This document shows, one piece after another, positions 1 to 64,000 of a DNA stretch of 64,000 nucleotides (the first letter of the stretch is position 1; every line of letters begins with the position of its first letter). Below the pieces are notes generated by a model that made no database searches, was not told the origin of the DNA, and saw only the letters and a list, made by a program, of their open reading frames with translations. The stretch spans positions 2,336,001 through 2,400,000 of the forward strand of contig CM000207.1 of NCBI GenBank assembly GCA_000002445.1, given 5' to 3'. The DNA comes from Trypanosoma brucei (lineage: Eukaryota). The position numbers and the translations under genes are program-made.

Positions 1-394
1 GATATATGGCAAGACGTGGAAATATCGTTACAACTCCACTGGTGTGCAGCAGTAAATTCAACTTGTTTGAAAAGTGATGATGCCTGCACTACTGGAACTA
101 ATAATAATAATTATTATTATTATTTTGGTGTATGAGGAACACGGGTGCAAGTGCCTTTCTTTACTTTGTACCGATTTGTGGTTTAGTTATTTCTTGTTTC
201 TTGTTTTATTTTATTTTGTTGTTATTACTTTTTTGTTTCGTTTACTCAAAATATTCCGCATCAAATCTAACAAACGAACATGATATGTGTAGTGTTCACC
301 TTTTCTTTTTCTCGTCTGAAGGTGTTTGTGCCGCGTGGATGGCTGCCGTCTTTATTCCCCACCCTTTCTACTTATTGCTTTTATTGTTTAAATA

Positions 395-449
395 CTCTCT
401 CTCTTTCTCTCTTCTTTCTTCTCTTTCCTCTCTCTCTCTCATTCTTCAC
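395..449 (+). promoter_or_regulatory. Polypyrimidine (CT-rich) tract upstream of ORF 519, candidate trans-splice acceptor signal
   Basis: About 55 nt of nearly pure C/T (ctctctctttctctcttctttcttctctttcctctctctctc) followed by AG dinucleotides about 50 nt before the ATG of the 3048-aa ORF. This matches the kinetoplastid splice-acceptor architecture. Confidence 0.5.
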
Positions 450-518
450 ATTCCATAAATTTATATTTCATGAAGAAGTGTCGCCAATACCGCGTGTATC
501 CTTGCGAGCGGTGGGGAA

Positions 519-3500
519 ATGCCCCCGTCCAAAGACTCGGCAACACCGCTGGACGCGGCAATTTTGTGCCACATTCGCACTCCATATTTAAGTGGTAGCG
601 GTCTCGTTGGAACCGTACAAACGCGGCTGAGCGCAACACTCGCAGATGTGCGACGGCTCCTCGAAAGTCTTGCGAGTCTCGCGCGCCAGGGTAATGATCG
701 CAACGTCGGTAATGCCATCGGGTCAAGTGAAGCCCCAGTCAACGTTTCAAAGGAGGAAATGCGTAAGATTATGTCGCATGCATTACATCCATTTGACTTG
801 AGTGCAGATTTCTCATTTGTGAGGGGCGGGTGCGGCGCCATGGTTCCACGGGAGCGTGAGAAAAGCACGCGGCTAGTGGATTTATTCCCACTATTACCAC
901 AGCTTTTTAGTGTAAATAAGAAGAATTATCATATCGGTTGGGCGATGGAGCCGCCCGCACCTCTAGTGAGAATTTTAGCGAGGTTGGAGGATATGGAAGT
1001 TTGCCGCAACGCCGTTGCCGTGCTGTTTGTGTCCATGCAAACACCGGACGAGATGTTGAAGGACCGACTGACGCTATACCAAAGCGCAGCCAATGTTGGG
1101 TTCTCTAGTAAATCCGCTCAGTTAAATAGTTTCAAGAAGTCTCTGAATCTTTGGAATTGCAACGTACGCGATTGTTTTGGGCGTACCGTTCTCCATGAGT
1201 CCGTCTACCACGGGAATAAGGAAGTAGTGGCACATTTGTTATCGCTACCATTCATACACACCAACGAGCAAGATGCACAGGGTCTGACGCCGCTGCACAT
1301 TGCAGTGAGGAAAGGTGATGAGCGTATTGTGTCACAGCTGTTGATGCGTGGTGTAGATGTACTCCTACAAGATGCAAGCGGGGATACGGCACTCCACACC
1401 GCCCTAAGACTTCGGGATAGTAGGCTGGTAGAGTTGCTCTGTCAGTGCTTGCGTGAGGCGGGCATTGGTGCAGAGAAGCTGAGTCAATATCGAAATAAAC
1501 GTGGCCTTTCACCTAGCGATGTCTTTAAACTCCGCTGGCCTACATTTTTTCAGTTGTGTGCGGTGGGCGACGTGCAGGCAATTCACACCTTGTATAATCA
1601 CTACCTATTCAAGTGCGATTTGGCACATGCTCCTGACAACCTGTTACATCAATCAGTAGTGCACGTGGCTGCCGCAGCCGGTCACGCTGATGTGGTAAGG
1701 TATTTGCTTGACGAGGTAGGGTTCGGACGAGCCAGGGCTGAATGCTTTATTAATAGCCGCCTGCAAACCCCACTGCATGTGGCAGCGGAGCGAGGTGAAT
1801 TTGCAACCGTGAAGTTCCTTTACGAGCGATATCCCAAATGGCTTGCTGCAAGAGATATTACTGGGGCGACGCCGTTAGTGGCAGTTCTCCGCAATCGAAG
1901 ACGGTGGGGGACTGCGATAGCAGAGTATTTCATTACCGTTGCATCGAGTGAAACCATTGCACCCAACACGTGCGATAATGGTGGCAATGGTGCTCTTCAT
2001 TTGCTGTGTGAGTTGGGTTTGTTTCACTTAGCAAGGTTGCTCGTTGAAAGTCATGGAGCGGACGTCAATCTAGCTCACACAGGAACAGTGAACACTCATC
2101 ACTTTCTGAGAGTGACGCGGCGGTCGAAGTCTCTAATGGAGCAAATGAAATGGAAATTGAAACATCAAAAGACGGGGAAACAGGCGAAGATGACGCCTAT
2201 CTTATGTGCCATTCGCGGAGGCCGTTGCGGTATAGATATCATAGAAATGTTGCTTTCACACGGTGCGGCAACCCGTGAGGATGAAATTGTTGAACTTCTG
2301 TTCTACTTGGTGTCAAACGAACACTACGAGGTAGCCGAGCGCGTCCTGGCAAGAGAAAATGTGAAGCCTCCTGGGCATAACGAGCTGCTATGCCGATTCT
2401 GCCGGGAAAAACATGTTGTTGGCATCAGCTGGTGCTCTAAACAGGGCTTCCGTCAACTGAACGTCATGCAGGAAAGCCATCACCCATTAGCTGTCAGTTC
2501 CGCTTTAGGAGATGCCGCTGCCGTAGCTATTCTTCTCGAGCACGGGGCAAACGCGAACATCGGTAAGAGCGTGTTGCACACACCCTTGGCACTTGCCATT
2601 AACGGGGGACACGACGATGTTGTTAGGTGTCTTGTACGGGCAGGGGCCTGTCTTCTATCGGCAGATGGCTCATGGAGTGCACTGCGCGCTGCTGTGAAGC
2701 GAGGGGAGGAGTTCATAATGGCTGGATTGTTGGCCGAGCCGTCCCTCCCTCCATCGGAAGTAGTGCATGCGATGGTGTTCGCGTTGCAGGATGCACGTGG
2801 AAGAGGCGTTGAGATCCGCGAGCGCCTCTGTGTACGTCTTGCTCGCGCACTGAACTTAGCTGAATGCGGCGGAGTGCACCCAACGGAGTTATTACACCTT
2901 GCAGCGAGCCGATCCTGCTTCGCAGTGGTACGGGTGCTGGTGGACAAGCTGCTGGCTCTTCCACGAGAGGAGTTGGAGAATATTCTGAAAGATGCTCCAG
3001 CGGCACCTTCACTCGCTTATGCGCTCATCGAGCCGAAGGCAGTTCCTTTGCCAAAGGGTGTGCCTAGTCGACTGTACGCACTTCACCCCTCACCAGCTCC
3101 CTTCAAGCGATTAATAACGTTGCGCACTTGGCAAGAAGGGTTGCACCACCGCCTGCATCTGCGGGATGCGTTTAGCTACTGTGCCAGTGCCCGAGAGGAG
3201 TCATTGCTCGAAACTCTGCTATTTGACGTCGGGCTGAAGCCCTGGGAAGGGCCTGATTTCCGGGGTTGGAATGCCGCTGACTATGCCGTTGCAAGTGGAC
3301 TATACAATTCTGTGCGTATTTTACTCGTCTCAGGGTTGGCCCCCCTCCGACACCACCACGTGCGTAGCGGTACGTGGCTGGGAATTCTTTGTCGCTCCAT
3401 GGTCACCCCCGCTGCACGACCTAGTGAAACTAATTTGCTGTACTTTACTTTGAAGCGTCTGGTGTGCGCGGGAGAGACCTTGCTGATTCGCCACATCCTC

Positions 3501-6500
3501 TGGGATGTCTGCCGGCGATGCGATGTCTCGGATATGAGGGACGCGAGTGTGTGGCTGACGGATGTTCTTTTGTGCTGCGCTCGCAGCCGAAGTCTGGAGA
3601 TTTTGCACATACTTACAAGGGAATTTCGCGTCACGTGGGGCAGGAAGTTCTTTCCTACAGCGGAACCACTGTTGATGGCAGTATTAAATAGTGACGCGGA
3701 GATGGCATTGTTTCTAATGACACACGGCGCTGTCCCCACGGCATTTGGCCCCATTCCCAAAATGCACGACAACGTTAAAGCTAGTTTCCTGCGGGAGGAG
3801 AGACGTGCTGTTTCCCCCTTATGGCTAGCTGCCCGCCTTGGGGAGACCGCCATCCTGCAGCAGTTGCTACAGTCAACGGATCTTCTGTGCCATGAAGCAA
3901 CGCTGGACAATTCCACCCAGTGTGGTGACATACTCCAGGCACTTATCGATGGAGCGACGCGGCGGGTCACGAAGGAGCGCGACGCGGGCATGGCTCGAAC
4001 TATCTTTATGCTGAAGCGTGCTGGATATTTGGCCCTAACTCCCGACGTTGTGAGGTGCGCCGCCAGAAAGGGGTTGGTACAAGTGGTGAATGCCCTCGTG
4101 GATTGTTACGGCCCCGATCCGTTTGTGGAAGACCTCAAGTGTGGAGGCTTGTGTGCCATACATTTTATGGTCGCCAACCCGGAGCTTTGTGGAACGCTGC
4201 GTTCGTTGCTTGTTGCGGGACGCAGCACAGCAACTGAAACTGTGGGGGGAAGTGTGTCCCTCGCCTCCGCTATGCTTGCGACACCATTCAGGGTTAACCC
4301 TGTCGATTACGCTCTGAGACATGGTTGCGCAGAGGGGGCTCTGCTTCTTCTTTGTTTAGGGCTTTACGGCAGCGGAACTGTGTTTGCAAAGCGAGCCCGC
4401 ACGTTGTCAGTGGTCATACGCCTCGCAGTGCAAAGGAGGTGCACAACGGGGTGGAGCGGCTACACAGCTTTGCACGCAGCGATTGAGATGCAGTGCCACA
4501 GTCTGGCGAAGACTATGGCTTGCGAAATGGCAGCGATTCATGGTCCCAACAGTGGCCCCTATGCAGAGATGACTATCAAAAATGATGACGCACCATCTCT
4601 TCACGCATTCATGGCGTTCCACTTGCGTGAAGCACACTTTGGAACGCTTCTTTCGTCCGGCGTGCCTCCAGTAGTGGATATCTCATCTCCCTGCGATATC
4701 CCGTACATTGTATGGAGCCCGCATGCGTCTGAGGGGCGCTTCAGGGAAGCCGTGCGGGAATCTGCCACGAGAGAGGGGCTGGAGCAGCCGCTAGATTTAA
4801 TGAAAGAGAGTCTCCGCGTTGAGGTGCGCCAGCACATGTTGTCCTACAACGAGAACATCTTTTTTCGGAGCCGATCGTTCGCAGTGACGGCACTGACACC
4901 GATGGCGTGCGCTGTTGCCGCGGGAAAGTTGTCGTGGGTGCAGTTATTTTCCAGTTGCGGAGTTTCCTTGACGAACGACAGTTCCATTATTGCCGCAAAG
5001 TATTCTGCAGTTTCGACGCAGGGACGAATTAAGGCTCCGCCGGTGTACAAACTCGTCGATATGAGAGACTCTAGGAAACGGAAGGCACCGAAATCGGTGA
5101 GAAGGAAGCACGTTTGCTCCAAGGACACTGGCGCGTGGCTGCTTACTGCCTACGTCCACAATCGTTGCCACATCTCCCCCATCATGCTTAGCATGGCAAT
5201 TGTCGTTGAGTGTGTTCGGTCGGGTGCCGTGGAACAGAGACTGCTTCAGCAGCTACAAATAATTCGCTATCTTCTTGGATCCGATGAATGTCCACTACGA
5301 GAGGAGGTGAATCTGTTGGCCATCGTAGCTGCAGAACTGCAACTGTGGGGGTTGCTTGAGGACACTGTGGTTACATTGGAGCGGTGCCGTGCCGTATTTG
5401 ACCCCATTAGCGAAGGGGATATACCGCCCTTTATGCACAATGTCGTTGGGAGTGCCCACCACGTAATGCATAAGGTGGCAAGAGTTGCACCACGGGAAAT
5501 AATTTTACTGGTTGCAAGAAACTCATCTTTCGTTCACGTCGAAGAGTTGTGCGACGCGAAGGGAAGGACGGCGCTTTACCACGCCCTGTATCACCCGACT
5601 CCGGCTGCTGTTGACACATTGCTGTCTCTTAATGTTTCGGTGAGTAAGCGCTGCTGCTCTGGGACGGGGCGTACTCCATTAATGGTTGCAAGTAAACTTG
5701 GGAAGCTCGGTCATGCGGAGAGGCTAATGCGAAAAGAGGTGTTGGACCTTGAGGACAACTACGGCAACACAGCCCTCCTGCTAGCTGCGGAAGGGGGTCA
5801 CAAACAAGTAGTGGAGTATCTTCTCGCGCAGGGAAGCTCGCCATCAACCAAAAATGCTAAAGGGATGACGGCGGTGATGGTGGCGGCGCTCGCGGGTCAT
5901 GATAGCCTCGCTGTTCCGATGGTTGAGAGATTCTCCGGCATATCGGACTTGTTTACTCCGCACACCACCATACTGCACTGCGCCGCTGTGGGAGGCGCCT
6001 GGGGTGTTGCAACCACAGTTGTGAGTTGTCTGGCGCAGGCAGACCCCTTAGCAGTGGACCACTTTGGATACACAGCCCTATTTCTCGCCCATGCATTTGG
6101 AAATGCGCGTGTCCTGCGCACGCTGCTTGGCGCTGTTCTCCACAAGGGTATTACCGTTCCCTCTTCTTTCGTCCGGGAGCGTCAGATAATCTCACGCTCA
6201 TCGGAACTTGTGCCGCGAGGGTGGCTTAAGGGAACCTTGTATTTGGCTGAAGCGGTGCTAGGCAACGGGCGGAAGGGCTCATCATCATCATTATCATCAT
6301 CACACTATGGTCCCATGCGCTCCAGTGAGACATTGTACGGTCATCGCACGTCCATCCGTCGTAATGATGTCCCTTTGCTTCTTTGGTGTGTACGGAACAA
6401 CAACACACTCGGTGTCCGTGTCTTGGGGGAGATCAATGTTGGTGATAATTGCTACGCTCTTCATGAGGCCGCCAGAAGTGGAAATGTGGAAATGGTAAAA

Positions 6501-9500
6501 CTGCTGCTGAAATTGGAGGTGAGCAGCCCTGATGTGTTAAATGAGTCGGGTATGCTTCCATTTGAGGTTGCCGCAGTGCATAAACATGTGGAATGTGCCT
6601 CTCTCATATTATTGCACACCAAGCTGGATCCTGTGCGGTTACGAGTGCACATCGATCACGGTGATGATCCGGACACCACAGCTAATAGTACAGACAGTAA
6701 CACCCATAACCCCATGCAACTTCTTGCATCTTCTGAGAATGCTGAGGTTTTTGCTGATGTGGTTGATTCAGTGCAACGCATGAGCGGTGACACGTGGCCT
6801 TCAGTGGCGCAGCAGCTGTTTGATACCCTTTCCACTCCAGGTCCTGATGGCATGACGGCGTTAGAGTTGCAGTTGGCTTTGGGAAGAGCTGCGGGGGCAT
6901 TACGGTTGGTGAAAATACTTCAGCGCCTGTCCCTAGATGTAGCAGGGAACTGTGCCTTTGCCGTGTCGAGCAGCATACTTCATCACCTTACAAATGTGTC
7001 CCCTGCAGTGCGTGTGCTTCTCCATGATATGTTTGGCCTCACGGATGTAGCCAAAGGCTACGGAATGAGGCGTCGCCGCTTCGGACGGCTGTCGTTCGCC
7101 GATGTTAGACTGATCGGCATCAGTGCGCTGCAGAGTGACGCTTATTGCGCGGCAGCAACCTCATCCATCTTCACTTTTGGGAACGAGGTCGGTGCAACAT
7201 CTTCACTATTAGAGCGACTTCCCTTTGAGGTTCGTTTTGTGCCCCGTCCGTTCGAACGACGGTCTGCAGCCGAGCGAGCAAAGCTCATCCGATGGCTTGG
7301 ATCCTCCCTTATACTGTCGAGCTACAAACAATTAAGGACATGCGCCCAGTTTGACGCGGTGGAGGTGGAGATCGTGTCCCACCCAGCAGAAGAGTTCGCC
7401 GAACTTGTGGGTGATCATTTACACCATTCAATTTACGTCGACGGCGACTGTCAGCTTGTGGTCCCGGATTTGAATATCATCCTTGGGTTTGCTACCCGAC
7501 GCGAGAAACAGCGGTTGCTGGACGAGGTAGAGCACCTCTGCGGTGTACTTACTGATACTATGCAGTCACTTCCCCATCCTGCGCTTAGTAAAGGTGAGGT
7601 CAAGGTGGACTGGCGCAACTGCAACATTGACGACGTGGAACAGGAGGCTATCGAGTGCCTCATTGAAAATGGGCTAAAGAAGCTGCGGGTGTTCTTGGAG
7701 GGAAATCTTAGGGACTGTCTTTGTGGTGTGAATATGACAGATATATTATCTGTGAAGTGTACTGCAGAACCCGTTACTGAGAAGGTACACATTACCTTTC
7801 AGTACACACGAGAAGCACTGAAAAAGTTTAAGCCATCCGCTACCGAGTTGGGAAGTACCGTTGATGGACTGTTGTGCGTTGTGCGATTTAGTGACGCGGG
7901 CATGGGTGGTTTGGATTTTGTTATGCGCTCGGTCCTGTATCCGGCTACCTTGTCCGACGTGAACTTGGTTGGCGTCAGCCGCATCCGTGATGCATGGGTT
8001 GCTGATGTGTCTCGCCGTGTAGGTCAGCGAATGGGTGGAGAGACAATAGCATTTAAACTCCAGCTCGAAGGAAGTGAATTGCATGAGCTTCCACTGCACC
8101 TTCTCAAGCGTATGATGGCTGATGTGACTGATGCCATAGCTATGCTGATGTCGCGGCCCAGTGCAAAAAAGCACCGATTTCTTGTTTCCCATATCGTAGG
8201 TGAGTCTTTGGCTTCTTCCCTGCGCGCTGTGTTTGTTCTCTTCTCCACGAGCCGGCAACCAACCGCGAGGCGGGCACAGGGTAATCTACTTATTTGCTTC
8301 AATGCCACAATGACGCCTACCATGTCAGATATCTACCAGTGTCTCCGCCGAAGTGCGTTAAAGGATGAGGCCGAGCGCTTAAAGGGGATGCTCATGTCTA
8401 TTGTCTCAACCATGGGTTTGCAACTCAGCGTTGCTCTTCCTGCAGTTCCACTTCTCATGGATGTGTTGGGTTCCTTAAGACATCAAGATACGGAGAATGT
8501 TGTGTCGTTTCTTTCAGTTCTCTGTCACAACGACGGCTCACTCGTGTTAAAGCCCCTCATCGAGGGTGTTTCCATTGGCTGGAAAACGGAGCTTGGGCGG
8601 GTTGTCCGGCGACACGTAAGGCAAATAAGCGTTGCATTGGAGGTGAACGGGGGGGCGTCCTGTGAATTGAAGGAAAACGGAACCTTTGTCTACAAGTGCC
8701 CGCTCAACTGTGCACATGCGGGGTCATACGCTGCGCATTCAAAGGGATTATTATCCGCACAACAGATTGCATCGTTGCTGCTTATTCAAATTGACGCGAT
8801 GGACCCCACAATGCGCAGCCTCATCAGCACAACAAAAGCCATGGCCTGCTGGTCCCGAGCTTGTGGCACCTGCACGCGCCTGTTAGATGCGGGGTCTCAA
8901 CGCTGTTCAATTGTAATTAAGAGGCGTAATATACTTGACCAACCAGTTGGGCAAAGTGCAAGTGATGCCTTCAGCTTCCGCGGCGGGTGGAGCGGGGTCA
9001 AGGTTAAGGGTAGTACAGGTGTGGTGCGATTCACAGCCCCAACCAAAGCTGGCTATTACCTCCAGCATATTTTGCTCAATGATCAGCCACTGTTTAACTC
9101 TCCACTTCGCATCAGGGTTCGACCGCTGGGCCCGCATCTGCCAAACACAAAAATCCTTTCCACCTTCAACGCTGTCGTGGTGAAACGTCCGTTTCATATT
9201 CAACTGTTGTTGCATGACCGGTACCTTAACCGCGTGGCTCACATTTGTCCGCTTCGAATTGAAGCGGTAGACGGCGGCGCGGTGCATGTTGCCGGTTGGA
9301 AGCGGCTTCATGTAGACACGGTAGAGGTGGAAGTAGTTGTAAAGGAAATTTGTGAACAGTGTTCACTGCGGTTTCGGTTATTGGCCCCGGGAGGTGCCGG
9401 AAACTTCGTAGTGGACTATACGGTTGCGTCTGTTACCCCTGACACGTACCGCCAACAGTTTGGACCGGTGAAAAGCCGACTCATGGCAAAAGGGCTGCAA

Positions 9501-9665
9501 GGGAAAACGGGAAGACCGCAGCGGCCGCCACCACCGCCCGTTGGAATAATGAGCAAAAGGCAAAAAAATGAGTCACGGACCCCACGATATATCTTCCCCC
9601 CGCTTAGGGCGGTTGCAAAAGGGGAGAAAAATACAAAAAGAAAAAGCAAGCCGCCAAGCACGTAA
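519..9665 (+). CDS. Giant ankyrin-repeat-containing protein (3048 aa), hypothetical
   Basis: Uninterrupted 9.1-kb ORF. There are multiple ankyrin-repeat signatures, for example GRTVLHESVYHGNKEVVAHLL, DAQGLTPLHIAVRKGDERIVSQLL, DASGDTALHTAL, NGGNGALHLLCELG, and a C-terminal cluster DNYGNTALLLAAEGGHKQVVEYLLAQGSSPSTKNAKGMTAVMVAALAGHDS. The C-terminus is proline/basic rich. No other recognisable catalytic motif. Confidence 0.85.
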   Translation: MPPSKDSATPLDAAILCHIRTPYLSGSGLVGTVQTRLSATLADVRRLLESLASLARQGNDRNVGNAIGSSEAPVNVSKEEMRKIMSHALHPFDLSADFSFVRGGCGAMVPREREKSTRLVDLFPLLPQLFSVNKKNYHIGWAMEPPAPLVRILARLEDMEVCRNAVAVLFVSMQTPDEMLKDRLTLYQSAANVGFSSKSAQLNSFKKSLNLWNCNVRDCFGRTVLHESVYHGNKEVVAHLLSLPFIHTNEQDAQGLTPLHIAVRKGDERIVSQLLMRGVDVLLQDASGDTALHTALRLRDSRLVELLCQCLREAGIGAEKLSQYRNKRGLSPSDVFKLRWPTFFQLCAVGDVQAIHTLYNHYLFKCDLAHAPDNLLHQSVVHVAAAAGHADVVRYLLDEVGFGRARAECFINSRLQTPLHVAAERGEFATVKFLYERYPKWLAARDITGATPLVAVLRNRRRWGTAIAEYFITVASSETIAPNTCDNGGNGALHLLCELGLFHLARLLVESHGADVNLAHTGTVNTHHFLRVTRRSKSLMEQMKWKLKHQKTGKQAKMTPILCAIRGGRCGIDIIEMLLSHGAATREDEIVELLFYLVSNEHYEVAERVLARENVKPPGHNELLCRFCREKHVVGISWCSKQGFRQLNVMQESHHPLAVSSALGDAAAVAILLEHGANANIGKSVLHTPLALAINGGHDDVVRCLVRAGACLLSADGSWSALRAAVKRGEEFIMAGLLAEPSLPPSEVVHAMVFALQDARGRGVEIRERLCVRLARALNLAECGGVHPTELLHLAASRSCFAVVRVLVDKLLALPREELENILKDAPAAPSLAYALIEPKAVPLPKGVPSRLYALHPSPAPFKRLITLRTWQEGLHHRLHLRDAFSYCASAREESLLETLLFDVGLKPWEGPDFRGWNAADYAVASGLYNSVRILLVSGLAPLRHHHVRSGTWLGILCRSMVTPAARPSETNLLYFTLKRLVCAGETLLIRHILWDVCRRCDVSDMRDASVWLTDVLLCCARSRSLEILHILTREFRVTWGRKFFPTAEPLLMAVLNSDAEMALFLMTHGAVPTAFGPIPKMHDNVKASFLREERRAVSPLWLAARLGETAILQQLLQSTDLLCHEATLDNSTQCGDILQALIDGATRRVTKERDAGMARTIFMLKRAGYLALTPDVVRCAARKGLVQVVNALVDCYGPDPFVEDLKCGGLCAIHFMVANPELCGTLRSLLVAGRSTATETVGGSVSLASAMLATPFRVNPVDYALRHGCAEGALLLLCLGLYGSGTVFAKRARTLSVVIRLAVQRRCTTGWSGYTALHAAIEMQCHSLAKTMACEMAAIHGPNSGPYAEMTIKNDDAPSLHAFMAFHLREAHFGTLLSSGVPPVVDISSPCDIPYIVWSPHASEGRFREAVRESATREGLEQPLDLMKESLRVEVRQHMLSYNENIFFRSRSFAVTALTPMACAVAAGKLSWVQLFSSCGVSLTNDSSIIAAKYSAVSTQGRIKAPPVYKLVDMRDSRKRKAPKSVRRKHVCSKDTGAWLLTAYVHNRCHISPIMLSMAIVVECVRSGAVEQRLLQQLQIIRYLLGSDECPLREEVNLLAIVAAELQLWGLLEDTVVTLERCRAVFDPISEGDIPPFMHNVVGSAHHVMHKVARVAPREIILLVARNSSFVHVEELCDAKGRTALYHALYHPTPAAVDTLLSLNVSVSKRCCSGTGRTPLMVASKLGKLGHAERLMRKEVLDLEDNYGNTALLLAAEGGHKQVVEYLLAQGSSPSTKNAKGMTAVMVAALAGHDSLAVPMVERFSGISDLFTPHTTILHCAAVGGAWGVATTVVSCLAQADPLAVDHFGYTALFLAHAFGNARVLRTLLGAVLHKGITVPSSFVRERQIISRSSELVPRGWLKGTLYLAEAVLGNGRKGSSSSLSSSHYGPMRSSETLYGHRTSIRRNDVPLLLWCVRNNNTLGVRVLGEINVGDNCYALHEAARSGNVEMVKLLLKLEVSSPDVLNESGMLPFEVAAVHKHVECASLILLHTKLDPVRLRVHIDHGDDPDTTANSTDSNTHNPMQLLASSENAEVFADVVDSVQRMSGDTWPSVAQQLFDTLSTPGPDGMTALELQLALGRAAGALRLVKILQRLSLDVAGNCAFAVSSSILHHLTNVSPAVRVLLHDMFGLTDVAKGYGMRRRRFGRLSFADVRLIGISALQSDAYCAAATSSIFTFGNEVGATSSLLERLPFEVRFVPRPFERRSAAERAKLIRWLGSSLILSSYKQLRTCAQFDAVEVEIVSHPAEEFAELVGDHLHHSIYVDGDCQLVVPDLNIILGFATRREKQRLLDEVEHLCGVLTDTMQSLPHPALSKGEVKVDWRNCNIDDVEQEAIECLIENGLKKLRVFLEGNLRDCLCGVNMTDILSVKCTAEPVTEKVHITFQYTREALKKFKPSATELGSTVDGLLCVVRFSDAGMGGLDFVMRSVLYPATLSDVNLVGVSRIRDAWVADVSRRVGQRMGGETIAFKLQLEGSELHELPLHLLKRMMADVTDAIAMLMSRPSAKKHRFLVSHIVGESLASSLRAVFVLFSTSRQPTARRAQGNLLICFNATMTPTMSDIYQCLRRSALKDEAERLKGMLMSIVSTMGLQLSVALPAVPLLMDVLGSLRHQDTENVVSFLSVLCHNDGSLVLKPLIEGVSIGWKTELGRVVRRHVRQISVALEVNGGASCELKENGTFVYKCPLNCAHAGSYAAHSKGLLSAQQIASLLLIQIDAMDPTMRSLISTTKAMACWSRACGTCTRLLDAGSQRCSIVIKRRNILDQPVGQSASDAFSFRGGWSGVKVKGSTGVVRFTAPTKAGYYLQHILLNDQPLFNSPLRIRVRPLGPHLPNTKILSTFNAVVVKRPFHIQLLLHDRYLNRVAHICPLRIEAVDGGAVHVAGWKRLHVDTVEVEVVVKEICEQCSLRFRLLAPGGAGNFVVDYTVASVTPDTYRQQFGPVKSRLMAKGLQGKTGRPQRPPPPPVGIMSKRQKNESRTPRYIFPPLRAVAKGEKNTKRKSKPPST

Positions 9666-10270
9666 CCTGCCATGAATACGGACTGGACTGTATTATTAAG
9701 CAGTCGTTTTGATAATGACTGTATATTTCCCCTGTGGAAAAGTCCAGTTGTTTTTACTACCGTGTAGTGATGACATTAGAACATTAGCGAATGGAAGAGG
9801 GTGTTCATCCCTTTCCGCAGTTCCTCTGTATATAGAGGTGAGGTGTCTCTCATCACCTGCAATTGCTTGCATAGAGACAACTAGACCAACCATGTGTAGG
9901 AAGAGAGGGAAGGAGAAAAAGAAAAGGAAACGAAAAGAAAAGAATTAAAAAAAAAAGAAAAGAAAAGCGTATACACACACGGATGGGGAAATGGCTGCAG
10001 AATCATGTGAGTGCGGGTCTGTTATTTACACCTTTCCTTCTCCTACCACCGCTGCCACTATTTTGTCGTATATTATTTTAACTTTCCCCTCGTGTATGGT
10101 GGCTTAACCCCCCCCCTCCCCCAACACACAAAATACTTTTTTGTTATTACCGCTGTGCGTGTCCTCTTTTTTCTGTTGCTGTTTTTTTTTTGTTCCTTTC
10201 ATGAAGGAGGTGAGAGGCGGCGGAAAAGAGAGAGGAAGAAGGAGAGCATTGTGTGATATGTTTACACACG

Positions 10271-10284
<14 letters not shown>

Positions 10285-10308
<24 letters not shown>
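10285..10308. repeat. (TA)n microsatellite, preceded by a (CA)n tract at about 10265–10280
   Basis: Direct reading: cacacacacatacatatatatatatatatatatatatatact. Confidence 0.9.
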
Positions 10309-10310
<2 letters not shown>

Positions 10311-10797
10311 TTTAACTTTTGAAACGGTGTCGTATGAAAAGCGCTTGCGGTTGCTTTTTATTTGCTTCCCTCCTTTTACTTCTTTGAACTAACTTTGATA
10401 TTGTTGTTGTTGTTCTTGTTGTTTGTCTTGGTAATTTCTTTGTTGGACGAATCAAATAGATCTCAACACCTCCACAGCTGGATGATGTATACCGCTGTAT
10501 TGCTGAAGTATCGCGTGGAAAAAAAATAAAATAACGGTAATAGCGGTAAGAGAGAGCGAGAAACACTGCCTCACGGGTTGTGTGGTGTTCGCATCCACTT
10601 ACTCTAAGGTACAATAAACTTCTTTTTTTTTTTTTGCTCTTCCCTCAACATCGCATCATATTCATTTTTCTTTTGCCTCTCCATTCTGTACCATAATCCA
10701 ATGACTACACACGCGCGTGTGTAAAATTACATTTGTACATATTTGTACATATATATATATATATATATATATAGGAAAGGAGAGAAGCCAGTTCAAG

Positions 10798-11196
10798 ATG
10801 GTCAAGCCGTTTGTGCCGAGGAACATCGTGAAGAAGCGGACGAAGAAGTTCACACGTCATCGTTGTGAACTCTTCCCTCAACTGAGCAGCAGTTGGCGTA
10901 AACCCCGTGGTGAGGACTCCCCGGTTCGTCGCCGCTACAAGGGACAGAAAGCCATGCCTAACAAAGGTTATGGAAGCGACCGCAAGACAAAGTATATCAC
11001 CCCGTCAGGCTTCAAAAACTTTCCCGTCAACAATGTGCAGGACCTTTACATGCTCCTCATGCAAAACCGCAAATACGCTGGAGTGATTTCACATACTGTG
11101 GGAGCAAAGGCACGTAAGGCAATTGTCCGCAAGGCCCATGAACTTGACGTACGCCTCATCAACGGTAACGCCAAGTTGAGGAAGGTCCAGGTGTAA
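10798..11196 (+). CDS. RPL32: 60S ribosomal protein eL32
   Basis: Translation MVKPFVPRNIVKKRTKKFTRHRCELFPQLSSSWRKPRGEDSPVRRRYKGQKAMPNKGYGSDRKTKYITPSGFKNFPVNNVQDLYMLLMQNRKYAGVISHTVGAKARKAIVRKAHELDVRLINGNAKLRKVQV is a typical eL32 (about 133 aa, basic). The provided ORF begins at 10717 inside a (TA)n tract. The conserved start MVKPF is the ATG at 10798. Confidence 0.9.
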   Translation: MVKPFVPRNIVKKRTKKFTRHRCELFPQLSSSWRKPRGEDSPVRRRYKGQKAMPNKGYGSDRKTKYITPSGFKNFPVNNVQDLYMLLMQNRKYAGVISHTVGAKARKAIVRKAHELDVRLINGNAKLRKVQV

Positions 11197-12278
11197 AGTG
11201 TAGCGGGCGCATGGCTGAAGAAATGGGCACGAAAACGCACAAGTGAGCGAGTGATCGGATGGTTGATGTTGGCGGGGACCCGAAATCGGAGAAAACTTTC
11301 GCTTCCCTTTTCCTCCACTTCCACACAAGCAATTGCCTCCATTACACATAAAATCGCACTCGCCTAATACGTATATATATATATATATATATATTTATTT
11401 ATATATTTATTTATTTATGTGTTGGTGTCTGCTTGTGTTTGTGTTTGTGTGTGTGTGTGTTCTTGTTGGAGGAGGGGAGGAAAAAGTGACACTGATTCCG
11501 TCCTCCCTTAATCGCTGTCGTGGACTTGCCGTTTCATCTTCTTTTTATCTGGCATCACTTTGTTTCTTTTTATTTTATTTTTGATTTCACGCTTACCACT
11601 GGCTTTGTCCTGTCGCTGTTTTCTTTTATTATTATCATTATTTCTCGCTCCGCGGCTCCCCCCTTTTTTCCCGATTTCACTCCGCCCCACCTTCCCGCTT
11701 ACCTCCTCTCTGTCTTCATGAATGCATGCATTTATTTATTTCATTGATGGCATCACGCGCTCTTGTTTTTCTTTTTTCTTTTTGAAAAAATATTTCTTTG
11801 GTATTTGTGGTGCCATGCAAATGATATCAAATGAAAGCCTCTGCATATTCCCCTCTCCCCTAAAGGATCAGAAGGGAATTGGTGGTAATGGTGGTGATGG
11901 AGTGAAACGGGTTTGTAAAAAAAAAGAAAAAAAGAAAAAAAGAAAAAAAAAGAGGGGGTGCCGCGTGTTGCGCTTGTGTGAAGCCTTTACTAGCTCCTTT
12001 TGAATACGCAATTCTCTTTTTTCTTTTCTTTTTTTCTTTTCTTCTGTTTTGTGTTCTCTTCTTCATTTCCTTAAAATGGTCACTATGTGTCGTCCACAAG
12101 TTTCTGAAAAGAAACCTTTGGCTTACGAGTTTGAGGGACGACAGGAGGAAACTGTGGGGAGGAGGGACCTTCAACAGTTAAAAGTAGAGGAGAAAAAAGA
12201 AGAGAAAAAAAATAACAAGGAACCCAATTAAGTGGATAAAATTACCTACATATATACATACATACATACAAGTAAAAA

Positions 12279-12312
<34 letters not shown>

Positions 12313-12737
12313 ACCTTCCATATACGAGTACATATAGCAAACACTATATAAAAAGGTGGAAAGGTCCACATAGATAAAGAGAGAGAGAGAGTGGAGAGAA
12401 AAGGAAAGGAAAGGAAAACACACAAACCAAAACAGAAAAAAAAACGAGAAGAAAACGAGGGAGGAATTTAGGGTGTTGTGTACCACCGTGCTACAAAAAA
12501 AAAAAAAGAAAGAAAGAAAGAGAAAAAAAAAGAGAGGGCCATCTCGTTTTTTTTATATCCAGTTCTTTCGGAACACCCTTTTTTCCATTCCACTTAGTTT
12601 TCCCTCGACCATCATTTCAGTTTGTGGTTTGGGTTAGCTTTTCCGTGGTTTGGTCTGTGGAGGAAAATTGCACTGCTTTTTTTTTTTTGGGGGGGCCCTC
12701 CATTAGAGGGATAAGATAGCAGAGCACAGAGGAGACC

Positions 12738-14372
12738 ATGCCAGCAAAAAAGGCGACTGATGCGCCAGTGTATAATTTACCACATGAGCGGCAGGTGGAA
12801 CTCCTCTCTGAGGCGTTATTGAGGGAATATATGCATAAGCGTAAGTTCACTGATACTCTCCGTACATTTGACGAGGAAAACCCCCGTGGCCCCGACACCA
12901 TCTCTTCGCGTGCCCTCATGTCAGATCTCATGACACTAAAGTCTGAGACTCAAAAAGATATGAAGGCAGATGGAATTGAAACTATAATGGAAATGCTTTG
13001 CTGCCTCCGCGTGCAGCGACGGCTAGAGGTGGAGGATCTTAAACGACGGGCTGCAGCAGAGGTCCCACCAACCCCTGAAAAACTTAAGAAAAAGAAAAGC
13101 AAGAACCACGATGGGGGGAAAGGCAGTAAACGAAAAAAGGAAAAAAAGAGGGTGTTTGCAAAAGAGTTCGAGGAGGACTCACCATCAGACAAGGATTCGG
13201 TGAGCAAATATGGCGAAAAACACACAAAAAGGAGGTCGTCCGAAGGGCGTAGTGATAATAGCAGCAGTGATGAGGGAAGCAGTGGCGATGAGTCGACTAG
13301 TGAACAAAGCTCCACCAGTGTGGGGAAGGGTGGTGGGCCCAAGTCACAAATTGGCAAGAAGACGGCTCGTGCATTATTAGAAGTGCTGTGTGGTGCAGCC
13401 GGTGCTCTGCCGGTGTCGTTTCTGGGACAGGGGTTCGCTTTTGACGGCGACGTGGACTACGGCCTCATCCAACGGAAAAAAGGACCAGATGGGGTTGTGT
13501 CTGTTGTTCAAGCGTTTGTCTGCGCTTTCTTCTTCAAGGGACCGTTCATGGATGTGCGGCGGCATCAAAAACAGTGTCTTATTCGCTCTATCATGACTGT
13601 TCTCTCCAGTGTGCAATCACAGGCACGTCTCATTTGCCTTGTGGATGGCCCCATTAGTGCGGATAGTGTGGAAACTGACTTGGCAAGTATAAACACACGG
13701 CGGGACTTTGCCACGATGCAAGATGTGGAGAACGCCCTCCATGACTTCATAGACAGTTGGATGCAGCCGAACGGTTCAGGAGTGTTTTGCTTCCTTCTTT
13801 CTGCGCTGCTCTCTCACGGAGTGAAGGCCGTAACATCTGCTCTCGCCTCCAATACCACGTCATCAGCGGTCGCAGCTGAGCAACATTTGATTACTGCAGA
13901 CGGTCGCTGTTCTGTAGTGTTAACAGAGCTCCTTATGCCAAAGGAGTCTGCCAGCACCGCGGGGGATGATGACTTTGTGCTGGGCAATCTCGCTCTCGGA
14001 ATGGGAGCCGCTGGTGCCACTTGCGGGTTCGTCACAAGAAACCCCGATGGGAATGTCACAATGACTAATGGTAACCCACGCTGTCCCGTCTGGATTGTTC
14101 ATCACGAGGGGCGTTATGTCGTACTCTTCTTGAAGCGGGATAACCGCCGCCAGCTGGAGCAGCGTCGCACCACTGGTGCAACTATGTCCACAGACGTGTT
14201 CTTCTACGAGCCGAGCGTGTCAGACCGGGGTGACACATTCGTCACTATTACCGTCAACAGCGAAGATGAAAATAGTAGTAGTGATAACTTCTTCTTGGGC
14301 CGAGCCATCCGTAGCATACCATTGTGGCCCAGTTGCGCAATACACTGGAATGGAGCGGAACCGCCTTTTTGA
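12738..14372 (+). CDS. LisH-motif protein with C-terminal MINDY-3/4-like (FAM188/DUF4205) deubiquitinase-fold domain; catalytic Cys apparently replaced by Asp
   Basis: N-terminus ELLSEALLREYMHKRKFTDTLRTFDEE resembles a LisH motif. A K/S/E-rich acidic-basic linker follows. The C-terminal half carries blocks I recall from MINDY-3 (FAM188A): QGFAFDG...GLIQRKKGPDGVVSVVQAFVCAFFF (human: QGFVFSE...EQFEGGPCAVIAPVQAFLL), DSWMQPNGSGVFCFLLSALLSHG, and PVWIVHHEGRYVVLFLKRD (human: PIWIVGSETHLTVFFAKD). Confidence 0.6.
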   Translation: MPAKKATDAPVYNLPHERQVELLSEALLREYMHKRKFTDTLRTFDEENPRGPDTISSRALMSDLMTLKSETQKDMKADGIETIMEMLCCLRVQRRLEVEDLKRRAAAEVPPTPEKLKKKKSKNHDGGKGSKRKKEKKRVFAKEFEEDSPSDKDSVSKYGEKHTKRRSSEGRSDNSSSDEGSSGDESTSEQSSTSVGKGGGPKSQIGKKTARALLEVLCGAAGALPVSFLGQGFAFDGDVDYGLIQRKKGPDGVVSVVQAFVCAFFFKGPFMDVRRHQKQCLIRSIMTVLSSVQSQARLICLVDGPISADSVETDLASINTRRDFATMQDVENALHDFIDSWMQPNGSGVFCFLLSALLSHGVKAVTSALASNTTSSAVAAEQHLITADGRCSVVLTELLMPKESASTAGDDDFVLGNLALGMGAAGATCGFVTRNPDGNVTMTNGNPRCPVWIVHHEGRYVVLFLKRDNRRQLEQRRTTGATMSTDVFFYEPSVSDRGDTFVTITVNSEDENSSSDNFFLGRAIRSIPLWPSCAIHWNGAEPPF

Positions 14373-15270
14373 GAAGGAGGAGGGATGGGATGTTGCGTGT
14401 CTGAAACAGAATGATCGAGTTTTGTTTGGTGATGGGGGAAACCGTTGATGAGACGAAGAAGAGAACGCCGAAAAGGAAAGGAAAGGAAAGCTATGGATGG
14501 GTGAGTGTGGTGCCACCACAACACCATTCTCTATGCATCCTTTTCTTCCGTGTCGGTTGTTTCTTACAGTTTCGACCGTTTTGTCCCTAGTTCACGATTT
14601 TTGTTGCACTCTCTTCTTGTGCTACTATTATGATGATGATGATTATTATTATTATCATTATCATTGTCATTGTTATTATTATTGATTGCATTGAAGATGC
14701 CCCTTGCCACCGAGGGCGCGTATGCCTATCATATCAACATCAACATCACTTACTCCTCCATTGGCACCACTCACAATGCAATAGCGTACCAACAGTCGTT
14801 CGTTATTTGGCGCACTCATGCGAAAACTGTGCCACCGCTTGATGGGCGTGTTTTTGTCCCTCTTACCAACTTACCACAAATCGTCCCCTGCTCCGCGGCG
14901 GTACGACAAACAGTGCAAAATATTTCATCGCTGTAACACAAGACGTGTGTAAACATATATAAGTGCTTTTTTTTGTCTCTTGTGTGCGCTATTTCATTAT
15001 CGGCACTATCATTAACAGTCGGTACGAACAGTAAAGAAAAGATCTAAGAAAGTTAGAGAAACAACAAAAGCATAACGAGGATCAACACGTTCCAGGGAAC
15101 CGCAAAGAAATAAATAAATAAATAAAGGAAGGAAGGAAGGAAGGAAGAGGGGAAAAGAAAAAAGACGGTGAATAAAGTGACGACCGTAGCAAAAAGCGAC
15201 GGTGCCTACGGGGGGTAGGAAATAGAGAAGGAACAATTTGAACCGAAAAGAAGGGCGGGAGCGCAGCTAA

Positions 15271-18200
15271 ATGACGGGCTCAGGTGGCCGAGAGCCCATC
15301 GATGTGGCAACCGGTACTGCTCCAGCTGTGGATAAAGGTGAAACCATTCCCACAAAGTATGAGCCCCACAACAAATGGTGGAGCTGCGACATTCCCACAA
15401 CACTTTCCCTCGTGCAGCTGGAGGACCCATCAGTTGGTGTCCCCAGTAGTGATGTGAGTAGGCGGGCTGCAGAGCTGGGGCATAATCACATCCCTCTTAA
15501 GGGTGGCCCAAGTGCTCTCTGGATCCTGGCCCAACAGTTCCTAAACAGTATTACCCTTATTCTGACCATTGTGATGGTCATCAGTGCGGTATTCGAAGAT
15601 TGGGCAGAGTTCGGTGTGGTGTTGTTCCTTATCTTGTTTAACGCTCTTCTGGGATTTTACCAGGAGTATAGCGCAGAGAAGTCTCTGGAGAGCCTTAAGG
15701 CAATGACGGCGGGTAGTGCAAAGGTGCTTCGTGACGGCACGGTGCAGGTTATATTCATTGACGAAGTTGTGGTGGGGGATGTTATCATCATCGAGCAGGG
15801 TTCTTCGGTTCCTGCAGACTGCCGCATCATTGAAAGCAGTGGTTTGGAGGTTGATGAAGCGCTTCTCACAGGTGAAGCGCTGCCGGTAGTGAAACACACC
15901 AACGAAATACCTGACCCCGGAAACAGCTGTGCGTTGGGTGACCGCAAAAATATGGTTTATCGCAACACAACTGTCACACAGGGGCGCGCCAGGGCTGTAG
16001 TGTGTGCTGCTGGTGTGGACACGGAAATGGGAAAGCTAGCCGCTCGACTCGCTGACGGAACCGGATCTGGTCGTACGGAGTTGATGCGGAAGTTGGATCT
16101 TATGATGTACATTCTCTTCGCTGTTTGTTTGGGATTGGCGCTGGTTGTGTTTGCCGCGAACAGGTTTAAGTTCAAGCGCTCAACGCTGTCGTATGCGACA
16201 GCGGTGGCGGTGGCCATCCTTCCCGAGTCGCTTGTGGCTGTCGTAACAGTCTCCATGACGTTTTCAGTCCGTAACATGGCGAGACAGAGGTGTATTGTTC
16301 GTAAGTTAGCAGTGATGGAAGTGCTCGGCAACGTCACTGACATTTGCTCCGACAAGACGGGAACTCTGACGGAAAACAAGATGGTGGTGAAGAAGGCCCT
16401 CATTGGAATTGATAACGAGCTCGTTGTCACGGGTGCCCCGCATGAGCGTTATGGCACCTTCATCCGTGAGGAAGGGGAGGAGCATGTGAACATGCTGGAG
16501 GTGTATGAAACTAACAAGCTGGCAGTTGAGTTCATGCGCTGTGCGGCACTATGCAGTACCACTGTGCTTCACCCCGACAGCGAAGATGCCGATTTGTTGA
16601 AGGGAAGCGGCAACCCGACGGAAGTTGCCATTCAGGTCATGACGTGGAAGGCTGATGCCCCGCGTAACAAATTGGAGAATCAAGGATGGGAATGTATCGC
16701 AGAATACCCCTTTGACTCTAAGATTAAGCGTATGTCCACCGCATGGTACAACAGTGAAACAAAGTCGTTGTACCTCTGTACAAAGGGTGCACCGGAGCGT
16801 GTGATCGACCTCTGCACAACAAAGATGTTGGAATCAGGGAAGCTCGCCCCCATCACCGATGATGACCGGCAGGAGTTAACCAAGAAGATTACGTCGCTTG
16901 CCTCACATGGCCTTCGTACCATCTGTTTCTCCATGAATGCCTCTACCGTTAATGAATTTCCTATCCCTGACGACGATACCTTCCAAGTTACCCACCCGCG
17001 TGAGACCATTGAACAGAGCCTCACGTTTCTCGGTATTGTTGGCATTTACGACCCACCTCGGCCGGAGTCACGACCGTCGGTTATTGCCTGCCAGCACGCT
17101 GGTATTGTGGTGCGCATGCTGACTGGTGATCATGCCATCACCGCCCGCAGTATCGCCACCATCTTGAATATCATTACCGCGAAAGATGGGGAAGACCCGC
17201 TAAAGGTTCTGACAGGTCCCGAGTTTGACCGTATTGACATGGCAACGATTGAAGAGTGGCCGGACCTGCCGTTAGTCGTTGGCAGGTGCTCCCCCGAGTC
17301 TAAGGTAAAGATGATTGAATGCCTACACAAACGGGGGCGTACGGTGGCCATGACAGGTGACGGTTTTAATGACTCACCGAGTATCAAATTTGCCGATGTG
17401 GGTTGCGCCATGGGATCCGGTACGGATGTGACAAAGGGCGTGGCAGATCTTATTATCACAGACGATAACTTCGCCACGATTGTGAAGGCAGTGGCGGAGG
17501 GTCGACGTATCTCGCAGAATATCCGGAAGTTTGTGCTTCACCTCCTCTCAGGTAACGTTTCGGAGGTTATTGCCCTCATCTGTGGTTTGCCTATCCGTTA
17601 CATGGGGGAAGCTCTTTTTGTTCTCTCTCCTGTGGAAATTCTATGGCTGAATTTGTGCACCTCTGCACCCCCCGCAACGGGTCTCTCGTTAGACCCCGCA
17701 AGTGCTGATGTTCTTCTTGTACCACCGCACACGGCTGGGTTATTCACATTTGAATTGGTCACGGACTTCCTTGTCTATGGATTCTGGTTGGGTGGTCTGG
17801 CGCTCTCCGCTTTTGTGTGGATCATTTACGGTATCAACGACGGCCCCAAAGGTGAAAACTGCAACGAACGTACCGCAGTGGGATGTGAGATGGTCTGGCA
17901 GGCACGTGGTACCGCTTTTGGCATTTTGTACTTTGGTCTTTTGGTCCACTCCTACACGGTGCGTCATCCGCGCCAGTCTGTCATCTTCATGAAGTGGTTT
18001 GATAACCCATGGATTTATGGTTCTGTTATTGTATGTTCGCTGCTCTTCTTCCCTATTGTGTATGTTCCCGCCATTGCACGCAACATATTCCAGCATCACA
18101 GCCTCACGTGGCACTGGGGAATGATGGTTCCCGCTGTCATCATTTTTGTTGGGTTGTGCGAACTTCACAAAATCTTTAAGAACTGCCTCTTCCCCGTGAA

Positions 18201-18396
18201 GCGGCCGGTGATTGACCGCTCAGATGAGGAGGAGTACCGCCGTTTTGCCGTCCCAGGACCCGATGATGACCGTGACGTGGAGAGTATTGCAGAAGATCAA
18301 CTGCGGCAGTCATTTGTATCGGCTGCAGGAAGTATTGCAAGTGGTGGCCGCCGACGTAAGGGCAGGCGGTTTGGGGGGAAAGGAGGAAAGATGTAA
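15271..18396 (+). CDS. Cation-transporting P-type ATPase (type II; Ca2+ or ENA-like Na+/K+ efflux pump)
   Basis: Phosphorylation motif ICSDKTGTLTENKMVV. Nucleotide-binding/hinge motifs MLTGDHAITA and MTGDGFNDSPSIKFADVGCAMG. About 10 predicted TM helices. The TM4 motif is LPESLVAV rather than the PEGL of SERCA/PMCA. Length is 1041 aa and there is no calmodulin-binding tail. Confidence 0.85.
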   Translation: MTGSGGREPIDVATGTAPAVDKGETIPTKYEPHNKWWSCDIPTTLSLVQLEDPSVGVPSSDVSRRAAELGHNHIPLKGGPSALWILAQQFLNSITLILTIVMVISAVFEDWAEFGVVLFLILFNALLGFYQEYSAEKSLESLKAMTAGSAKVLRDGTVQVIFIDEVVVGDVIIIEQGSSVPADCRIIESSGLEVDEALLTGEALPVVKHTNEIPDPGNSCALGDRKNMVYRNTTVTQGRARAVVCAAGVDTEMGKLAARLADGTGSGRTELMRKLDLMMYILFAVCLGLALVVFAANRFKFKRSTLSYATAVAVAILPESLVAVVTVSMTFSVRNMARQRCIVRKLAVMEVLGNVTDICSDKTGTLTENKMVVKKALIGIDNELVVTGAPHERYGTFIREEGEEHVNMLEVYETNKLAVEFMRCAALCSTTVLHPDSEDADLLKGSGNPTEVAIQVMTWKADAPRNKLENQGWECIAEYPFDSKIKRMSTAWYNSETKSLYLCTKGAPERVIDLCTTKMLESGKLAPITDDDRQELTKKITSLASHGLRTICFSMNASTVNEFPIPDDDTFQVTHPRETIEQSLTFLGIVGIYDPPRPESRPSVIACQHAGIVVRMLTGDHAITARSIATILNIITAKDGEDPLKVLTGPEFDRIDMATIEEWPDLPLVVGRCSPESKVKMIECLHKRGRTVAMTGDGFNDSPSIKFADVGCAMGSGTDVTKGVADLIITDDNFATIVKAVAEGRRISQNIRKFVLHLLSGNVSEVIALICGLPIRYMGEALFVLSPVEILWLNLCTSAPPATGLSLDPASADVLLVPPHTAGLFTFELVTDFLVYGFWLGGLALSAFVWIIYGINDGPKGENCNERTAVGCEMVWQARGTAFGILYFGLLVHSYTVRHPRQSVIFMKWFDNPWIYGSVIVCSLLFFPIVYVPAIARNIFQHHSLTWHWGMMVPAVIIFVGLCELHKIFKNCLFPVKRPVIDRSDEEEYRRFAVPGPDDDRDVESIAEDQLRQSFVSAAGSIASGGRRRKGRRFGGKGGKM

Positions 18397-18874
18397 CATA
18401 AAACACATGTAGTGTAAATATAATATATATATATATATATATATGTTATAATGATACATATATTATAATGACACATAAAATAAAAGGTAATGAATGGAGG
18501 CTGATGATGATGATTTATTGTTATTATTATCATCGTTATTGTTACTGTTATTGTTATGGGGAAATAATGTGATGGATAGAGGAAAGGGAGAGAGAGGGTA
18601 GGAGGGGGGAGGGAAGAAAAGAAAGCTATATATATATATATATATATGGGGATATGAGGAAGGGGGCGTGGTGGAAGCCGTTTATTTTCTGTTTTTACTA
18701 TCATCATTATTATTATTATTGTTGTTGTTGTTGTTTTTATTAGTTTCGCCCTCTTTCACTCGTCCCTATCTCCTCATTAGTATTTGTAGCGGCTCAAAGT
18801 CGTTTTTTTTTTTTGGTGCTGCCGAAAGGCCGACTTTTCGTGTCGTTTTTCGTTTTTTTTTGTTTTTAGTGTCG

Positions 18875-18896
18875 TCATCATCATCATCATCATCGG
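18875..18896. repeat. (CAT)7 trinucleotide repeat in intergenic DNA. Neighbouring (TTG)n is at 18719–18745 and (CATTT)n at 18995–19025.
   Basis: gtcgtcatcatcatcatcatcatcgg, plus ttattgttgttgttgttgtt and catttcatttcatttcatttcattcc. Confidence 0.85.
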
Positions 18897-19688
18897 ATGT
18901 GTCGCTGCTGTTGTTGTTGTTATTTTTGGCATGTATATATTTTTCGTGTTTTTGTTTGTTTATTTCTGCGCTTGTGCGCTTGTTTGGGATCATCTTTCCC
19001 ATTTCATTTCATTTCATTTCATTCCATATTCTCATGATGAGAAAAATCTAAAAAGAAACTAAGAGGGGTGAAGGGATAAAAAAGAAAAAAAGAAAAGGAA
19101 GAACAAAACACACAAACACACACACACACAAAGTAAAGTAATGCAATGCAATGCATTCGTCTCTTGACGATGTTTCTTTTGTAACTTAACATGGTGGTAT
19201 CACTCCTCTTCCCCTTCCTTCGGTTCTTTTTTTTTCTTTTTCTTTTTCTTTTTCTCTTTATTTATTTATTTCCTTCGTTTTATTTCGGTGTTGTCGTTGT
19301 TTGGGTTGTTTGGGTTGTTGTTATTTTTCTTTTAGTTTATTTGACGTTGCAACTCCTTCCTTGTTGTCGTCGTTGTTTAATATTTTACTTCTCATTATTT
19401 TTACTCTTCATTGTGTGGAGGAATAGTGAATCGAGTAAAAGCAAGTTTGAGAAAATGAACGGAGACGCAAAAATAAACTTATTATTTTAACGTATGAAGG
19501 AAGCAAAATAGATAAATAAAAATTCATAATAGAATGAAAAGGAAATAAAGATACAAGAGAAAATAGTAAAAGAAAAAGCTGAAATTAATAAATTCTGTCG
19601 ATATTGTAATTATTCAACAAGGGGAAATAAATGAAAGATGCAAAAGGCATGTGCGTGTTTCCACTTTTTTTCTTTCTTTTTTTTTAAA

Positions 19689-19691
<3 letters not shown>

Positions 19692-19726
<35 letters not shown>
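19692..19726. repeat. (TA)17 microsatellite
   Basis: Direct reading: aaaaaaatatatatatatatatatatatatatatatatatattacag. Confidence 0.9.
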
Positions 19727-19727
<1 letters not shown>

Positions 19728-20821
19728 CAGCTTACGTGTTTATATGTATTTGTAGGATAAAGTTGTTTTAAGTTGTGTGTAATGAAATCACTCAAAATGA
19801 CGATTCAACCGAAGATGCACGAAAAAAAAAAAGAAAGAAAAAGGAAGAAAAGAAAAAAAAAGAACATAAGAATTAGTCTTCGTTGTGTAATCTTAACTGG
19901 CGCCTTCAAAATAAAAAGTACAAGAGCAGAAAAGAGAAAAAGGGGAAAAAACAAGTAGAGTAAACGCAAAAAAAAAAAAAGGCATTAGAAACACGGGGTG
20001 AAGGGTTTCGGTGAAGTGATTTAACGAGTGGACGAACGAAAACAAAAAAAAACAAAAAGAAATGAAAAGAAAAAAGAAAAAACAAAACAAAACAAAACAA
20101 AAAAAAGGGGGAAAAATACGTCTCTTCCCTTTTTCTCTTCCCCTCCCCACCACCACCGGAGACACGGACACGCACACTTTCTACTCCCTCAAAACTCTTT
20201 TTCAAGAAAAAACCTAAATTATATATATATATATATATATGAATGAAGGATAAGATGAGATAAGACAAGATAACATGGGAAGACAAAAAAAAATGTTTCT
20301 GCAACGTGTCTACTCTTTACTTCCCGAGGTGTTTTTGTTTAGTGTCTGCCTGCAACGTCATGTAATTATTTCCTTTGTTAGCACAAATACACAAACACAA
20401 ATACAAACACACATTTCTGATTGTTTGTACTGTGGTTTGTCTTTTATTATTATTACTAATAATAATAATATTAATATAATTATCACTTTGCTTCGTTTCG
20501 TTTGGTGTTCGTTTATTTTTTTTTCACTTATTTATAACGTGGAACGTCCAATAGCGTGACAATACACAAAGGAAGGGAAGAGAAGAGAAGAAGAGGAGAA
20601 GAGGAGAAGAGAAGTTTCAGCGAGTGTATCGAAAGGCATTGGCAAATAAATACACATATTTGGAGGCATTGCAGTGCAAAAAAAAAATAATAAATAAAGA
20701 AAGGGAAGAGAAGAGAGAGAAAGAGAAAGAGAAAGAGAAAGAAAGAAAGAAAAAACAACAACAACAACTGGTATTTGTTTAGCGTGACGGAACACAAAGA
20801 AGGAATTAGAGCCACGCGCAA

Positions 20822-22867
20822 ATGGCGGATATGAAGAAGGTAACAGTTGCGGTTCGAGTCCGGCCCATTTTGCGCGATGGCATCAGTCAAGCACATGTGC
20901 AGGAGAAGTTTGAACTTGAGGCCATACGCCGTACCGGAGACACAACACTAAAAGTAGAGTTGGAGCGACCCGGTGAGCCCACACGCGGCAGCGCCTTCAC
21001 ATTTGATCACATCTTTGACCAAGAAAGCACACAGTTGGATGTGTACGATGAGGCCGTTGCAGATCTCGTTGATATGAGTTTAACAGGCGCCAACTCAACA
21101 ATTTTAGCTTATGGCCAAACTGGCTCTGGGAAAACGTTTACGGTACTCGGTGATGTGAAACCCAACCCACTGGAGGATGATTTGCTCACGAAAGACAGCG
21201 GCATGTTCCTTCGAGTGCTGAGCGATTTGATGGAGTACAAACGACGCCAGCTTGCGCGTGGTTTTCATGTGGTAGTGGGTCTCAGTTGCGTTGAGATTTA
21301 CAACGAAAACATACGCGACCTCTTTGGTGGCACGCCAAACTCACCACCGCCCTCCATTAAGGCAGTGATGATTGGTGAGGAGGTGTTGTTGCCATCACTC
21401 ATCATAAAGGAAATGACATCACTTCAGGCCGTCTTCAGTGAAATCCAGTTGGCCATTTCCCGTCGTAAGAGTCGATCCACAGAGGCAAATGCCGTCTCGA
21501 GCCGCAGCCACTGTTTATTTCTTATTGACATCCTCCAGCAATCGACAACGGCACCCGCTCCGTCACTCACCGCCATTCTGCAAACAAAGAAAGGCACAAA
21601 AGATGTGGAAGCCAAACGGATTTCTACTTTGAGTGGCATCAGCAATAAAAACGGTGCCCCCATCGAGTTGAAGCCTGGCGAGTTGCCCTTCGATGGGATG
21701 GTTTATCGTCTTCAAGGCCAGAAGGAACCGATTTATGGCAGTAAAATTCTTCTAGCGGATTTGGCTGGAAGTGAGAAAATATCGCGTAGCGGCGTTACTG
21801 GTGAAGGACTGGCGGAAGCCACAGCCATCAATAGCAGCCTCACTGCTCTCGGGAATGTCGTCCACAGTTTACATGAGGGCGGTTATGTGAGTTACCGCAC
21901 CTCTAATTTAACGCGGCTTCTTAAGCCCACCTTTAGCCATCCCAACTCGCGTGTGTTGCTTTTATCGCAGGTATCGCCCACGCAAATGACCTTCGACGAG
22001 ACCATTAGCACGCTTCACTTTGCGAATAAAGTGAAGGCAATGAAAGTAACCACATCCACCGGAATGGAGGCGGACAAAATTCAATTCGAATATGTGGAAG
22101 CCGGTCGCACGTACGATGGCCTCCTGGCAGACCTCCGACTTTTCGCCGTAGAGCAACAGACGAAAGTTGGCGTCATTAGGCGCCGATGCCGTCAGAACGA
22201 TGGTTTATTTTATGCCCCGCTTCCGAGCGGTCGGGCGGGTACACGAGAGCGACGGCAGGCATTCATTGAATCTATTGGTGCCAATAAAGCCGCTACTGAG
22301 GAGCGAGAAGCGGGAAAAGTTGCGCGGGAGCGGGAAGCAGCGGCTTGGGAAGAGGAATTACGGCGCAAACGCAAGGATGGTGCGGAATCGGCGGCTGCCA
22401 CACATGCGCAACTTTTACGTGAGGCGAAAGAAGGACTAGCGGCAGAAGAAAAGGCAGTGAAACATCAGGCAATGCAAGAGGTGCAACATGCGCAAGCTGC
22501 CGGAGCAGCGAAGTTACAGGCGGAAGAGGAGGCGTCACGTGCTTTACTGTTGGGTCGATTTGCACAAGTGATGAGTGACTTTTGCCGTGCTCGGTTGCAA
22601 GAAGCAGCACGTGTGGAAGAGGAAATTAGCAGAGAACTCAACAGCACTCGAATGGCTTCATCATCAGGTGGTAATGGCAGCGGTGCTGCTTCTGAAGTGC
22701 CTGTAGAAGATTTGGAGTATGCGGTTTCATGTTGGGGACACTCAATCGCAAAGAAATTCTACACGAACTGTGCTGAACTGCGGGAACTACAGTTGCAAAT
22801 GTGCATGATAGGAAGAAGTTGCCTCACGATGGAGCGTTGGAAAGCGGAACATGTCGGAACCGCATGA
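20822..22867 (+). CDS. Kinesin-like motor protein (N-terminal motor domain, C-terminal coiled coil)
   Basis: P-loop GQTGSGKTFT, switch I SSRSHCLF, switch II LADLAGSEK, neck/helix motif HVPYRDSKLT-like YVSYRTSNLTRLLKP. The C-terminal region is charged and Ala/Glu/Arg-rich (EREAGKVAREREAAAWEEELRRKRK), typical of a coiled coil. Confidence 0.85.
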   Translation: MADMKKVTVAVRVRPILRDGISQAHVQEKFELEAIRRTGDTTLKVELERPGEPTRGSAFTFDHIFDQESTQLDVYDEAVADLVDMSLTGANSTILAYGQTGSGKTFTVLGDVKPNPLEDDLLTKDSGMFLRVLSDLMEYKRRQLARGFHVVVGLSCVEIYNENIRDLFGGTPNSPPPSIKAVMIGEEVLLPSLIIKEMTSLQAVFSEIQLAISRRKSRSTEANAVSSRSHCLFLIDILQQSTTAPAPSLTAILQTKKGTKDVEAKRISTLSGISNKNGAPIELKPGELPFDGMVYRLQGQKEPIYGSKILLADLAGSEKISRSGVTGEGLAEATAINSSLTALGNVVHSLHEGGYVSYRTSNLTRLLKPTFSHPNSRVLLLSQVSPTQMTFDETISTLHFANKVKAMKVTTSTGMEADKIQFEYVEAGRTYDGLLADLRLFAVEQQTKVGVIRRRCRQNDGLFYAPLPSGRAGTRERRQAFIESIGANKAATEEREAGKVAREREAAAWEEELRRKRKDGAESAAATHAQLLREAKEGLAAEEKAVKHQAMQEVQHAQAAGAAKLQAEEEASRALLLGRFAQVMSDFCRARLQEAARVEEEISRELNSTRMASSSGGNGSGAASEVPVEDLEYAVSCWGHSIAKKFYTNCAELRELQLQMCMIGRSCLTMERWKAEHVGTA

Positions 22868-23059
22868 AGGCAAAAAAAAAAGAAGGTGGTGAATGAATGA
22901 ATGAATGAATGAGTGAAAAAAGAGGGAAGGAGAAATTGTTTAAAATGATTCACTTCTTCCCTTCTTCCTTCCCTCTTTTCATTCCTTCTTTTTTTTCTTC
23001 TTATCCTGCTACTGCTGTGATGTCATTGACGTTGAAACACCTTGTGTCTCCATAAATAA

Positions 23060-23094
<35 letters not shown>

Positions 23095-24273
23095 TATTTT
23101 ATATATGCCCGTGTGTGTATGTTTGTGCGTAAGCTCTTATTTTATTTTTAACTTTATTTGATTAGTCCACATGTCCTTCCGCATAGTTAATGTAATGACA
23201 TCGGGAAAGGAAATAGAAAGGTCGGGAACTATACGTTTATCTGTGAGATTATTTTATTTTTTATTTTTGTTGTTGTTTGTTGTTTGTTGTTGTTTTCCTC
23301 TTCATTTACCCAATTCTTTATTCATCAAACGTATGGTGAGAGATGGGAAAAGAGAGGGAAGGAGAGAAAAAAAAAGAGATTGATTGAAAGGTGAGTCCTG
23401 TGAGTAATGGGACATTGAATTGATTTTAATTCAGGCGCATTCGAATTTGAAAGTTTCGAAAGAAGAGTGGGGAGGAAGAAAAAAAAAAAGAATACAACAG
23501 GGAGAAGGAAAGGGAAGTGTATCGAATAGGATAAGAAAAGCTAAATTAAATGAACGCATATGGAAACTCATGCATGTTTGTACAAACATACATGAGTTTC
23601 CCTACGTGCATTGCTTATGCCTTTTTTTTTTCCAACATTTTTCTGATGATGAAAATAATAGTAATAAAAAAAAACAGAAAAGGGGCTGGAAAGGGAAGGT
23701 AGATTGTGATTAAAGTATCAAATAGGTACATGTCATTTCTCTTTTTTCCTTCTTGCGCTGCAACACTCAGTAAAAATATATTATATATATATATATAATA
23801 TATAATCATCTACATTTATTTGTTTGTATGTTATATGGATATGATACATGTAATCCCTTTTCCTACACTCACACACATCTCACGTGTTCCTCCGCAATAA
23901 CGAGGGAGGGAGGGGGGGGGGGGAGAAGTTGAATGGCTGTAATTTGTCATCGCAGTCAATTACGAACGTATTAAGTTTTCATAGAATAATGGAGTGAAAA
24001 GAGAAGAAAAAAAAACGGGAATGAAATGGAGAGGCGTCTGAGCTTGTCCAATGACTTTTCTGTCGTTCCGGCTTTTGTTCATATATGTTGTCTCTTGTCA
24101 TTATTATCATTATCATTATCATTATCAATATTGTTATTTTGTTTTGTTTTTTGCTTCGTATGCCCCACCCCCATTGCTTAGATGCATAGAAGCTTGCCAC
24201 ATAAAATAAAATAAATAAATAACGGCCCATAGACATATAGGTGATATACACTTATACGAATTTGTTTCTATTC

Positions 24274-24324
24274 ACACACACACACACACGTATATATAAG
24301 TATATATATATATATATATATATA
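24274..24324. repeat. Compound (CA)n-(TA)n microsatellite
   Basis: ttcacacacacacacacacgtatatataagtatatatatatatatatatatatac. Confidence 0.9.
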
Positions 24325-24458
24325 CGCTTATATTAAGAAGAAGGAAAGAAAAAGATAGGTAGATTAATAGGATAACTCGAAAGAATTGTGACGGACTGTG
24401 CTCGTGCGTGTGCCTGTACGTGTGGTGGACGGCGGTAGTTTTGGCTTTAAATTAAAAG

Positions 24459-26111
24459 ATGAAAGTTCCAATAGGCATCTTGCGTTATGCTGAGGAAATA
24501 GCGGCTAGTGATGCTATTAATGGTGTTGCCATTTGTGTAGATATGGATGACATTTTTCGTCGAGCCGTGGCTTGCAGCCGGAAGAATGTTAAAAGTGCTG
24601 GTCCCTTCGATTCGTCTGCCATTCCGCTTCCGCCTGCGTTGGGTCAATGCGTTGGGCGTGTCATCACTAAACTTTATGATGCCGTTAAATGGCTCTTGGA
24701 TATGAAAGCCAAATGTGTAGCGCTTGTCTTTGGTGTAACGGACTCACTGGAGGAAGTGGCACTTCTTATGCAAGTCTACAAACATGTGATGGATCTCGTA
24801 GCGAGTCTTTCTGAACGTTGCCAAGTGTATGTGAACCGCAGCGGCACAGCGCTAATTGGCATTCAGGCTCTACTCTCCAATTGTCCGAAGAATAGTGTAA
24901 ATAACAAAAAAAAGCGCGGCCTACTTCCACCGTGGAAGCGTTCACTGGTGTGCACATCCGATCCGTTAGGTGGGTTTATGGGGTTTAATTGCATCGTGAA
25001 CTTGCTTTCGCTTTGTCACGGGAAGGAGCCTTCTATAGTTAAAGCATCAAAACTCGTCGGAAGGTGTAAATTGGATGATGCGGCGTCGCTACCGGTTTTT
25101 GCTCTCATTGCCAGTAAAAAGGTTTCAACCACAGACACAACACCATACCATATGAAAAAAGAAGATAGGAAGGAAATTGCTCTACCTATTAACTGCCGGA
25201 AGGGTTTGCTCTCCATTGAATTACTTAAAGATGTTGGATTACTGCCATCAGAGGAGTACCGAGAGGAGGAAACCCGTCATTTGTTGTTTCAACTTAAGGC
25301 CGCGCTTGCTGATTTGCGTGCTGAATGCATCAACCCGCCAGAGCTCTCCACAATGACAAAACACCAATATTTGCTCCCGATATTGTTCCATCGCATGCAT
25401 CACAGCACGGTGCGGTTGGGGAAACGGCACATGCACGATCGGTTCTCACGAGCACGTTCCATCATTTTTCACACCCTTCTCACGGGCAGACTTGCACGAA
25501 TTATTTATGAAGATAGTTCTTGTGCTGATAGTAATCGTAATGATGCCGCTGCAGCAGAATCACAAATTATCCGATGCCGCGTGGAGGACCCGAACCACAT
25601 TCAGTACATCAAAAGCCCATCCACCAGGGTTTTGAAAGATGTGCTGAAGTTGAAAGTCGGTGACAGCGAGGAAATGACGTCGGCCATTACGGCCAAAGAA
25701 CTTGAAGATATACGACGCATTCCAGAGCATCTTCAGTTATATGCTGCAGCTCTTAAAATACTCTACCGCACCGGGATTTTGACAGAGATGGTTTGTCGGG
25801 CGGTATGCCGCGCCATAGTTTCGGTAACCCATGAGAAATACGATATTTACAATGATGATATGCACCATAAGAATAACAGGAATGATGAAAGCATTGTCGA
25901 TGAGGAAAAGAATAAACGACCATCACCACAGGAAATATATGACGGGCTTCAGGAGTTGCACGTGTGCTGGATATACGCCGCCCTCGCCAATGACATTTTG
26001 CATCCTTCTGAAATAAAACCAAACCTTTCACCCACGCCACTGGTGCGGTACACCGATGCGTCGAAGGAGGAGGAGGACTTGAAGTATCTCACATCTGTTC
26101 TCTTCGTCTGA
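24459..26111 (+). CDS. Hypothetical protein (550 aa), no recognisable domain
   Basis: Long clean ORF in the same orientation as its neighbours, with AT-rich/polyY upstream sequence. Composition is unlike the surrounding low-complexity DNA. No motif I can name. Confidence 0.6.
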   Translation: MKVPIGILRYAEEIAASDAINGVAICVDMDDIFRRAVACSRKNVKSAGPFDSSAIPLPPALGQCVGRVITKLYDAVKWLLDMKAKCVALVFGVTDSLEEVALLMQVYKHVMDLVASLSERCQVYVNRSGTALIGIQALLSNCPKNSVNNKKKRGLLPPWKRSLVCTSDPLGGFMGFNCIVNLLSLCHGKEPSIVKASKLVGRCKLDDAASLPVFALIASKKVSTTDTTPYHMKKEDRKEIALPINCRKGLLSIELLKDVGLLPSEEYREEETRHLLFQLKAALADLRAECINPPELSTMTKHQYLLPILFHRMHHSTVRLGKRHMHDRFSRARSIIFHTLLTGRLARIIYEDSSCADSNRNDAAAAESQIIRCRVEDPNHIQYIKSPSTRVLKDVLKLKVGDSEEMTSAITAKELEDIRRIPEHLQLYAAALKILYRTGILTEMVCRAVCRAIVSVTHEKYDIYNDDMHHKNNRNDESIVDEEKNKRPSPQEIYDGLQELHVCWIYAALANDILHPSEIKPNLSPTPLVRYTDASKEEEDLKYLTSVLFV

Positions 26112-26179
26112 ATACACAATCCTCAGTTTTTAACTGCTACACGTTTTTTTTGGGGGTTTTCATGCACATTTGCGGCAGA

Positions 26180-26199
26180 CACACACACACACACACACA
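26180..26199. repeat. (CA)10 microsatellite followed by (TA)n and (AAAT)n
   Basis: gacacacacacacacacacacatatatataaataaataaatat. Confidence 0.9.
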
Positions 26200-27595
26200 T
26201 ATATATAAATAAATAAATATATATATATATATCATACCTGTGCTCCCACCGCACAACATGGATTCCTTATGATATAATTTTTTTTTTAAAAATTCGTTCG
26301 GTTGTTCTTTTTATTATTTATTTGTTTATTTATTTTCATTGATTCCCCTCTCTTTCTTTTTTTCCTGTGTCTGTGTATGTCTCTGTGTATGTGTTTCTCC
26401 CGGCTTGTACATTTATTATAGTCGGATGCAGCGGAGGGGGAGGAGGAAAAAAAAACAACAACAACAAAAAAATAAGTTTAACGTGTGAACTGCGTGTTTT
26501 TGCGAGTATATTTTTGAAATAAAGCGGTGAGGCAACTTGTGGGAATAACACACAGAAAAATAATAGCACAGTAGGAAGTTGGGGTATTGTTGTACTTTCA
26601 TACTTTTGTGATTGTGATTGTTTTTTTTTCTTTTTCTTTTTTTTTTTGTTGTTGTTTGATGTTTGTTTGTTTGTTTTTTTTGTTTTTTAAAAAAAGAAAA
26701 AAATTTATATCTTCCCCCCCCCTTTCATGAGAGTTTTTCCTCATCTCTTATTTCCTGTTATGATGTGATGTGTGAAGATCTTACATCATATGGTCATGAA
26801 ACTTCCGCTTGTTAGCGCAATAACGGTAACAACAATCATGATTTTTTTAAAAAAAAAAGAAAAAAAAAAGTAATTGTGATAATGATGATAATAATAATAG
26901 TAATAATAATAATAACAGTAGCGATTCTTTTTTTTTTTGAAAAAAAAATCGAATTGGGGAGGATGTTGTTTTGCTCTATGCGTTTATTGAGGTGAATGCA
27001 AGTTTATTTATTTTTTTTTTTACTTTTCTCTTTTTCGTTCTTTCTCTTTTTCCCCTTACCTCCGTTTATTTCTGTATGCTTATGACACACGTGGTAGCAC
27101 CTTGAGGGCAAAGAAAAAATAATAAATAAAAAAAATAAATAAAAATAAATTAAAAAAAGGTATCTCGTTTTGTTGTTTTTATCATCATCATTATTATTAT
27201 TATTATTGTTGTTGTTGTTTCTACTTTGCTTCATTTCATTCTGTGCATCCACTTGTGCAGGTTATATTAGGTCATTTATATAGGGCCCATACTGAAGTAA
27301 AGTGAATAAACAAACACATAAACACAAACAGAGGAAGAGGAAAAGCACATATATATATATATATATCATCATATATATATATCATTATTTATATCTTTAT
27401 TTATTTATTTGTATATATAAGTTTGAGTGTAAGTAGACGCTGAAGAGCGAGTAGCACGGCACAAGTATTCGGTCAAAAAAAAAAGGGGGGGGGGAAAAGA
27501 AAAGAAAGAAAAGAAAAAAAAGAAAGAGAAGAAAAAAGAAAGAAAAAAAAGAAAAAAAAAACAGAAACAACGAATTGTGAGTTCATTTTGTTATT

Positions 27596-28837
27596 ATGCC
27601 ACCAACTTTACCAAAGGATTCAGAGGAGGCAAAAGCCGTCGTCCGCGAAGTGCGACAAAAACCCGATAATAAGGTGTGTTTTGACTGTCCTCAGAAGAAT
27701 CCGAGTTGGTGCAGCGTAACATATGGCATTTTTCTCTGCATGGATTGTTGTGGTCGACATCGTGGGATGGGCGTTCATATTTCATTTATGCGTTCCGCCG
27801 ATCTCGACGCGTGGAAGCCGGAGGAGGCGCTTCGAATGGCACTCGGTGGAAATGCGGCGGCTGCTGCTTTTTTTCGTCAAAACGGCTCCACTGGTGACCC
27901 GCGGCAACGCTACACGAGTCAAGCGGCACAAATGTACAAGAGACAATTGGATCGCCTCGTTTACAATTGCATTAGTGGAAGTAATGGAACTCCAAATGAA
28001 TTGGTAGGATCAACAGGAGAAGAGGTGGAGGTGACTCGAGTGACGCCTTCAAGCCCAAAACGGCAGCAACTTGAAAAGGAAGATGAAATGAAAATCAGCA
28101 GCCCCGTGGCTCAGCCATCAGTTGTGGCCATATCCACTAAAACAGGTGTTAAACAACGTACAGGTGGTGGTTTAAAGAAAAAGGGGCTCGGTGGTGCGAT
28201 GAAGGTGGAAGGGGAATTGACAGAAACAATGCAACCTGTACCTCGGAGTCTAATCTGCGATGTAGTGGAAAGTGATGAGTCTCACAATCATAATTATAAT
28301 TATAACTATAGCTATTATAGAAATAAGAAGGATAGTGATCATAATAATAATAATAATGATGATGATGATAATAATAATAATAATAATAATAATAGCAACA
28401 TTAGTAGTGATATTGCTCGGTTGCGTGGTTGCATGAGTAACCACAACCACAACCACAACAGTGACAGCACAACAGACGGAGCATGGAAGAGAGGAATAGA
28501 TGCTGTTGGAAATGGAGAAGGTGGAGTCGAAGGTGAAGGCAATAAAAACAACAATAAAAATAAAAGTAATAATTATGACAACCGTAATGTCACTGGTGTG
28601 CTTGACGCCTACGCTGATAATTGTACGAGTCGTGTGCCTGATTTTTCAGGTATGGGCTCACAACCATATGATCCCCGTGAGGCTGACAGCGACACGAGTA
28701 ACCGATATTTTAACAGTGTGGGATTACAGGACACATTATGGCAAGTGTCGGAAGCGTGGGATTCTTTCAGAGAAAAGGCGTCACGCTCGGGTGAGCGGCT
28801 TGGTAATAAAGTAAAGGAATTCCTTGATGATCTTTAG
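27596..28837 (+). CDS. ADP-ribosylation factor GTPase-activating protein (ArfGAP) with Asn/Asp/His-rich low-complexity insertion
   Basis: ArfGAP C4 zinc finger with arginine finger: [59 protein letters not shown]. The middle region [40 protein letters not shown]...NHNHNHNSD is encoded by AAT/GAT/CAC trinucleotide repeats at about 28290–28470. Confidence 0.85.
28326..28402 (+). repeat. In-frame (AAT)n/(GAT)n trinucleotide repeat inside ArfGAP CDS encoding poly-Asn/poly-Asp
   Basis: ataataataataataatgatgatgatgataataataataataataataatagcaac. This is a likely length-polymorphic coding microsatellite. Confidence 0.8.
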
Positions 28838-31688
28838 GTACCGCATTGGTGGGTTTGGAAAGTGAAAAAATAAAATAAAAAAATGCTACAAATAATAAAT
28901 GAATGAGGATGAAATGTGAAAGATGAAGGTGAAGTTGATGTGAATGTGAAAGATGTATCTTCTCCTTTTTCTTTTTCTTTTTCTTTATTTTTATCTTTCC
29001 TTTTGGTTTGGTTTTTAGTCTCTGTTGATGTTGATGTTGATTTTGTTTTTTGTTTTGTTTTTTTTTTCGTTTTGTGCTGTCCTTGTATTTACTTACTTCT
29101 CATCTGTTCGTGTAGTTTTCGGTTATTGCTGTTCTTGGACGCGTCGTGTGTTGCTCTGATTTCTTTTTTTTTCTTTTTTTTTTTCTATCATTCTCTCTTG
29201 TGTGTTTTGGTACCTGATTTGCTTCTTCTTCAGGCACTTTACCCTAGTTCCGCACTATCATCACTGCTGTTATTATTATTATTATTACTATTATTACTAT
29301 TACTGTTGCTGTTGCTATCATTTCCTCGTCTTGAATGCAACTTCATCTTCTTTCAGTCTTTTTTTCCATGCCTTTTTGATTTATTTGATTTATTTTATTT
29401 TGTTTTGTTTTTGCTGCAGGACACCCGAAGAAGGCATCGCAGCGACGTACCGTTTTGACAAGTATCAGTTACACAAAATATATTTAGATTAGGAATTTTA
29501 TAATTTAAAGCAATAAAGGGGGGGGGAAAAGAAAAAAAAAAGAGAACAGAAATCCACAAACACAAACACAAACAGAAGCCATATTTAACAAAATGGCACG
29601 AAGGTTCCTTCAATATGGATTTATGTTATTATTATTATTATTATCATTATTATTTTTTTAAATAAAACAAAATTAAAATAAAAGGAAAAGACATAACTGA
29701 TGGCATTTCCCGCATCAAGCAACTTTAAAAGGCAGCGAGAAAGAGATGATGGGGGTGGAGAGGGGAAAATTCAGCTTACTGACTTCAATTTATTGACTTT
29801 TTTTAAAATTTTTTCTCCTTTCTTTTACATTTATATTTATATTTGCATTTTCCCTGTGTTTAAGTGTAAGTTTATTTTAATACAGAGAGACGTATTGGAT
29901 TAACCCGCGGAAGTTAAGAATTGGGGTACACACCGCTTGTATAAATTAAAAAAAAAAACAACAACAACGAAAAACAAAAAAAAAAATATATATATGGTTT
30001 CCTTTTATGATATTGATATTATTTCCAGTAGTAATAACACTGTGAAATTATTAAGCGGCAGCAAATGTTAGCGAGTTTTGCGGAGGATTCCCACCACCAC
30101 CACCACCACCTCAAGAGGAAAAAAAAACGTGGCCCCTACGCTTCTCATAAACTCTCAATAGTGTGAATGCGTGCCTCATTATTATTATTATTATTTATTT
30201 ATTTATTTTTATTTTTATAATAGCTATAATTATAATTATGATTGTTTGTTTTTTCCTTTGATGTGTGTTTACTTTTTGATAATTTTAAATAATTACCGCT
30301 ACCGTAGCGGGACGGAGTGGGATGAATTGTATTCCTCTTTAAGTACTCTAGTAATTTAGTTATTGCATAAATTTGCTCTTTTTTTTATTTTTGTTTTTTT
30401 TTTCAAAAAAAAAAAAGGATGTGTGAACTCAAAACAGATTTGGTGTTAGAATTTGAGTTAGTGGTATCGGTTTCCAGACACTATAATTACTGATGTCGCA
30501 TTAAAGAGAGAAATAGAGAAATAAAGGCGCAAAAAAGCAGAGGGAAAAGGGAAACAATAAATAAATGAATATAATAAATAATTAAAAAAACGCTACACAG
30601 TACATGAGACTGCATGCACTCAATGCGGTAAAGCAGTGAATAAAATTAAATATGTGTAAAAACTGACGTGACAATATACAACTACTACAAAGTTGGAGAG
30701 GTTTAGTTGCGGTTATTTTATTTTATTTATTTTTTTGTCTTCATTTCTTCTTTATTTTTGGCTTCTTGTGATATGCTGATGGAAAATGTAATAATAATAT
30801 TTTAACAAATGGGTAAATAAATGATGTATTAATATTTACATTAAGACGAGAAGAGGAACATAAACATAAAGTCCACCGACAGCAGTAGTGGAAGCCGCAT
30901 GCGAGACATTAATGAAGGTAACAAAATAACAACAACATGAACATTTATCCATCGCATGTCCTACCATTTACGCTGCCGAATAATGCAAGATCATGTATCG
31001 CACTCGAAAGAACAAAATAAAAAAAAAACACACAAACGACGACACGCAAAAAAATATATATATATATATATATATATCGAGAACAACCACAATAAATAAT
31101 GCATTGGTGTCCAAAAAAAAAGGGGGGGAAAGGAAAACGAAGTTTTAAAAATAAACACGTAAAACAGATATGAGTGGCGTAAGTGACAATCAATTTTCCA
31201 CACCTTACACAGTGTTAAGATTAAAAAAAAAACAAAAAAAAATAAGGAATGGTAAACATCTCCCCATTGTAAATTAAATCGACCGCATTCATCAGCGGTG
31301 TTAATGCAGATAATAATTGACAAAACAAAAAGTCACGCAACAAACTAAACAACAACCGTTAATCACACAATTTAACAAATATCAGCGCAATACTGATCAT
31401 AAAGAATAAACAATAATAAAAGCAACAAAAATATTTTAAAAAATACATAATAACAACAACCTACATGAAACTGATAGCACAAATTGACTTGAATTCCAAT
31501 AACTCTATTTCATTGAAGCGGTGCAACAACGAGATAATTCCCTTGCGCTACTCATATTGATACTATTGTTGTTGCTATTCTTTGCATTTCCCACTGTTGA
31601 TTCCATTAATCTCTCCTAATTCTCATGACAAGAATCCACAACAAGACAGCAGACACAAGCTTCGATACCATCCGAATAAATAACAATT

Positions 31689-32579
31689 ATGAGCATCACT
31701 TTTAATAATTTATGGCTACTTTTGACAGTGTTATGCACTGCTAGAATTCGTGCTGATTTCATTGGGGAGGAGTGTCTCGACATAGTCTCTTATCCATCAG
31801 CTGATGTGGTACGCATTTTGTGCCATGTTGCAGGCCAGCTTCGAGGCCTATCACAGACAGTAAGTTCTGCTGTGGAAACTGCCGCTGCTGCTTCGAGTAA
31901 AGCATTTGAAGCAAAGGTACAAGCAGAGGAAGCTGTGGAACTTGCCGAGTCGAGAGGCCTAAACGTTACGAAAGCGAAGGAAGCTGCTGTGAGAGCAACA
32001 CACGCTGCTGAAGCTGCGGCTTTGGCTGCAAGTAACTTGGCTTTTGCCGCTGCAAATATTGCTGCGGTGCCGTGGTCACAACCAATCAGTGATTCCATGT
32101 TGCATAAACTCGCACTATGCGACCACGTCGACGAGTATGTGCGAGAGGCAGCAAAAAAGTGCACAAAGAAAGCGAAGAACGTGACGGCACAATCTCTCAA
32201 TGAGGTCCTCAAAGCGTTTGAGAAGCTGTTCAGTGAAGTAAATGCCTTGCAATCCTTACGGCATAATATTGCTGAGTTCCACAAAGACCTGAAATCGTTA
32301 GAGGATCACGTTGAAGACATTGTCCGTGCACAAAAAAATGCGGAAGATGCAGCTGCAGAGACAAATAAAATAGCAGCGCCTGATCATGAGGTAGGAGGTA
32401 ACAAAGAAGAAACACCAAGTCAACAGCCAGACACAAATCAAGATCAACAGGCAAATGAGAAACCTGAGGCAAATCAGACAGCCGGCACAAATACGGGACC
32501 ACTTGGAAATTCCGTTGCTTCACCTGAAGGGTCAGTGCTGCTACTGATGGCTGGATTGTTTCTCGGTTCTGTACTGTAA
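31689..32579 (+). CDS. BARP: BARP-like alanine-rich surface protein, copy 1 (296 aa)
   Basis: Signal peptide MSITFNNLWLLLTVLCTARIRA; conserved core SSKAFEAKVQAEEAVELAESRGLNVTKAKEAAVRAT; GPI signal NSVASPEGSVLLLMAGLFLGSVL. It carries a unique extension (APDHEVGGNKEETPSQQPDTNQDQQANEKPEANQTAGTNTGPLG) before the GPI signal. Confidence 0.85.
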   Translation: MSITFNNLWLLLTVLCTARIRADFIGEECLDIVSYPSADVVRILCHVAGQLRGLSQTVSSAVETAAAASSKAFEAKVQAEEAVELAESRGLNVTKAKEAAVRATHAAEAAALAASNLAFAAANIAAVPWSQPISDSMLHKLALCDHVDEYVREAAKKCTKKAKNVTAQSLNEVLKAFEKLFSEVNALQSLRHNIAEFHKDLKSLEDHVEDIVRAQKNAEDAAAETNKIAAPDHEVGGNKEETPSQQPDTNQDQQANEKPEANQTAGTNTGPLGNSVASPEGSVLLLMAGLFLGSVL

Positions 32580-33589
32580 GAGGTTGCAACTCCATGAATT
32601 GTGATCCCAACCATTCCACTTGTCTCCACACAGTTATGTGCACATACAGGTGAGGCAACAAACATCCTTTGATATTAACCTTATTTTCTATCAGTGGCTA
32701 TTAATATTGTTATTTTATTTTGTTTCATTTATACTTTCACTTTTATTCTTTTTAACTTTACTTTACTTTTCCTTTACTGTGTTATCTTTCGAATATCTGT
32801 TCCAACTTTTATCCTTCATTTTTATAACTGATTTTCTAGTGTGTTTATTGCCCTACTTTTAGTTGTATTTTTTCCTTTACCACCTTTGTTTTTTCATTAT
32901 TTTATTCATGTAAAGCACTGAGGTGATTGCGTGTGAGCATGGCCACCTATGCGTTACCATTGTAAAACCGTTTTGCTAAAATCTATCATTCCTACGCATC
33001 CATAATGTCCTATTGTATGCGTAAAGCTAACTGATTCTGAGGGTTTTTATTTTATCATGAAGCAAAACTGTTACACTGTGGGTTTACCTTCACATATCTC
33101 TCTCCCATTACTCATTACACTTATTTTATGTTGTATTCTCTCCCTTTTTATTTCATATCTCTATATTTTATGTTACTGTCAGTATGTTGTATCGTAATAG
33201 TGTAGGATACCCTAAATGCTCAATACATGTGCTCTTACTGATTCGATCAGATATTGATATTATCATGTCTAATGAAATGACTATTGGAAGTTTGGGTGTG
33301 TGCTATTGCATTGCCTCTCTGCTTTGTAATTATGATATTTGATTTCCACTGTCACTTAGAATTGTATTTAGTAGGGAGTGGGGACAGTTCCATGCTGTGA
33401 TGTGTGCAGTGTGCTTAAATGATGAGCTGATTGACTGTAATGGTGTCACTACTCATATTGATACTATTGTTGTTGCTATTCTTTGCATTTCCCACTGTTG
33501 ATTCCATTAATCTCTCCTAATTCTCATGACAAGAATCCACTACAAGACAGCAGACACAAGTTTCGATACCATCCGAATAAATAACAATT

Positions 33590-34372
33590 ATGAGCATCAC
33601 TTTTCATAACTTATGGCTACTTTTAACAGTGTTATGCACCGCAGGTATTCGTGCTGACGCAAGTAAGGAGGAGTGTCCGGATAAGGGATCTTATCCGGCA
33701 GCCGAGGACGTACTTGTATTGTGTCGTGTGGCGGAACAACTTCGAGGGTTACCGGATACAGTGAGTTCTGCTCTTGTTAATGCCGCTACTGCTTCGAGTA
33801 AAGCATTTGAAGCAAAGGTACAAGCAGAGGAAGCTGTGGAACTTGCCGAGTCGAAAGGCCTAAACGTTACGAAAGCGAAGGAAGCTGCTGTGAGAGCAAC
33901 ACTCGCTGCTGAAGCTGCGGCTACGGCTGCAAGTAATGTGGAAATTAACGCTGCAAATATTGCTGCGGTGCCGTGGCTTGAACGAAGACAAAATGTGGGT
34001 TGGCAGAAGCTTGCGAAGTGTATAGACTTAGATATGGACATGCGGGAAGCAGCAAGGGTGTGTAGAAGGGCAGCAGACAACGTGACAGCCCAATCCCTCA
34101 CTGCGGCGCTGAAGGATTTGGAGAAGGTTTATACTGATGTGAGTACTAGAGAAGCCTTACGGAAGGAAACCGTTGAGTTCCATAAAGAGCTCGCGTCTTT
34201 AGAGGAGCATGTCGAAGAGGCTGTCCGTGCACAAAAACGGGCTGAGGATGCAGCTGCATATGCGAATCAAACAGTCGGTACAAATACGGGACCAGTTGTG
34301 AATTCCGTTGCATCACCTGAAGGGTCAGTGCTGCTACTGATAGCTGGACTGTTTCTCGGTTCTGTACTGTAA
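33590..34372 (+). CDS. BARP: BARP-like alanine-rich surface protein, copy 2 (260 aa)
   Basis: Same signal peptide, core and GPI signal. N-terminal variable segment is type DASKEECPDKGSYPAAEDVLVLC. Confidence 0.85.
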   Translation: MSITFHNLWLLLTVLCTAGIRADASKEECPDKGSYPAAEDVLVLCRVAEQLRGLPDTVSSALVNAATASSKAFEAKVQAEEAVELAESKGLNVTKAKEAAVRATLAAEAAATAASNVEINAANIAAVPWLERRQNVGWQKLAKCIDLDMDMREAARVCRRAADNVTAQSLTAALKDLEKVYTDVSTREALRKETVEFHKELASLEEHVEEAVRAQKRAEDAAAYANQTVGTNTGPVVNSVASPEGSVLLLIAGLFLGSVL

Positions 34373-35384
34373 GAGGTTGCAACTCTATAAATTGTGATGC
34401 CAACCATTCCTCTTGTCTCCACACAGTTATGTGCACATACAAGTGAGGCAGCAAACATTCTTTGATATTAACCTTATTTTCTATCAGTGGCTATTAATAT
34501 TGTTATTTTATTTTGTTTCATTTATACTTTCACTTTTATTCTTTTTACTTTACTTTACTTTTCCTTTTATTATTTTATCTTTCGAACAGTTGTTGTAACT
34601 TTTATCCTTCATTTTTATAACTGATTTTCTAGTGTGTTTATTGCCCTACTTTTTAGCTATATTTTTTTCCTTTATTACCTTTGTTTTTTCATTATTTTAT
34701 TCATGTAATGCACTGAGGTGATTGCGTGTAAGCATGGCCACCTATGTGTTACCATCGTAAGAGCGTGTTACTAAAATCTATCATTCCTACGCATCCATAA
34801 TGTCCTATTGTATGCGTAAAGCTAACTGATTCTGAGGGTTTTTATTTTATCATGAAGCAAAACTGTTACACTGTGAGTTTACCTTCACATATCTCTCTCC
34901 CATTACTCATTACACTTATTTTATGTTGTATTCTCTCCCTTTTTATTTCATATCTCTATATTTTATGTTACTGTCAGTATGTTGTATCGTAATAGTGTAG
35001 GATACCCTAAATGCTCAATACATGTGCTCTTACTGATTCCATCAGATATTGATATTATCGTGTCTAATGAAATGACTATTGGAAGTTTGGGTGTGTGCTA
35101 TTGCATTCCCTCTCTGCTTTGTAATTATGTTATTTGATTTCCACTGTCACTTAGAATTGTATTTAGTAGGGAGTGGGGACAGTTCCATGCTGTGATGTGT
35201 GCAGTGTGCTTAAATGATGAGCTGATTGACTGTAATGGTGTCACTACTCATATTGATACTATTGTTATTGCTATTCTTTGTATTTCCCACTGTTGATTCC
35301 AATAATCTCTCCTAATTCTCATGACAAGAATCCACTACAAGACAGCAGACACAAGTTTCGATACCATCCAAATAAATAACAATT

Positions 35385-36167
35385 ATGAGCATCACTTTTC
35401 ATAATTTATGGCTACTTTTGACAGTGTTATGCACCGCAGGTGTTCGTGCTCATCATGGCTGGACCAATTGCTACCCTGCGGGAAACAGTCCACCAGTAGA
35501 AGAGATTCGTGCGTCATGCGAAGTGGCTCACCAACTTCGAGGCCTATCACAAACAGTAACATCTGCTGTGGAAACTTCCGCTGCTGCTTCGAGTAAAGCA
35601 TTTGAAGCAAAGGTACAAGCAGAGGAAGCTGTGGAACTTGCCGAGTCAAAAGGCCTAAACGTTACGAAAGCGAAGGAAGCTGCTGTGAGAGCAACACTCG
35701 CTGCTGAAGCTGCGGCTACGGCTGCAAGTAATGTGGAAATTAACGCTGCAAATATTGCTGCGGTGCCGTGGCTTGAACGAAGACAAAATACAGGTTGGGA
35801 GGTGCTTACGAAATGCATTAACTTAGACGATGATATAAAAAAAATGGCATCAAAGTGTAAAAGTGCAGCAGAAGTTGTAACAGCCGAATCGATCAGTGCG
35901 GCGTTAAACGATTTGGGGAAGACATTTATAAATGAGAAGACTCGAGAAGCCTTACGGAAGGAAAGCGTTGAGTTCCATAAAGAGCTCGCGTCTTTAGAGG
36001 AACATGTCGAAGAGGCTGTCCGTGCACAAAAACGGGCTGAGGATGCAGCTGCAGATGCGAATCAAACAGCCGGTACAAATACGGGACCAGTTGTGAATTC
36101 CGTTGCATCACCTGAAGGGTCAGTGCTGCTACTGATGGCTGGACTGTTTCTCGGTTCTGTACTGTAA
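35385..36167 (+). CDS. BARP: BARP-like alanine-rich surface protein, copy 3 (260 aa)
   Basis: N-terminal variable segment HHGWTNCYPAGNSPPVEEIRASC; conserved core and GPI signal. Confidence 0.85.
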   Translation: MSITFHNLWLLLTVLCTAGVRAHHGWTNCYPAGNSPPVEEIRASCEVAHQLRGLSQTVTSAVETSAAASSKAFEAKVQAEEAVELAESKGLNVTKAKEAAVRATLAAEAAATAASNVEINAANIAAVPWLERRQNTGWEVLTKCINLDDDIKKMASKCKSAAEVVTAESISAALNDLGKTFINEKTREALRKESVEFHKELASLEEHVEEAVRAQKRAEDAAADANQTAGTNTGPVVNSVASPEGSVLLLMAGLFLGSVL

Positions 36168-37183
36168 GAGGTTGCAACTCTATAAATTGTGATGCCAACC
36201 ATTCCACTTGTCTCCACACAGTTATATGCACATACAAGTGAGGCAGCAAACATCCTTTCCTATTAACCTTATTTTCTATCAGTGGCTATTAATATTGTTA
36301 TTTTATTTTGTTTCATTTATACTTTCATTTTTATTATTCTTTTTACTTTACTTTACTTTTCCTTTTATTATTTTATCTTTCGAACAGTTGTTGTAACTTT
36401 TATCCTTCATTTTTATAGCTGTGCTACTAAAGTGTGTTTATAGTCCTTCTTTTTAGTTGTATTTTTTCCTTTATTACCTTTGTTTTTTCATTATTTTATT
36501 CATGTAATGCACTGAGGTGATTGCGTGTGAGCATGACCACCTATGCGTTACCATTGTAAAACCGTGTTACTAAAACGTATCATTTCTACGCATCCATAAT
36601 GTCCTATTGTATGCGTAAAGCTAACTGATTCTGAGGGTTTTTATTTTATCATGAAGCAAAACTGTTACACTGTGAGTTTACCTTCACATATCTCTCTCCC
36701 ATTACTCATTACACTTATTTTATGTTGTATTCTCTCCCTTTTTATTTCATATCTCTATATTTTATGTTACTGTCAGTATGTTGTGTCGTAATAGTGTAGA
36801 ATACTCTAAACGCTCAATACATGTGCTCTTACTGATTCCATCAGATATTGATATTATCGTGTCTAATGAAATGACTATTGGAAGTTTGGGTGTGTGCTAT
36901 TGCATTGCCTCTCTGCTTTGTAATTATGATATTTGATTTCCACTGTCACTTAGAATTGTATTTAGTAGGGAGTGGGGACAGTTCCATGCTGTGATGTGTG
37001 CAGTGTGCTTAAATGATGAGCTGATTGACTGTAATGGTGTCACTACTCATATTGATACTATTAATGTTGCTATTCCCTGTATTTCCTACTGTTGATTCCA
37101 TTAATCTCTCCTAATTCTCATGACAAGAATCCACTACAAGACAGCAGACACAAGTTTCGATACCATCCGAATAAATAACAATT

Positions 37184-38056
37184 ATGAGCATCACTTTTCA
37201 TAACTTATGGCTACTTTTGACAGTGTTATGCACTGCAGGTATTCGTGCGCACGGTGACTGGAGAGATTGCTATGCTGGTAGGAAACCCCCACCGGCAGGA
37301 CACGTACGTGTGGTGTGCAGTTTGGCGGAACAACTTCGAGGTTTACCGGATACAATAAGTTCTGCTCTTGTTACTGCCGCTGCTGCTTCGAGTAAGGCAT
37401 TTGAAGCAAAGGTACAAGCAGAGGAAGCTGTGGAACTTGCCGAGTCGAGAGGCCTAAACGTTACGAAAGCGAAGGAAGCTGCTGTGAGAGCAACACTTGC
37501 TGCTGAAGCTGCGGCTACAGCTGCAAGTAATGTGGAAATTGACGCTGCAAATGTCACTTCCTCCCGTCTGGCTCGTCGCAATCCTAACACAGGCTTTGAG
37601 AAAGTTGCTATGTGCGAAAACTTGGACAAGGATTTGCGGGAGGCGGCAGCAAAGTGCACAAAGAAAGCGGAGAACGTGACAACCCAATCACTCAGTGAGA
37701 CACTTCATAGGTTGGAGAATCTGTACACTAATATGAGTGCTCTTGAATCCTTACGGGTCGAACATGTTGAAATTGAACGCTTTTTTGAGATGCTCGAAGA
37801 ACACGTGGAGGAGGCTGTCCGTGCACAAAGACAAGCTGAGGAAGCAGCTGCCGAGGCAATTAAAATAGTAGCTGCTGATGAGGAGGTGAGAGGATACAAA
37901 AAGGAAGAAATTAATCAAGTAGCAGGGACAAAAAAAGGTCATGAGGCAAATCAAACAACCGGCACAAATACGGGACCAGTTGTGAATTCCGTTGCATCAC
38001 CTGAAGGGTCAGTGCTGCTACTGATGGCTGGACTGTTTCTCGGTTCTGTACTGTAA
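37184..38056 (+). CDS. BARP: BARP-like alanine-rich surface protein, copy 4 (290 aa)
   Basis: N-terminal variable segment HGDWRDCYAGRKPPPAGHVRVVC. It also carries the C-terminal insertion EEAAAEAIKIVAADEEVRGYKKEEINQVAGTKKGHEANQTTGTNTGPVVN, shared with copy 5. Confidence 0.85.
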   Translation: MSITFHNLWLLLTVLCTAGIRAHGDWRDCYAGRKPPPAGHVRVVCSLAEQLRGLPDTISSALVTAAAASSKAFEAKVQAEEAVELAESRGLNVTKAKEAAVRATLAAEAAATAASNVEIDAANVTSSRLARRNPNTGFEKVAMCENLDKDLREAAAKCTKKAENVTTQSLSETLHRLENLYTNMSALESLRVEHVEIERFFEMLEEHVEEAVRAQRQAEEAAAEAIKIVAADEEVRGYKKEEINQVAGTKKGHEANQTTGTNTGPVVNSVASPEGSVLLLMAGLFLGSVL

Positions 38057-39074
38057 GAGGTTGCAACTCTATAAATTGTGATGCCAACCATTCCACTTGT
38101 CTCCACACAGTTATATGCACATACAAGTGAGGCAGCAAACATCCTTTCCTATTAACCTTATTTTCTATCAGTGGCTATTAATATTGTTATTTTATTTTGT
38201 TTCATTTATACTTTCATTTTTATTATTCTTTTTACCTTACTTTACTTTTCCTTTTCCTTTATAATGTTATATTCCGAACATGTTCCAACTTTTATCCTTC
38301 ATTTTTATAACTGATTTTCTAGTGTATTTATTTTCTTATTTTTAGCTATATTTTTTTCCTTTATTATCTTTGTTTTTTCATTATTTTATTCATGTAATGC
38401 ACTGAGGTGATTGCGTGTGAGCATGGCCACCTATGCGTTACAACTGTAAAATTGTTTTACTGAAACGTATCATTCCTACGCATCCATAATGTCCTATTGT
38501 ATGCGTAAAGCTAACTGATTCTGAGGGTTTTTTATTTTATCATGAAGCAAAACTGTTACACTGTGGGTTTACCTTCACATATCTCTCTCCCATTACTCAT
38601 TACACTTATTTTATGTTGTATTCTCTCCCTTTTTATTTCATATCTCTATATTTTATGTTACTGTCAGTATGTTGTATCGTAATAGTGTAGGATACCCTAA
38701 ATGCTCAATACATGTGCTCTTACTGATTCCATCAGATATTGATATTATCGTGTCTAATGAAATGACTATTGGAAGTTTGGGTGTGTGCTATTGCATTGCC
38801 TCTCTGCTTTGTAATTATGTTATTTGATTTCCACTGTCACTTAGAATTGTATTTAGTAGGGAGTGGGGACAGTTCCATGCTGTGATGTGTGCAGTGTGCT
38901 TAAATGACGAGCTGATTGACTGTAATGGTGTCACTACTCATATTGATACTATTAATGTTGCTATTCCCTGTATTTCCCACTGTTGATTCCATTAATCTCT
39001 CCTAATTCTCATGACAAGAATCCACTACAAGACAGCAGACACAAGCTTCGATACCATCCAAATTAATAACAATT

Positions 39075-39947
39075 ATGAGCATCACTTTTAATAATTTATG
39101 GCTACTTTTGACAGTGTTATGCACCGCAGGTATTCGTGCTCATCATGTCTGGAATGATTGCTTTGCCGATGGAAGCTATCCACCACTAGAAGGTATACCC
39201 GCATTGTGTGGTGTGGCGGAACAACTTCGAGGTTTACCGGATACAATAAGTTCTGCTCTTGTTAATGTCGCTACTGCTTCGAGTAAAGCATTTGAAGCAA
39301 AGGTACAAGCAGAGGAAGCTGTGGAACTTGCCGAGTCGAAAGGCCTAAACGTTACGAAAGCGAAGGAAGCTGCTGTGAGAGCAACACTCGCTGCTGAAGC
39401 TGCGGCTACGGCTGCAAGTAATGTGGAAATTAACGCTGCAAATATTGCTGCGGTGCCGTGGTCACAAAGGAGACAGGATGCGGGGTTGCAAAAAGTTGCA
39501 CTATGCGACAATGTGGACAAGGATGTACGAGAGGCGGCAGCAAAGTGCACAAAGAAAGCGGAGAACGTGACAGCTGAATCTCTCCGTGCGGCACTAGAAG
39601 CGTTGGAGAATCTTGTTACTGATGTTAAATTCCAAGAAAATTTACGGAAGGAAGATGTCGAATTTCACACGGAGCTGAAATCATTAGAGGATCACGTGGA
39701 GGAGGCTGTCCGTGCACAAAGACAAGCTGAGGAAGCAGCTGCCGAGGCAATTAAAATAGTAGCTGCTGATGAGGAGGTGAGAGGATACAAAAAGGAAGAA
39801 ATTAATCAAGTAGCAGGGACAAAAAAAGGTCATGAGGCAAATCAAACAACCGGCACAAATACGGGACCAGTTGTGAATTCCGTTGCATCACCTGAAGGGT
39901 CAGTGCTGCTACTGATGGCTGGACTGTTTCTCGGTTCTGTACTGTAA
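39075..39947 (+). CDS. BARP: BARP-like alanine-rich surface protein, copy 5 (290 aa)
   Basis: N-terminal variable segment HHVWNDCFADGSYPPLEGIPALC. Its C-terminal 60 aa are identical to copy 4. Confidence 0.85.
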   Translation: MSITFNNLWLLLTVLCTAGIRAHHVWNDCFADGSYPPLEGIPALCGVAEQLRGLPDTISSALVNVATASSKAFEAKVQAEEAVELAESKGLNVTKAKEAAVRATLAAEAAATAASNVEINAANIAAVPWSQRRQDAGLQKVALCDNVDKDVREAAAKCTKKAENVTAESLRAALEALENLVTDVKFQENLRKEDVEFHTELKSLEDHVEEAVRAQRQAEEAAAEAIKIVAADEEVRGYKKEEINQVAGTKKGHEANQTTGTNTGPVVNSVASPEGSVLLLMAGLFLGSVL

Positions 39948-40961
39948 GAGGTTGCAACTCCATGAATTGTGATCCCAACCATTCCACTTCTCTCCACACA
40001 GTTATGTGCACATACAAGTGAGGCAGCAAACATCCTTTCATATTAACCTTATTTTCTATCAGTGGCTATTAATATTGCTATTTTATTTTGTTTCATTTAT
40101 ACTTTCACTTTTATTATTCTTTTTAACCTTACTTTACTTTTCCTTTTATTATTTTATCTTTCGAACAGTTGTTGTAGCTTTTATCCTTCATTTTTATAAC
40201 TGATTTTCTAGTGTATTTATTTTCTTATTTTTAGCTATATTTTTTTCCTTTATTATCTTTGTTTTTTCATTATTTTATTCATGTAATGCGCTGAGGTGAT
40301 TGCGTGTGAGCATGGCCACCTATGCGTTACCATTGTAAAACCGTGTTACTAAAACGTATCATTCCTACGCATCCATAATGTCCTATTGTATGCGTAAAGC
40401 TAACTGATTCTGAGGGGTTTTATTTTATTATGAAGCAAAACTGTTACACTGTGAGTTTACCTTCACATATCTCTCTCCCATTACTCATTACACTTATTTT
40501 ATGTTGTATTCTCTCCCTTTTTATTTATATCTCTATATTTTATGTTACTGTCAGTATGTTGTATCGTAATAGTGTAGAATACCCTAAATGCTCAATACAT
40601 GTGCTCTTACTGATTCCATCAGATATTGATATTATCGTGTCTAATGAAATGACTATTGGAAGTTTGGATGTGTGCTATTGCATTGCCTCTCTGCTTTGTA
40701 ATTATGATATTTGATTTCCACTGTCACTTAGAATTGTATTTAGTAGGGAGCGGGGACAGTTCCATGCTGTGATGTGTGCAGTGTGCTTAAATGATGAACT
40801 GATTGACTGTAATGGTGTCACTACTCATATTGATACTATTAATGTTGCTATTCCCTGTATTTCCTACTGTTGATTCCATTAATCTCTCCTAATTCTCATG
40901 ACAAGAATCCACTACAAGACAGCAGACACAAGCTTCGATACCATCCAAATTAATAACAATT

Positions 40962-41729
40962 ATGAGCATCACTTTTCATAACTTATGGCTACTTTTAACA
41001 GTGTTATGCACCGCAGGTATTCGTGCTGACGCAAGTAAGGAGGAGTGTCCGGATAAGGGATCTTATCCGGCAGCCGAGGACGTACTTGTATTGTGTCGTG
41101 TGGCGGAACAACTTCGAGGGTTACCGGATACAGTGAGTTCTGCTCTTGTTAATGCCGCTACTGCTTCGAGTAAAGCATTTGAAGCAAAGGTACAAGCAGA
41201 GGAAGCTGTGGAACTTGCCGAGTCAAAAGGCCTAAACGTTACGAAAGCGAAGGAAGCTGCTGTGAGAGCAACACTCGCTGCTGAAGCTGCGGCTACGGCT
41301 GTGAGCTATGCGAATGCGCACGGCACGAAAGTTGGATCGATGACAGAAATACTTTGGGAGGCGGATGAAGAGTTGCGTGAACTTGTAGTGTGTAAGAGAA
41401 TGGATGAAGAAACAATAAAAGCTGCTGCAGAGTGTACGGGCACAGCGGAAGTTGTAACAGCCCAATCACTCAGTGAGGCACTAGAGGCATTGGCTAATCT
41501 ACACTATGGTGATGAAAACGTTGCTGAAACCCTACGACGGAAAGATGTTGTGTTCCACAAAGAGCTGAAATCACTCGAAGGTTACGTGGAGGAGGCTGTT
41601 CATGCACAAAAACAGGCTGAGGATGCAGCTGCAGATGCCAATCAAGTAGCTACTGGAAATTCCGTCGCATCGCCTGAAAAGTCAGTGCTGCTACTGATGG
41701 CTGGATTGTTTCTCAGTTCTGTACTGTAA
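40962..41729 (+). CDS. BARP: BARP-like alanine-rich surface protein, copy 6 (255 aa)
   Basis: Central variable block VSYANAHGTKVGSMTEILWEADEELRELVVCKRMDEETIKAAAECTGTAEVV. Nearly identical to copy 8. GPI signal variant LFLSSVL. Confidence 0.85.
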   Translation: MSITFHNLWLLLTVLCTAGIRADASKEECPDKGSYPAAEDVLVLCRVAEQLRGLPDTVSSALVNAATASSKAFEAKVQAEEAVELAESKGLNVTKAKEAAVRATLAAEAAATAVSYANAHGTKVGSMTEILWEADEELRELVVCKRMDEETIKAAAECTGTAEVVTAQSLSEALEALANLHYGDENVAETLRRKDVVFHKELKSLEGYVEEAVHAQKQAEDAAADANQVATGNSVASPEKSVLLLMAGLFLSSVL

Positions 41730-42742
41730 GAGGTTGCAACTCTATAAATTGTGATGCCAACCATTCCACTTGTCTCCACACAGTTATGTGCACATACAAG
41801 TGGGGCAGCAAACATCCTTTCATATTAGTATTATTTTCTATCAGTGGCTATTAATATTGTTATTTTATTTTGTTTCCTTTCTACTTTCACTTTTATTATT
41901 CTTTTTAACCTTACTTTACTTTTCCTTTTATTATTTTATCTTTCGAACAGTTGTTGTAACTTTTATCCTTCATTTTTATAACTGATTTTCTAGTGTGTCT
42001 GTTGTCCTTCTTTTTAGTTGTATTTTTTCCTTTATTACCTTATTTTTCATTATTTTATTCATGTATTGCACTGAGGTGATTGCGTGTGAGCATGGCCACC
42101 TATGCGTTACAACTGTAAAATTGTTTTACTGAAACGTATCATTCCTACGCATCCATAATGTCCTATTGTATGCGTAAAGCTAACTGATTCTGAGGGTTTT
42201 TATTTTATCATGAAGCAAAAATGTTACACTGTGGGTTTACCTTCACATATCTCTCTCCCATTACTCATTACACTTATTTTATGTTGTATTCTCTCCCTTT
42301 TTATTTCATATCTCTATATTTTATGTTACTGTCAGTAGGTTGTATCGTAATAGTGTAGGATACCCTAAATGCTCAATACATGTGCTCTTACTGATTCCAT
42401 CAGATATTGATATTATCGTGTCTAATGAAATGACTATTGGAAGTTTGGGTGTGTGCTATTGCATTGCCTCTCTGCTTTGTAATTATGATATTTGATTTCC
42501 ACTGTCACTTAGAATTGTATTTAGTAGGGAGTGGGGACAGTTCCATGCTGTGATGTGTGCAGTGTGCTTAAATGATGAGCTGATTGACTGTAATGGTGTC
42601 ACTACTCATATTGATACTATTGTTGTTGCTATTCTTTGCATTTCCCACTGTTGATTCCATTAATCTCTCCTAATTCTCATGACAAGAATCCACTACAAGA
42701 CAGCAGACACAAGTTTCGATACCATCCGAATAAATAACAATT

Positions 42743-43579
42743 ATGAGCATCACTTTTAATAATTTATGGCTACTTTTGACAGTGTTATGCACTGCAGGTA
42801 TTCGTGCGCACGGTGACTGGAGAGATTGCTATGCTGCTAGGAAACCCCCACCGGCAGGACACGTACGTGTGGTGTGCAATTTGGCGGAACAACTTCGAGG
42901 GTTACCGGATACAGTAAGTTCTGCTCTTGTTAATGCCGCTGCTGCTTCGAGTAAAGCATTTGAAGCAAAGGTACAAGCAGAGGAAGCTGTGGAACTTGCC
43001 GAGTCGAGAGGCCTAAACGTTACGAAAGCGAAGGAAGCTGCTGTGAGAGCAACACTCGCTGCTGAAGCTGCGGCTACGGCTGCAAGTAATGTGGAAATTA
43101 ACGCTGCAAATGTCACTTCCTCGCGTTTGGCTCGTCGCAACCCTAACACAGGCTTTGAGAAAATTGCTATGTGCGAAAACTTGGACGAGGATGTACGAGA
43201 GGCAGCAGTAAAGTGTACAAAGAAAGCGGAGAACGTGACAACCCAATCTCTCAATGAAGCACTTCATAGGTTGGAGAATCTGTACACTAATATGAGTGCT
43301 CTTGAATCCTTACGGGTTGAACATGTTGAAATTGAACGCTTTTTTGAGATGCTCGAAGAACACGTAGAGGAGGCTGTGAGTGCACAAAGACAAGCTGAGG
43401 ATGCAGCTGCCGAGGCAATTAAAATAGCAGCTGCTGATGAGAAGGTGAGAGGATACAAAAAGGAAGAAATAAATCAAACAGCCGGCCCAAATACGGGACC
43501 AGTTGTGAATTCCGTTGCATCACCTGAAGGGTCGGTGCTGCTACTGATGGCTGGACTGTTTCTCGGTTCTGTACTGTAA
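42743..43579 (+). CDS. BARP: BARP-like alanine-rich surface protein, copy 7 (278 aa)
   Basis: Shares its N-terminal variable segment (HGDWRDCYAARKPPPAGHVRVVC) and central block (NVTSSRLARRNPNTGFEK...EHVEIERFFEMLEEHVEEAV) with copy 4. The C-terminus is shorter. Confidence 0.85.
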   Translation: MSITFNNLWLLLTVLCTAGIRAHGDWRDCYAARKPPPAGHVRVVCNLAEQLRGLPDTVSSALVNAAAASSKAFEAKVQAEEAVELAESRGLNVTKAKEAAVRATLAAEAAATAASNVEINAANVTSSRLARRNPNTGFEKIAMCENLDEDVREAAVKCTKKAENVTTQSLNEALHRLENLYTNMSALESLRVEHVEIERFFEMLEEHVEEAVSAQRQAEDAAAEAIKIAAADEKVRGYKKEEINQTAGPNTGPVVNSVASPEGSVLLLMAGLFLGSVL

Positions 43580-44594
43580 GAGGTTGCAACTCCATGAATT
43601 GTGATCCCAACCATTCCACTTGTCTCCACACAGTTATGTGCACATACAAGTGAGGCAGCAAACATCCTTTGATATTAGTATTATTTTCTATCAGTGGCTA
43701 TTAATATTGTTATTTTATTTTGTTTCATTTATACTTTCACTTTTATTATTCTTTTTACTTTACTTTACTTTTCCTTTACTGTGTTATCTTTCGAATATCT
43801 GTTCCAACTTTTATCCTTCATTTTTATAACTGTGCAGCTGAGGTGTGTCTATTTTCCTATTTTCATTTTTATTTTTTTCCTTTACTAACTTTGTTTTTTC
43901 ATTATTTTATTCATGTAATGCACTGAGGTGATTGCGTGTAAGCATGGCCACCTATGCGTTACCATCGTAAGAGCGTGTTACTAAAATCTATCATTCCTAC
44001 GCATCCATAATGTCCTATTGTATGCGTAAAGCTAACTGATTCTGAGGGTTTTTATTTTATCATGAAGCAAAACTGTTACACTGTGGGTTTACCTTCACAT
44101 ATCTCTCTCCCATTACTCATTACACTTATTTTATGTTGTATTCTCTCCCTTTTTATTTCATATCTCTATATTTTATGTTACTGTCAGTAGGTTGTATCGT
44201 AATAGTGTAGGATACCCTAAATACTCAATACATGTGCTCTTACTGATTCGATCAGATATTGATATTATCGTGTCTAATGAAATGACTATTGGAAGTTTGG
44301 ATGTGTGCTATTGCATTGCCTCTCTGCTTTGTAATTATGATATTTGATTTCCACTGTCACTTAGAATTGTATTTAGTAGGGAGTAGGGACAGTTCCATGC
44401 TGTGATGTGTGCAGTGTGCTTAAATGATGAGCTGATTGACTGTAATGGTGTCACTACTCATATTGATACTATTGTTGTTGCTATTCCCTGTATTTCCTAC
44501 TGTTGATTCCATTAATCTCTCCTAATTCTCATGACAAGAATCCACTACAAGACAGCAGACACAAGTTTCGATACCATCCAAATTAATAACAATT

Positions 44595-45362
44595 ATGAGC
44601 ATCACTTTTCATAACTTATGGCTACTTTTAACAGTGTTATGCACCGCAGGTATTCGTGCTGACGCAAGTAAGGAGGAGTGTCCGGATAAGGGCTCTTATC
44701 CGGCAGCCGAGGACGTACTTGTATTGTGTCACGTTGCGGAGCAACTTCGAGGGTTACCGGATACAGTGAGTTCTGCTCTTGTTACTGCTGCTGCTGCTTC
44801 GAGTAAAGCATTTGAAGCAAAGGTACAAGCAGAGGAAGCTGTGGAACTTGCCGAGTCGAGAGGCCTAAACGTTACGAAAGCGAAGGAAGCTGCTGTGAGA
44901 GCAACACTCGCTGCTGAAGCTGCGGCTACGGCTGTGAGCTATGCGAATGCGCACGGCACGAAAGTTGGATCGATGACAGAAATACTTTGGGAGGCGGATG
45001 AAGAGTTGCGTGAACTTGTAGTGTGTAAGAGAATGGATGAAGAAACAATAAAAGCTGCTGCAGAGTGTACGGGCACAGCGGAAGTTGTAACAGCCCAATC
45101 ACTCAGTGAGGCACTAGAGGCATTGGCTAATCTACACTATGGTGATGAAAACGTTGCTGAAACCCTACGACGGAAAGATGTTGTGTTCCACAAAGAGCTG
45201 AAATCACTCGAAGGTTACGTGGAGGAGGCTGTTCATGCACAAAAACAGGCTGAGGATGCAGCTGCAGATGCCAATCAAGTAGCTACTGGAAATTCCGTCG
45301 CATCACCTGAAAAGTCAGTGCTGCTACTGATGGCTGGACTGTTTCTCGGTTCTGTACTGTAA
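44595..45362 (+). CDS. BARP: BARP-like alanine-rich surface protein, copy 8 (255 aa)
   Basis: Near-duplicate of copy 6, differing at a handful of residues (for example CHVAEQ vs CRVAEQ, LVTAAAASS vs LVNAATASS). Confidence 0.85.
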   Translation: MSITFHNLWLLLTVLCTAGIRADASKEECPDKGSYPAAEDVLVLCHVAEQLRGLPDTVSSALVTAAAASSKAFEAKVQAEEAVELAESRGLNVTKAKEAAVRATLAAEAAATAVSYANAHGTKVGSMTEILWEADEELRELVVCKRMDEETIKAAAECTGTAEVVTAQSLSEALEALANLHYGDENVAETLRRKDVVFHKELKSLEGYVEEAVHAQKQAEDAAADANQVATGNSVASPEKSVLLLMAGLFLGSVL

Positions 45363-46381
45363 GAGGTTGCAACTCCATGAATTGTGATCCCAACCATTCC
45401 ACTTGTCTCCACACAGTTATGTGCACATACAAGTGAGGCAGCAAACATCCTTTCACATTAGTATTATTTTCTATCAGTGGCTATTAATATTGTTATTTTA
45501 TTTTGTTTCATTTATACTTTCACTTTTATTATTCTTTTTACTTTACTTTACTTTTCCTTTACTGTGTTATCTTTCGAATATCTGTTCCAACTTTTATCCT
45601 TCATTTTTATAACTGTGCAGCTGAGGTGTGTCTATTTTCCTATTTTCATTTTTATTTTTTTCCTTTACCACCTTTGTTTTTTCATTATTTTATTCATGTA
45701 ATGCACTGAGGTGATTGCGTGTAAGCATGGCCACCTATGCGTTACAATAGTGACACTTTTTTTTTAATCAAAATCTATCATTCCTACGCATCCATAATGT
45801 CCTATTGTATGCGTAAAGCTAACTGATTCTGAGGGGTTTTATTTTATCATGAAGCAAAACTGTTACACTGTGGGTTTACCTTCACATATCTCTCTCCCAT
45901 TACTCATTACACTTATTTTATGTTGTATTCTCTCCCTTTTTATTTCATATCTCTATATTTTATGTTACTGTCAGTAGGTTGTATCGTAATAGTGTAGGAT
46001 ACCCTAAATGCTCAATACATGTGCTCTTACTGGTTCCATCAGATATTGATATTATCGTGTCTAATGAAATGACTATTGGAAGTTTGGATGTGTGCTATTG
46101 CATTGCCTCTCTGCTTTGTAATTATGATATTTGATTTCCACTGTCACTTAGAATTGTATTTAGTAGGGAGTGGGGACAGTTCCATGCTGTGATGTGTGCA
46201 GTGTGCTTAAATGATGAGCTGATTGACTGTAATGGTGTCACTACTCATATTGATACTATTAATGTTGCTATTCTTTGTATTTCCCACTGTTGATTCCAAT
46301 AATCTCTCCTAATTCTCATGACAAGAATCCACTACAAGACAGCAGACACAAGTTTCGATACCATCCAAATTAATAACAATT

Positions 46382-47362
46382 ATGAGCATCACTTTTCATA
46401 ATTTATGGCTACTTTTGACAGTGTTATGCACTGCAGGTATTCGTGCTGACCCAAGTAAGGAGGAGTGTCCGGATTTGGGAGGTTATCCATCAGCTGACGA
46501 CGTACTTGTATTGTGTTATTTGGCGGAACAACTTCGAGGGTTACCGGATACAATAAGTTCTGCTCTTGTTAATGCCGCTGCTGCTTCGAGTAAAGCATTT
46601 GAAGCAAAGGTACAAGCAGAGGAAGCTGTGGAACTTGCCGAGTCGAAAGGCCTAAACGTTACGAAAGCGAAGGAAGCTGCTGTGAGAGCAACACTCGCTG
46701 CTGAAGCTGCGGCCACGGCTGCAAGTAATGTGGAAATTAACGCTGCAAATATTTCTGCTTTCTCTATTGATTTTTTGGAGAGTGCGAACTTGTTGCTGTT
46801 TGAAGTTAGGGACGCAAAAGATGTTGGTGAAGACGTGAGAATCGTGGCGCAAAGGTGCACGGGTGAAGCGAACTTTGTTACGGTTGCTTCTCTAACCAAT
46901 GCACTGGATAATGTTACTTCTCTGTACTCCGTGTATGGTAAAGGCACGGCTTCTTTGAGTATGGAAAGTGTTGCCCTTTTGGAGGAGCTGAAGATGTTGG
47001 AAGATGGCTTGAAGAAGTCACAGGTTGCTGTTTCGGTGGCGGCTGACGCAGCAGACCAGTCGAAACTATTGGTAGATGCAGTTGAAGTATCGGGCAATAC
47101 TGCCAAAGGGGCTGTCAATAACCATAATACCGCAAATAATGAAAGCAACAAAGCAACAAGAAATAAAGATCAAGATGAAGGTAGAACAGTCGGAAACAAC
47201 GACAAGGAATTTACTATAACTTCTGAGGATTATACGAAGAAAAACCAAGGAGAAAACGGGGACCTGAGCTCGATTACCCTTACAGAAGATAGCGGAAGTT
47301 CTTTTATCGCTAAATATCCCTTTCACCTGTGTACCATATTCACTTTCTATACACTTCTATGA
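46382..47362 (+). CDS. Divergent BARP-family member, copy 9 (326 aa): canonical N-terminal half fused to an anciently diverged C-terminal half with a different GPI-like tail
   Basis: It is array-typical through ...AASNVEINAANI, then diverges (SAFSIDFLESANLLLFEV...). The remainder still aligns loosely to the BARP pattern: CTGEANFVTVASLTNALDNVTSLY vs CTKKAENVTAQSLNEALHRLENLY. It ends in an Asn/Thr-rich stretch and a hydrophobic tail (DSGSSFIAKYPFHLCTIFTFYTLL). The 170 bp downstream (47363–47530) is unrelated to the array consensus before the repeat resumes. Confidence 0.7.
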   Translation: MSITFHNLWLLLTVLCTAGIRADPSKEECPDLGGYPSADDVLVLCYLAEQLRGLPDTISSALVNAAAASSKAFEAKVQAEEAVELAESKGLNVTKAKEAAVRATLAAEAAATAASNVEINAANISAFSIDFLESANLLLFEVRDAKDVGEDVRIVAQRCTGEANFVTVASLTNALDNVTSLYSVYGKGTASLSMESVALLEELKMLEDGLKKSQVAVSVAADAADQSKLLVDAVEVSGNTAKGAVNNHNTANNESNKATRNKDQDEGRTVGNNDKEFTITSEDYTKKNQGENGDLSSITLTEDSGSSFIAKYPFHLCTIFTFYTLL

Positions 47363-48321
47363 TAAGCGACGGCGTAACAATTTTTGTCACAAACACATTC
47401 CGAGACGTCATTTAATTAATACAATCATGAATTAAACTTATCCACGGTATATACAAAAGTGCGACTTTCCACGAAAAGGTCGTCATCTTTTCCCTAAAAC
47501 ACCTTCTCTTGTATTTTATAAAAAGTTGTTGTTGCTTTTATCTTTCTTTTTTATAACTGTGCAGCTGAGGTGCGTCTATTTTCCTATTTTCATTTTTATT
47601 TTTTTCCTTTACTAACTTTGTTTTTTCATTATTTTATTCATGTAATGCACTGAGGTGATTGCGTGTAAGCATGGCCACCTATGCGTTACCATTGTAAAAC
47701 CGTGTTACTAAAACGTATCATTCCTACGCATCCATAATGTCCTATTGTATGCGTAAAGCTAACTGATTCTGAGGGTTTTTATTTTATCATGAAGCAAAAA
47801 TGTTACACTGTGGGTTTACCTTCACATATCTCTCTCCCATTACTCATTACACTTATTTTATGTTGTATTCTCTCCCTTTTTATTTCATATCTCTATATTT
47901 TATGTTACTGTCAGTAGGTTGTATCGTAATAGTGTAGGATACCCTAAATACTCAATACATGTGCTCTTGTTGATTCGATCAGATATTGATATTATCGTGT
48001 CTAATGAAATGACTATTGGAAGTTTGGGTGTGTGCTATTGCATTGCCTCTCTGCTTTGTAATTATGATATTTGATTTCCACTGTCACTTAGAATTGTATT
48101 TAGTAGGGAGCGGGGACAGTTCCATGCTGTGATGTGTGCAGTGTGCTTAAATGATGAGCTGATTGACTGTAATGGTGTCACTACTCATATTGATACTATT
48201 AATGTTGCTATTCCCTGTATTTCCTACTGTTGATTCCATTAATCTCTCCTAATTCTCATGACAAGAATCCACTACAAGACAGCACACACAAGTTTCGATA
48301 CCATCCAAATTAATAACAATT

Positions 48322-49104
48322 ATGAGCATCACTTTTAATAATTTATGGCTACTTTTGACAGTGTTATGCACTTCAGGTATTCGTGCTCATCATGTCTGGA
48401 ATGATTGCTTTGCTGATGGAAACCATCCACCTGTAGATGAGATTCCCGTCTTGTGTCGTGTGGCGGAACAACTTCGAGGTTTACCGGATACAATAAGTTC
48501 TGCTGTGGAAACTGCCGCTGCTGCTTCGAGTAAAGCATTTGAAGCAAAGGTACAAGCAGAGGAAGCTGTGGAACTTGCCGAGTCGAAAGGCCTAAACGTT
48601 ACGAAAGCGAAGGAAGCTGCTGTGAGAGCAACACTCGCTGCTGAAGCTGCGGCTACGGCTGCAAGTAATGTGGAAATTAACGCTGCAAATATTGCTGCGG
48701 TGCCGTGGTCACAACGAAGACAGGATGTGGGGTTACAGGAACTTGCACTATGCGACAATGTGGACAAGGATGTACGAGAGGCGGCAGCAAAGTGTACAAA
48801 GAAAGCGGACAACGTGACAGCCCAATCGCTCAGTGCGGCACTAGAAGCGTTGGAGAATTTATACACTGATGTGAATACCCGGGAGACCTTGCGGCGGGAA
48901 GATGTTGAGTTTCACACGGAGCTGAAATCGTTAGAGGAACATGTGGAGGAGGCTGTCCGTGCACAAAAACAAGCTGAGGATGCAGCTGCAGATGCAATTA
49001 AAATAGCCGGTACAAATACGGGACCAGTTGTGAATTCCGTTGCATCACCTGAAGGGTCGGTGCTGCTACTGATGGCTGGATTGTTTCTCGGTTCTGTACT
49101 GTAA
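48322..49104 (+). CDS. BARP: BARP-like alanine-rich surface protein, copy 10 (260 aa)
   Basis: N-terminal variable segment HHVWNDCFADGNHPPVDEIPVLC (copy-5 type); conserved core and GPI signal. Confidence 0.85.
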   Translation: MSITFNNLWLLLTVLCTSGIRAHHVWNDCFADGNHPPVDEIPVLCRVAEQLRGLPDTISSAVETAAAASSKAFEAKVQAEEAVELAESKGLNVTKAKEAAVRATLAAEAAATAASNVEINAANIAAVPWSQRRQDVGLQELALCDNVDKDVREAAAKCTKKADNVTAQSLSAALEALENLYTDVNTRETLRREDVEFHTELKSLEEHVEEAVRAQKQAEDAAADAIKIAGTNTGPVVNSVASPEGSVLLLMAGLFLGSVL

Positions 49105-50117
49105 GAGGTTGCAACTCCATGAATTGTGATCCCAACCATTCCACTTGTCTCCACACAGTTATGTGCACATACAAGTGAGGCAGCAAACATCCTTTGATAT
49201 TAGTATTATTTTCTATCAGTGGCTATTAATATTGTTATTTTATTTTGTTTCATTTATACTTTCACTTTTATTATTCTTTTTACTTTACTTTACTTTTCCT
49301 TTCATTATTTTATCTTTCGAATATCTGTTGTAACTTTTATCCTTCATTTTTATAACTGATTTTCTAGTGTGTTTATTGCCCTACTTTTAGTTGTATTTTT
49401 TCCTTTATTACCTTTTTTATTTCATTATTTTATTCATGTAATGCACTGAGGTGATTGCGTGTAAGCATGGCCACCTATGCGTTACCATTGTAAAACCGTT
49501 TTGCTAAAATCTATCATTCCTACGCATCCATAATGTCCTATTGTATGCGTAAAGCTAACTGATTCTGAGGGTCTTTATTTTATCATGAAGCAAAACTGTT
49601 ACACTGTGGGTTTACCTTCACATATCTCTCTCCCATTACTCATTACACTTATTTTATGTTGTATTCTCTCCCTTTTTATTTCATATCTCTATATTTTATG
49701 TTACTGTCAGTAGGTTGTATCGTAATAGTGTAGGATACCCTAAATGCTCAATACATGTGCTCTTACTGATTCGATCAGATATTGATATTATCGTGTCTAA
49801 TGAAATGACTATTGGAAGTTTGGGTGTGTGCTATTGCATTGCCTCTCTGCTTTGTAATTATGATATTTGATTTCCACTGTCACTTAGAATTGTATTTAGT
49901 AGGGAGTGGGGACAGTTCCATGCTGTGATGTGTGCAGTGTGCTTAACTGATGAGCTGATTGACTGTAATGGTGTCACTACTCATATTGATACTATTGTTG
50001 TTGCTATTCTTTGTATTTCCCACTGTTGATTCCATTAATCTCTCCTAATTCTCATGACAAGAATCCACTACAAGACAGCAGACACAAGTTTCGATACCAT
50101 CCAAATTAATAACAATT

Positions 50118-50900
50118 ATGAGCATCACTTTTCATAACTTATGGCTACTTTTGACAGTGTTATGCACTGCAGGTATTCGTGCTGACTATATCTGGAACAA
50201 CTGCTCTGTTGAAAACAGTCATCCTCCGCTGGAAGAAATACGTGTCTTGTGTCGTGTGGCGGAACAGCTTCGAGGGTTACCGGAGACAGTAAGTTCTGCT
50301 GTGGAAACTGCCGCTGCTGCTTCGAGTAAAGCATTTGAAGCAAAGGTACAAGCAGAGGAAGCTGTGGAACTTGCCGAGTCGAGAGGTCTAAACGTTACGA
50401 AAGCAAAGGAAGCTGCTGTGAGAGCAACACTCGCTGCTGAAGCTGCGGCCACGGCTGCAAGTAATGTGGAAATTAACGCTGCAAATATTGCTGCGGTGCC
50501 GTGGTTACAACCAATCTCTGATGCAGGTTTGGAAAACCTTTCTAAATGCGAGCACATAGACAAGTATGTGCAGGAGGCGGCAGCAGAGTGCTCAAAGAAA
50601 GCAGAACATGTGACGGCTCAATCGCTTAGTGCGGCACTGGAAGGGTTGGAGAATCTATTCACTGATGTGAGTACTAGGGAAGCCTTACGGAAGGAAACCA
50701 TTGAGTTTCACACTGAGCTGAAATCGTTAGAGGAACATGTCGAAGAGGCTGTCCGTGCACAAAAACGGGCTGAGGATGCAGCTGCATATGCGAATCAAAC
50801 AGTCGGTACAAATACGGGACCAGTTGGAAATTCTGTTGCATCACCTGAAGGGTCAGTGCTGCTACTGATGGCTGGACTGTTTCTCGGTTCTGTACTGTAA
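50118..50900 (+). CDS. BARP: BARP-like alanine-rich surface protein, copy 11 (260 aa)
   Basis: N-terminal variable segment DYIWNNCSVENSHPPLEEIRVLC; conserved core and GPI signal. Confidence 0.85.
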   Translation: MSITFHNLWLLLTVLCTAGIRADYIWNNCSVENSHPPLEEIRVLCRVAEQLRGLPETVSSAVETAAAASSKAFEAKVQAEEAVELAESRGLNVTKAKEAAVRATLAAEAAATAASNVEINAANIAAVPWLQPISDAGLENLSKCEHIDKYVQEAAAECSKKAEHVTAQSLSAALEGLENLFTDVSTREALRKETIEFHTELKSLEEHVEEAVRAQKRAEDAAAYANQTVGTNTGPVGNSVASPEGSVLLLMAGLFLGSVL

Positions 50901-51913
50901 GAGGTTGCAACTCCATGAATTGTGATCCCAACCATTCCACTTGTCTCCACACAGTTATGTGCACATACAAGTGAGGCAACAAATATCCTTTGATATTAGT
51001 ATTATTTTCTATCAGTGGCTATTAATATTGTTATTTTATTTTGTTTCATTTATACTTTCATTTTTATTATTCTTTTTACTTTACTTTTCCTTTCATTATT
51101 TTATCTTTCGAATATCTGTTGTAACTTTTATCCTTCATTTTTATAACTGATTTTCTAGTGTGTTTATTGCCCTACTTTTTAGCTATATTTTTTCCTTTAT
51201 TACCTTTTTTATTTCATTATTTTATTCATGTATTGCACTGAGGTGATTGCGTGTAAGCATGGCCACCTATGCGTTACAATAGTGACACTTTTTTTTTAAT
51301 CAAAATCTATCATTCCTACGCATCCATAATGTCCTATTGTATGCGTAAAGCTAACTGATTCTGAGGGGTTTTATTTTATCATGAAGCAAAAATGTTACAC
51401 TGTGGGTTTACCTTCACATATCTCTCTCCCATTACTCATTACACTTATTTTATGTTGTATTCTCTCCCTTTTTATTTCATATCTCTATATTTTATGTTAC
51501 TGTCAGTAGGTTGTATCGTAATAGTGTAGGATACCCTAAATACTCAATACATGTGCTCTTACTGATTCCATCAGATATTGATATTATCGTGTCTAATGAA
51601 ATGACTATTGGAAGTTTGGGTGTGTGCTATTGCATTGCCTCTCTGCTTTGTAATTATGATATTTGATTTCCACTGTCACTTAGAATTGTATTTAGTAGGG
51701 AGTGGGGACAGTTCCATGCTGTGATGTGTGCAGTGTGCTTAACTGATGAGCTGATTGACTGTAATGGTGTCACTACTCATATTGATACTATTGTTGTTGC
51801 TATTCTTTGTATTTCCCACTGTTGATTCCAATAATCTCTCCTAATTCTCATGACAAGAATCCACTACAAGACAGCAGACACAAGTTTCGATACCATCCAA
51901 ATTAATAACAATT

Positions 51914-52678
51914 ATGAGCATCACTTTTCATAACTTATGGCTACTTTTGACAGTGTTATGCACTGCAGGTATTCGTGCTGACGATATCTGGAACGACTGC
52001 CTTGCCAGCAGTAATGGTCCACCACTGAAACACATAGAAGTGTTATGTAATTTGGCGGAACAACTTCGAGGTTTACCGGATACAGTAAGTTCTGCTGTGA
52101 TTTCTGTAACGGAAGCATCTATAAAGGCCTCGAAAGCAAAGGTACAAGCAGAGGAAGCTGTGGAACTTGCCGAGTCGAAAGGCCTAAACGTTACGAAAGC
52201 GAAGGAAGCTGCTGTGAGAGCAACACTCGCTGCTGAAGCTGCGGCTACGGCTGCAAGTAATGTGGAAATTAACGCTGCAAATATTGCTGAACTTCCTTGG
52301 TCTCAAAGGAGGAGAGACGCTGGTTTGCAGAATATTGAACACTGCAAAAATTTGGATAAGGATGTACGAGAGGCAGCAGTAAAGTGTACAAAGAAAGCGG
52401 AGAACGTGACAGCCGATTCTCTCCGTGCGGCACTGGAAGGGTTGGAAACATTGTTCAGCGACGTTTACATACTAGTAACGTTGCGGAAGGAAAAAGTTGA
52501 GATGCAGGAAGAAATGCAATCGTTAGAACAAAACGCAGCGACAGTCCTTCGTGTACTTCAAAAGGCTGAGGATGCAGCAGCTGATGCAAATCGAGAAGCC
52601 CTTGGAAATTCCGTTGCATCACCTGAAGGCTCGGTGCTGCTACTGATGGCTGGATTGTTTCTCGGTTCTGTACTGTAA
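51914..52678 (+). CDS. BARP: BARP-like alanine-rich surface protein, copy 12 (254 aa)
   Basis: N-terminal variable segment DDIWNDCLASSNGPPLKHIEVLC. The segment after the N-terminal variable block is divergent (VISVTEASIKASKAKVQAEE). The C-terminus is shortened (ANREALGNSVASPEGS...). Confidence 0.85.
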   Translation: MSITFHNLWLLLTVLCTAGIRADDIWNDCLASSNGPPLKHIEVLCNLAEQLRGLPDTVSSAVISVTEASIKASKAKVQAEEAVELAESKGLNVTKAKEAAVRATLAAEAAATAASNVEINAANIAELPWSQRRRDAGLQNIEHCKNLDKDVREAAVKCTKKAENVTADSLRAALEGLETLFSDVYILVTLRKEKVEMQEEMQSLEQNAATVLRVLQKAEDAAADANREALGNSVASPEGSVLLLMAGLFLGSVL

Positions 52679-53688
52679 GAGGTTGCAACTCCATGAATTG
52701 TGATCCCAACCATTCCACTTGTCTCCACACAGTTATGTGCACATACAAGTGAGGCAACAAACATCCTTTCATATTAACCTTATTTTCTATCAGTGGCTAT
52801 TAATATTGTTATTTTATTTTGTTTCATTTATACTTTCACTTTTATTATTCTTTTTACTTTACTTTTCCTTTCATTATTTTATCTTTCGAATATCTGTTCC
52901 AACTTTTATCCTTCATTTTTATAACTGATTTTCTAGTGTGTTTATTGCCCTACTTTTAGTTGTATTTTTTCCTTTATTACCTTTTTTATTTCATTATTTT
53001 ATTCATGTAATGCACTGAGGTGATTGCGTGTAAGCATGGCCATCTATGCGTTACAATAGTGACACTTTTTTTTATCAAAATCTATCATTCCTACGCATCC
53101 ATAATGTCCTATTGTATGCGTAAAGCTAACTGATTCTGAGGGTTTTTATTTTATCATGAAGCAAAAATGTTACACTGTGGGTTTACCTTTACATATCTCT
53201 CTCCCATTACTCATTACACTTATTTTATGTTGTATTCTCTCCCTTTTTATTTCATATCTCTATATTTTATGTTACTGTCAGTATGTTGTATCGTAATAGT
53301 GTAGGATACCCTAAATGCTCAATACATGTGCTCTTACTGATTCGATCAGATATTGATATTATCGTGTCTAATGAAATGACTATTGGAAGTTTGGGTGTGT
53401 GCTATTGCATTGCCTCTCTGCTTTGTAATTATGATATTTGATTTCCACTGTCACTTAGAATTGTATTTAGTAGGGAGTGGGGACAGTTCCATGCTGTGAT
53501 GTGTGCAGTGTGCTTAAATGATGAGCTGATTGACTGTAATGGTGTCACTACTCATATTGATACTATTGTTGTTGCTATTCTTTGCATTTCCCACTGTTGA
53601 TTCCATTAATCTCTCCTAATTCTCATGACAAGAATCCACTACAAGACAGCAGACACAAGTTTCGATACCATCCGAATAAATAACAATT

Positions 53689-54474
53689 ATGAGCATCACT
53701 TTTCATAATTTATGGCTACTTTTGACAGTGTTATGCACTGCAGGTATTCGTGGTGATCGAGTCTGGTACGATTGTCCAGAAAAAGGAGTGGACACATCGC
53801 GGGACGACATACAAGCTTTGTGCCGTGCAGCGGAGCAGTTCAGAGGCCTATCACAAACAGTAACATCTGCTGTGGAAACTTCCGCGGCTGCTTCAAGTAA
53901 AGCATTTGAAGCAAAGGTACAAGCAGAGGAAGCTGTGGAACTTGCCGAGTCGAGAGGCCTAAACGTTACGAAAGCGAAGGAAGCTGCTGTGAGAGCAACA
54001 CTCGCTGCTGAAGCTGCGGCCACGGCTGCAAGTAATGTGGAAATTGACGCTGCAAATATTGCTGCGGTGCCGTGGTCACAACCAAGCAGTGATGCAGGTT
54101 TACAAAAGCTGGCACTTTGTGAAAACATCGACAAGAGTTTACGACAGTTGGCATCAAAGTGCTCGAAGAGAGCGGAAAACGTGACGGCCCAATCGCTCAG
54201 TGAGGCGTTGGAGGGACTAAGAAAACTACACTACAATGATGTATACGTTAAGGAAATATTAGAGAGAGAAGATGTTGAGTTCCACAAAGAGTTTATGTGG
54301 TTACAGCACCACCTCCGGGAGGCTGTCCGTGCACAAAAACAGGCTGAGGATGCAGCTGCAGAGGCGAATGAAATAGCCGGCACAAATACGGGACCAGTTG
54401 GAAATTCCGTTGCATCACCTGAAGGGTCAGTGCTGCTACTGATGGCTGGACTGTTTCTCGGTTCTGTACTGTAA
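53689..54474 (+). CDS. BARP: BARP-like alanine-rich surface protein, copy 13 (261 aa)
   Basis: N-terminal variable segment DRVWYDCPEKGVDTSRDDIQALC; conserved core and GPI signal. Confidence 0.85.
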   Translation: MSITFHNLWLLLTVLCTAGIRGDRVWYDCPEKGVDTSRDDIQALCRAAEQFRGLSQTVTSAVETSAAASSKAFEAKVQAEEAVELAESRGLNVTKAKEAAVRATLAAEAAATAASNVEIDAANIAAVPWSQPSSDAGLQKLALCENIDKSLRQLASKCSKRAENVTAQSLSEALEGLRKLHYNDVYVKEILEREDVEFHKEFMWLQHHLREAVRAQKQAEDAAAEANEIAGTNTGPVGNSVASPEGSVLLLMAGLFLGSVL

Positions 54475-55486
54475 GAGGTTGCAACTCCATGAATTGTGAT
54501 CCCAACCATTCCACTTGTCTCCACACAGTTATGTGCACATACAAGTGGGGCAGCAAACATCCTTTCATATTAACCTTATTTTCTATCAGTGGCTATTAAT
54601 ATTGTTATTTTATTTTGTTTCATTTATACTTTCACTTTTATTATTCTTTTTACTTTACTTTACTTTTCCTTTCATTATTTTATCTTTCGAATATCTGTTG
54701 TAGCTTTTATCCTTCATTTTTATAACTGATTTTCTAGTGTGTTTATTGCCCTACTTTTAGTTGTATTTTTTCCTTTATTACCTTATTTTTCATTATTTTA
54801 TTCATGTATTGCACTGAGGTGATTGCGTGTAAGCATGGCCATCTATGCGTTACAATAGTGACACTTTTTTAATCAAAATCTATCATTCCTACGCATCCAT
54901 AATGTCCTATTGTATGCGTAAAGCTAACTGATTCTGAGGGTTTTTATTTTATCATGAAGCAAAACTGTTACACTGTGGGTTTACCTTCACATATCTCTCT
55001 CCCATTACTCATTACACTTATTTTATGTTGAATTCTCTCCCTTTTTATTTCATATCTCTATATTTTATGTTACTGTCAGTAGGTTGTATCGTAATAGTGT
55101 AGGATACCCTAAATACTCAATACATGTGCTCTTACTGATTCCATCAGATATTGATATTATCGTGTCTAATGAAATGACTATTGGAAGTTTGGGTGTGTGC
55201 TATTGCATTGCCTCTCTGCTTTGTAATTATGATATTTGATTTCCACTGTCACTTAGAATTGTATTTAGTAGGGAGTGGGGACAGTTCCATGCTGTGATGT
55301 GTGCAGTGTGCTTAAATGATGAGCTGATTGACTGTAATGGTGTCACTACTCATATTGATACTATTGTTGTTGCTATTCTTTGTATTTCCCACTGTTGATT
55401 CCGTTAATCTCTCCTAATTCTCATGACAAGAATCCACTACAAGACAGCAGACACAAGTTTCGATACCATCCAAATTAATAACAATT

Positions 55487-56269
55487 ATGAGCATCACTTT
55501 TCATAACTTATGGCTACTTTTGACAGTGTTATGCACTGCAGGTATTCGTGCTGACGATATCTTGAATAATTGCTCTGCTGGTAGGAAACCCCCACCGGCA
55601 GTATACGTAACTGCCTTGTGTCGTGTGGCGGAACAACTTCGAGGGTTAGGAGGGACTATTAGTTCCTCTCTTCTTACTGTAACTTCCGCGTCAAGTAAAG
55701 CATTCAAAGCAAAGGTACAAGCAGAGAAGGCTGTGAAACTTGCCGAGTCGAGAGGCCTAAACGTTACGAAAGCGAAGGAAGCTGCTGTGAGAGCAACACT
55801 CGCTGCTGAAGCTGCGGCCACGGCTGTGAGCTATTGTATTACCCATTCTACGAAAGTTGGGTCAATTGCAGAGATGCTATGGGAGGTAGATGAGGAGCTG
55901 CATGTTTTTTCGTTATGTGGTAACAAAGACAGGGATGTACAAGATACGGCATTAAAGTGTACTGATACAGCGGAAGGTGTAACAGCCCAATCGCTCAGTG
56001 AGGCGCTAGAAGGGTTAGCTAAATTAGTTTTTGACGACAACGTTGCTAGAAAGTTGCGGCAGGAAGATACTGTGTTCCAGAGAGAATTTATGTGGTTACA
56101 GCAGCACATGGAGGAGGCTGTCCGTGCACAAAAACAAGCTGAGGATGCAGCTGCAGATGCAAATGAAACAGCCGGCCCAAATACGGGACCAGTTGTGAAT
56201 TCTGTTGCATCACCTGAAGGGTCAGTGCTGCTACTGATGGCTGGACTGTTTCTCGGTTCTGTACTGTAA
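55487..56269 (+). CDS. BARP: BARP-like alanine-rich surface protein, copy 14 (260 aa)
   Basis: N-terminal variable segment DDILNNCSAGRKPPPAVYVTALC. The core has substitutions (KAFKAKVQAEKAVKLAE). The central block (AVSYCITHSTKVGSIAEMLWEVDEELHVFSLCGNKDRDVQD) is related to that of copies 6 and 8. Confidence 0.85.
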   Translation: MSITFHNLWLLLTVLCTAGIRADDILNNCSAGRKPPPAVYVTALCRVAEQLRGLGGTISSSLLTVTSASSKAFKAKVQAEKAVKLAESRGLNVTKAKEAAVRATLAAEAAATAVSYCITHSTKVGSIAEMLWEVDEELHVFSLCGNKDRDVQDTALKCTDTAEGVTAQSLSEALEGLAKLVFDDNVARKLRQEDTVFQREFMWLQQHMEEAVRAQKQAEDAAADANETAGPNTGPVVNSVASPEGSVLLLMAGLFLGSVL

Positions 56270-57446
56270 GAGGTTGCAACTCCATGAATTGTGATCCCAA
56301 CCATTCCACTTGTCTCCACACAGTTATGTGCACATACAAGTGAGGCAGCAAACATCCTTTCATATTAACCTTATTTTCTATCGATAATTATATATTTTTT
56401 AAAATTTCCTTTATATTTTCACTTTTATTATTCTTTTTACTTTACTTTACTTTTCCTTTACTGTGTTATCTTTCGAATATCTGTTGTAGCTTTTGTCCTT
56501 TATTTTCTTAATTTTTTTTAATTGTCGGGAAAGTCTCGTAATTAATAAAAATAAGTTTTTTATTACCTTTTTTTTTAATTATTTTATTCATGTATTGCAC
56601 TGAGGTGATTGCGTGTAAGCATGGCCACCTATGCGTTACCATTGTAAAACCGTTTTGCTAAAATCTATCATTTCTACGCATCCATAATGTCCTATTGTAT
56701 GCGTAAAGCTAACTGATTCTGAGGGTTTTTATTTTATCATGAAGCAAAACTGTTACACTGTGGGTTTACCTTCACATATCTCTCTCCCATTACTCATTAC
56801 ACTTATTTTATGTTGTATTCTCTCCCTTTTTATTTCATATCTCTATATTTTATGTTACTGTCAGTAGGTTGTATCGTAATAGTGTAGGATACCCTAAATG
56901 CTCAATACATGTGCTCTTACTGATTCCATCAGATATTGATATTATCGTGTCTAATGAAATGACTATTGGAAGTTTGGGTGTGTGCTATTGCATTGCCTCT
57001 CTGCTTTGTAATTATAATATTTGATTTGTTCTTGCATCGTGTTATGTTTTTATGTTTCTTTTTTGTTTATAGGATAGTATTATTTTTTGTTATGATGTTG
57101 AAATTTCGTACTTCAAAAAAAATATTAGTGGTGTAATATCCTTTCCTTTGTCGGTTATTTAGTTTTTCTCTTGACACCTTGTTTCTATTGTTATTGACCT
57201 TTTTTTCCCCCATTCTTTTAATCATTTACTTTCTTCTTTTTTAATATATGTGTACTTTATAGTTTCTTTATGTTCTAATATTGCTTGTTCGTGTTATTGT
57301 GTTGGTGCGAAAATAATTCATTTTTTTTTTTGTCGTTGTTTCATATATCCTTGTGCATATTTTTCTTTGGCTTCTCTTTTGTAGTAATAAGTGTGGAAGG
57401 TGGAGGGCGGAGGGAACGAGTGAGTTTTAATACAAATTAGTCGTAG

Positions 57447-58487
57447 ATGCACTCATGTTGGATTGGTTCGCTGTTACTACTAGTGGGACTTATGTTTTTT
57501 AGTATTGTTTGCCGAGCAAATGGAACGGAAGTGAAGCCGCTGGAAGAAAGTGCAGAGGATATTTGTGCGGCCATGAAGTCCCTTAATACCGTAAATAACA
57601 CTGTACAAAATATTATTACCACCATACGCAATCACAAGGCGAAATTGATACGCTATCTCCAGGATGTAGAGACGGCATTTGAAAGGACGAGTAGCGCAGC
57701 CGCTGCAGCGAAACAATACGGGGGAACCTTCCGAACTGCGTCGGTGGCATCAAAAATTGCGAATGACGCAATGTCCAACTCCACGCGGGCCATGTTGGAT
57801 GCTGAAACGAGTCACAACACGACTCTTATTATTGAGGCGGCGGCGAATATTGAAGCACAGAGCGCGAGAGACAACGCAACTGCCGCCGCTGTGGCACTTC
57901 AGGCGATATGGAAAACGACAGTTGGCACTGCCAGACTTCAAGCGAACCATACGGATTGTGTGTATACACCAGCTGATCAGATGTTGACGTCCCAGAAGCT
58001 GAATGAGCACAAAGAGAAGCTGGTGGTAACAGATAGCAAATATAATGATGAACACAAGGAGTTGAAGGAGCTTTGGGCGCGGAGTTATCTGAAGCTCTTC
58101 CTCCCGCTCGACCAGCTCCATATGTTATTGCAAAAGTTGGAATGGGATGTTGCCACAACGTCAGAGATGGAAACCACTGCAGAAAAGGCAGCTGATGCAG
58201 CAGTAGCGGCGCAAGAGGATGTTGAGAAGGCGGCAGAGTTGGCGGCGGAGAGTGCGACAGAATCTGTACGGGCAAAACGATACTCTGATCGTGTCGCAAG
58301 AGGGAATATGAAATTTAAAACCATCGCAGGATTTCATGAGGAACCTCTACCCGAGGTCGTCCCTCGTCCCGGGGCAAAGGCATCTGCCGCGTCCGATCCA
58401 TTGGAAAATGAAGACGGCGCTTTTTATGTGTCCAGGGGAATAATGCCGCTCAGTCAAGCTTTTTTCGTAATTGCGTTTACCATATAA
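57447..58487 (+). CDS. Distinct alanine-rich, N-glycosylation-site-rich predicted GPI-anchored surface protein (346 aa), not a member of the array consensus
   Basis: N-terminal signal peptide MHSCWIGSLLLLVGLMFFSIVCRANG. The body is alanine-rich and predicted helical (SSAAAAAKQYGG, AAANIEAQSARDNATAAAVALQAIW, AEKAADAAVAAQEDVEKAAELAAESATE). At least 7 N-x-S/T sequons. The short C-terminal hydrophobic tail (IMPLSQAFFVIAFTI) is typical of a GPI-attachment signal. It sits between the BARP array and the adenylate cyclase. Confidence 0.65.
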   Translation: MHSCWIGSLLLLVGLMFFSIVCRANGTEVKPLEESAEDICAAMKSLNTVNNTVQNIITTIRNHKAKLIRYLQDVETAFERTSSAAAAAKQYGGTFRTASVASKIANDAMSNSTRAMLDAETSHNTTLIIEAAANIEAQSARDNATAAAVALQAIWKTTVGTARLQANHTDCVYTPADQMLTSQKLNEHKEKLVVTDSKYNDEHKELKELWARSYLKLFLPLDQLHMLLQKLEWDVATTSEMETTAEKAADAAVAAQEDVEKAAELAAESATESVRAKRYSDRVARGNMKFKTIAGFHEEPLPEVVPRPGAKASAASDPLENEDGAFYVSRGIMPLSQAFFVIAFTI

Positions 58488-60010
58488 CCGCGATTGGCAA
58501 ACTCGAAGCATAGATATATTTTAATTTCCATTCATGGATGCATATGGACCCGTTCGCAAAATGCTGTGAGGCGGTTTTGCCGAATCTTCACTCTCTGCCT
58601 GTTCGTGTGTTGCTCGAGTGAGCCATTCAGTTCTACGTCTGTTGCGCTTGCTTTTGGTTTGGGTTTTGGATTGGTGGTATAGAATGTTGTGTTGTTAAGG
58701 TTGTTCGTTTTGTTGGTGTCTTTGCTTTGTCTTGCTTCGCTTGTCCCTCTTCCACACCAATTCTTGAAGCGGTTGTGTGTATAAAGGAGGAAGGAGACAG
58801 TTGGGTGTTTGAATTTTCCGACCCCGCACATTGGTCGAATGGCTAGCATGTTTCATTCTTTCGCAGTTCGATGCATATTCCCATATAGATATATTTTTAA
58901 TATACCAACTTGTGTGTTTGTGAGTGATTTTTTTTGTTTTGCTTTTGCTTTTGTTCACTCGCGTTTGCGTCCTCATAGTTGGTAATATCGGTGGGCCTTG
59001 CCATTCACTTCTTCCCTCATTAGACGATTGGTTATCAGGTAGAAGCTATGCTCCATCCTCTTCCCCCTCCCCTCTGTGTGCTTTAAAATAATTCGAAAGT
59101 TCATCGATTTATCACACATTTCTCGAAGGGAACTCGTCTTTGCTTCACTCTGTTCAACAATACAACAATTTTTGTCGGAACAGAAACTCATTATTGCTTT
59201 TCGCTTTACCCTTCATTATTTATAGATGCGCAATGACAAATAAACAAGATTTATGTAGTTAAACATAGTGGGCACCTTTCACTCACAAGCACTCATGCGT
59301 GAGAGTAAATTATAAAAGAAAGATGTTGTCATTTGATGGATTTAAATCTTGTCTGGTCGTGAAAACGTGAAAGAATTCACGCAACTTTGCATTCCTTTGC
59401 AGTCGCTTTTTATCGCTGACGGCGCGCATTCTTTACTTTGTGGTCGCTTCTGTTTCATGCCGATTAGTCTGGTGAACAAATGGAAGTGCTATGCCCGAAT
59501 TTATTAACATAATAATTATTGACTATATGATGCACCGTGATAGGGTTGTGTCGCATTCGGTATTGTTGGATATGAAATGAATTTTTGAACTTGACCACGT
59601 GGGTGGGGGTGGGGGGACGCGAAAATATAGTGGCAGTGAGCGCTGCATGGAGCACTTTGGCAGCATTCTGTCGGGTAAGATCTGCATAAACGCGTATACA
59701 TATGCCTGTAAATATACAAATGCGCACGCACGTAATTGGTTTTCGTTAGATGCAATACAAAGTATTTAGCCGCTCACTTGGTTTCACCCTTTTTTGTGTG
59801 CGTGTTTTGCTTTTGATGTCGCTGTCTCTTTTAGTGGGATGCACCTATATATAGATAGATAAAGATATTATGTTTATGTATTGTGTTTTGTTGCTTCATT
59901 ACTTGCGAGACCACGTATAATGTATATAAGCATATACGCAGAGAAGCTGCTTTGGGGAAGGTGACGGATGCTTGGCAAGGTGAATATCTGTTGAAAAACA
60001 AGTGGAAACC

Positions 60011-60047
60011 CCCTGCTTTTATTTCTTTTCTCCTTGTTTCTTGTCGT
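60011..60047 (+). promoter_or_regulatory. Polypyrimidine tract upstream of adenylate cyclase ORF (candidate splice-acceptor signal)
   Basis: cctgcttttatttcttttctccttgtttcttgtcgttg lies about 110 nt upstream of the ATG at 60157, followed by AG dinucleotides. Confidence 0.4.
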
Positions 60048-60156
60048 TGAATAGATTTCTGCAAGTTACCGTTAATATTCGGTGACTGAGGTGTTCAAGA
60101 ACTGCCATTTTTAAAGGAAAAGGAAAGGAAAACGTCGGTGCACAAATATAAACAAC

Positions 60157-63100
60157 ATGAGTTGTTTAAGAAGCATCTCGCTGTCGGTACCTCCGCACGC
60201 CCTTTCGACGTTCAGCAGAACGGGAATGTTATATGTTATGTATGTCTTGCTTCTTCTCATGCCCTATCCGCTGCAAGTGCACGGCGCTCCAGCAAACATC
60301 AACGTTAAGGTTTTACTTTGTACCTGGAACACGCGTGTACCAAAAATTTTCACCACCGCAGTTAACGCTGGTTTCAATGCGTCAATGGAATCACGCAATT
60401 GGACCATAGCCGACAGGGTGAAGGTGCAGGTAGTTCAATCCAGTACGAGTCACAAAACCCCGGAAGAATTTATCAAAGACGAGTTGAGTAAGGAAACAGA
60501 CAAGAGTGGCATCACGATTGTGTTTGGCCCCGTAGGTGACGACACTACGCTGGATTCTATTTCTGAGTTGCAGAAGCACGAGGTGGTTGCGTTCGGTCCC
60601 ATGACTGGATCTGGAGAGGTTCGGCGGTGGGTTCGTGAGCTCTATTTTCTACGCCCAAGCCCAACAATCGAAACCATGGTGCTCATTCGACATGCATTGG
60701 GTCATCTAGGTGTATTGCGACTGGGTTTCATGTATCTGCAGGGCCATCATTATGGAGAGAAAGAGTATGAGGTGGCATTGCGGGTAATGGAAGAAATGGG
60801 CTACCAACTTTGCGGTGTCTTTGTTGTGTTAAATGTTAACGATAAACCCGCACCCGACAAGGAATTCAACGCAGTGTTTGAGCGTTTTGCAGCTACTAAG
60901 CCACAGGCTGTGCTTTTGTTTGGTGCTCCCAAATCCGACACGGGGAGGTTCCTGAGGAAGTTGGTGGCGGACCGACGCACCTCTGGGGCCTACGTCCTCG
61001 CTCCCTCTGGGGCGCAGGTGTTTCTGGAACTTATGTGGAAACGAGTTCTGCTTGACAGTCAAGTCTCCCCCTTCCCCGGGAAGCTGCTCATTGCTGGCAC
61101 CAACCCACTTGCGAAGAACGAACAGTACGTGGCCATAAAACGCTTTCAAGAGGTGATGCGAGAGTATCTGAAGACTCACACCAGCGAAACGGGCATCACG
61201 GACCCGAACTACTTCTTGAAACATGACACAGATGGTGAAATGATGGTGTACGGCTGGGCTGCTGGCGAGGTGCTGTCGCAGGCGCTAAGCGTCCCTGAGT
61301 GGCTCAAGGACAGGACAACATTCATGGACTCGCTGTATAATCAGCGCCGATACGTTATTGCTGACTTTGTAATTGGCGACTTCGGTGGTGATTGCGAAGG
61401 GGAAGCAGCCAAGCAGGGTGCCGTCTGTTATTGCAACCAAGGTGGAAATGTGGTGTACGTGAGAGAGGTTGAGGATGATTTCAGCATGCAAACGCCGAAA
61501 GATGGCACGGTGGGACTGGCCGCACTGCGCTGCAATGCTGACTCGGTAACGCTACATTCCCCATTGAATGGGCTTGTTATTTTCTTTGGTGACAACACAA
61601 TTGCCGTGAAAGCGACCGCGGCGTGGCTTGTTGGCGCCCTCCGCCACGATACCGGGTCACTAGAGTATTCAGGCCAACTCTTTCTGCACGCATTTGGCAC
61701 CACCACATCTGACTCTGCGAAGGCCCTGAAGGAAGAGAAGAAAAAACGAACTGTCACCGCCGTGTTCGGCATTGTGACGAAAGCGCTTATGAAAATGACC
61801 AACACGCTGTTCATTGACCCAATAACAATTGAACCCCAGTTGAACAAGTTCCGGAGGCATGTGATTCACCTCTCCCCAACGGTGGAGCAGCAAATCTACG
61901 TGCTAACACGCTACCTCTCCAACAACAGTGGTAAAGAGGCAAATGCCATTGTTTGCGCTGCAGAAGCGCATGGTATAATGAAGGTTATCCGAAAGTCCTT
62001 GGAAAAGTGGGGAGGTTCGCTGAATATCTCACTGGTGCGCAGGAGGGGTGCCGCGCTTACCGGCCACCTTCCCACCAGCGGGGCAGTGTTTGTTTTCGGT
62101 ATATCTGCCGCTGACGTTGATGTGATTGAGAGGCACCTCGCTGCGCATAGTGAACTTCGTGTGCTTGTCCTTTTCTCCGAGGTGGCATTGCTTTATGAGA
62201 AGTTTGTCACGGCCTTCAACGGCAGCGCCGCGGCCCCTCGCCTCGTGTTTGCCACCAACCTTCCACACTGGTATGACAATGAAACATCGTCACCAACAAT
62301 CCTGAAGTTTCACGCCACAGTGGAGAGCCGAGAAAAGTGGACGCCAATGACACTAATGGGCTTCGTTACCGGGACGCTGATGAGTCTGGCGCTCTTGCGC
62401 GTGGAACGGGTAAACATGAGCACGCTTGCAAACTTCTTCTTCGTTGAATCCTCCGTAAATGTCGACGACATGCGGTATGGCGTCTTTAGCGACTCGGAGT
62501 GTGGTTCGGGGGAAACCGGATATGGCGATATGTGCCGCACCAACTATGGGGCGACGCGCATTAGTGTGTGGTCCATGTCGCGTGTATTTAATGCTTCAAT
62601 CGAGCTGCTCGCCGAGCCCGTGACACCTTCCTTGAAGTTTTTATTGGAGTGGGACGGGCTTACCAGGGCTCAGCTGGTAGGAATCATTGTCGGTTCCACC
62701 CTCTTCGTGATGCTGCTTGCTGCGCTCGGTGTTTTTATGCACATCACCTTACGTGATGCCCGCGATAATGTGAGTGCACCTATGGACCCGACGGACCCCG
62801 TGACGCTCATCTTCACGGATATTGAAAACAGCACGTCGCAGTGGGCCTCACATCCCAATGTCATGGCCGATGCCGTTGCCGCGCATCACTCTCTGATACG
62901 GACACTAATTGGGAACTATGATTGCTACGAAGTGAAGACCATAGGTGACTCTTTCATGATTGCGAGCAAGAGTGCCACGGCGGCAGTGAGGCTTGCCCGC
63001 GATTTGCAGCGCTGCTTTCTAAACTACCGTTGGGGTACGGACAGCATCGACAACTTCTACCGTGCTGAGGAAAAACAAGTGGCTGAGTTGAACAGCAAGG

Positions 63101-63885
63101 CCGAACCCCCGAGCGCCCAACTGGACCCCGAAGTGTACAGGAAACTGTGGAATGGCCTCCGCATCCGTGCTGGGATCCACACCGGGTTGTGTGATATTCG
63201 GTACGACGAGGTGACGAAAGGATATGACTATTACGGTCAAACGGCAAACATGGCTGCCCGCACGGAGAGCATTGCGAATGGTGGACAAGTGCTTCTGACA
63301 CGTGCAACGTACTTCTCTCTAAGTACAGCGGAACGTGAGCAACTTGATGTGACTGCACTTGGTTCCGTGCCACTGCGGGGTGTACCCGAACCCGTGGAAA
63401 TATATCAACTGGATGCTGTTCCTGGGCGAACCTTTGCGCCGCTGCGTCTAGATCACGAGGCATATGTGGCGGATGAGAGCAGTGATGTTTCCCATACGAC
63501 CTTCAACGACTGCATGTCAATTTCCTCTCAACTAGGAGCAGGTGGGGAAAGTGTTTCCAATGTTTTGCACGCCCTACTCGGCACATTCACAATTGTTCAG
63601 CGGCAGAAGGAATTGACGGCAATATGTGAGCGCTGGCGTGTCCCTCTTCCACCCTGGAAGGAAGCCGTGTGGAATGATGAATATTATCAGGAAGCTATAC
63701 ATCGCCTTGCAGTTAAGGTGGGTCACATTGTCGATGTCGCCGCAGTCGAGCGTGTTGGACGCCCTACGGAATCATCGGACAGCTCCTCCGTCATTTTGAT
63801 TTCTAATCCTGCGGTGGATCAATCCACGGAAGATTTGGAAGGCGATGCTTTTGAATGCGGTTGGGAGGAAAAGGGGAAGCAGTAG
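60157..63885 (+). CDS. GRESAG4: Receptor-type adenylate cyclase (GRESAG4-like; ESAG4 family)
   Basis: 1242 aa. Large N-terminal extracellular domain preceded by a hydrophobic signal peptide, single TM helix LVGIIVGSTLFVMLLAALGVFMHI, then a class III cyclase catalytic domain: PVTLIFTDIENSTSQW, VKTIGDSFMIASKS, GIHTGLCDIRYD, YYGQTANMAARTESIANGGQVLLT. This is the canonical trypanosome receptor adenylate cyclase architecture. Confidence 0.9.
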   Translation: MSCLRSISLSVPPHALSTFSRTGMLYVMYVLLLLMPYPLQVHGAPANINVKVLLCTWNTRVPKIFTTAVNAGFNASMESRNWTIADRVKVQVVQSSTSHKTPEEFIKDELSKETDKSGITIVFGPVGDDTTLDSISELQKHEVVAFGPMTGSGEVRRWVRELYFLRPSPTIETMVLIRHALGHLGVLRLGFMYLQGHHYGEKEYEVALRVMEEMGYQLCGVFVVLNVNDKPAPDKEFNAVFERFAATKPQAVLLFGAPKSDTGRFLRKLVADRRTSGAYVLAPSGAQVFLELMWKRVLLDSQVSPFPGKLLIAGTNPLAKNEQYVAIKRFQEVMREYLKTHTSETGITDPNYFLKHDTDGEMMVYGWAAGEVLSQALSVPEWLKDRTTFMDSLYNQRRYVIADFVIGDFGGDCEGEAAKQGAVCYCNQGGNVVYVREVEDDFSMQTPKDGTVGLAALRCNADSVTLHSPLNGLVIFFGDNTIAVKATAAWLVGALRHDTGSLEYSGQLFLHAFGTTTSDSAKALKEEKKKRTVTAVFGIVTKALMKMTNTLFIDPITIEPQLNKFRRHVIHLSPTVEQQIYVLTRYLSNNSGKEANAIVCAAEAHGIMKVIRKSLEKWGGSLNISLVRRRGAALTGHLPTSGAVFVFGISAADVDVIERHLAAHSELRVLVLFSEVALLYEKFVTAFNGSAAAPRLVFATNLPHWYDNETSSPTILKFHATVESREKWTPMTLMGFVTGTLMSLALLRVERVNMSTLANFFFVESSVNVDDMRYGVFSDSECGSGETGYGDMCRTNYGATRISVWSMSRVFNASIELLAEPVTPSLKFLLEWDGLTRAQLVGIIVGSTLFVMLLAALGVFMHITLRDARDNVSAPMDPTDPVTLIFTDIENSTSQWASHPNVMADAVAAHHSLIRTLIGNYDCYEVKTIGDSFMIASKSATAAVRLARDLQRCFLNYRWGTDSIDNFYRAEEKQVAELNSKAEPPSAQLDPEVYRKLWNGLRIRAGIHTGLCDIRYDEVTKGYDYYGQTANMAARTESIANGGQVLLTRATYFSLSTAEREQLDVTALGSVPLRGVPEPVEIYQLDAVPGRTFAPLRLDHEAYVADESSDVSHTTFNDCMSISSQLGAGGESVSNVLHALLGTFTIVQRQKELTAICERWRVPLPPWKEAVWNDEYYQEAIHRLAVKVGHIVDVAAVERVGRPTESSDSSSVILISNPAVDQSTEDLEGDAFECGWEEKGKQ

Positions 63886-64000
63886 TAACAGCAGTAGTGA
63901 ATTGAAGTCGATCAGACAATTGTGAGTGCTGCCGGCAGCACTTGAGGTAAATTAACGTGAGGCGGTTTTTTTTCCTTTCCTCTCTGTTTCTCACGTTTCA

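What the first reader, a model, noticed from the sequence alone, without database searches (positions are those of the whole stretch)
46382..47530. Array copy 9 is a chimera: canonical N-terminal half joined to an anciently diverged C-terminal half and its own 3' flank
Up to nt 46750 (…AASNVEINAANI) copy 9 is identical or nearly so to its neighbours. After that the protein reads SAFSIDFLESANLLLFEVRDAKDVGEDVRIVAQRCTGEANFVTVASLTNALDNVTSLYSVYGKG..., which aligns only loosely to the family (CTxxAxxVTxxSLxxALxxxxxLY) and at far lower identity than any other pair. It is followed by a long Asn/Thr/Lys-rich hydrophilic extension and a different hydrophobic tail (FIAKYPFHLCTIFTFYTLL). The 170 bp after its stop (47363–47530) is also non-consensus before the repeat resumes. 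This looks like a relic of an older, distinct BARP subtype captured in the array by recombination. It is either a functional variant coat protein with a long glyco-stalk or a decaying copy.
Basis: seen in the sequence. Interest (0 to 1): 0.6.

Follow-up and report, generated by a model that had tools for sequence, protein, structure and literature searches.

The report
Mosaic BARP surface-protein gene, copy nine
One gene in the Trypanosoma brucei BARP surface-coat array (already annotated as Tb927.9.15590) carries a very old, divergent 3' half with its own tail and 3' flank.

Summary
The window is T. b. brucei TREU927 chromosome 9, and the ORF at 46382-47362 is the 9th of 14 tandem BARP genes (XP_827696.1, Tb927.9.15590). 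Up to 46753 it is up to 99-100% identical to some sister copy, except in the N-terminal variable patch. From 46754 to about 47524 DNA identity falls to 0.2-0.46, then returns to above 0.9.

The divergent half is still a genuine BARP/GARP-family half. On its own it hits Pfam GARP at E=5e-19, and the AlphaFold model overlays T. congolense GARP. It is nevertheless further from canonical BARPs than T. congolense GARP is. After it come a roughly 60-residue disordered linker, a different and weaker hydrophobic tail, and a unique 3' flank of about 160 nt.

It is not an assembly artefact, because T. b. gambiense has the same junctions. Several signs point to relaxed constraint:
- dN/dS is 0.88 against 0.25 for the other copies.
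- A conserved cysteine is lost.
- Salivary-gland mRNA is 4-20 times lower.
- The gambiense copy is frameshifted.

The most likely cause is an old 3' cassette that escaped the gene conversion homogenising the rest of the array. The literature already notes the unusual C-terminal domain, so interest is low.

The parts
46382..47362 (+). BARP copy 9, full CDS (326 aa plus stop). It equals XP_827696.1 / UniProt Q38CV4 and, by position, Tb927.9.15590.
   Evidence: ORF list. An exact sequence look-up returns 'BARP protein, T. b. brucei TREU927'. Pfam GARP PF16731 scores 207.8 bits over aa 39-224. The gene ID is inferred from three things: it is the 9th of 14 IDs Tb927.9.15510-15640, the literature remark on the C-terminal domain, and the set of copies carrying the ...AESK variant of the conserved core peptide.
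46382..46753 (+). Homogenised 5' part, coding for the signal peptide (aa 1-23), the N-terminal variable patch (aa 24-60) and the conserved helix core (aa 61-124).
   Evidence: Best-neighbour DNA identity is 1.00 over 46382-46445, 0.88 over 46446-46560 and 0.99 over 46561-46753. dN/dS of the core between brucei and gambiense is 0.11.
46754..47107 (+). Divergent helical C-half (aa 125-242). It supplies the third-helix half of the GARP-type bundle. The Cys...VTxxSL motif is kept (C159, V166-L171), but Cys144 is missing.
   Evidence: DNA identity to any other unit is at most 0.46. Protein identity is 24-32%. Pfam GARP positions 95-192 match at E=5e-19 for this half alone. AF2 pLDDT is about 80-95, with helices running to aa 242. 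Foldseek against 2Y44 gives a target-normalised TM of 0.95 and rmsd 1.4 A.
47108..47287 (+). Hydrophilic Asn/Thr/Asp/Glu/Lys-rich extension (aa 243-302), predicted to be disordered.
   Evidence: pLDDT is below 50 from aa 242. Composition of the tallied 77-aa stretch (aa 229-305, a little wider than this part): N 16%, S+T 19%, charged residues 29%, and a single N-x-S/T sequon at N253. There is no DNA or protein match elsewhere.
47288..47359 (+). Putative non-canonical GPI-addition signal (aa 303-326). It has candidate omega residues D303/S304/G305, the spacer SSFIAKYP, and the hydrophobic stretch FHLCTIFTFYTLL.
   Evidence: Read from the sequence. The best 12-residue Kyte-Doolittle mean is 1.45, against 2.31-2.56 (2.34 in most) for the canonical SVLLLMAGLFLGSVL. 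BigPI and FragAnchor list all 14 BARPs as GPI-positive in Savage 2012 Table S4. None of this has been tested experimentally.
47363..47524 (+). Copy-specific first ~160 nt of the 3' flank (the presumed start of the 3' UTR).
   Evidence: Identity to other units is 0.35-0.40, where those units are 0.88-0.98 identical to each other. It is 94% identical to the T. b. gambiense orthologue.
47525..48321 (+). Shared intergenic repeat, which resumes here and runs up to the ATG of copy 10.
   Evidence: Identity to the best neighbour is 0.92 over 47525-47640 (units 7 and 8) and 0.98-0.99 beyond.

Best explanation
Copy 9 is the annotated BARP paralogue Tb927.9.15590. It is a mosaic produced by uneven concerted evolution inside the tandem array. 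Three regions are kept near-identical to sister copies by gene conversion: the upstream intergenic region, the 5' CDS (signal peptide plus the first helices), and the intergenic region from about 47525 onward. The 770-bp block at 46754-47524 is an old BARP/GARP-clade cassette. It is now so different at the DNA level that it can no longer recombine with its neighbours, so it has persisted as a separate lineage.

The block encodes four things:
- the second half of the three-helix GARP-type bundle;
- a disordered linker of about 60 residues;
- a different, weaker C-terminal hydrophobic (GPI-type) signal;
- its own 3' UTR start.

If it is made, the product would be a BARP-like head on a flexible tether at the surface of salivary-gland epimastigotes. 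The present evidence indicates that this block is under relaxed constraint, so the copy is a minor and probably decaying isoform.

Shown: the boundaries, family membership of both halves, presence in two subspecies, and the dN/dS contrast. Inferred: gene conversion as the homogenising force, the age of the block, GPI anchoring, and loss of function.
For: - Sharp boundaries, with 0.98-1.00 identity outside the block and 0.2-0.46 inside.
- The C-half alone matches Pfam GARP at E=5e-19 and folds as GARP in the model.
- Depth: the canonical-BARP profile scores T. congolense GARP at 62-65 bits and c9 at 45-46. The GARP profile scores canonical BARPs at 33-61 bits and c9 at 26-27. C-half identities are 24-32% for c9 against canonical copies, 28% for c9 against GARP, and 28-42% for canonical copies against GARP.
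- The canonical BARP and GARP hydrophobic tails resemble each other (VLLLMAGLFLGSVL against VLLLLAALHFSAGL). The c9 tail does not.
- The same junctions occur in T. b. gambiense. There the 5' variable patch has been rewritten (13 changes clustered at 46450-46475), while the block is collinear at 95.7% identity. This is direct evidence that conversion acts outside the block and not inside it.
- No donor or other relative of the block exists in the searched databases apart from that orthologue.
- Relaxed constraint: 19.5 nonsynonymous to 6.5 synonymous changes, omega 0.88, against a pooled 0.25 for six canonical orthologue pairs (Fisher p=0.004).
- Cys144, present in all 13 other copies and in GARP, is absent.
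- Salivary-gland read counts are 255, against about 990-5350 for the six other BARPs whose values were retrieved (PMC8483307 S5).
- T. b. gambiense has a +1 frameshift just after the signal peptide.
Against: - The tree placing c9 outside BARP+GARP has only 49% bootstrap support on about 100 columns. Faster evolution after loss of constraint could mimic an old split.
- omega 0.88 rests on 26 substitutions and cannot reject omega 0.5 (p=0.16). If only the frameshifted gambiense copy is dead, the TREU927 copy could still be constrained.
- The ORF is intact in TREU927, the transcript is co-regulated (8-fold up in salivary glands), and two published predictors accept the GPI signal.
- Reads from the shared 5' half may inflate or blur the expression figure.
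- Gene conversion is inferred from the pattern, not observed.
Confidence: 0.6

Rival explanations
1. Copy 9 is a functional, selectively maintained 'stalked' BARP isoform. The divergent half gives a different ligand or antigenic surface. The disordered linker lifts the head above the canonical BARP coat. The private 3' UTR start gives it its own expression level or timing.
For: - The 326-codon ORF is intact in TREU927.
- The block has kept a clean GARP-domain signature and a confidently predicted bundle despite about 70% amino-acid divergence. This implies purifying selection over most of its history.
- The transcript is up-regulated in salivary glands, log2FC 2.9, p=1.7e-8.
- BigPI and FragAnchor predict a GPI anchor.
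- The related MISP proteins use long disordered C-terminal tethers (PMC10089363).
Against: - omega is 0.88 against 0.25 in sister copies.
- One of the four conserved ectodomain cysteines is lost, leaving an odd number.
- The hydrophobic tail is weaker.
- There is only one N-glycosylation sequon in the linker.
- mRNA is 4-20 times lower than for the other BARPs.
- The copy is frameshifted in T. b. gambiense and absent from the sequenced part of the T. equiperdum array.
- No isoform-specific peptide has been reported. The peptides assigned to it are shared with six other copies.
Confidence: 0.22
2. The block is not old. It comes from a canonical BARP 3' half that lost function and then diverged quickly by unconstrained mutation, so the deep branch is only a long branch.
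For: - dN/dS is near neutral and divergence from the gambiense orthologue (4.3%) is similar to flanking non-coding DNA (5.5-5.9%).
- A conserved Cys is lost.
- Bootstrap support for a pre-BARP/GARP split is weak.
Against: - Neutral decay to random-level DNA identity (0.2-0.46) would take many times the brucei-gambiense divergence at this locus (0.04-0.06). Over that time an ORF of about 200 codons should have acquired stops and indels, since 3.6% of single substitutions in it create a stop. The helix pattern should also have been lost, yet it scores 69 bits on Pfam GARP and folds confidently.
- c9 shares with GARP a one-residue indel state at the start of the block that all canonical BARPs lack.
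- It is no further from the outgroup (factor H receptor) than GARP is.
Confidence: 0.13
3. The block is an assembly mis-join or collapse, or a foreign 3' end captured from an unrelated gene such as a VSG.
For: Tandem arrays are prone to mis-assembly. From memory only, the tail ...GSSFIAKYPF... loosely recalls the VSG GPI signals of the ...SFVISKTPLWL... type.
Against: - The independent T. b. gambiense DAL972 sequence is collinear through both junctions, with 105 mismatches and one 1-bp indel in 2.2 kb.
- The helical part of the block is homologous to the GARP family, not foreign.
- The conserved VSG 3' UTR 16-mer, recalled from memory, has no match with 3 or fewer mismatches in the c9 flank.
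- No protein outside the orthologue matches the block.
Confidence: 0.03

Closest known systems
Canonical BARP (brucei alanine-rich protein) paralogues Tb927.9.15510-15640, the other 13 copies in this window
   Same: Copy 9 lies in the same tandem array. It has an identical signal peptide and conserved core (aa 61-124 up to 98% identical), the same Pfam GARP domain, the same three-helix-bundle prediction, the C...VTxxSL motif, a C-terminal hydrophobic signal, and up-regulation in salivary glands.
   Different: From aa 125 it is only 24-32% identical, where the others are 38-100% identical to each other. It lacks Cys144. It has about 60 extra disordered residues. Its C-terminal signal is unrelated and less hydrophobic. 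The first ~160 nt of its 3' flank are unique. Its mRNA is 4-20 times lower, and its dN/dS is 0.88 instead of about 0.25.
T. congolense GARP (glutamic acid/alanine-rich protein; PDB 2Y44; Pfam PF16731)
   Same: The fold is the same (model against 2Y44: TM 0.95, rmsd 1.4 A). The locus is syntenic: in T. congolense the array sits directly next to a receptor adenylate cyclase, while in T. brucei a 346-aa gene lies between them. The c9 block shares with GARP one indel state and a CTG(E/A)A motif that most canonical BARPs lack.
   Different: The two are only about 28% identical over the C-half. The GARP tail resembles the canonical BARP tail, not that of c9. GARP has no long linker.
MISP (metacyclic invariant surface proteins, Fam50; PDB 5VTL)
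   Same: The architecture is the same: a triple-helical head, a disordered C-terminal tether and a GPI signal. MISP is also expressed at the salivary-gland stage.
   Different: There is no significant sequence similarity (E=6.7 against 5VTL). MISP sits at a different locus on chromosome 7, and its tethers are built of repeats, whereas the c9 linker is not repetitive.

Membership tests
BARP/GARP family (Pfam PF16731; Fam50 of the trypanosome cell-surface phylome) | The GARP domain profile matches above Pfam's gathering score. | tested here: met
   The whole protein scores 207.8 bits and the divergent half alone 69 bits (profile positions 95-192). The cut-off is 27.4 bits.
BARP/GARP family (Pfam PF16731; Fam50 of the trypanosome cell-surface phylome) | A ubiquitous cysteine is followed by a VTxxSL motif (Jackson et al. 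2013, PMC3605285). | tested here: met
   C159 ... V166-T-V-A-S-L171 lies inside the divergent half.
BARP/GARP family (Pfam PF16731; Fam50 of the trypanosome cell-surface phylome) | An elongated three-helix bundle as in GARP 2Y44. | tested here: met
   The AF2 model has pLDDT 80-97 over aa 38-242. Foldseek's top hit is 2Y44 (E=6e-10, TMt 0.95), followed by MISP 5VTL and the factor H receptor 6XZ6. This is a prediction only, and the input alignment consisted of sister BARPs.
BARP proper (T. brucei epimastigote coat protein) | Four conserved ectodomain cysteines (C29, C45, C144, C158). | tested here: not met
   c9 has C29, C45 and C159 but no equivalent of C144. The gambiense orthologue lacks it too. 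All 13 other copies and GARP have it.
BARP proper (T. brucei epimastigote coat protein) | The conserved C-terminus ...GNSVASPEGSVLLLMAGLFLGSVL (GPI signal) and the conserved start of the 3' UTR. | tested here: not met
   These are replaced by ...TEDSGSSFIAKYPFHLCTIFTFYTLL and an unrelated 160-nt flank.
BARP proper (T. brucei epimastigote coat protein) | GPI anchoring. | tested here: inconclusive
   Small residues (D-S-G-S-S), an 8-residue spacer and a 13-residue hydrophobic end fit the general rule, but hydrophobicity is lower (1.45 against 2.34). Published BigPI and FragAnchor screens mark all 14 BARPs positive. There is no biochemical test.
BARP proper (T. brucei epimastigote coat protein) | Membership of the chromosome 9 tandem array, with the shared signal peptide and conserved core epitope KVQAEEAVELAESK. 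| tested here: met
   It is the 9th of 14 units. The signal peptide is 87-100% identical to the others, and the epitope is present exactly.
BARP proper (T. brucei epimastigote coat protein) | Expression specific to salivary-gland epimastigotes. | not testable with these tools
   From the literature only. Tb927.9.15590 rises from 30 (proventriculus) to 255 (salivary glands), log2FC 2.9, against about 990-5350 for the other BARPs whose values were retrieved (PMC8483307). The assigned peptides are shared with other copies.

The most novel reading that the evidence does not exclude
The 770-bp block is the only surviving remnant of a third BARP/GARP-like lineage that predates the T. brucei / T. congolense split. 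On this reading it is still used in tsetse-transmissible T. b. brucei as a separately regulated, tethered BARP isoform with its own GPI signal and 3' UTR element.
Probability: 0.12. Interest if true: 0.45.

Novelty: already known. Interest (0 to 1): 0.22.

Why it matters
BARP is the coat of the tsetse salivary-gland epimastigote, and its function is still unknown. A naturally occurring isoform with a different head half and a tether could, if it is expressed, serve as a probe for what the BARP head binds.

The locus is also a clean small example of how gene conversion homogenises parts of a surface-antigen array while leaving old cassettes untouched.

However, the gene is already annotated, its unusual C-terminal domain is already noted in the literature, and the evidence here points to a minor copy that is probably decaying. 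The practical consequence is therefore small. The main points are a caution for read mapping and peptide assignment within the BARP family, and a note that Tb927.9.15590 should not be treated as a typical BARP.

Tried and rejected
- Donor search. The 203-aa divergent half was searched in two ways: by word-indexed HMMER against 5.8 billion proteins, and by exhaustive phmmer against 1.84 billion cluster representatives. Only the T. b. gambiense orthologue was returned. Relatives below about 35-40% identity would fall under the E-value threshold at that database size, so this excludes close relatives only.
- BLASTN and TBLASTN of the block against the rest of the window, the gambiense locus and the T. 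congolense GARP locus. There was no DNA match. TBLASTN found only the weak family-level similarity within the window, and nothing in T. congolense. The canonical control also found nothing there, so that test was insensitive.
- An exact look-up of the c9 protein in assemblies, to find other strains, returned nothing.
- T. equiperdum locus. The block is absent from the 20.9 kb fetched. That array is rearranged and partly frameshifted, and the organism is not tsetse-transmitted, so this says little.
- VSG 3'-end capture. The 16-mer, recalled from memory, is not in the c9 flank.
- Relationship of the block to the neighbouring 346-aa gene. BLASTP and hhalign were both negative.
- Profile search from the BARP alignment, and a GARP query, to collect wider Fam50 members. 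These returned only T. brucei-group BARPs and T. congolense GARPs. The tree therefore has few outgroups.
Full report
**What the window is.** The window holds 14 tandem ORFs of 254-326 aa, with ATGs from 31689 to 55487 and a period of about 1.8-1.9 kb. A 346-aa ORF and a receptor-type adenylate cyclase follow them. An exact-sequence look-up identifies the 326-aa ORF at 46382..47362 as 'BARP protein, Trypanosoma brucei brucei TREU927' (XP_827696.1, Q38CV4) on a 3.06-Mb contig.

The 14 BARP genes are numbered Tb927.9.15510 to 15640, so the ninth should be Tb927.9.15590. Two independent points support this mapping:
- Casas-Sanchez et al. [quoted passage not shown]
- Their list of isoforms sharing one group of peptides corresponds to copies 2, 3, 5, 9, 10 and 12. 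These are six of the seven window copies that read ...AESK rather than ...AESR in the conserved core peptide. The seventh, copy 6, matches if '15660' in their legend is read as 15560.

**Check of the observation.** I aligned the 14 repeat units and slid a 50-nt window along unit 9.
- Identity to the other units is 0.95-1.00 in the signal peptide and in the core (46560-46750).
- It falls to 0.3-0.5 between about 46757 and 47510.
- It recovers to 0.7-0.9 from 47525 and to 0.93 or more from 47607.

At base level the last shared position is 46753/46757 and similarity resumes at about 47525. By segment, the best-neighbour identity is 0.99 over 46561-46753, 0.46 over 46754-47053, 0.34 over 47054-47362, 0.40 over 47363-47524, and 0.92 or more afterwards.

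At protein level, aa 125-228 of copy 9 is 24-32% identical to every other copy. The lowest of the 78 pairs among the other copies is 38% and the median is 50%. The quoted peptide, the extension, the tail and the non-consensus 3' flank are all there.

**Two refinements.**
1. All BARP copies have a variable N-terminal patch (aa 24-60). Copy 9 is not 'nearly identical' to its neighbours there (32-78%).
2. The 5' break coincides with a family-wide boundary. The 13 canonical copies themselves are only 0.58-0.71 identical in DNA over aa 121-210.

Every BARP gene is therefore a mosaic of homogenised blocks and older variable cassettes. [quoted passage not shown] It also runs on through the part that is otherwise 0.85-0.98 identical in all copies: aa ~211 to the stop, the GPI signal and the first ~160 nt of the 3' flank.

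**What the divergent half is.** On its own, the 203-aa half matches Pfam GARP (PF16731) at profile positions 95-192 with E=5e-19 and 69 bits, against a cut-off of 27.4. It keeps the family's Cys...VTxxSL motif, described in PMC3605285.

An AlphaFold2 model, built from an alignment of the window's BARPs, gives a helical bundle from aa 38 to 242 with pLDDT mostly 80-97. Everything from aa 242 to the end is below 50. The model's best PDB matches are T. congolense GARP 2Y44 (target-normalised TM 0.95, rmsd 1.4 A), then MISP 5VTL and the T. brucei factor H receptor 6XZ6.

So the block supplies a bona fide second half of the bundle, followed by a disordered linker of about 60 residues and a hydrophobic end. 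The tallied 77-aa stretch spanning the linker is 16% Asn and 19% Ser+Thr but has only one N-x-S/T sequon, so the 'glyco-stalk' idea has little support. The tail is less hydrophobic than the canonical one (best 12-residue Kyte-Doolittle mean 1.45 against 2.34). Copy 9 also lacks Cys144, which all 13 other copies and GARP have, leaving three ectodomain cysteines. Published BigPI and FragAnchor screens list all 14 BARPs as GPI-positive.

**How old the block is.** Several lines bear on this.
- Identities over the C-half: copy 9 against canonical BARPs 24-32%; copy 9 against T. congolense GARP 28%; canonical BARPs against GARP 28-42%.
- Profile scores: a profile of the 13 canonical C-halves scores GARP at 62-65 bits and copy 9 at only 45-46. 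A GARP profile scores canonical BARPs at 33-61 bits and copy 9 at 26-27. The factor H receptor scores lower still.
- A neighbour-joining tree places copy 9 outside BARP+GARP, but with only 49% bootstrap support.
- Copy 9 shares with GARP a one-residue indel state at the start of the block.
- The GARP hydrophobic tail resembles the canonical BARP tail, not that of copy 9.
- The T. congolense GARP array is syntenic, lying next to an adenylate cyclase.

Together these favour a lineage at least as old as the BARP/GARP split, although a long branch caused by faster evolution is not excluded. No other relative exists in the searches I could run. Both the word-indexed search of 5.8 billion proteins and the exhaustive phmmer scan of 1.84 billion representatives returned only the T. 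b. gambiense orthologue. There is thus no identifiable donor, and 'captured by recombination' cannot be told apart from 'never homogenised'.

**Not an artefact, and evidence for conversion.** The T. b. gambiense DAL972 locus (L001) is collinear with window 46100-48321 through both junctions, at 95.1% identity with a single 1-bp indel. Within the block the two subspecies differ by 4.3%, similar to the private 3' flank (5.9%) and the shared intergenic DNA (5.5%). In the N-terminal variable patch, by contrast, the gambiense copy carries a cluster of 13 changes that rewrites it to a copy-1-like sequence. So sequence exchange has occurred in the 5' part since the two diverged, but not in the block. 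This fits the model in which the block is too different to be a conversion substrate.

**Is it still functional?** The evidence points several ways.
- In T. b. gambiense the only indel is a +1 insertion at the position equivalent to 46475. It shifts the frame directly after the signal peptide, and the annotated 295-aa product starts at an internal Met without a signal peptide.
- Between the subspecies the block has 19.5 nonsynonymous and 6.5 synonymous differences (omega 0.88). The conserved core of the same gene has omega 0.11.
- Six canonical BARP orthologue pairs give omega 0.15-0.38 for the same region, pooled 0.25. The contrast is significant (Fisher p=0.004). Omega 0.3 is rejected (p=0.009), but omega 0.5 is not (p=0.16).
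- The open reading frame over this short time says nothing. With 3.6% of substitutions creating stops, 26 substitutions leave it open 39% of the time.
- In tsetse RNA-seq, Tb927.9.15590 rises from 30 in the proventriculus to 255 in salivary glands (log2FC 2.9). It therefore stays 4-20 times below the other BARPs whose values were retrieved, which reach about 990-5350 (PMC8483307). Reads from the shared 5' half may contribute to that figure.
- Saliva-proteome peptides assigned to it are shared with six other isoforms.
- The part of the T. equiperdum array I could fetch lacks the block.

On balance, the block was constrained for most of its history, because it still scores and folds as a GARP half. 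It now looks relaxed. Function in TREU927 cannot be excluded.

**Verdict.** The gene is, however, an annotated BARP, and its exceptional C-terminal domain has been remarked on in print. The mosaic is an extreme case of a pattern shared by the whole array, and the copy appears to be a minor, probably decaying isoform. I rate it as already known, with low interest. The incremental points are the depth of the cassette relative to GARP, the conversion boundary, and the dN/dS contrast.

Noticed in passing
L001 9906-10888 (T. b. gambiense DAL972, orthologue of window 46382-47362): There is a single-base insertion at the position equivalent to window 46475. The signal-peptide frame then stops after ...EECSAYGR*, and the annotated 295-aa 'BARP protein' CBH14895.1 starts at an internal Met with no signal peptide. 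The adjacent 25 nt look like a patch converted from a copy-1-like gene.
   Followed up: partly
window 57447-58487 (+): This is a 346-aa ORF between the BARP array and the adenylate cyclase. It has an N-terminal hydrophobic leader, an Ala-rich helical-looking body with several N-x-S/T sites, and a hydrophobic C-terminus. It has no Pfam family and is unrelated to BARP by BLASTP and hhalign. It is present in T. b. gambiense, where the surrounding stretch (window 56270-58329) is 97.6% identical. It is absent from the syntenic T. congolense locus, where the last GARP is followed directly by the cyclase.
   Followed up: partly
window 31689-56269 (whole array): All BARP copies are mosaics, with two variable zones (aa 24-60 and aa 121-210) between near-identical blocks. 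Copies 6 and 8 have identical C-halves. Copies 6, 8 and 14 share an alternative cassette that starts about 30 nt earlier (around 46722 in unit-9 coordinates). Copies 1, 4, 5 and 7 carry an insert of about 18-36 aa before the GPI signal; the N-terminal part of that insert aligns weakly with the start of the copy 9 extension. Copy 14 has an extra Cys117.
   Followed up: partly
L002 900-20873 (T. b. equiperdum QSBY01000017.1): The BARP array is rearranged. It has three consecutive copy-13-like units, two of them frameshifted. The copy-14-like unit is broken into two frames. A retroelement-like insertion (endonuclease and zinc-finger ORFs, 2959-7203) sits inside the array. This is as expected for a lineage that no longer passes through tsetse.
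   Followed up: no
window 46100-58330 against L001: This locus is unusually divergent between T. b. brucei 927 and T. b. gambiense. Divergence is 2.4% in the single-copy stretch downstream of the array and 4-6% within array units. Copy order and number also differ between the two.
   Followed up: no
L003 4519-20771 (T. congolense IL3000 CAEQ01001962.1): Five identical-length GARP genes (256 aa, period about 2.7 kb) are followed by a receptor adenylate cyclase. BARP and GARP arrays thus sit at syntenic positions next to a GRESAG4-type cyclase.
   Followed up: no
window 46516-47151 (-), also 31790-32284, 48390-48866, 55831-56355 (-): Long antisense ORFs (156-211 aa) lie inside BARP coding regions. 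They are most likely a by-product of the Ala/Glu-rich (GCN/GAR) codon composition rather than real genes.
   Followed up: no
PMC10089363, Fig 1 legend (literature): The legend lists 'Tb927.9.15660' among BARP isoforms sharing a group of peptides. The other six IDs correspond to window copies 2, 3, 5, 9, 10 and 12. Together with copy 6 these are exactly the copies carrying ...AESK, so '15660' is probably a misprint for 15560.
   Followed up: partly
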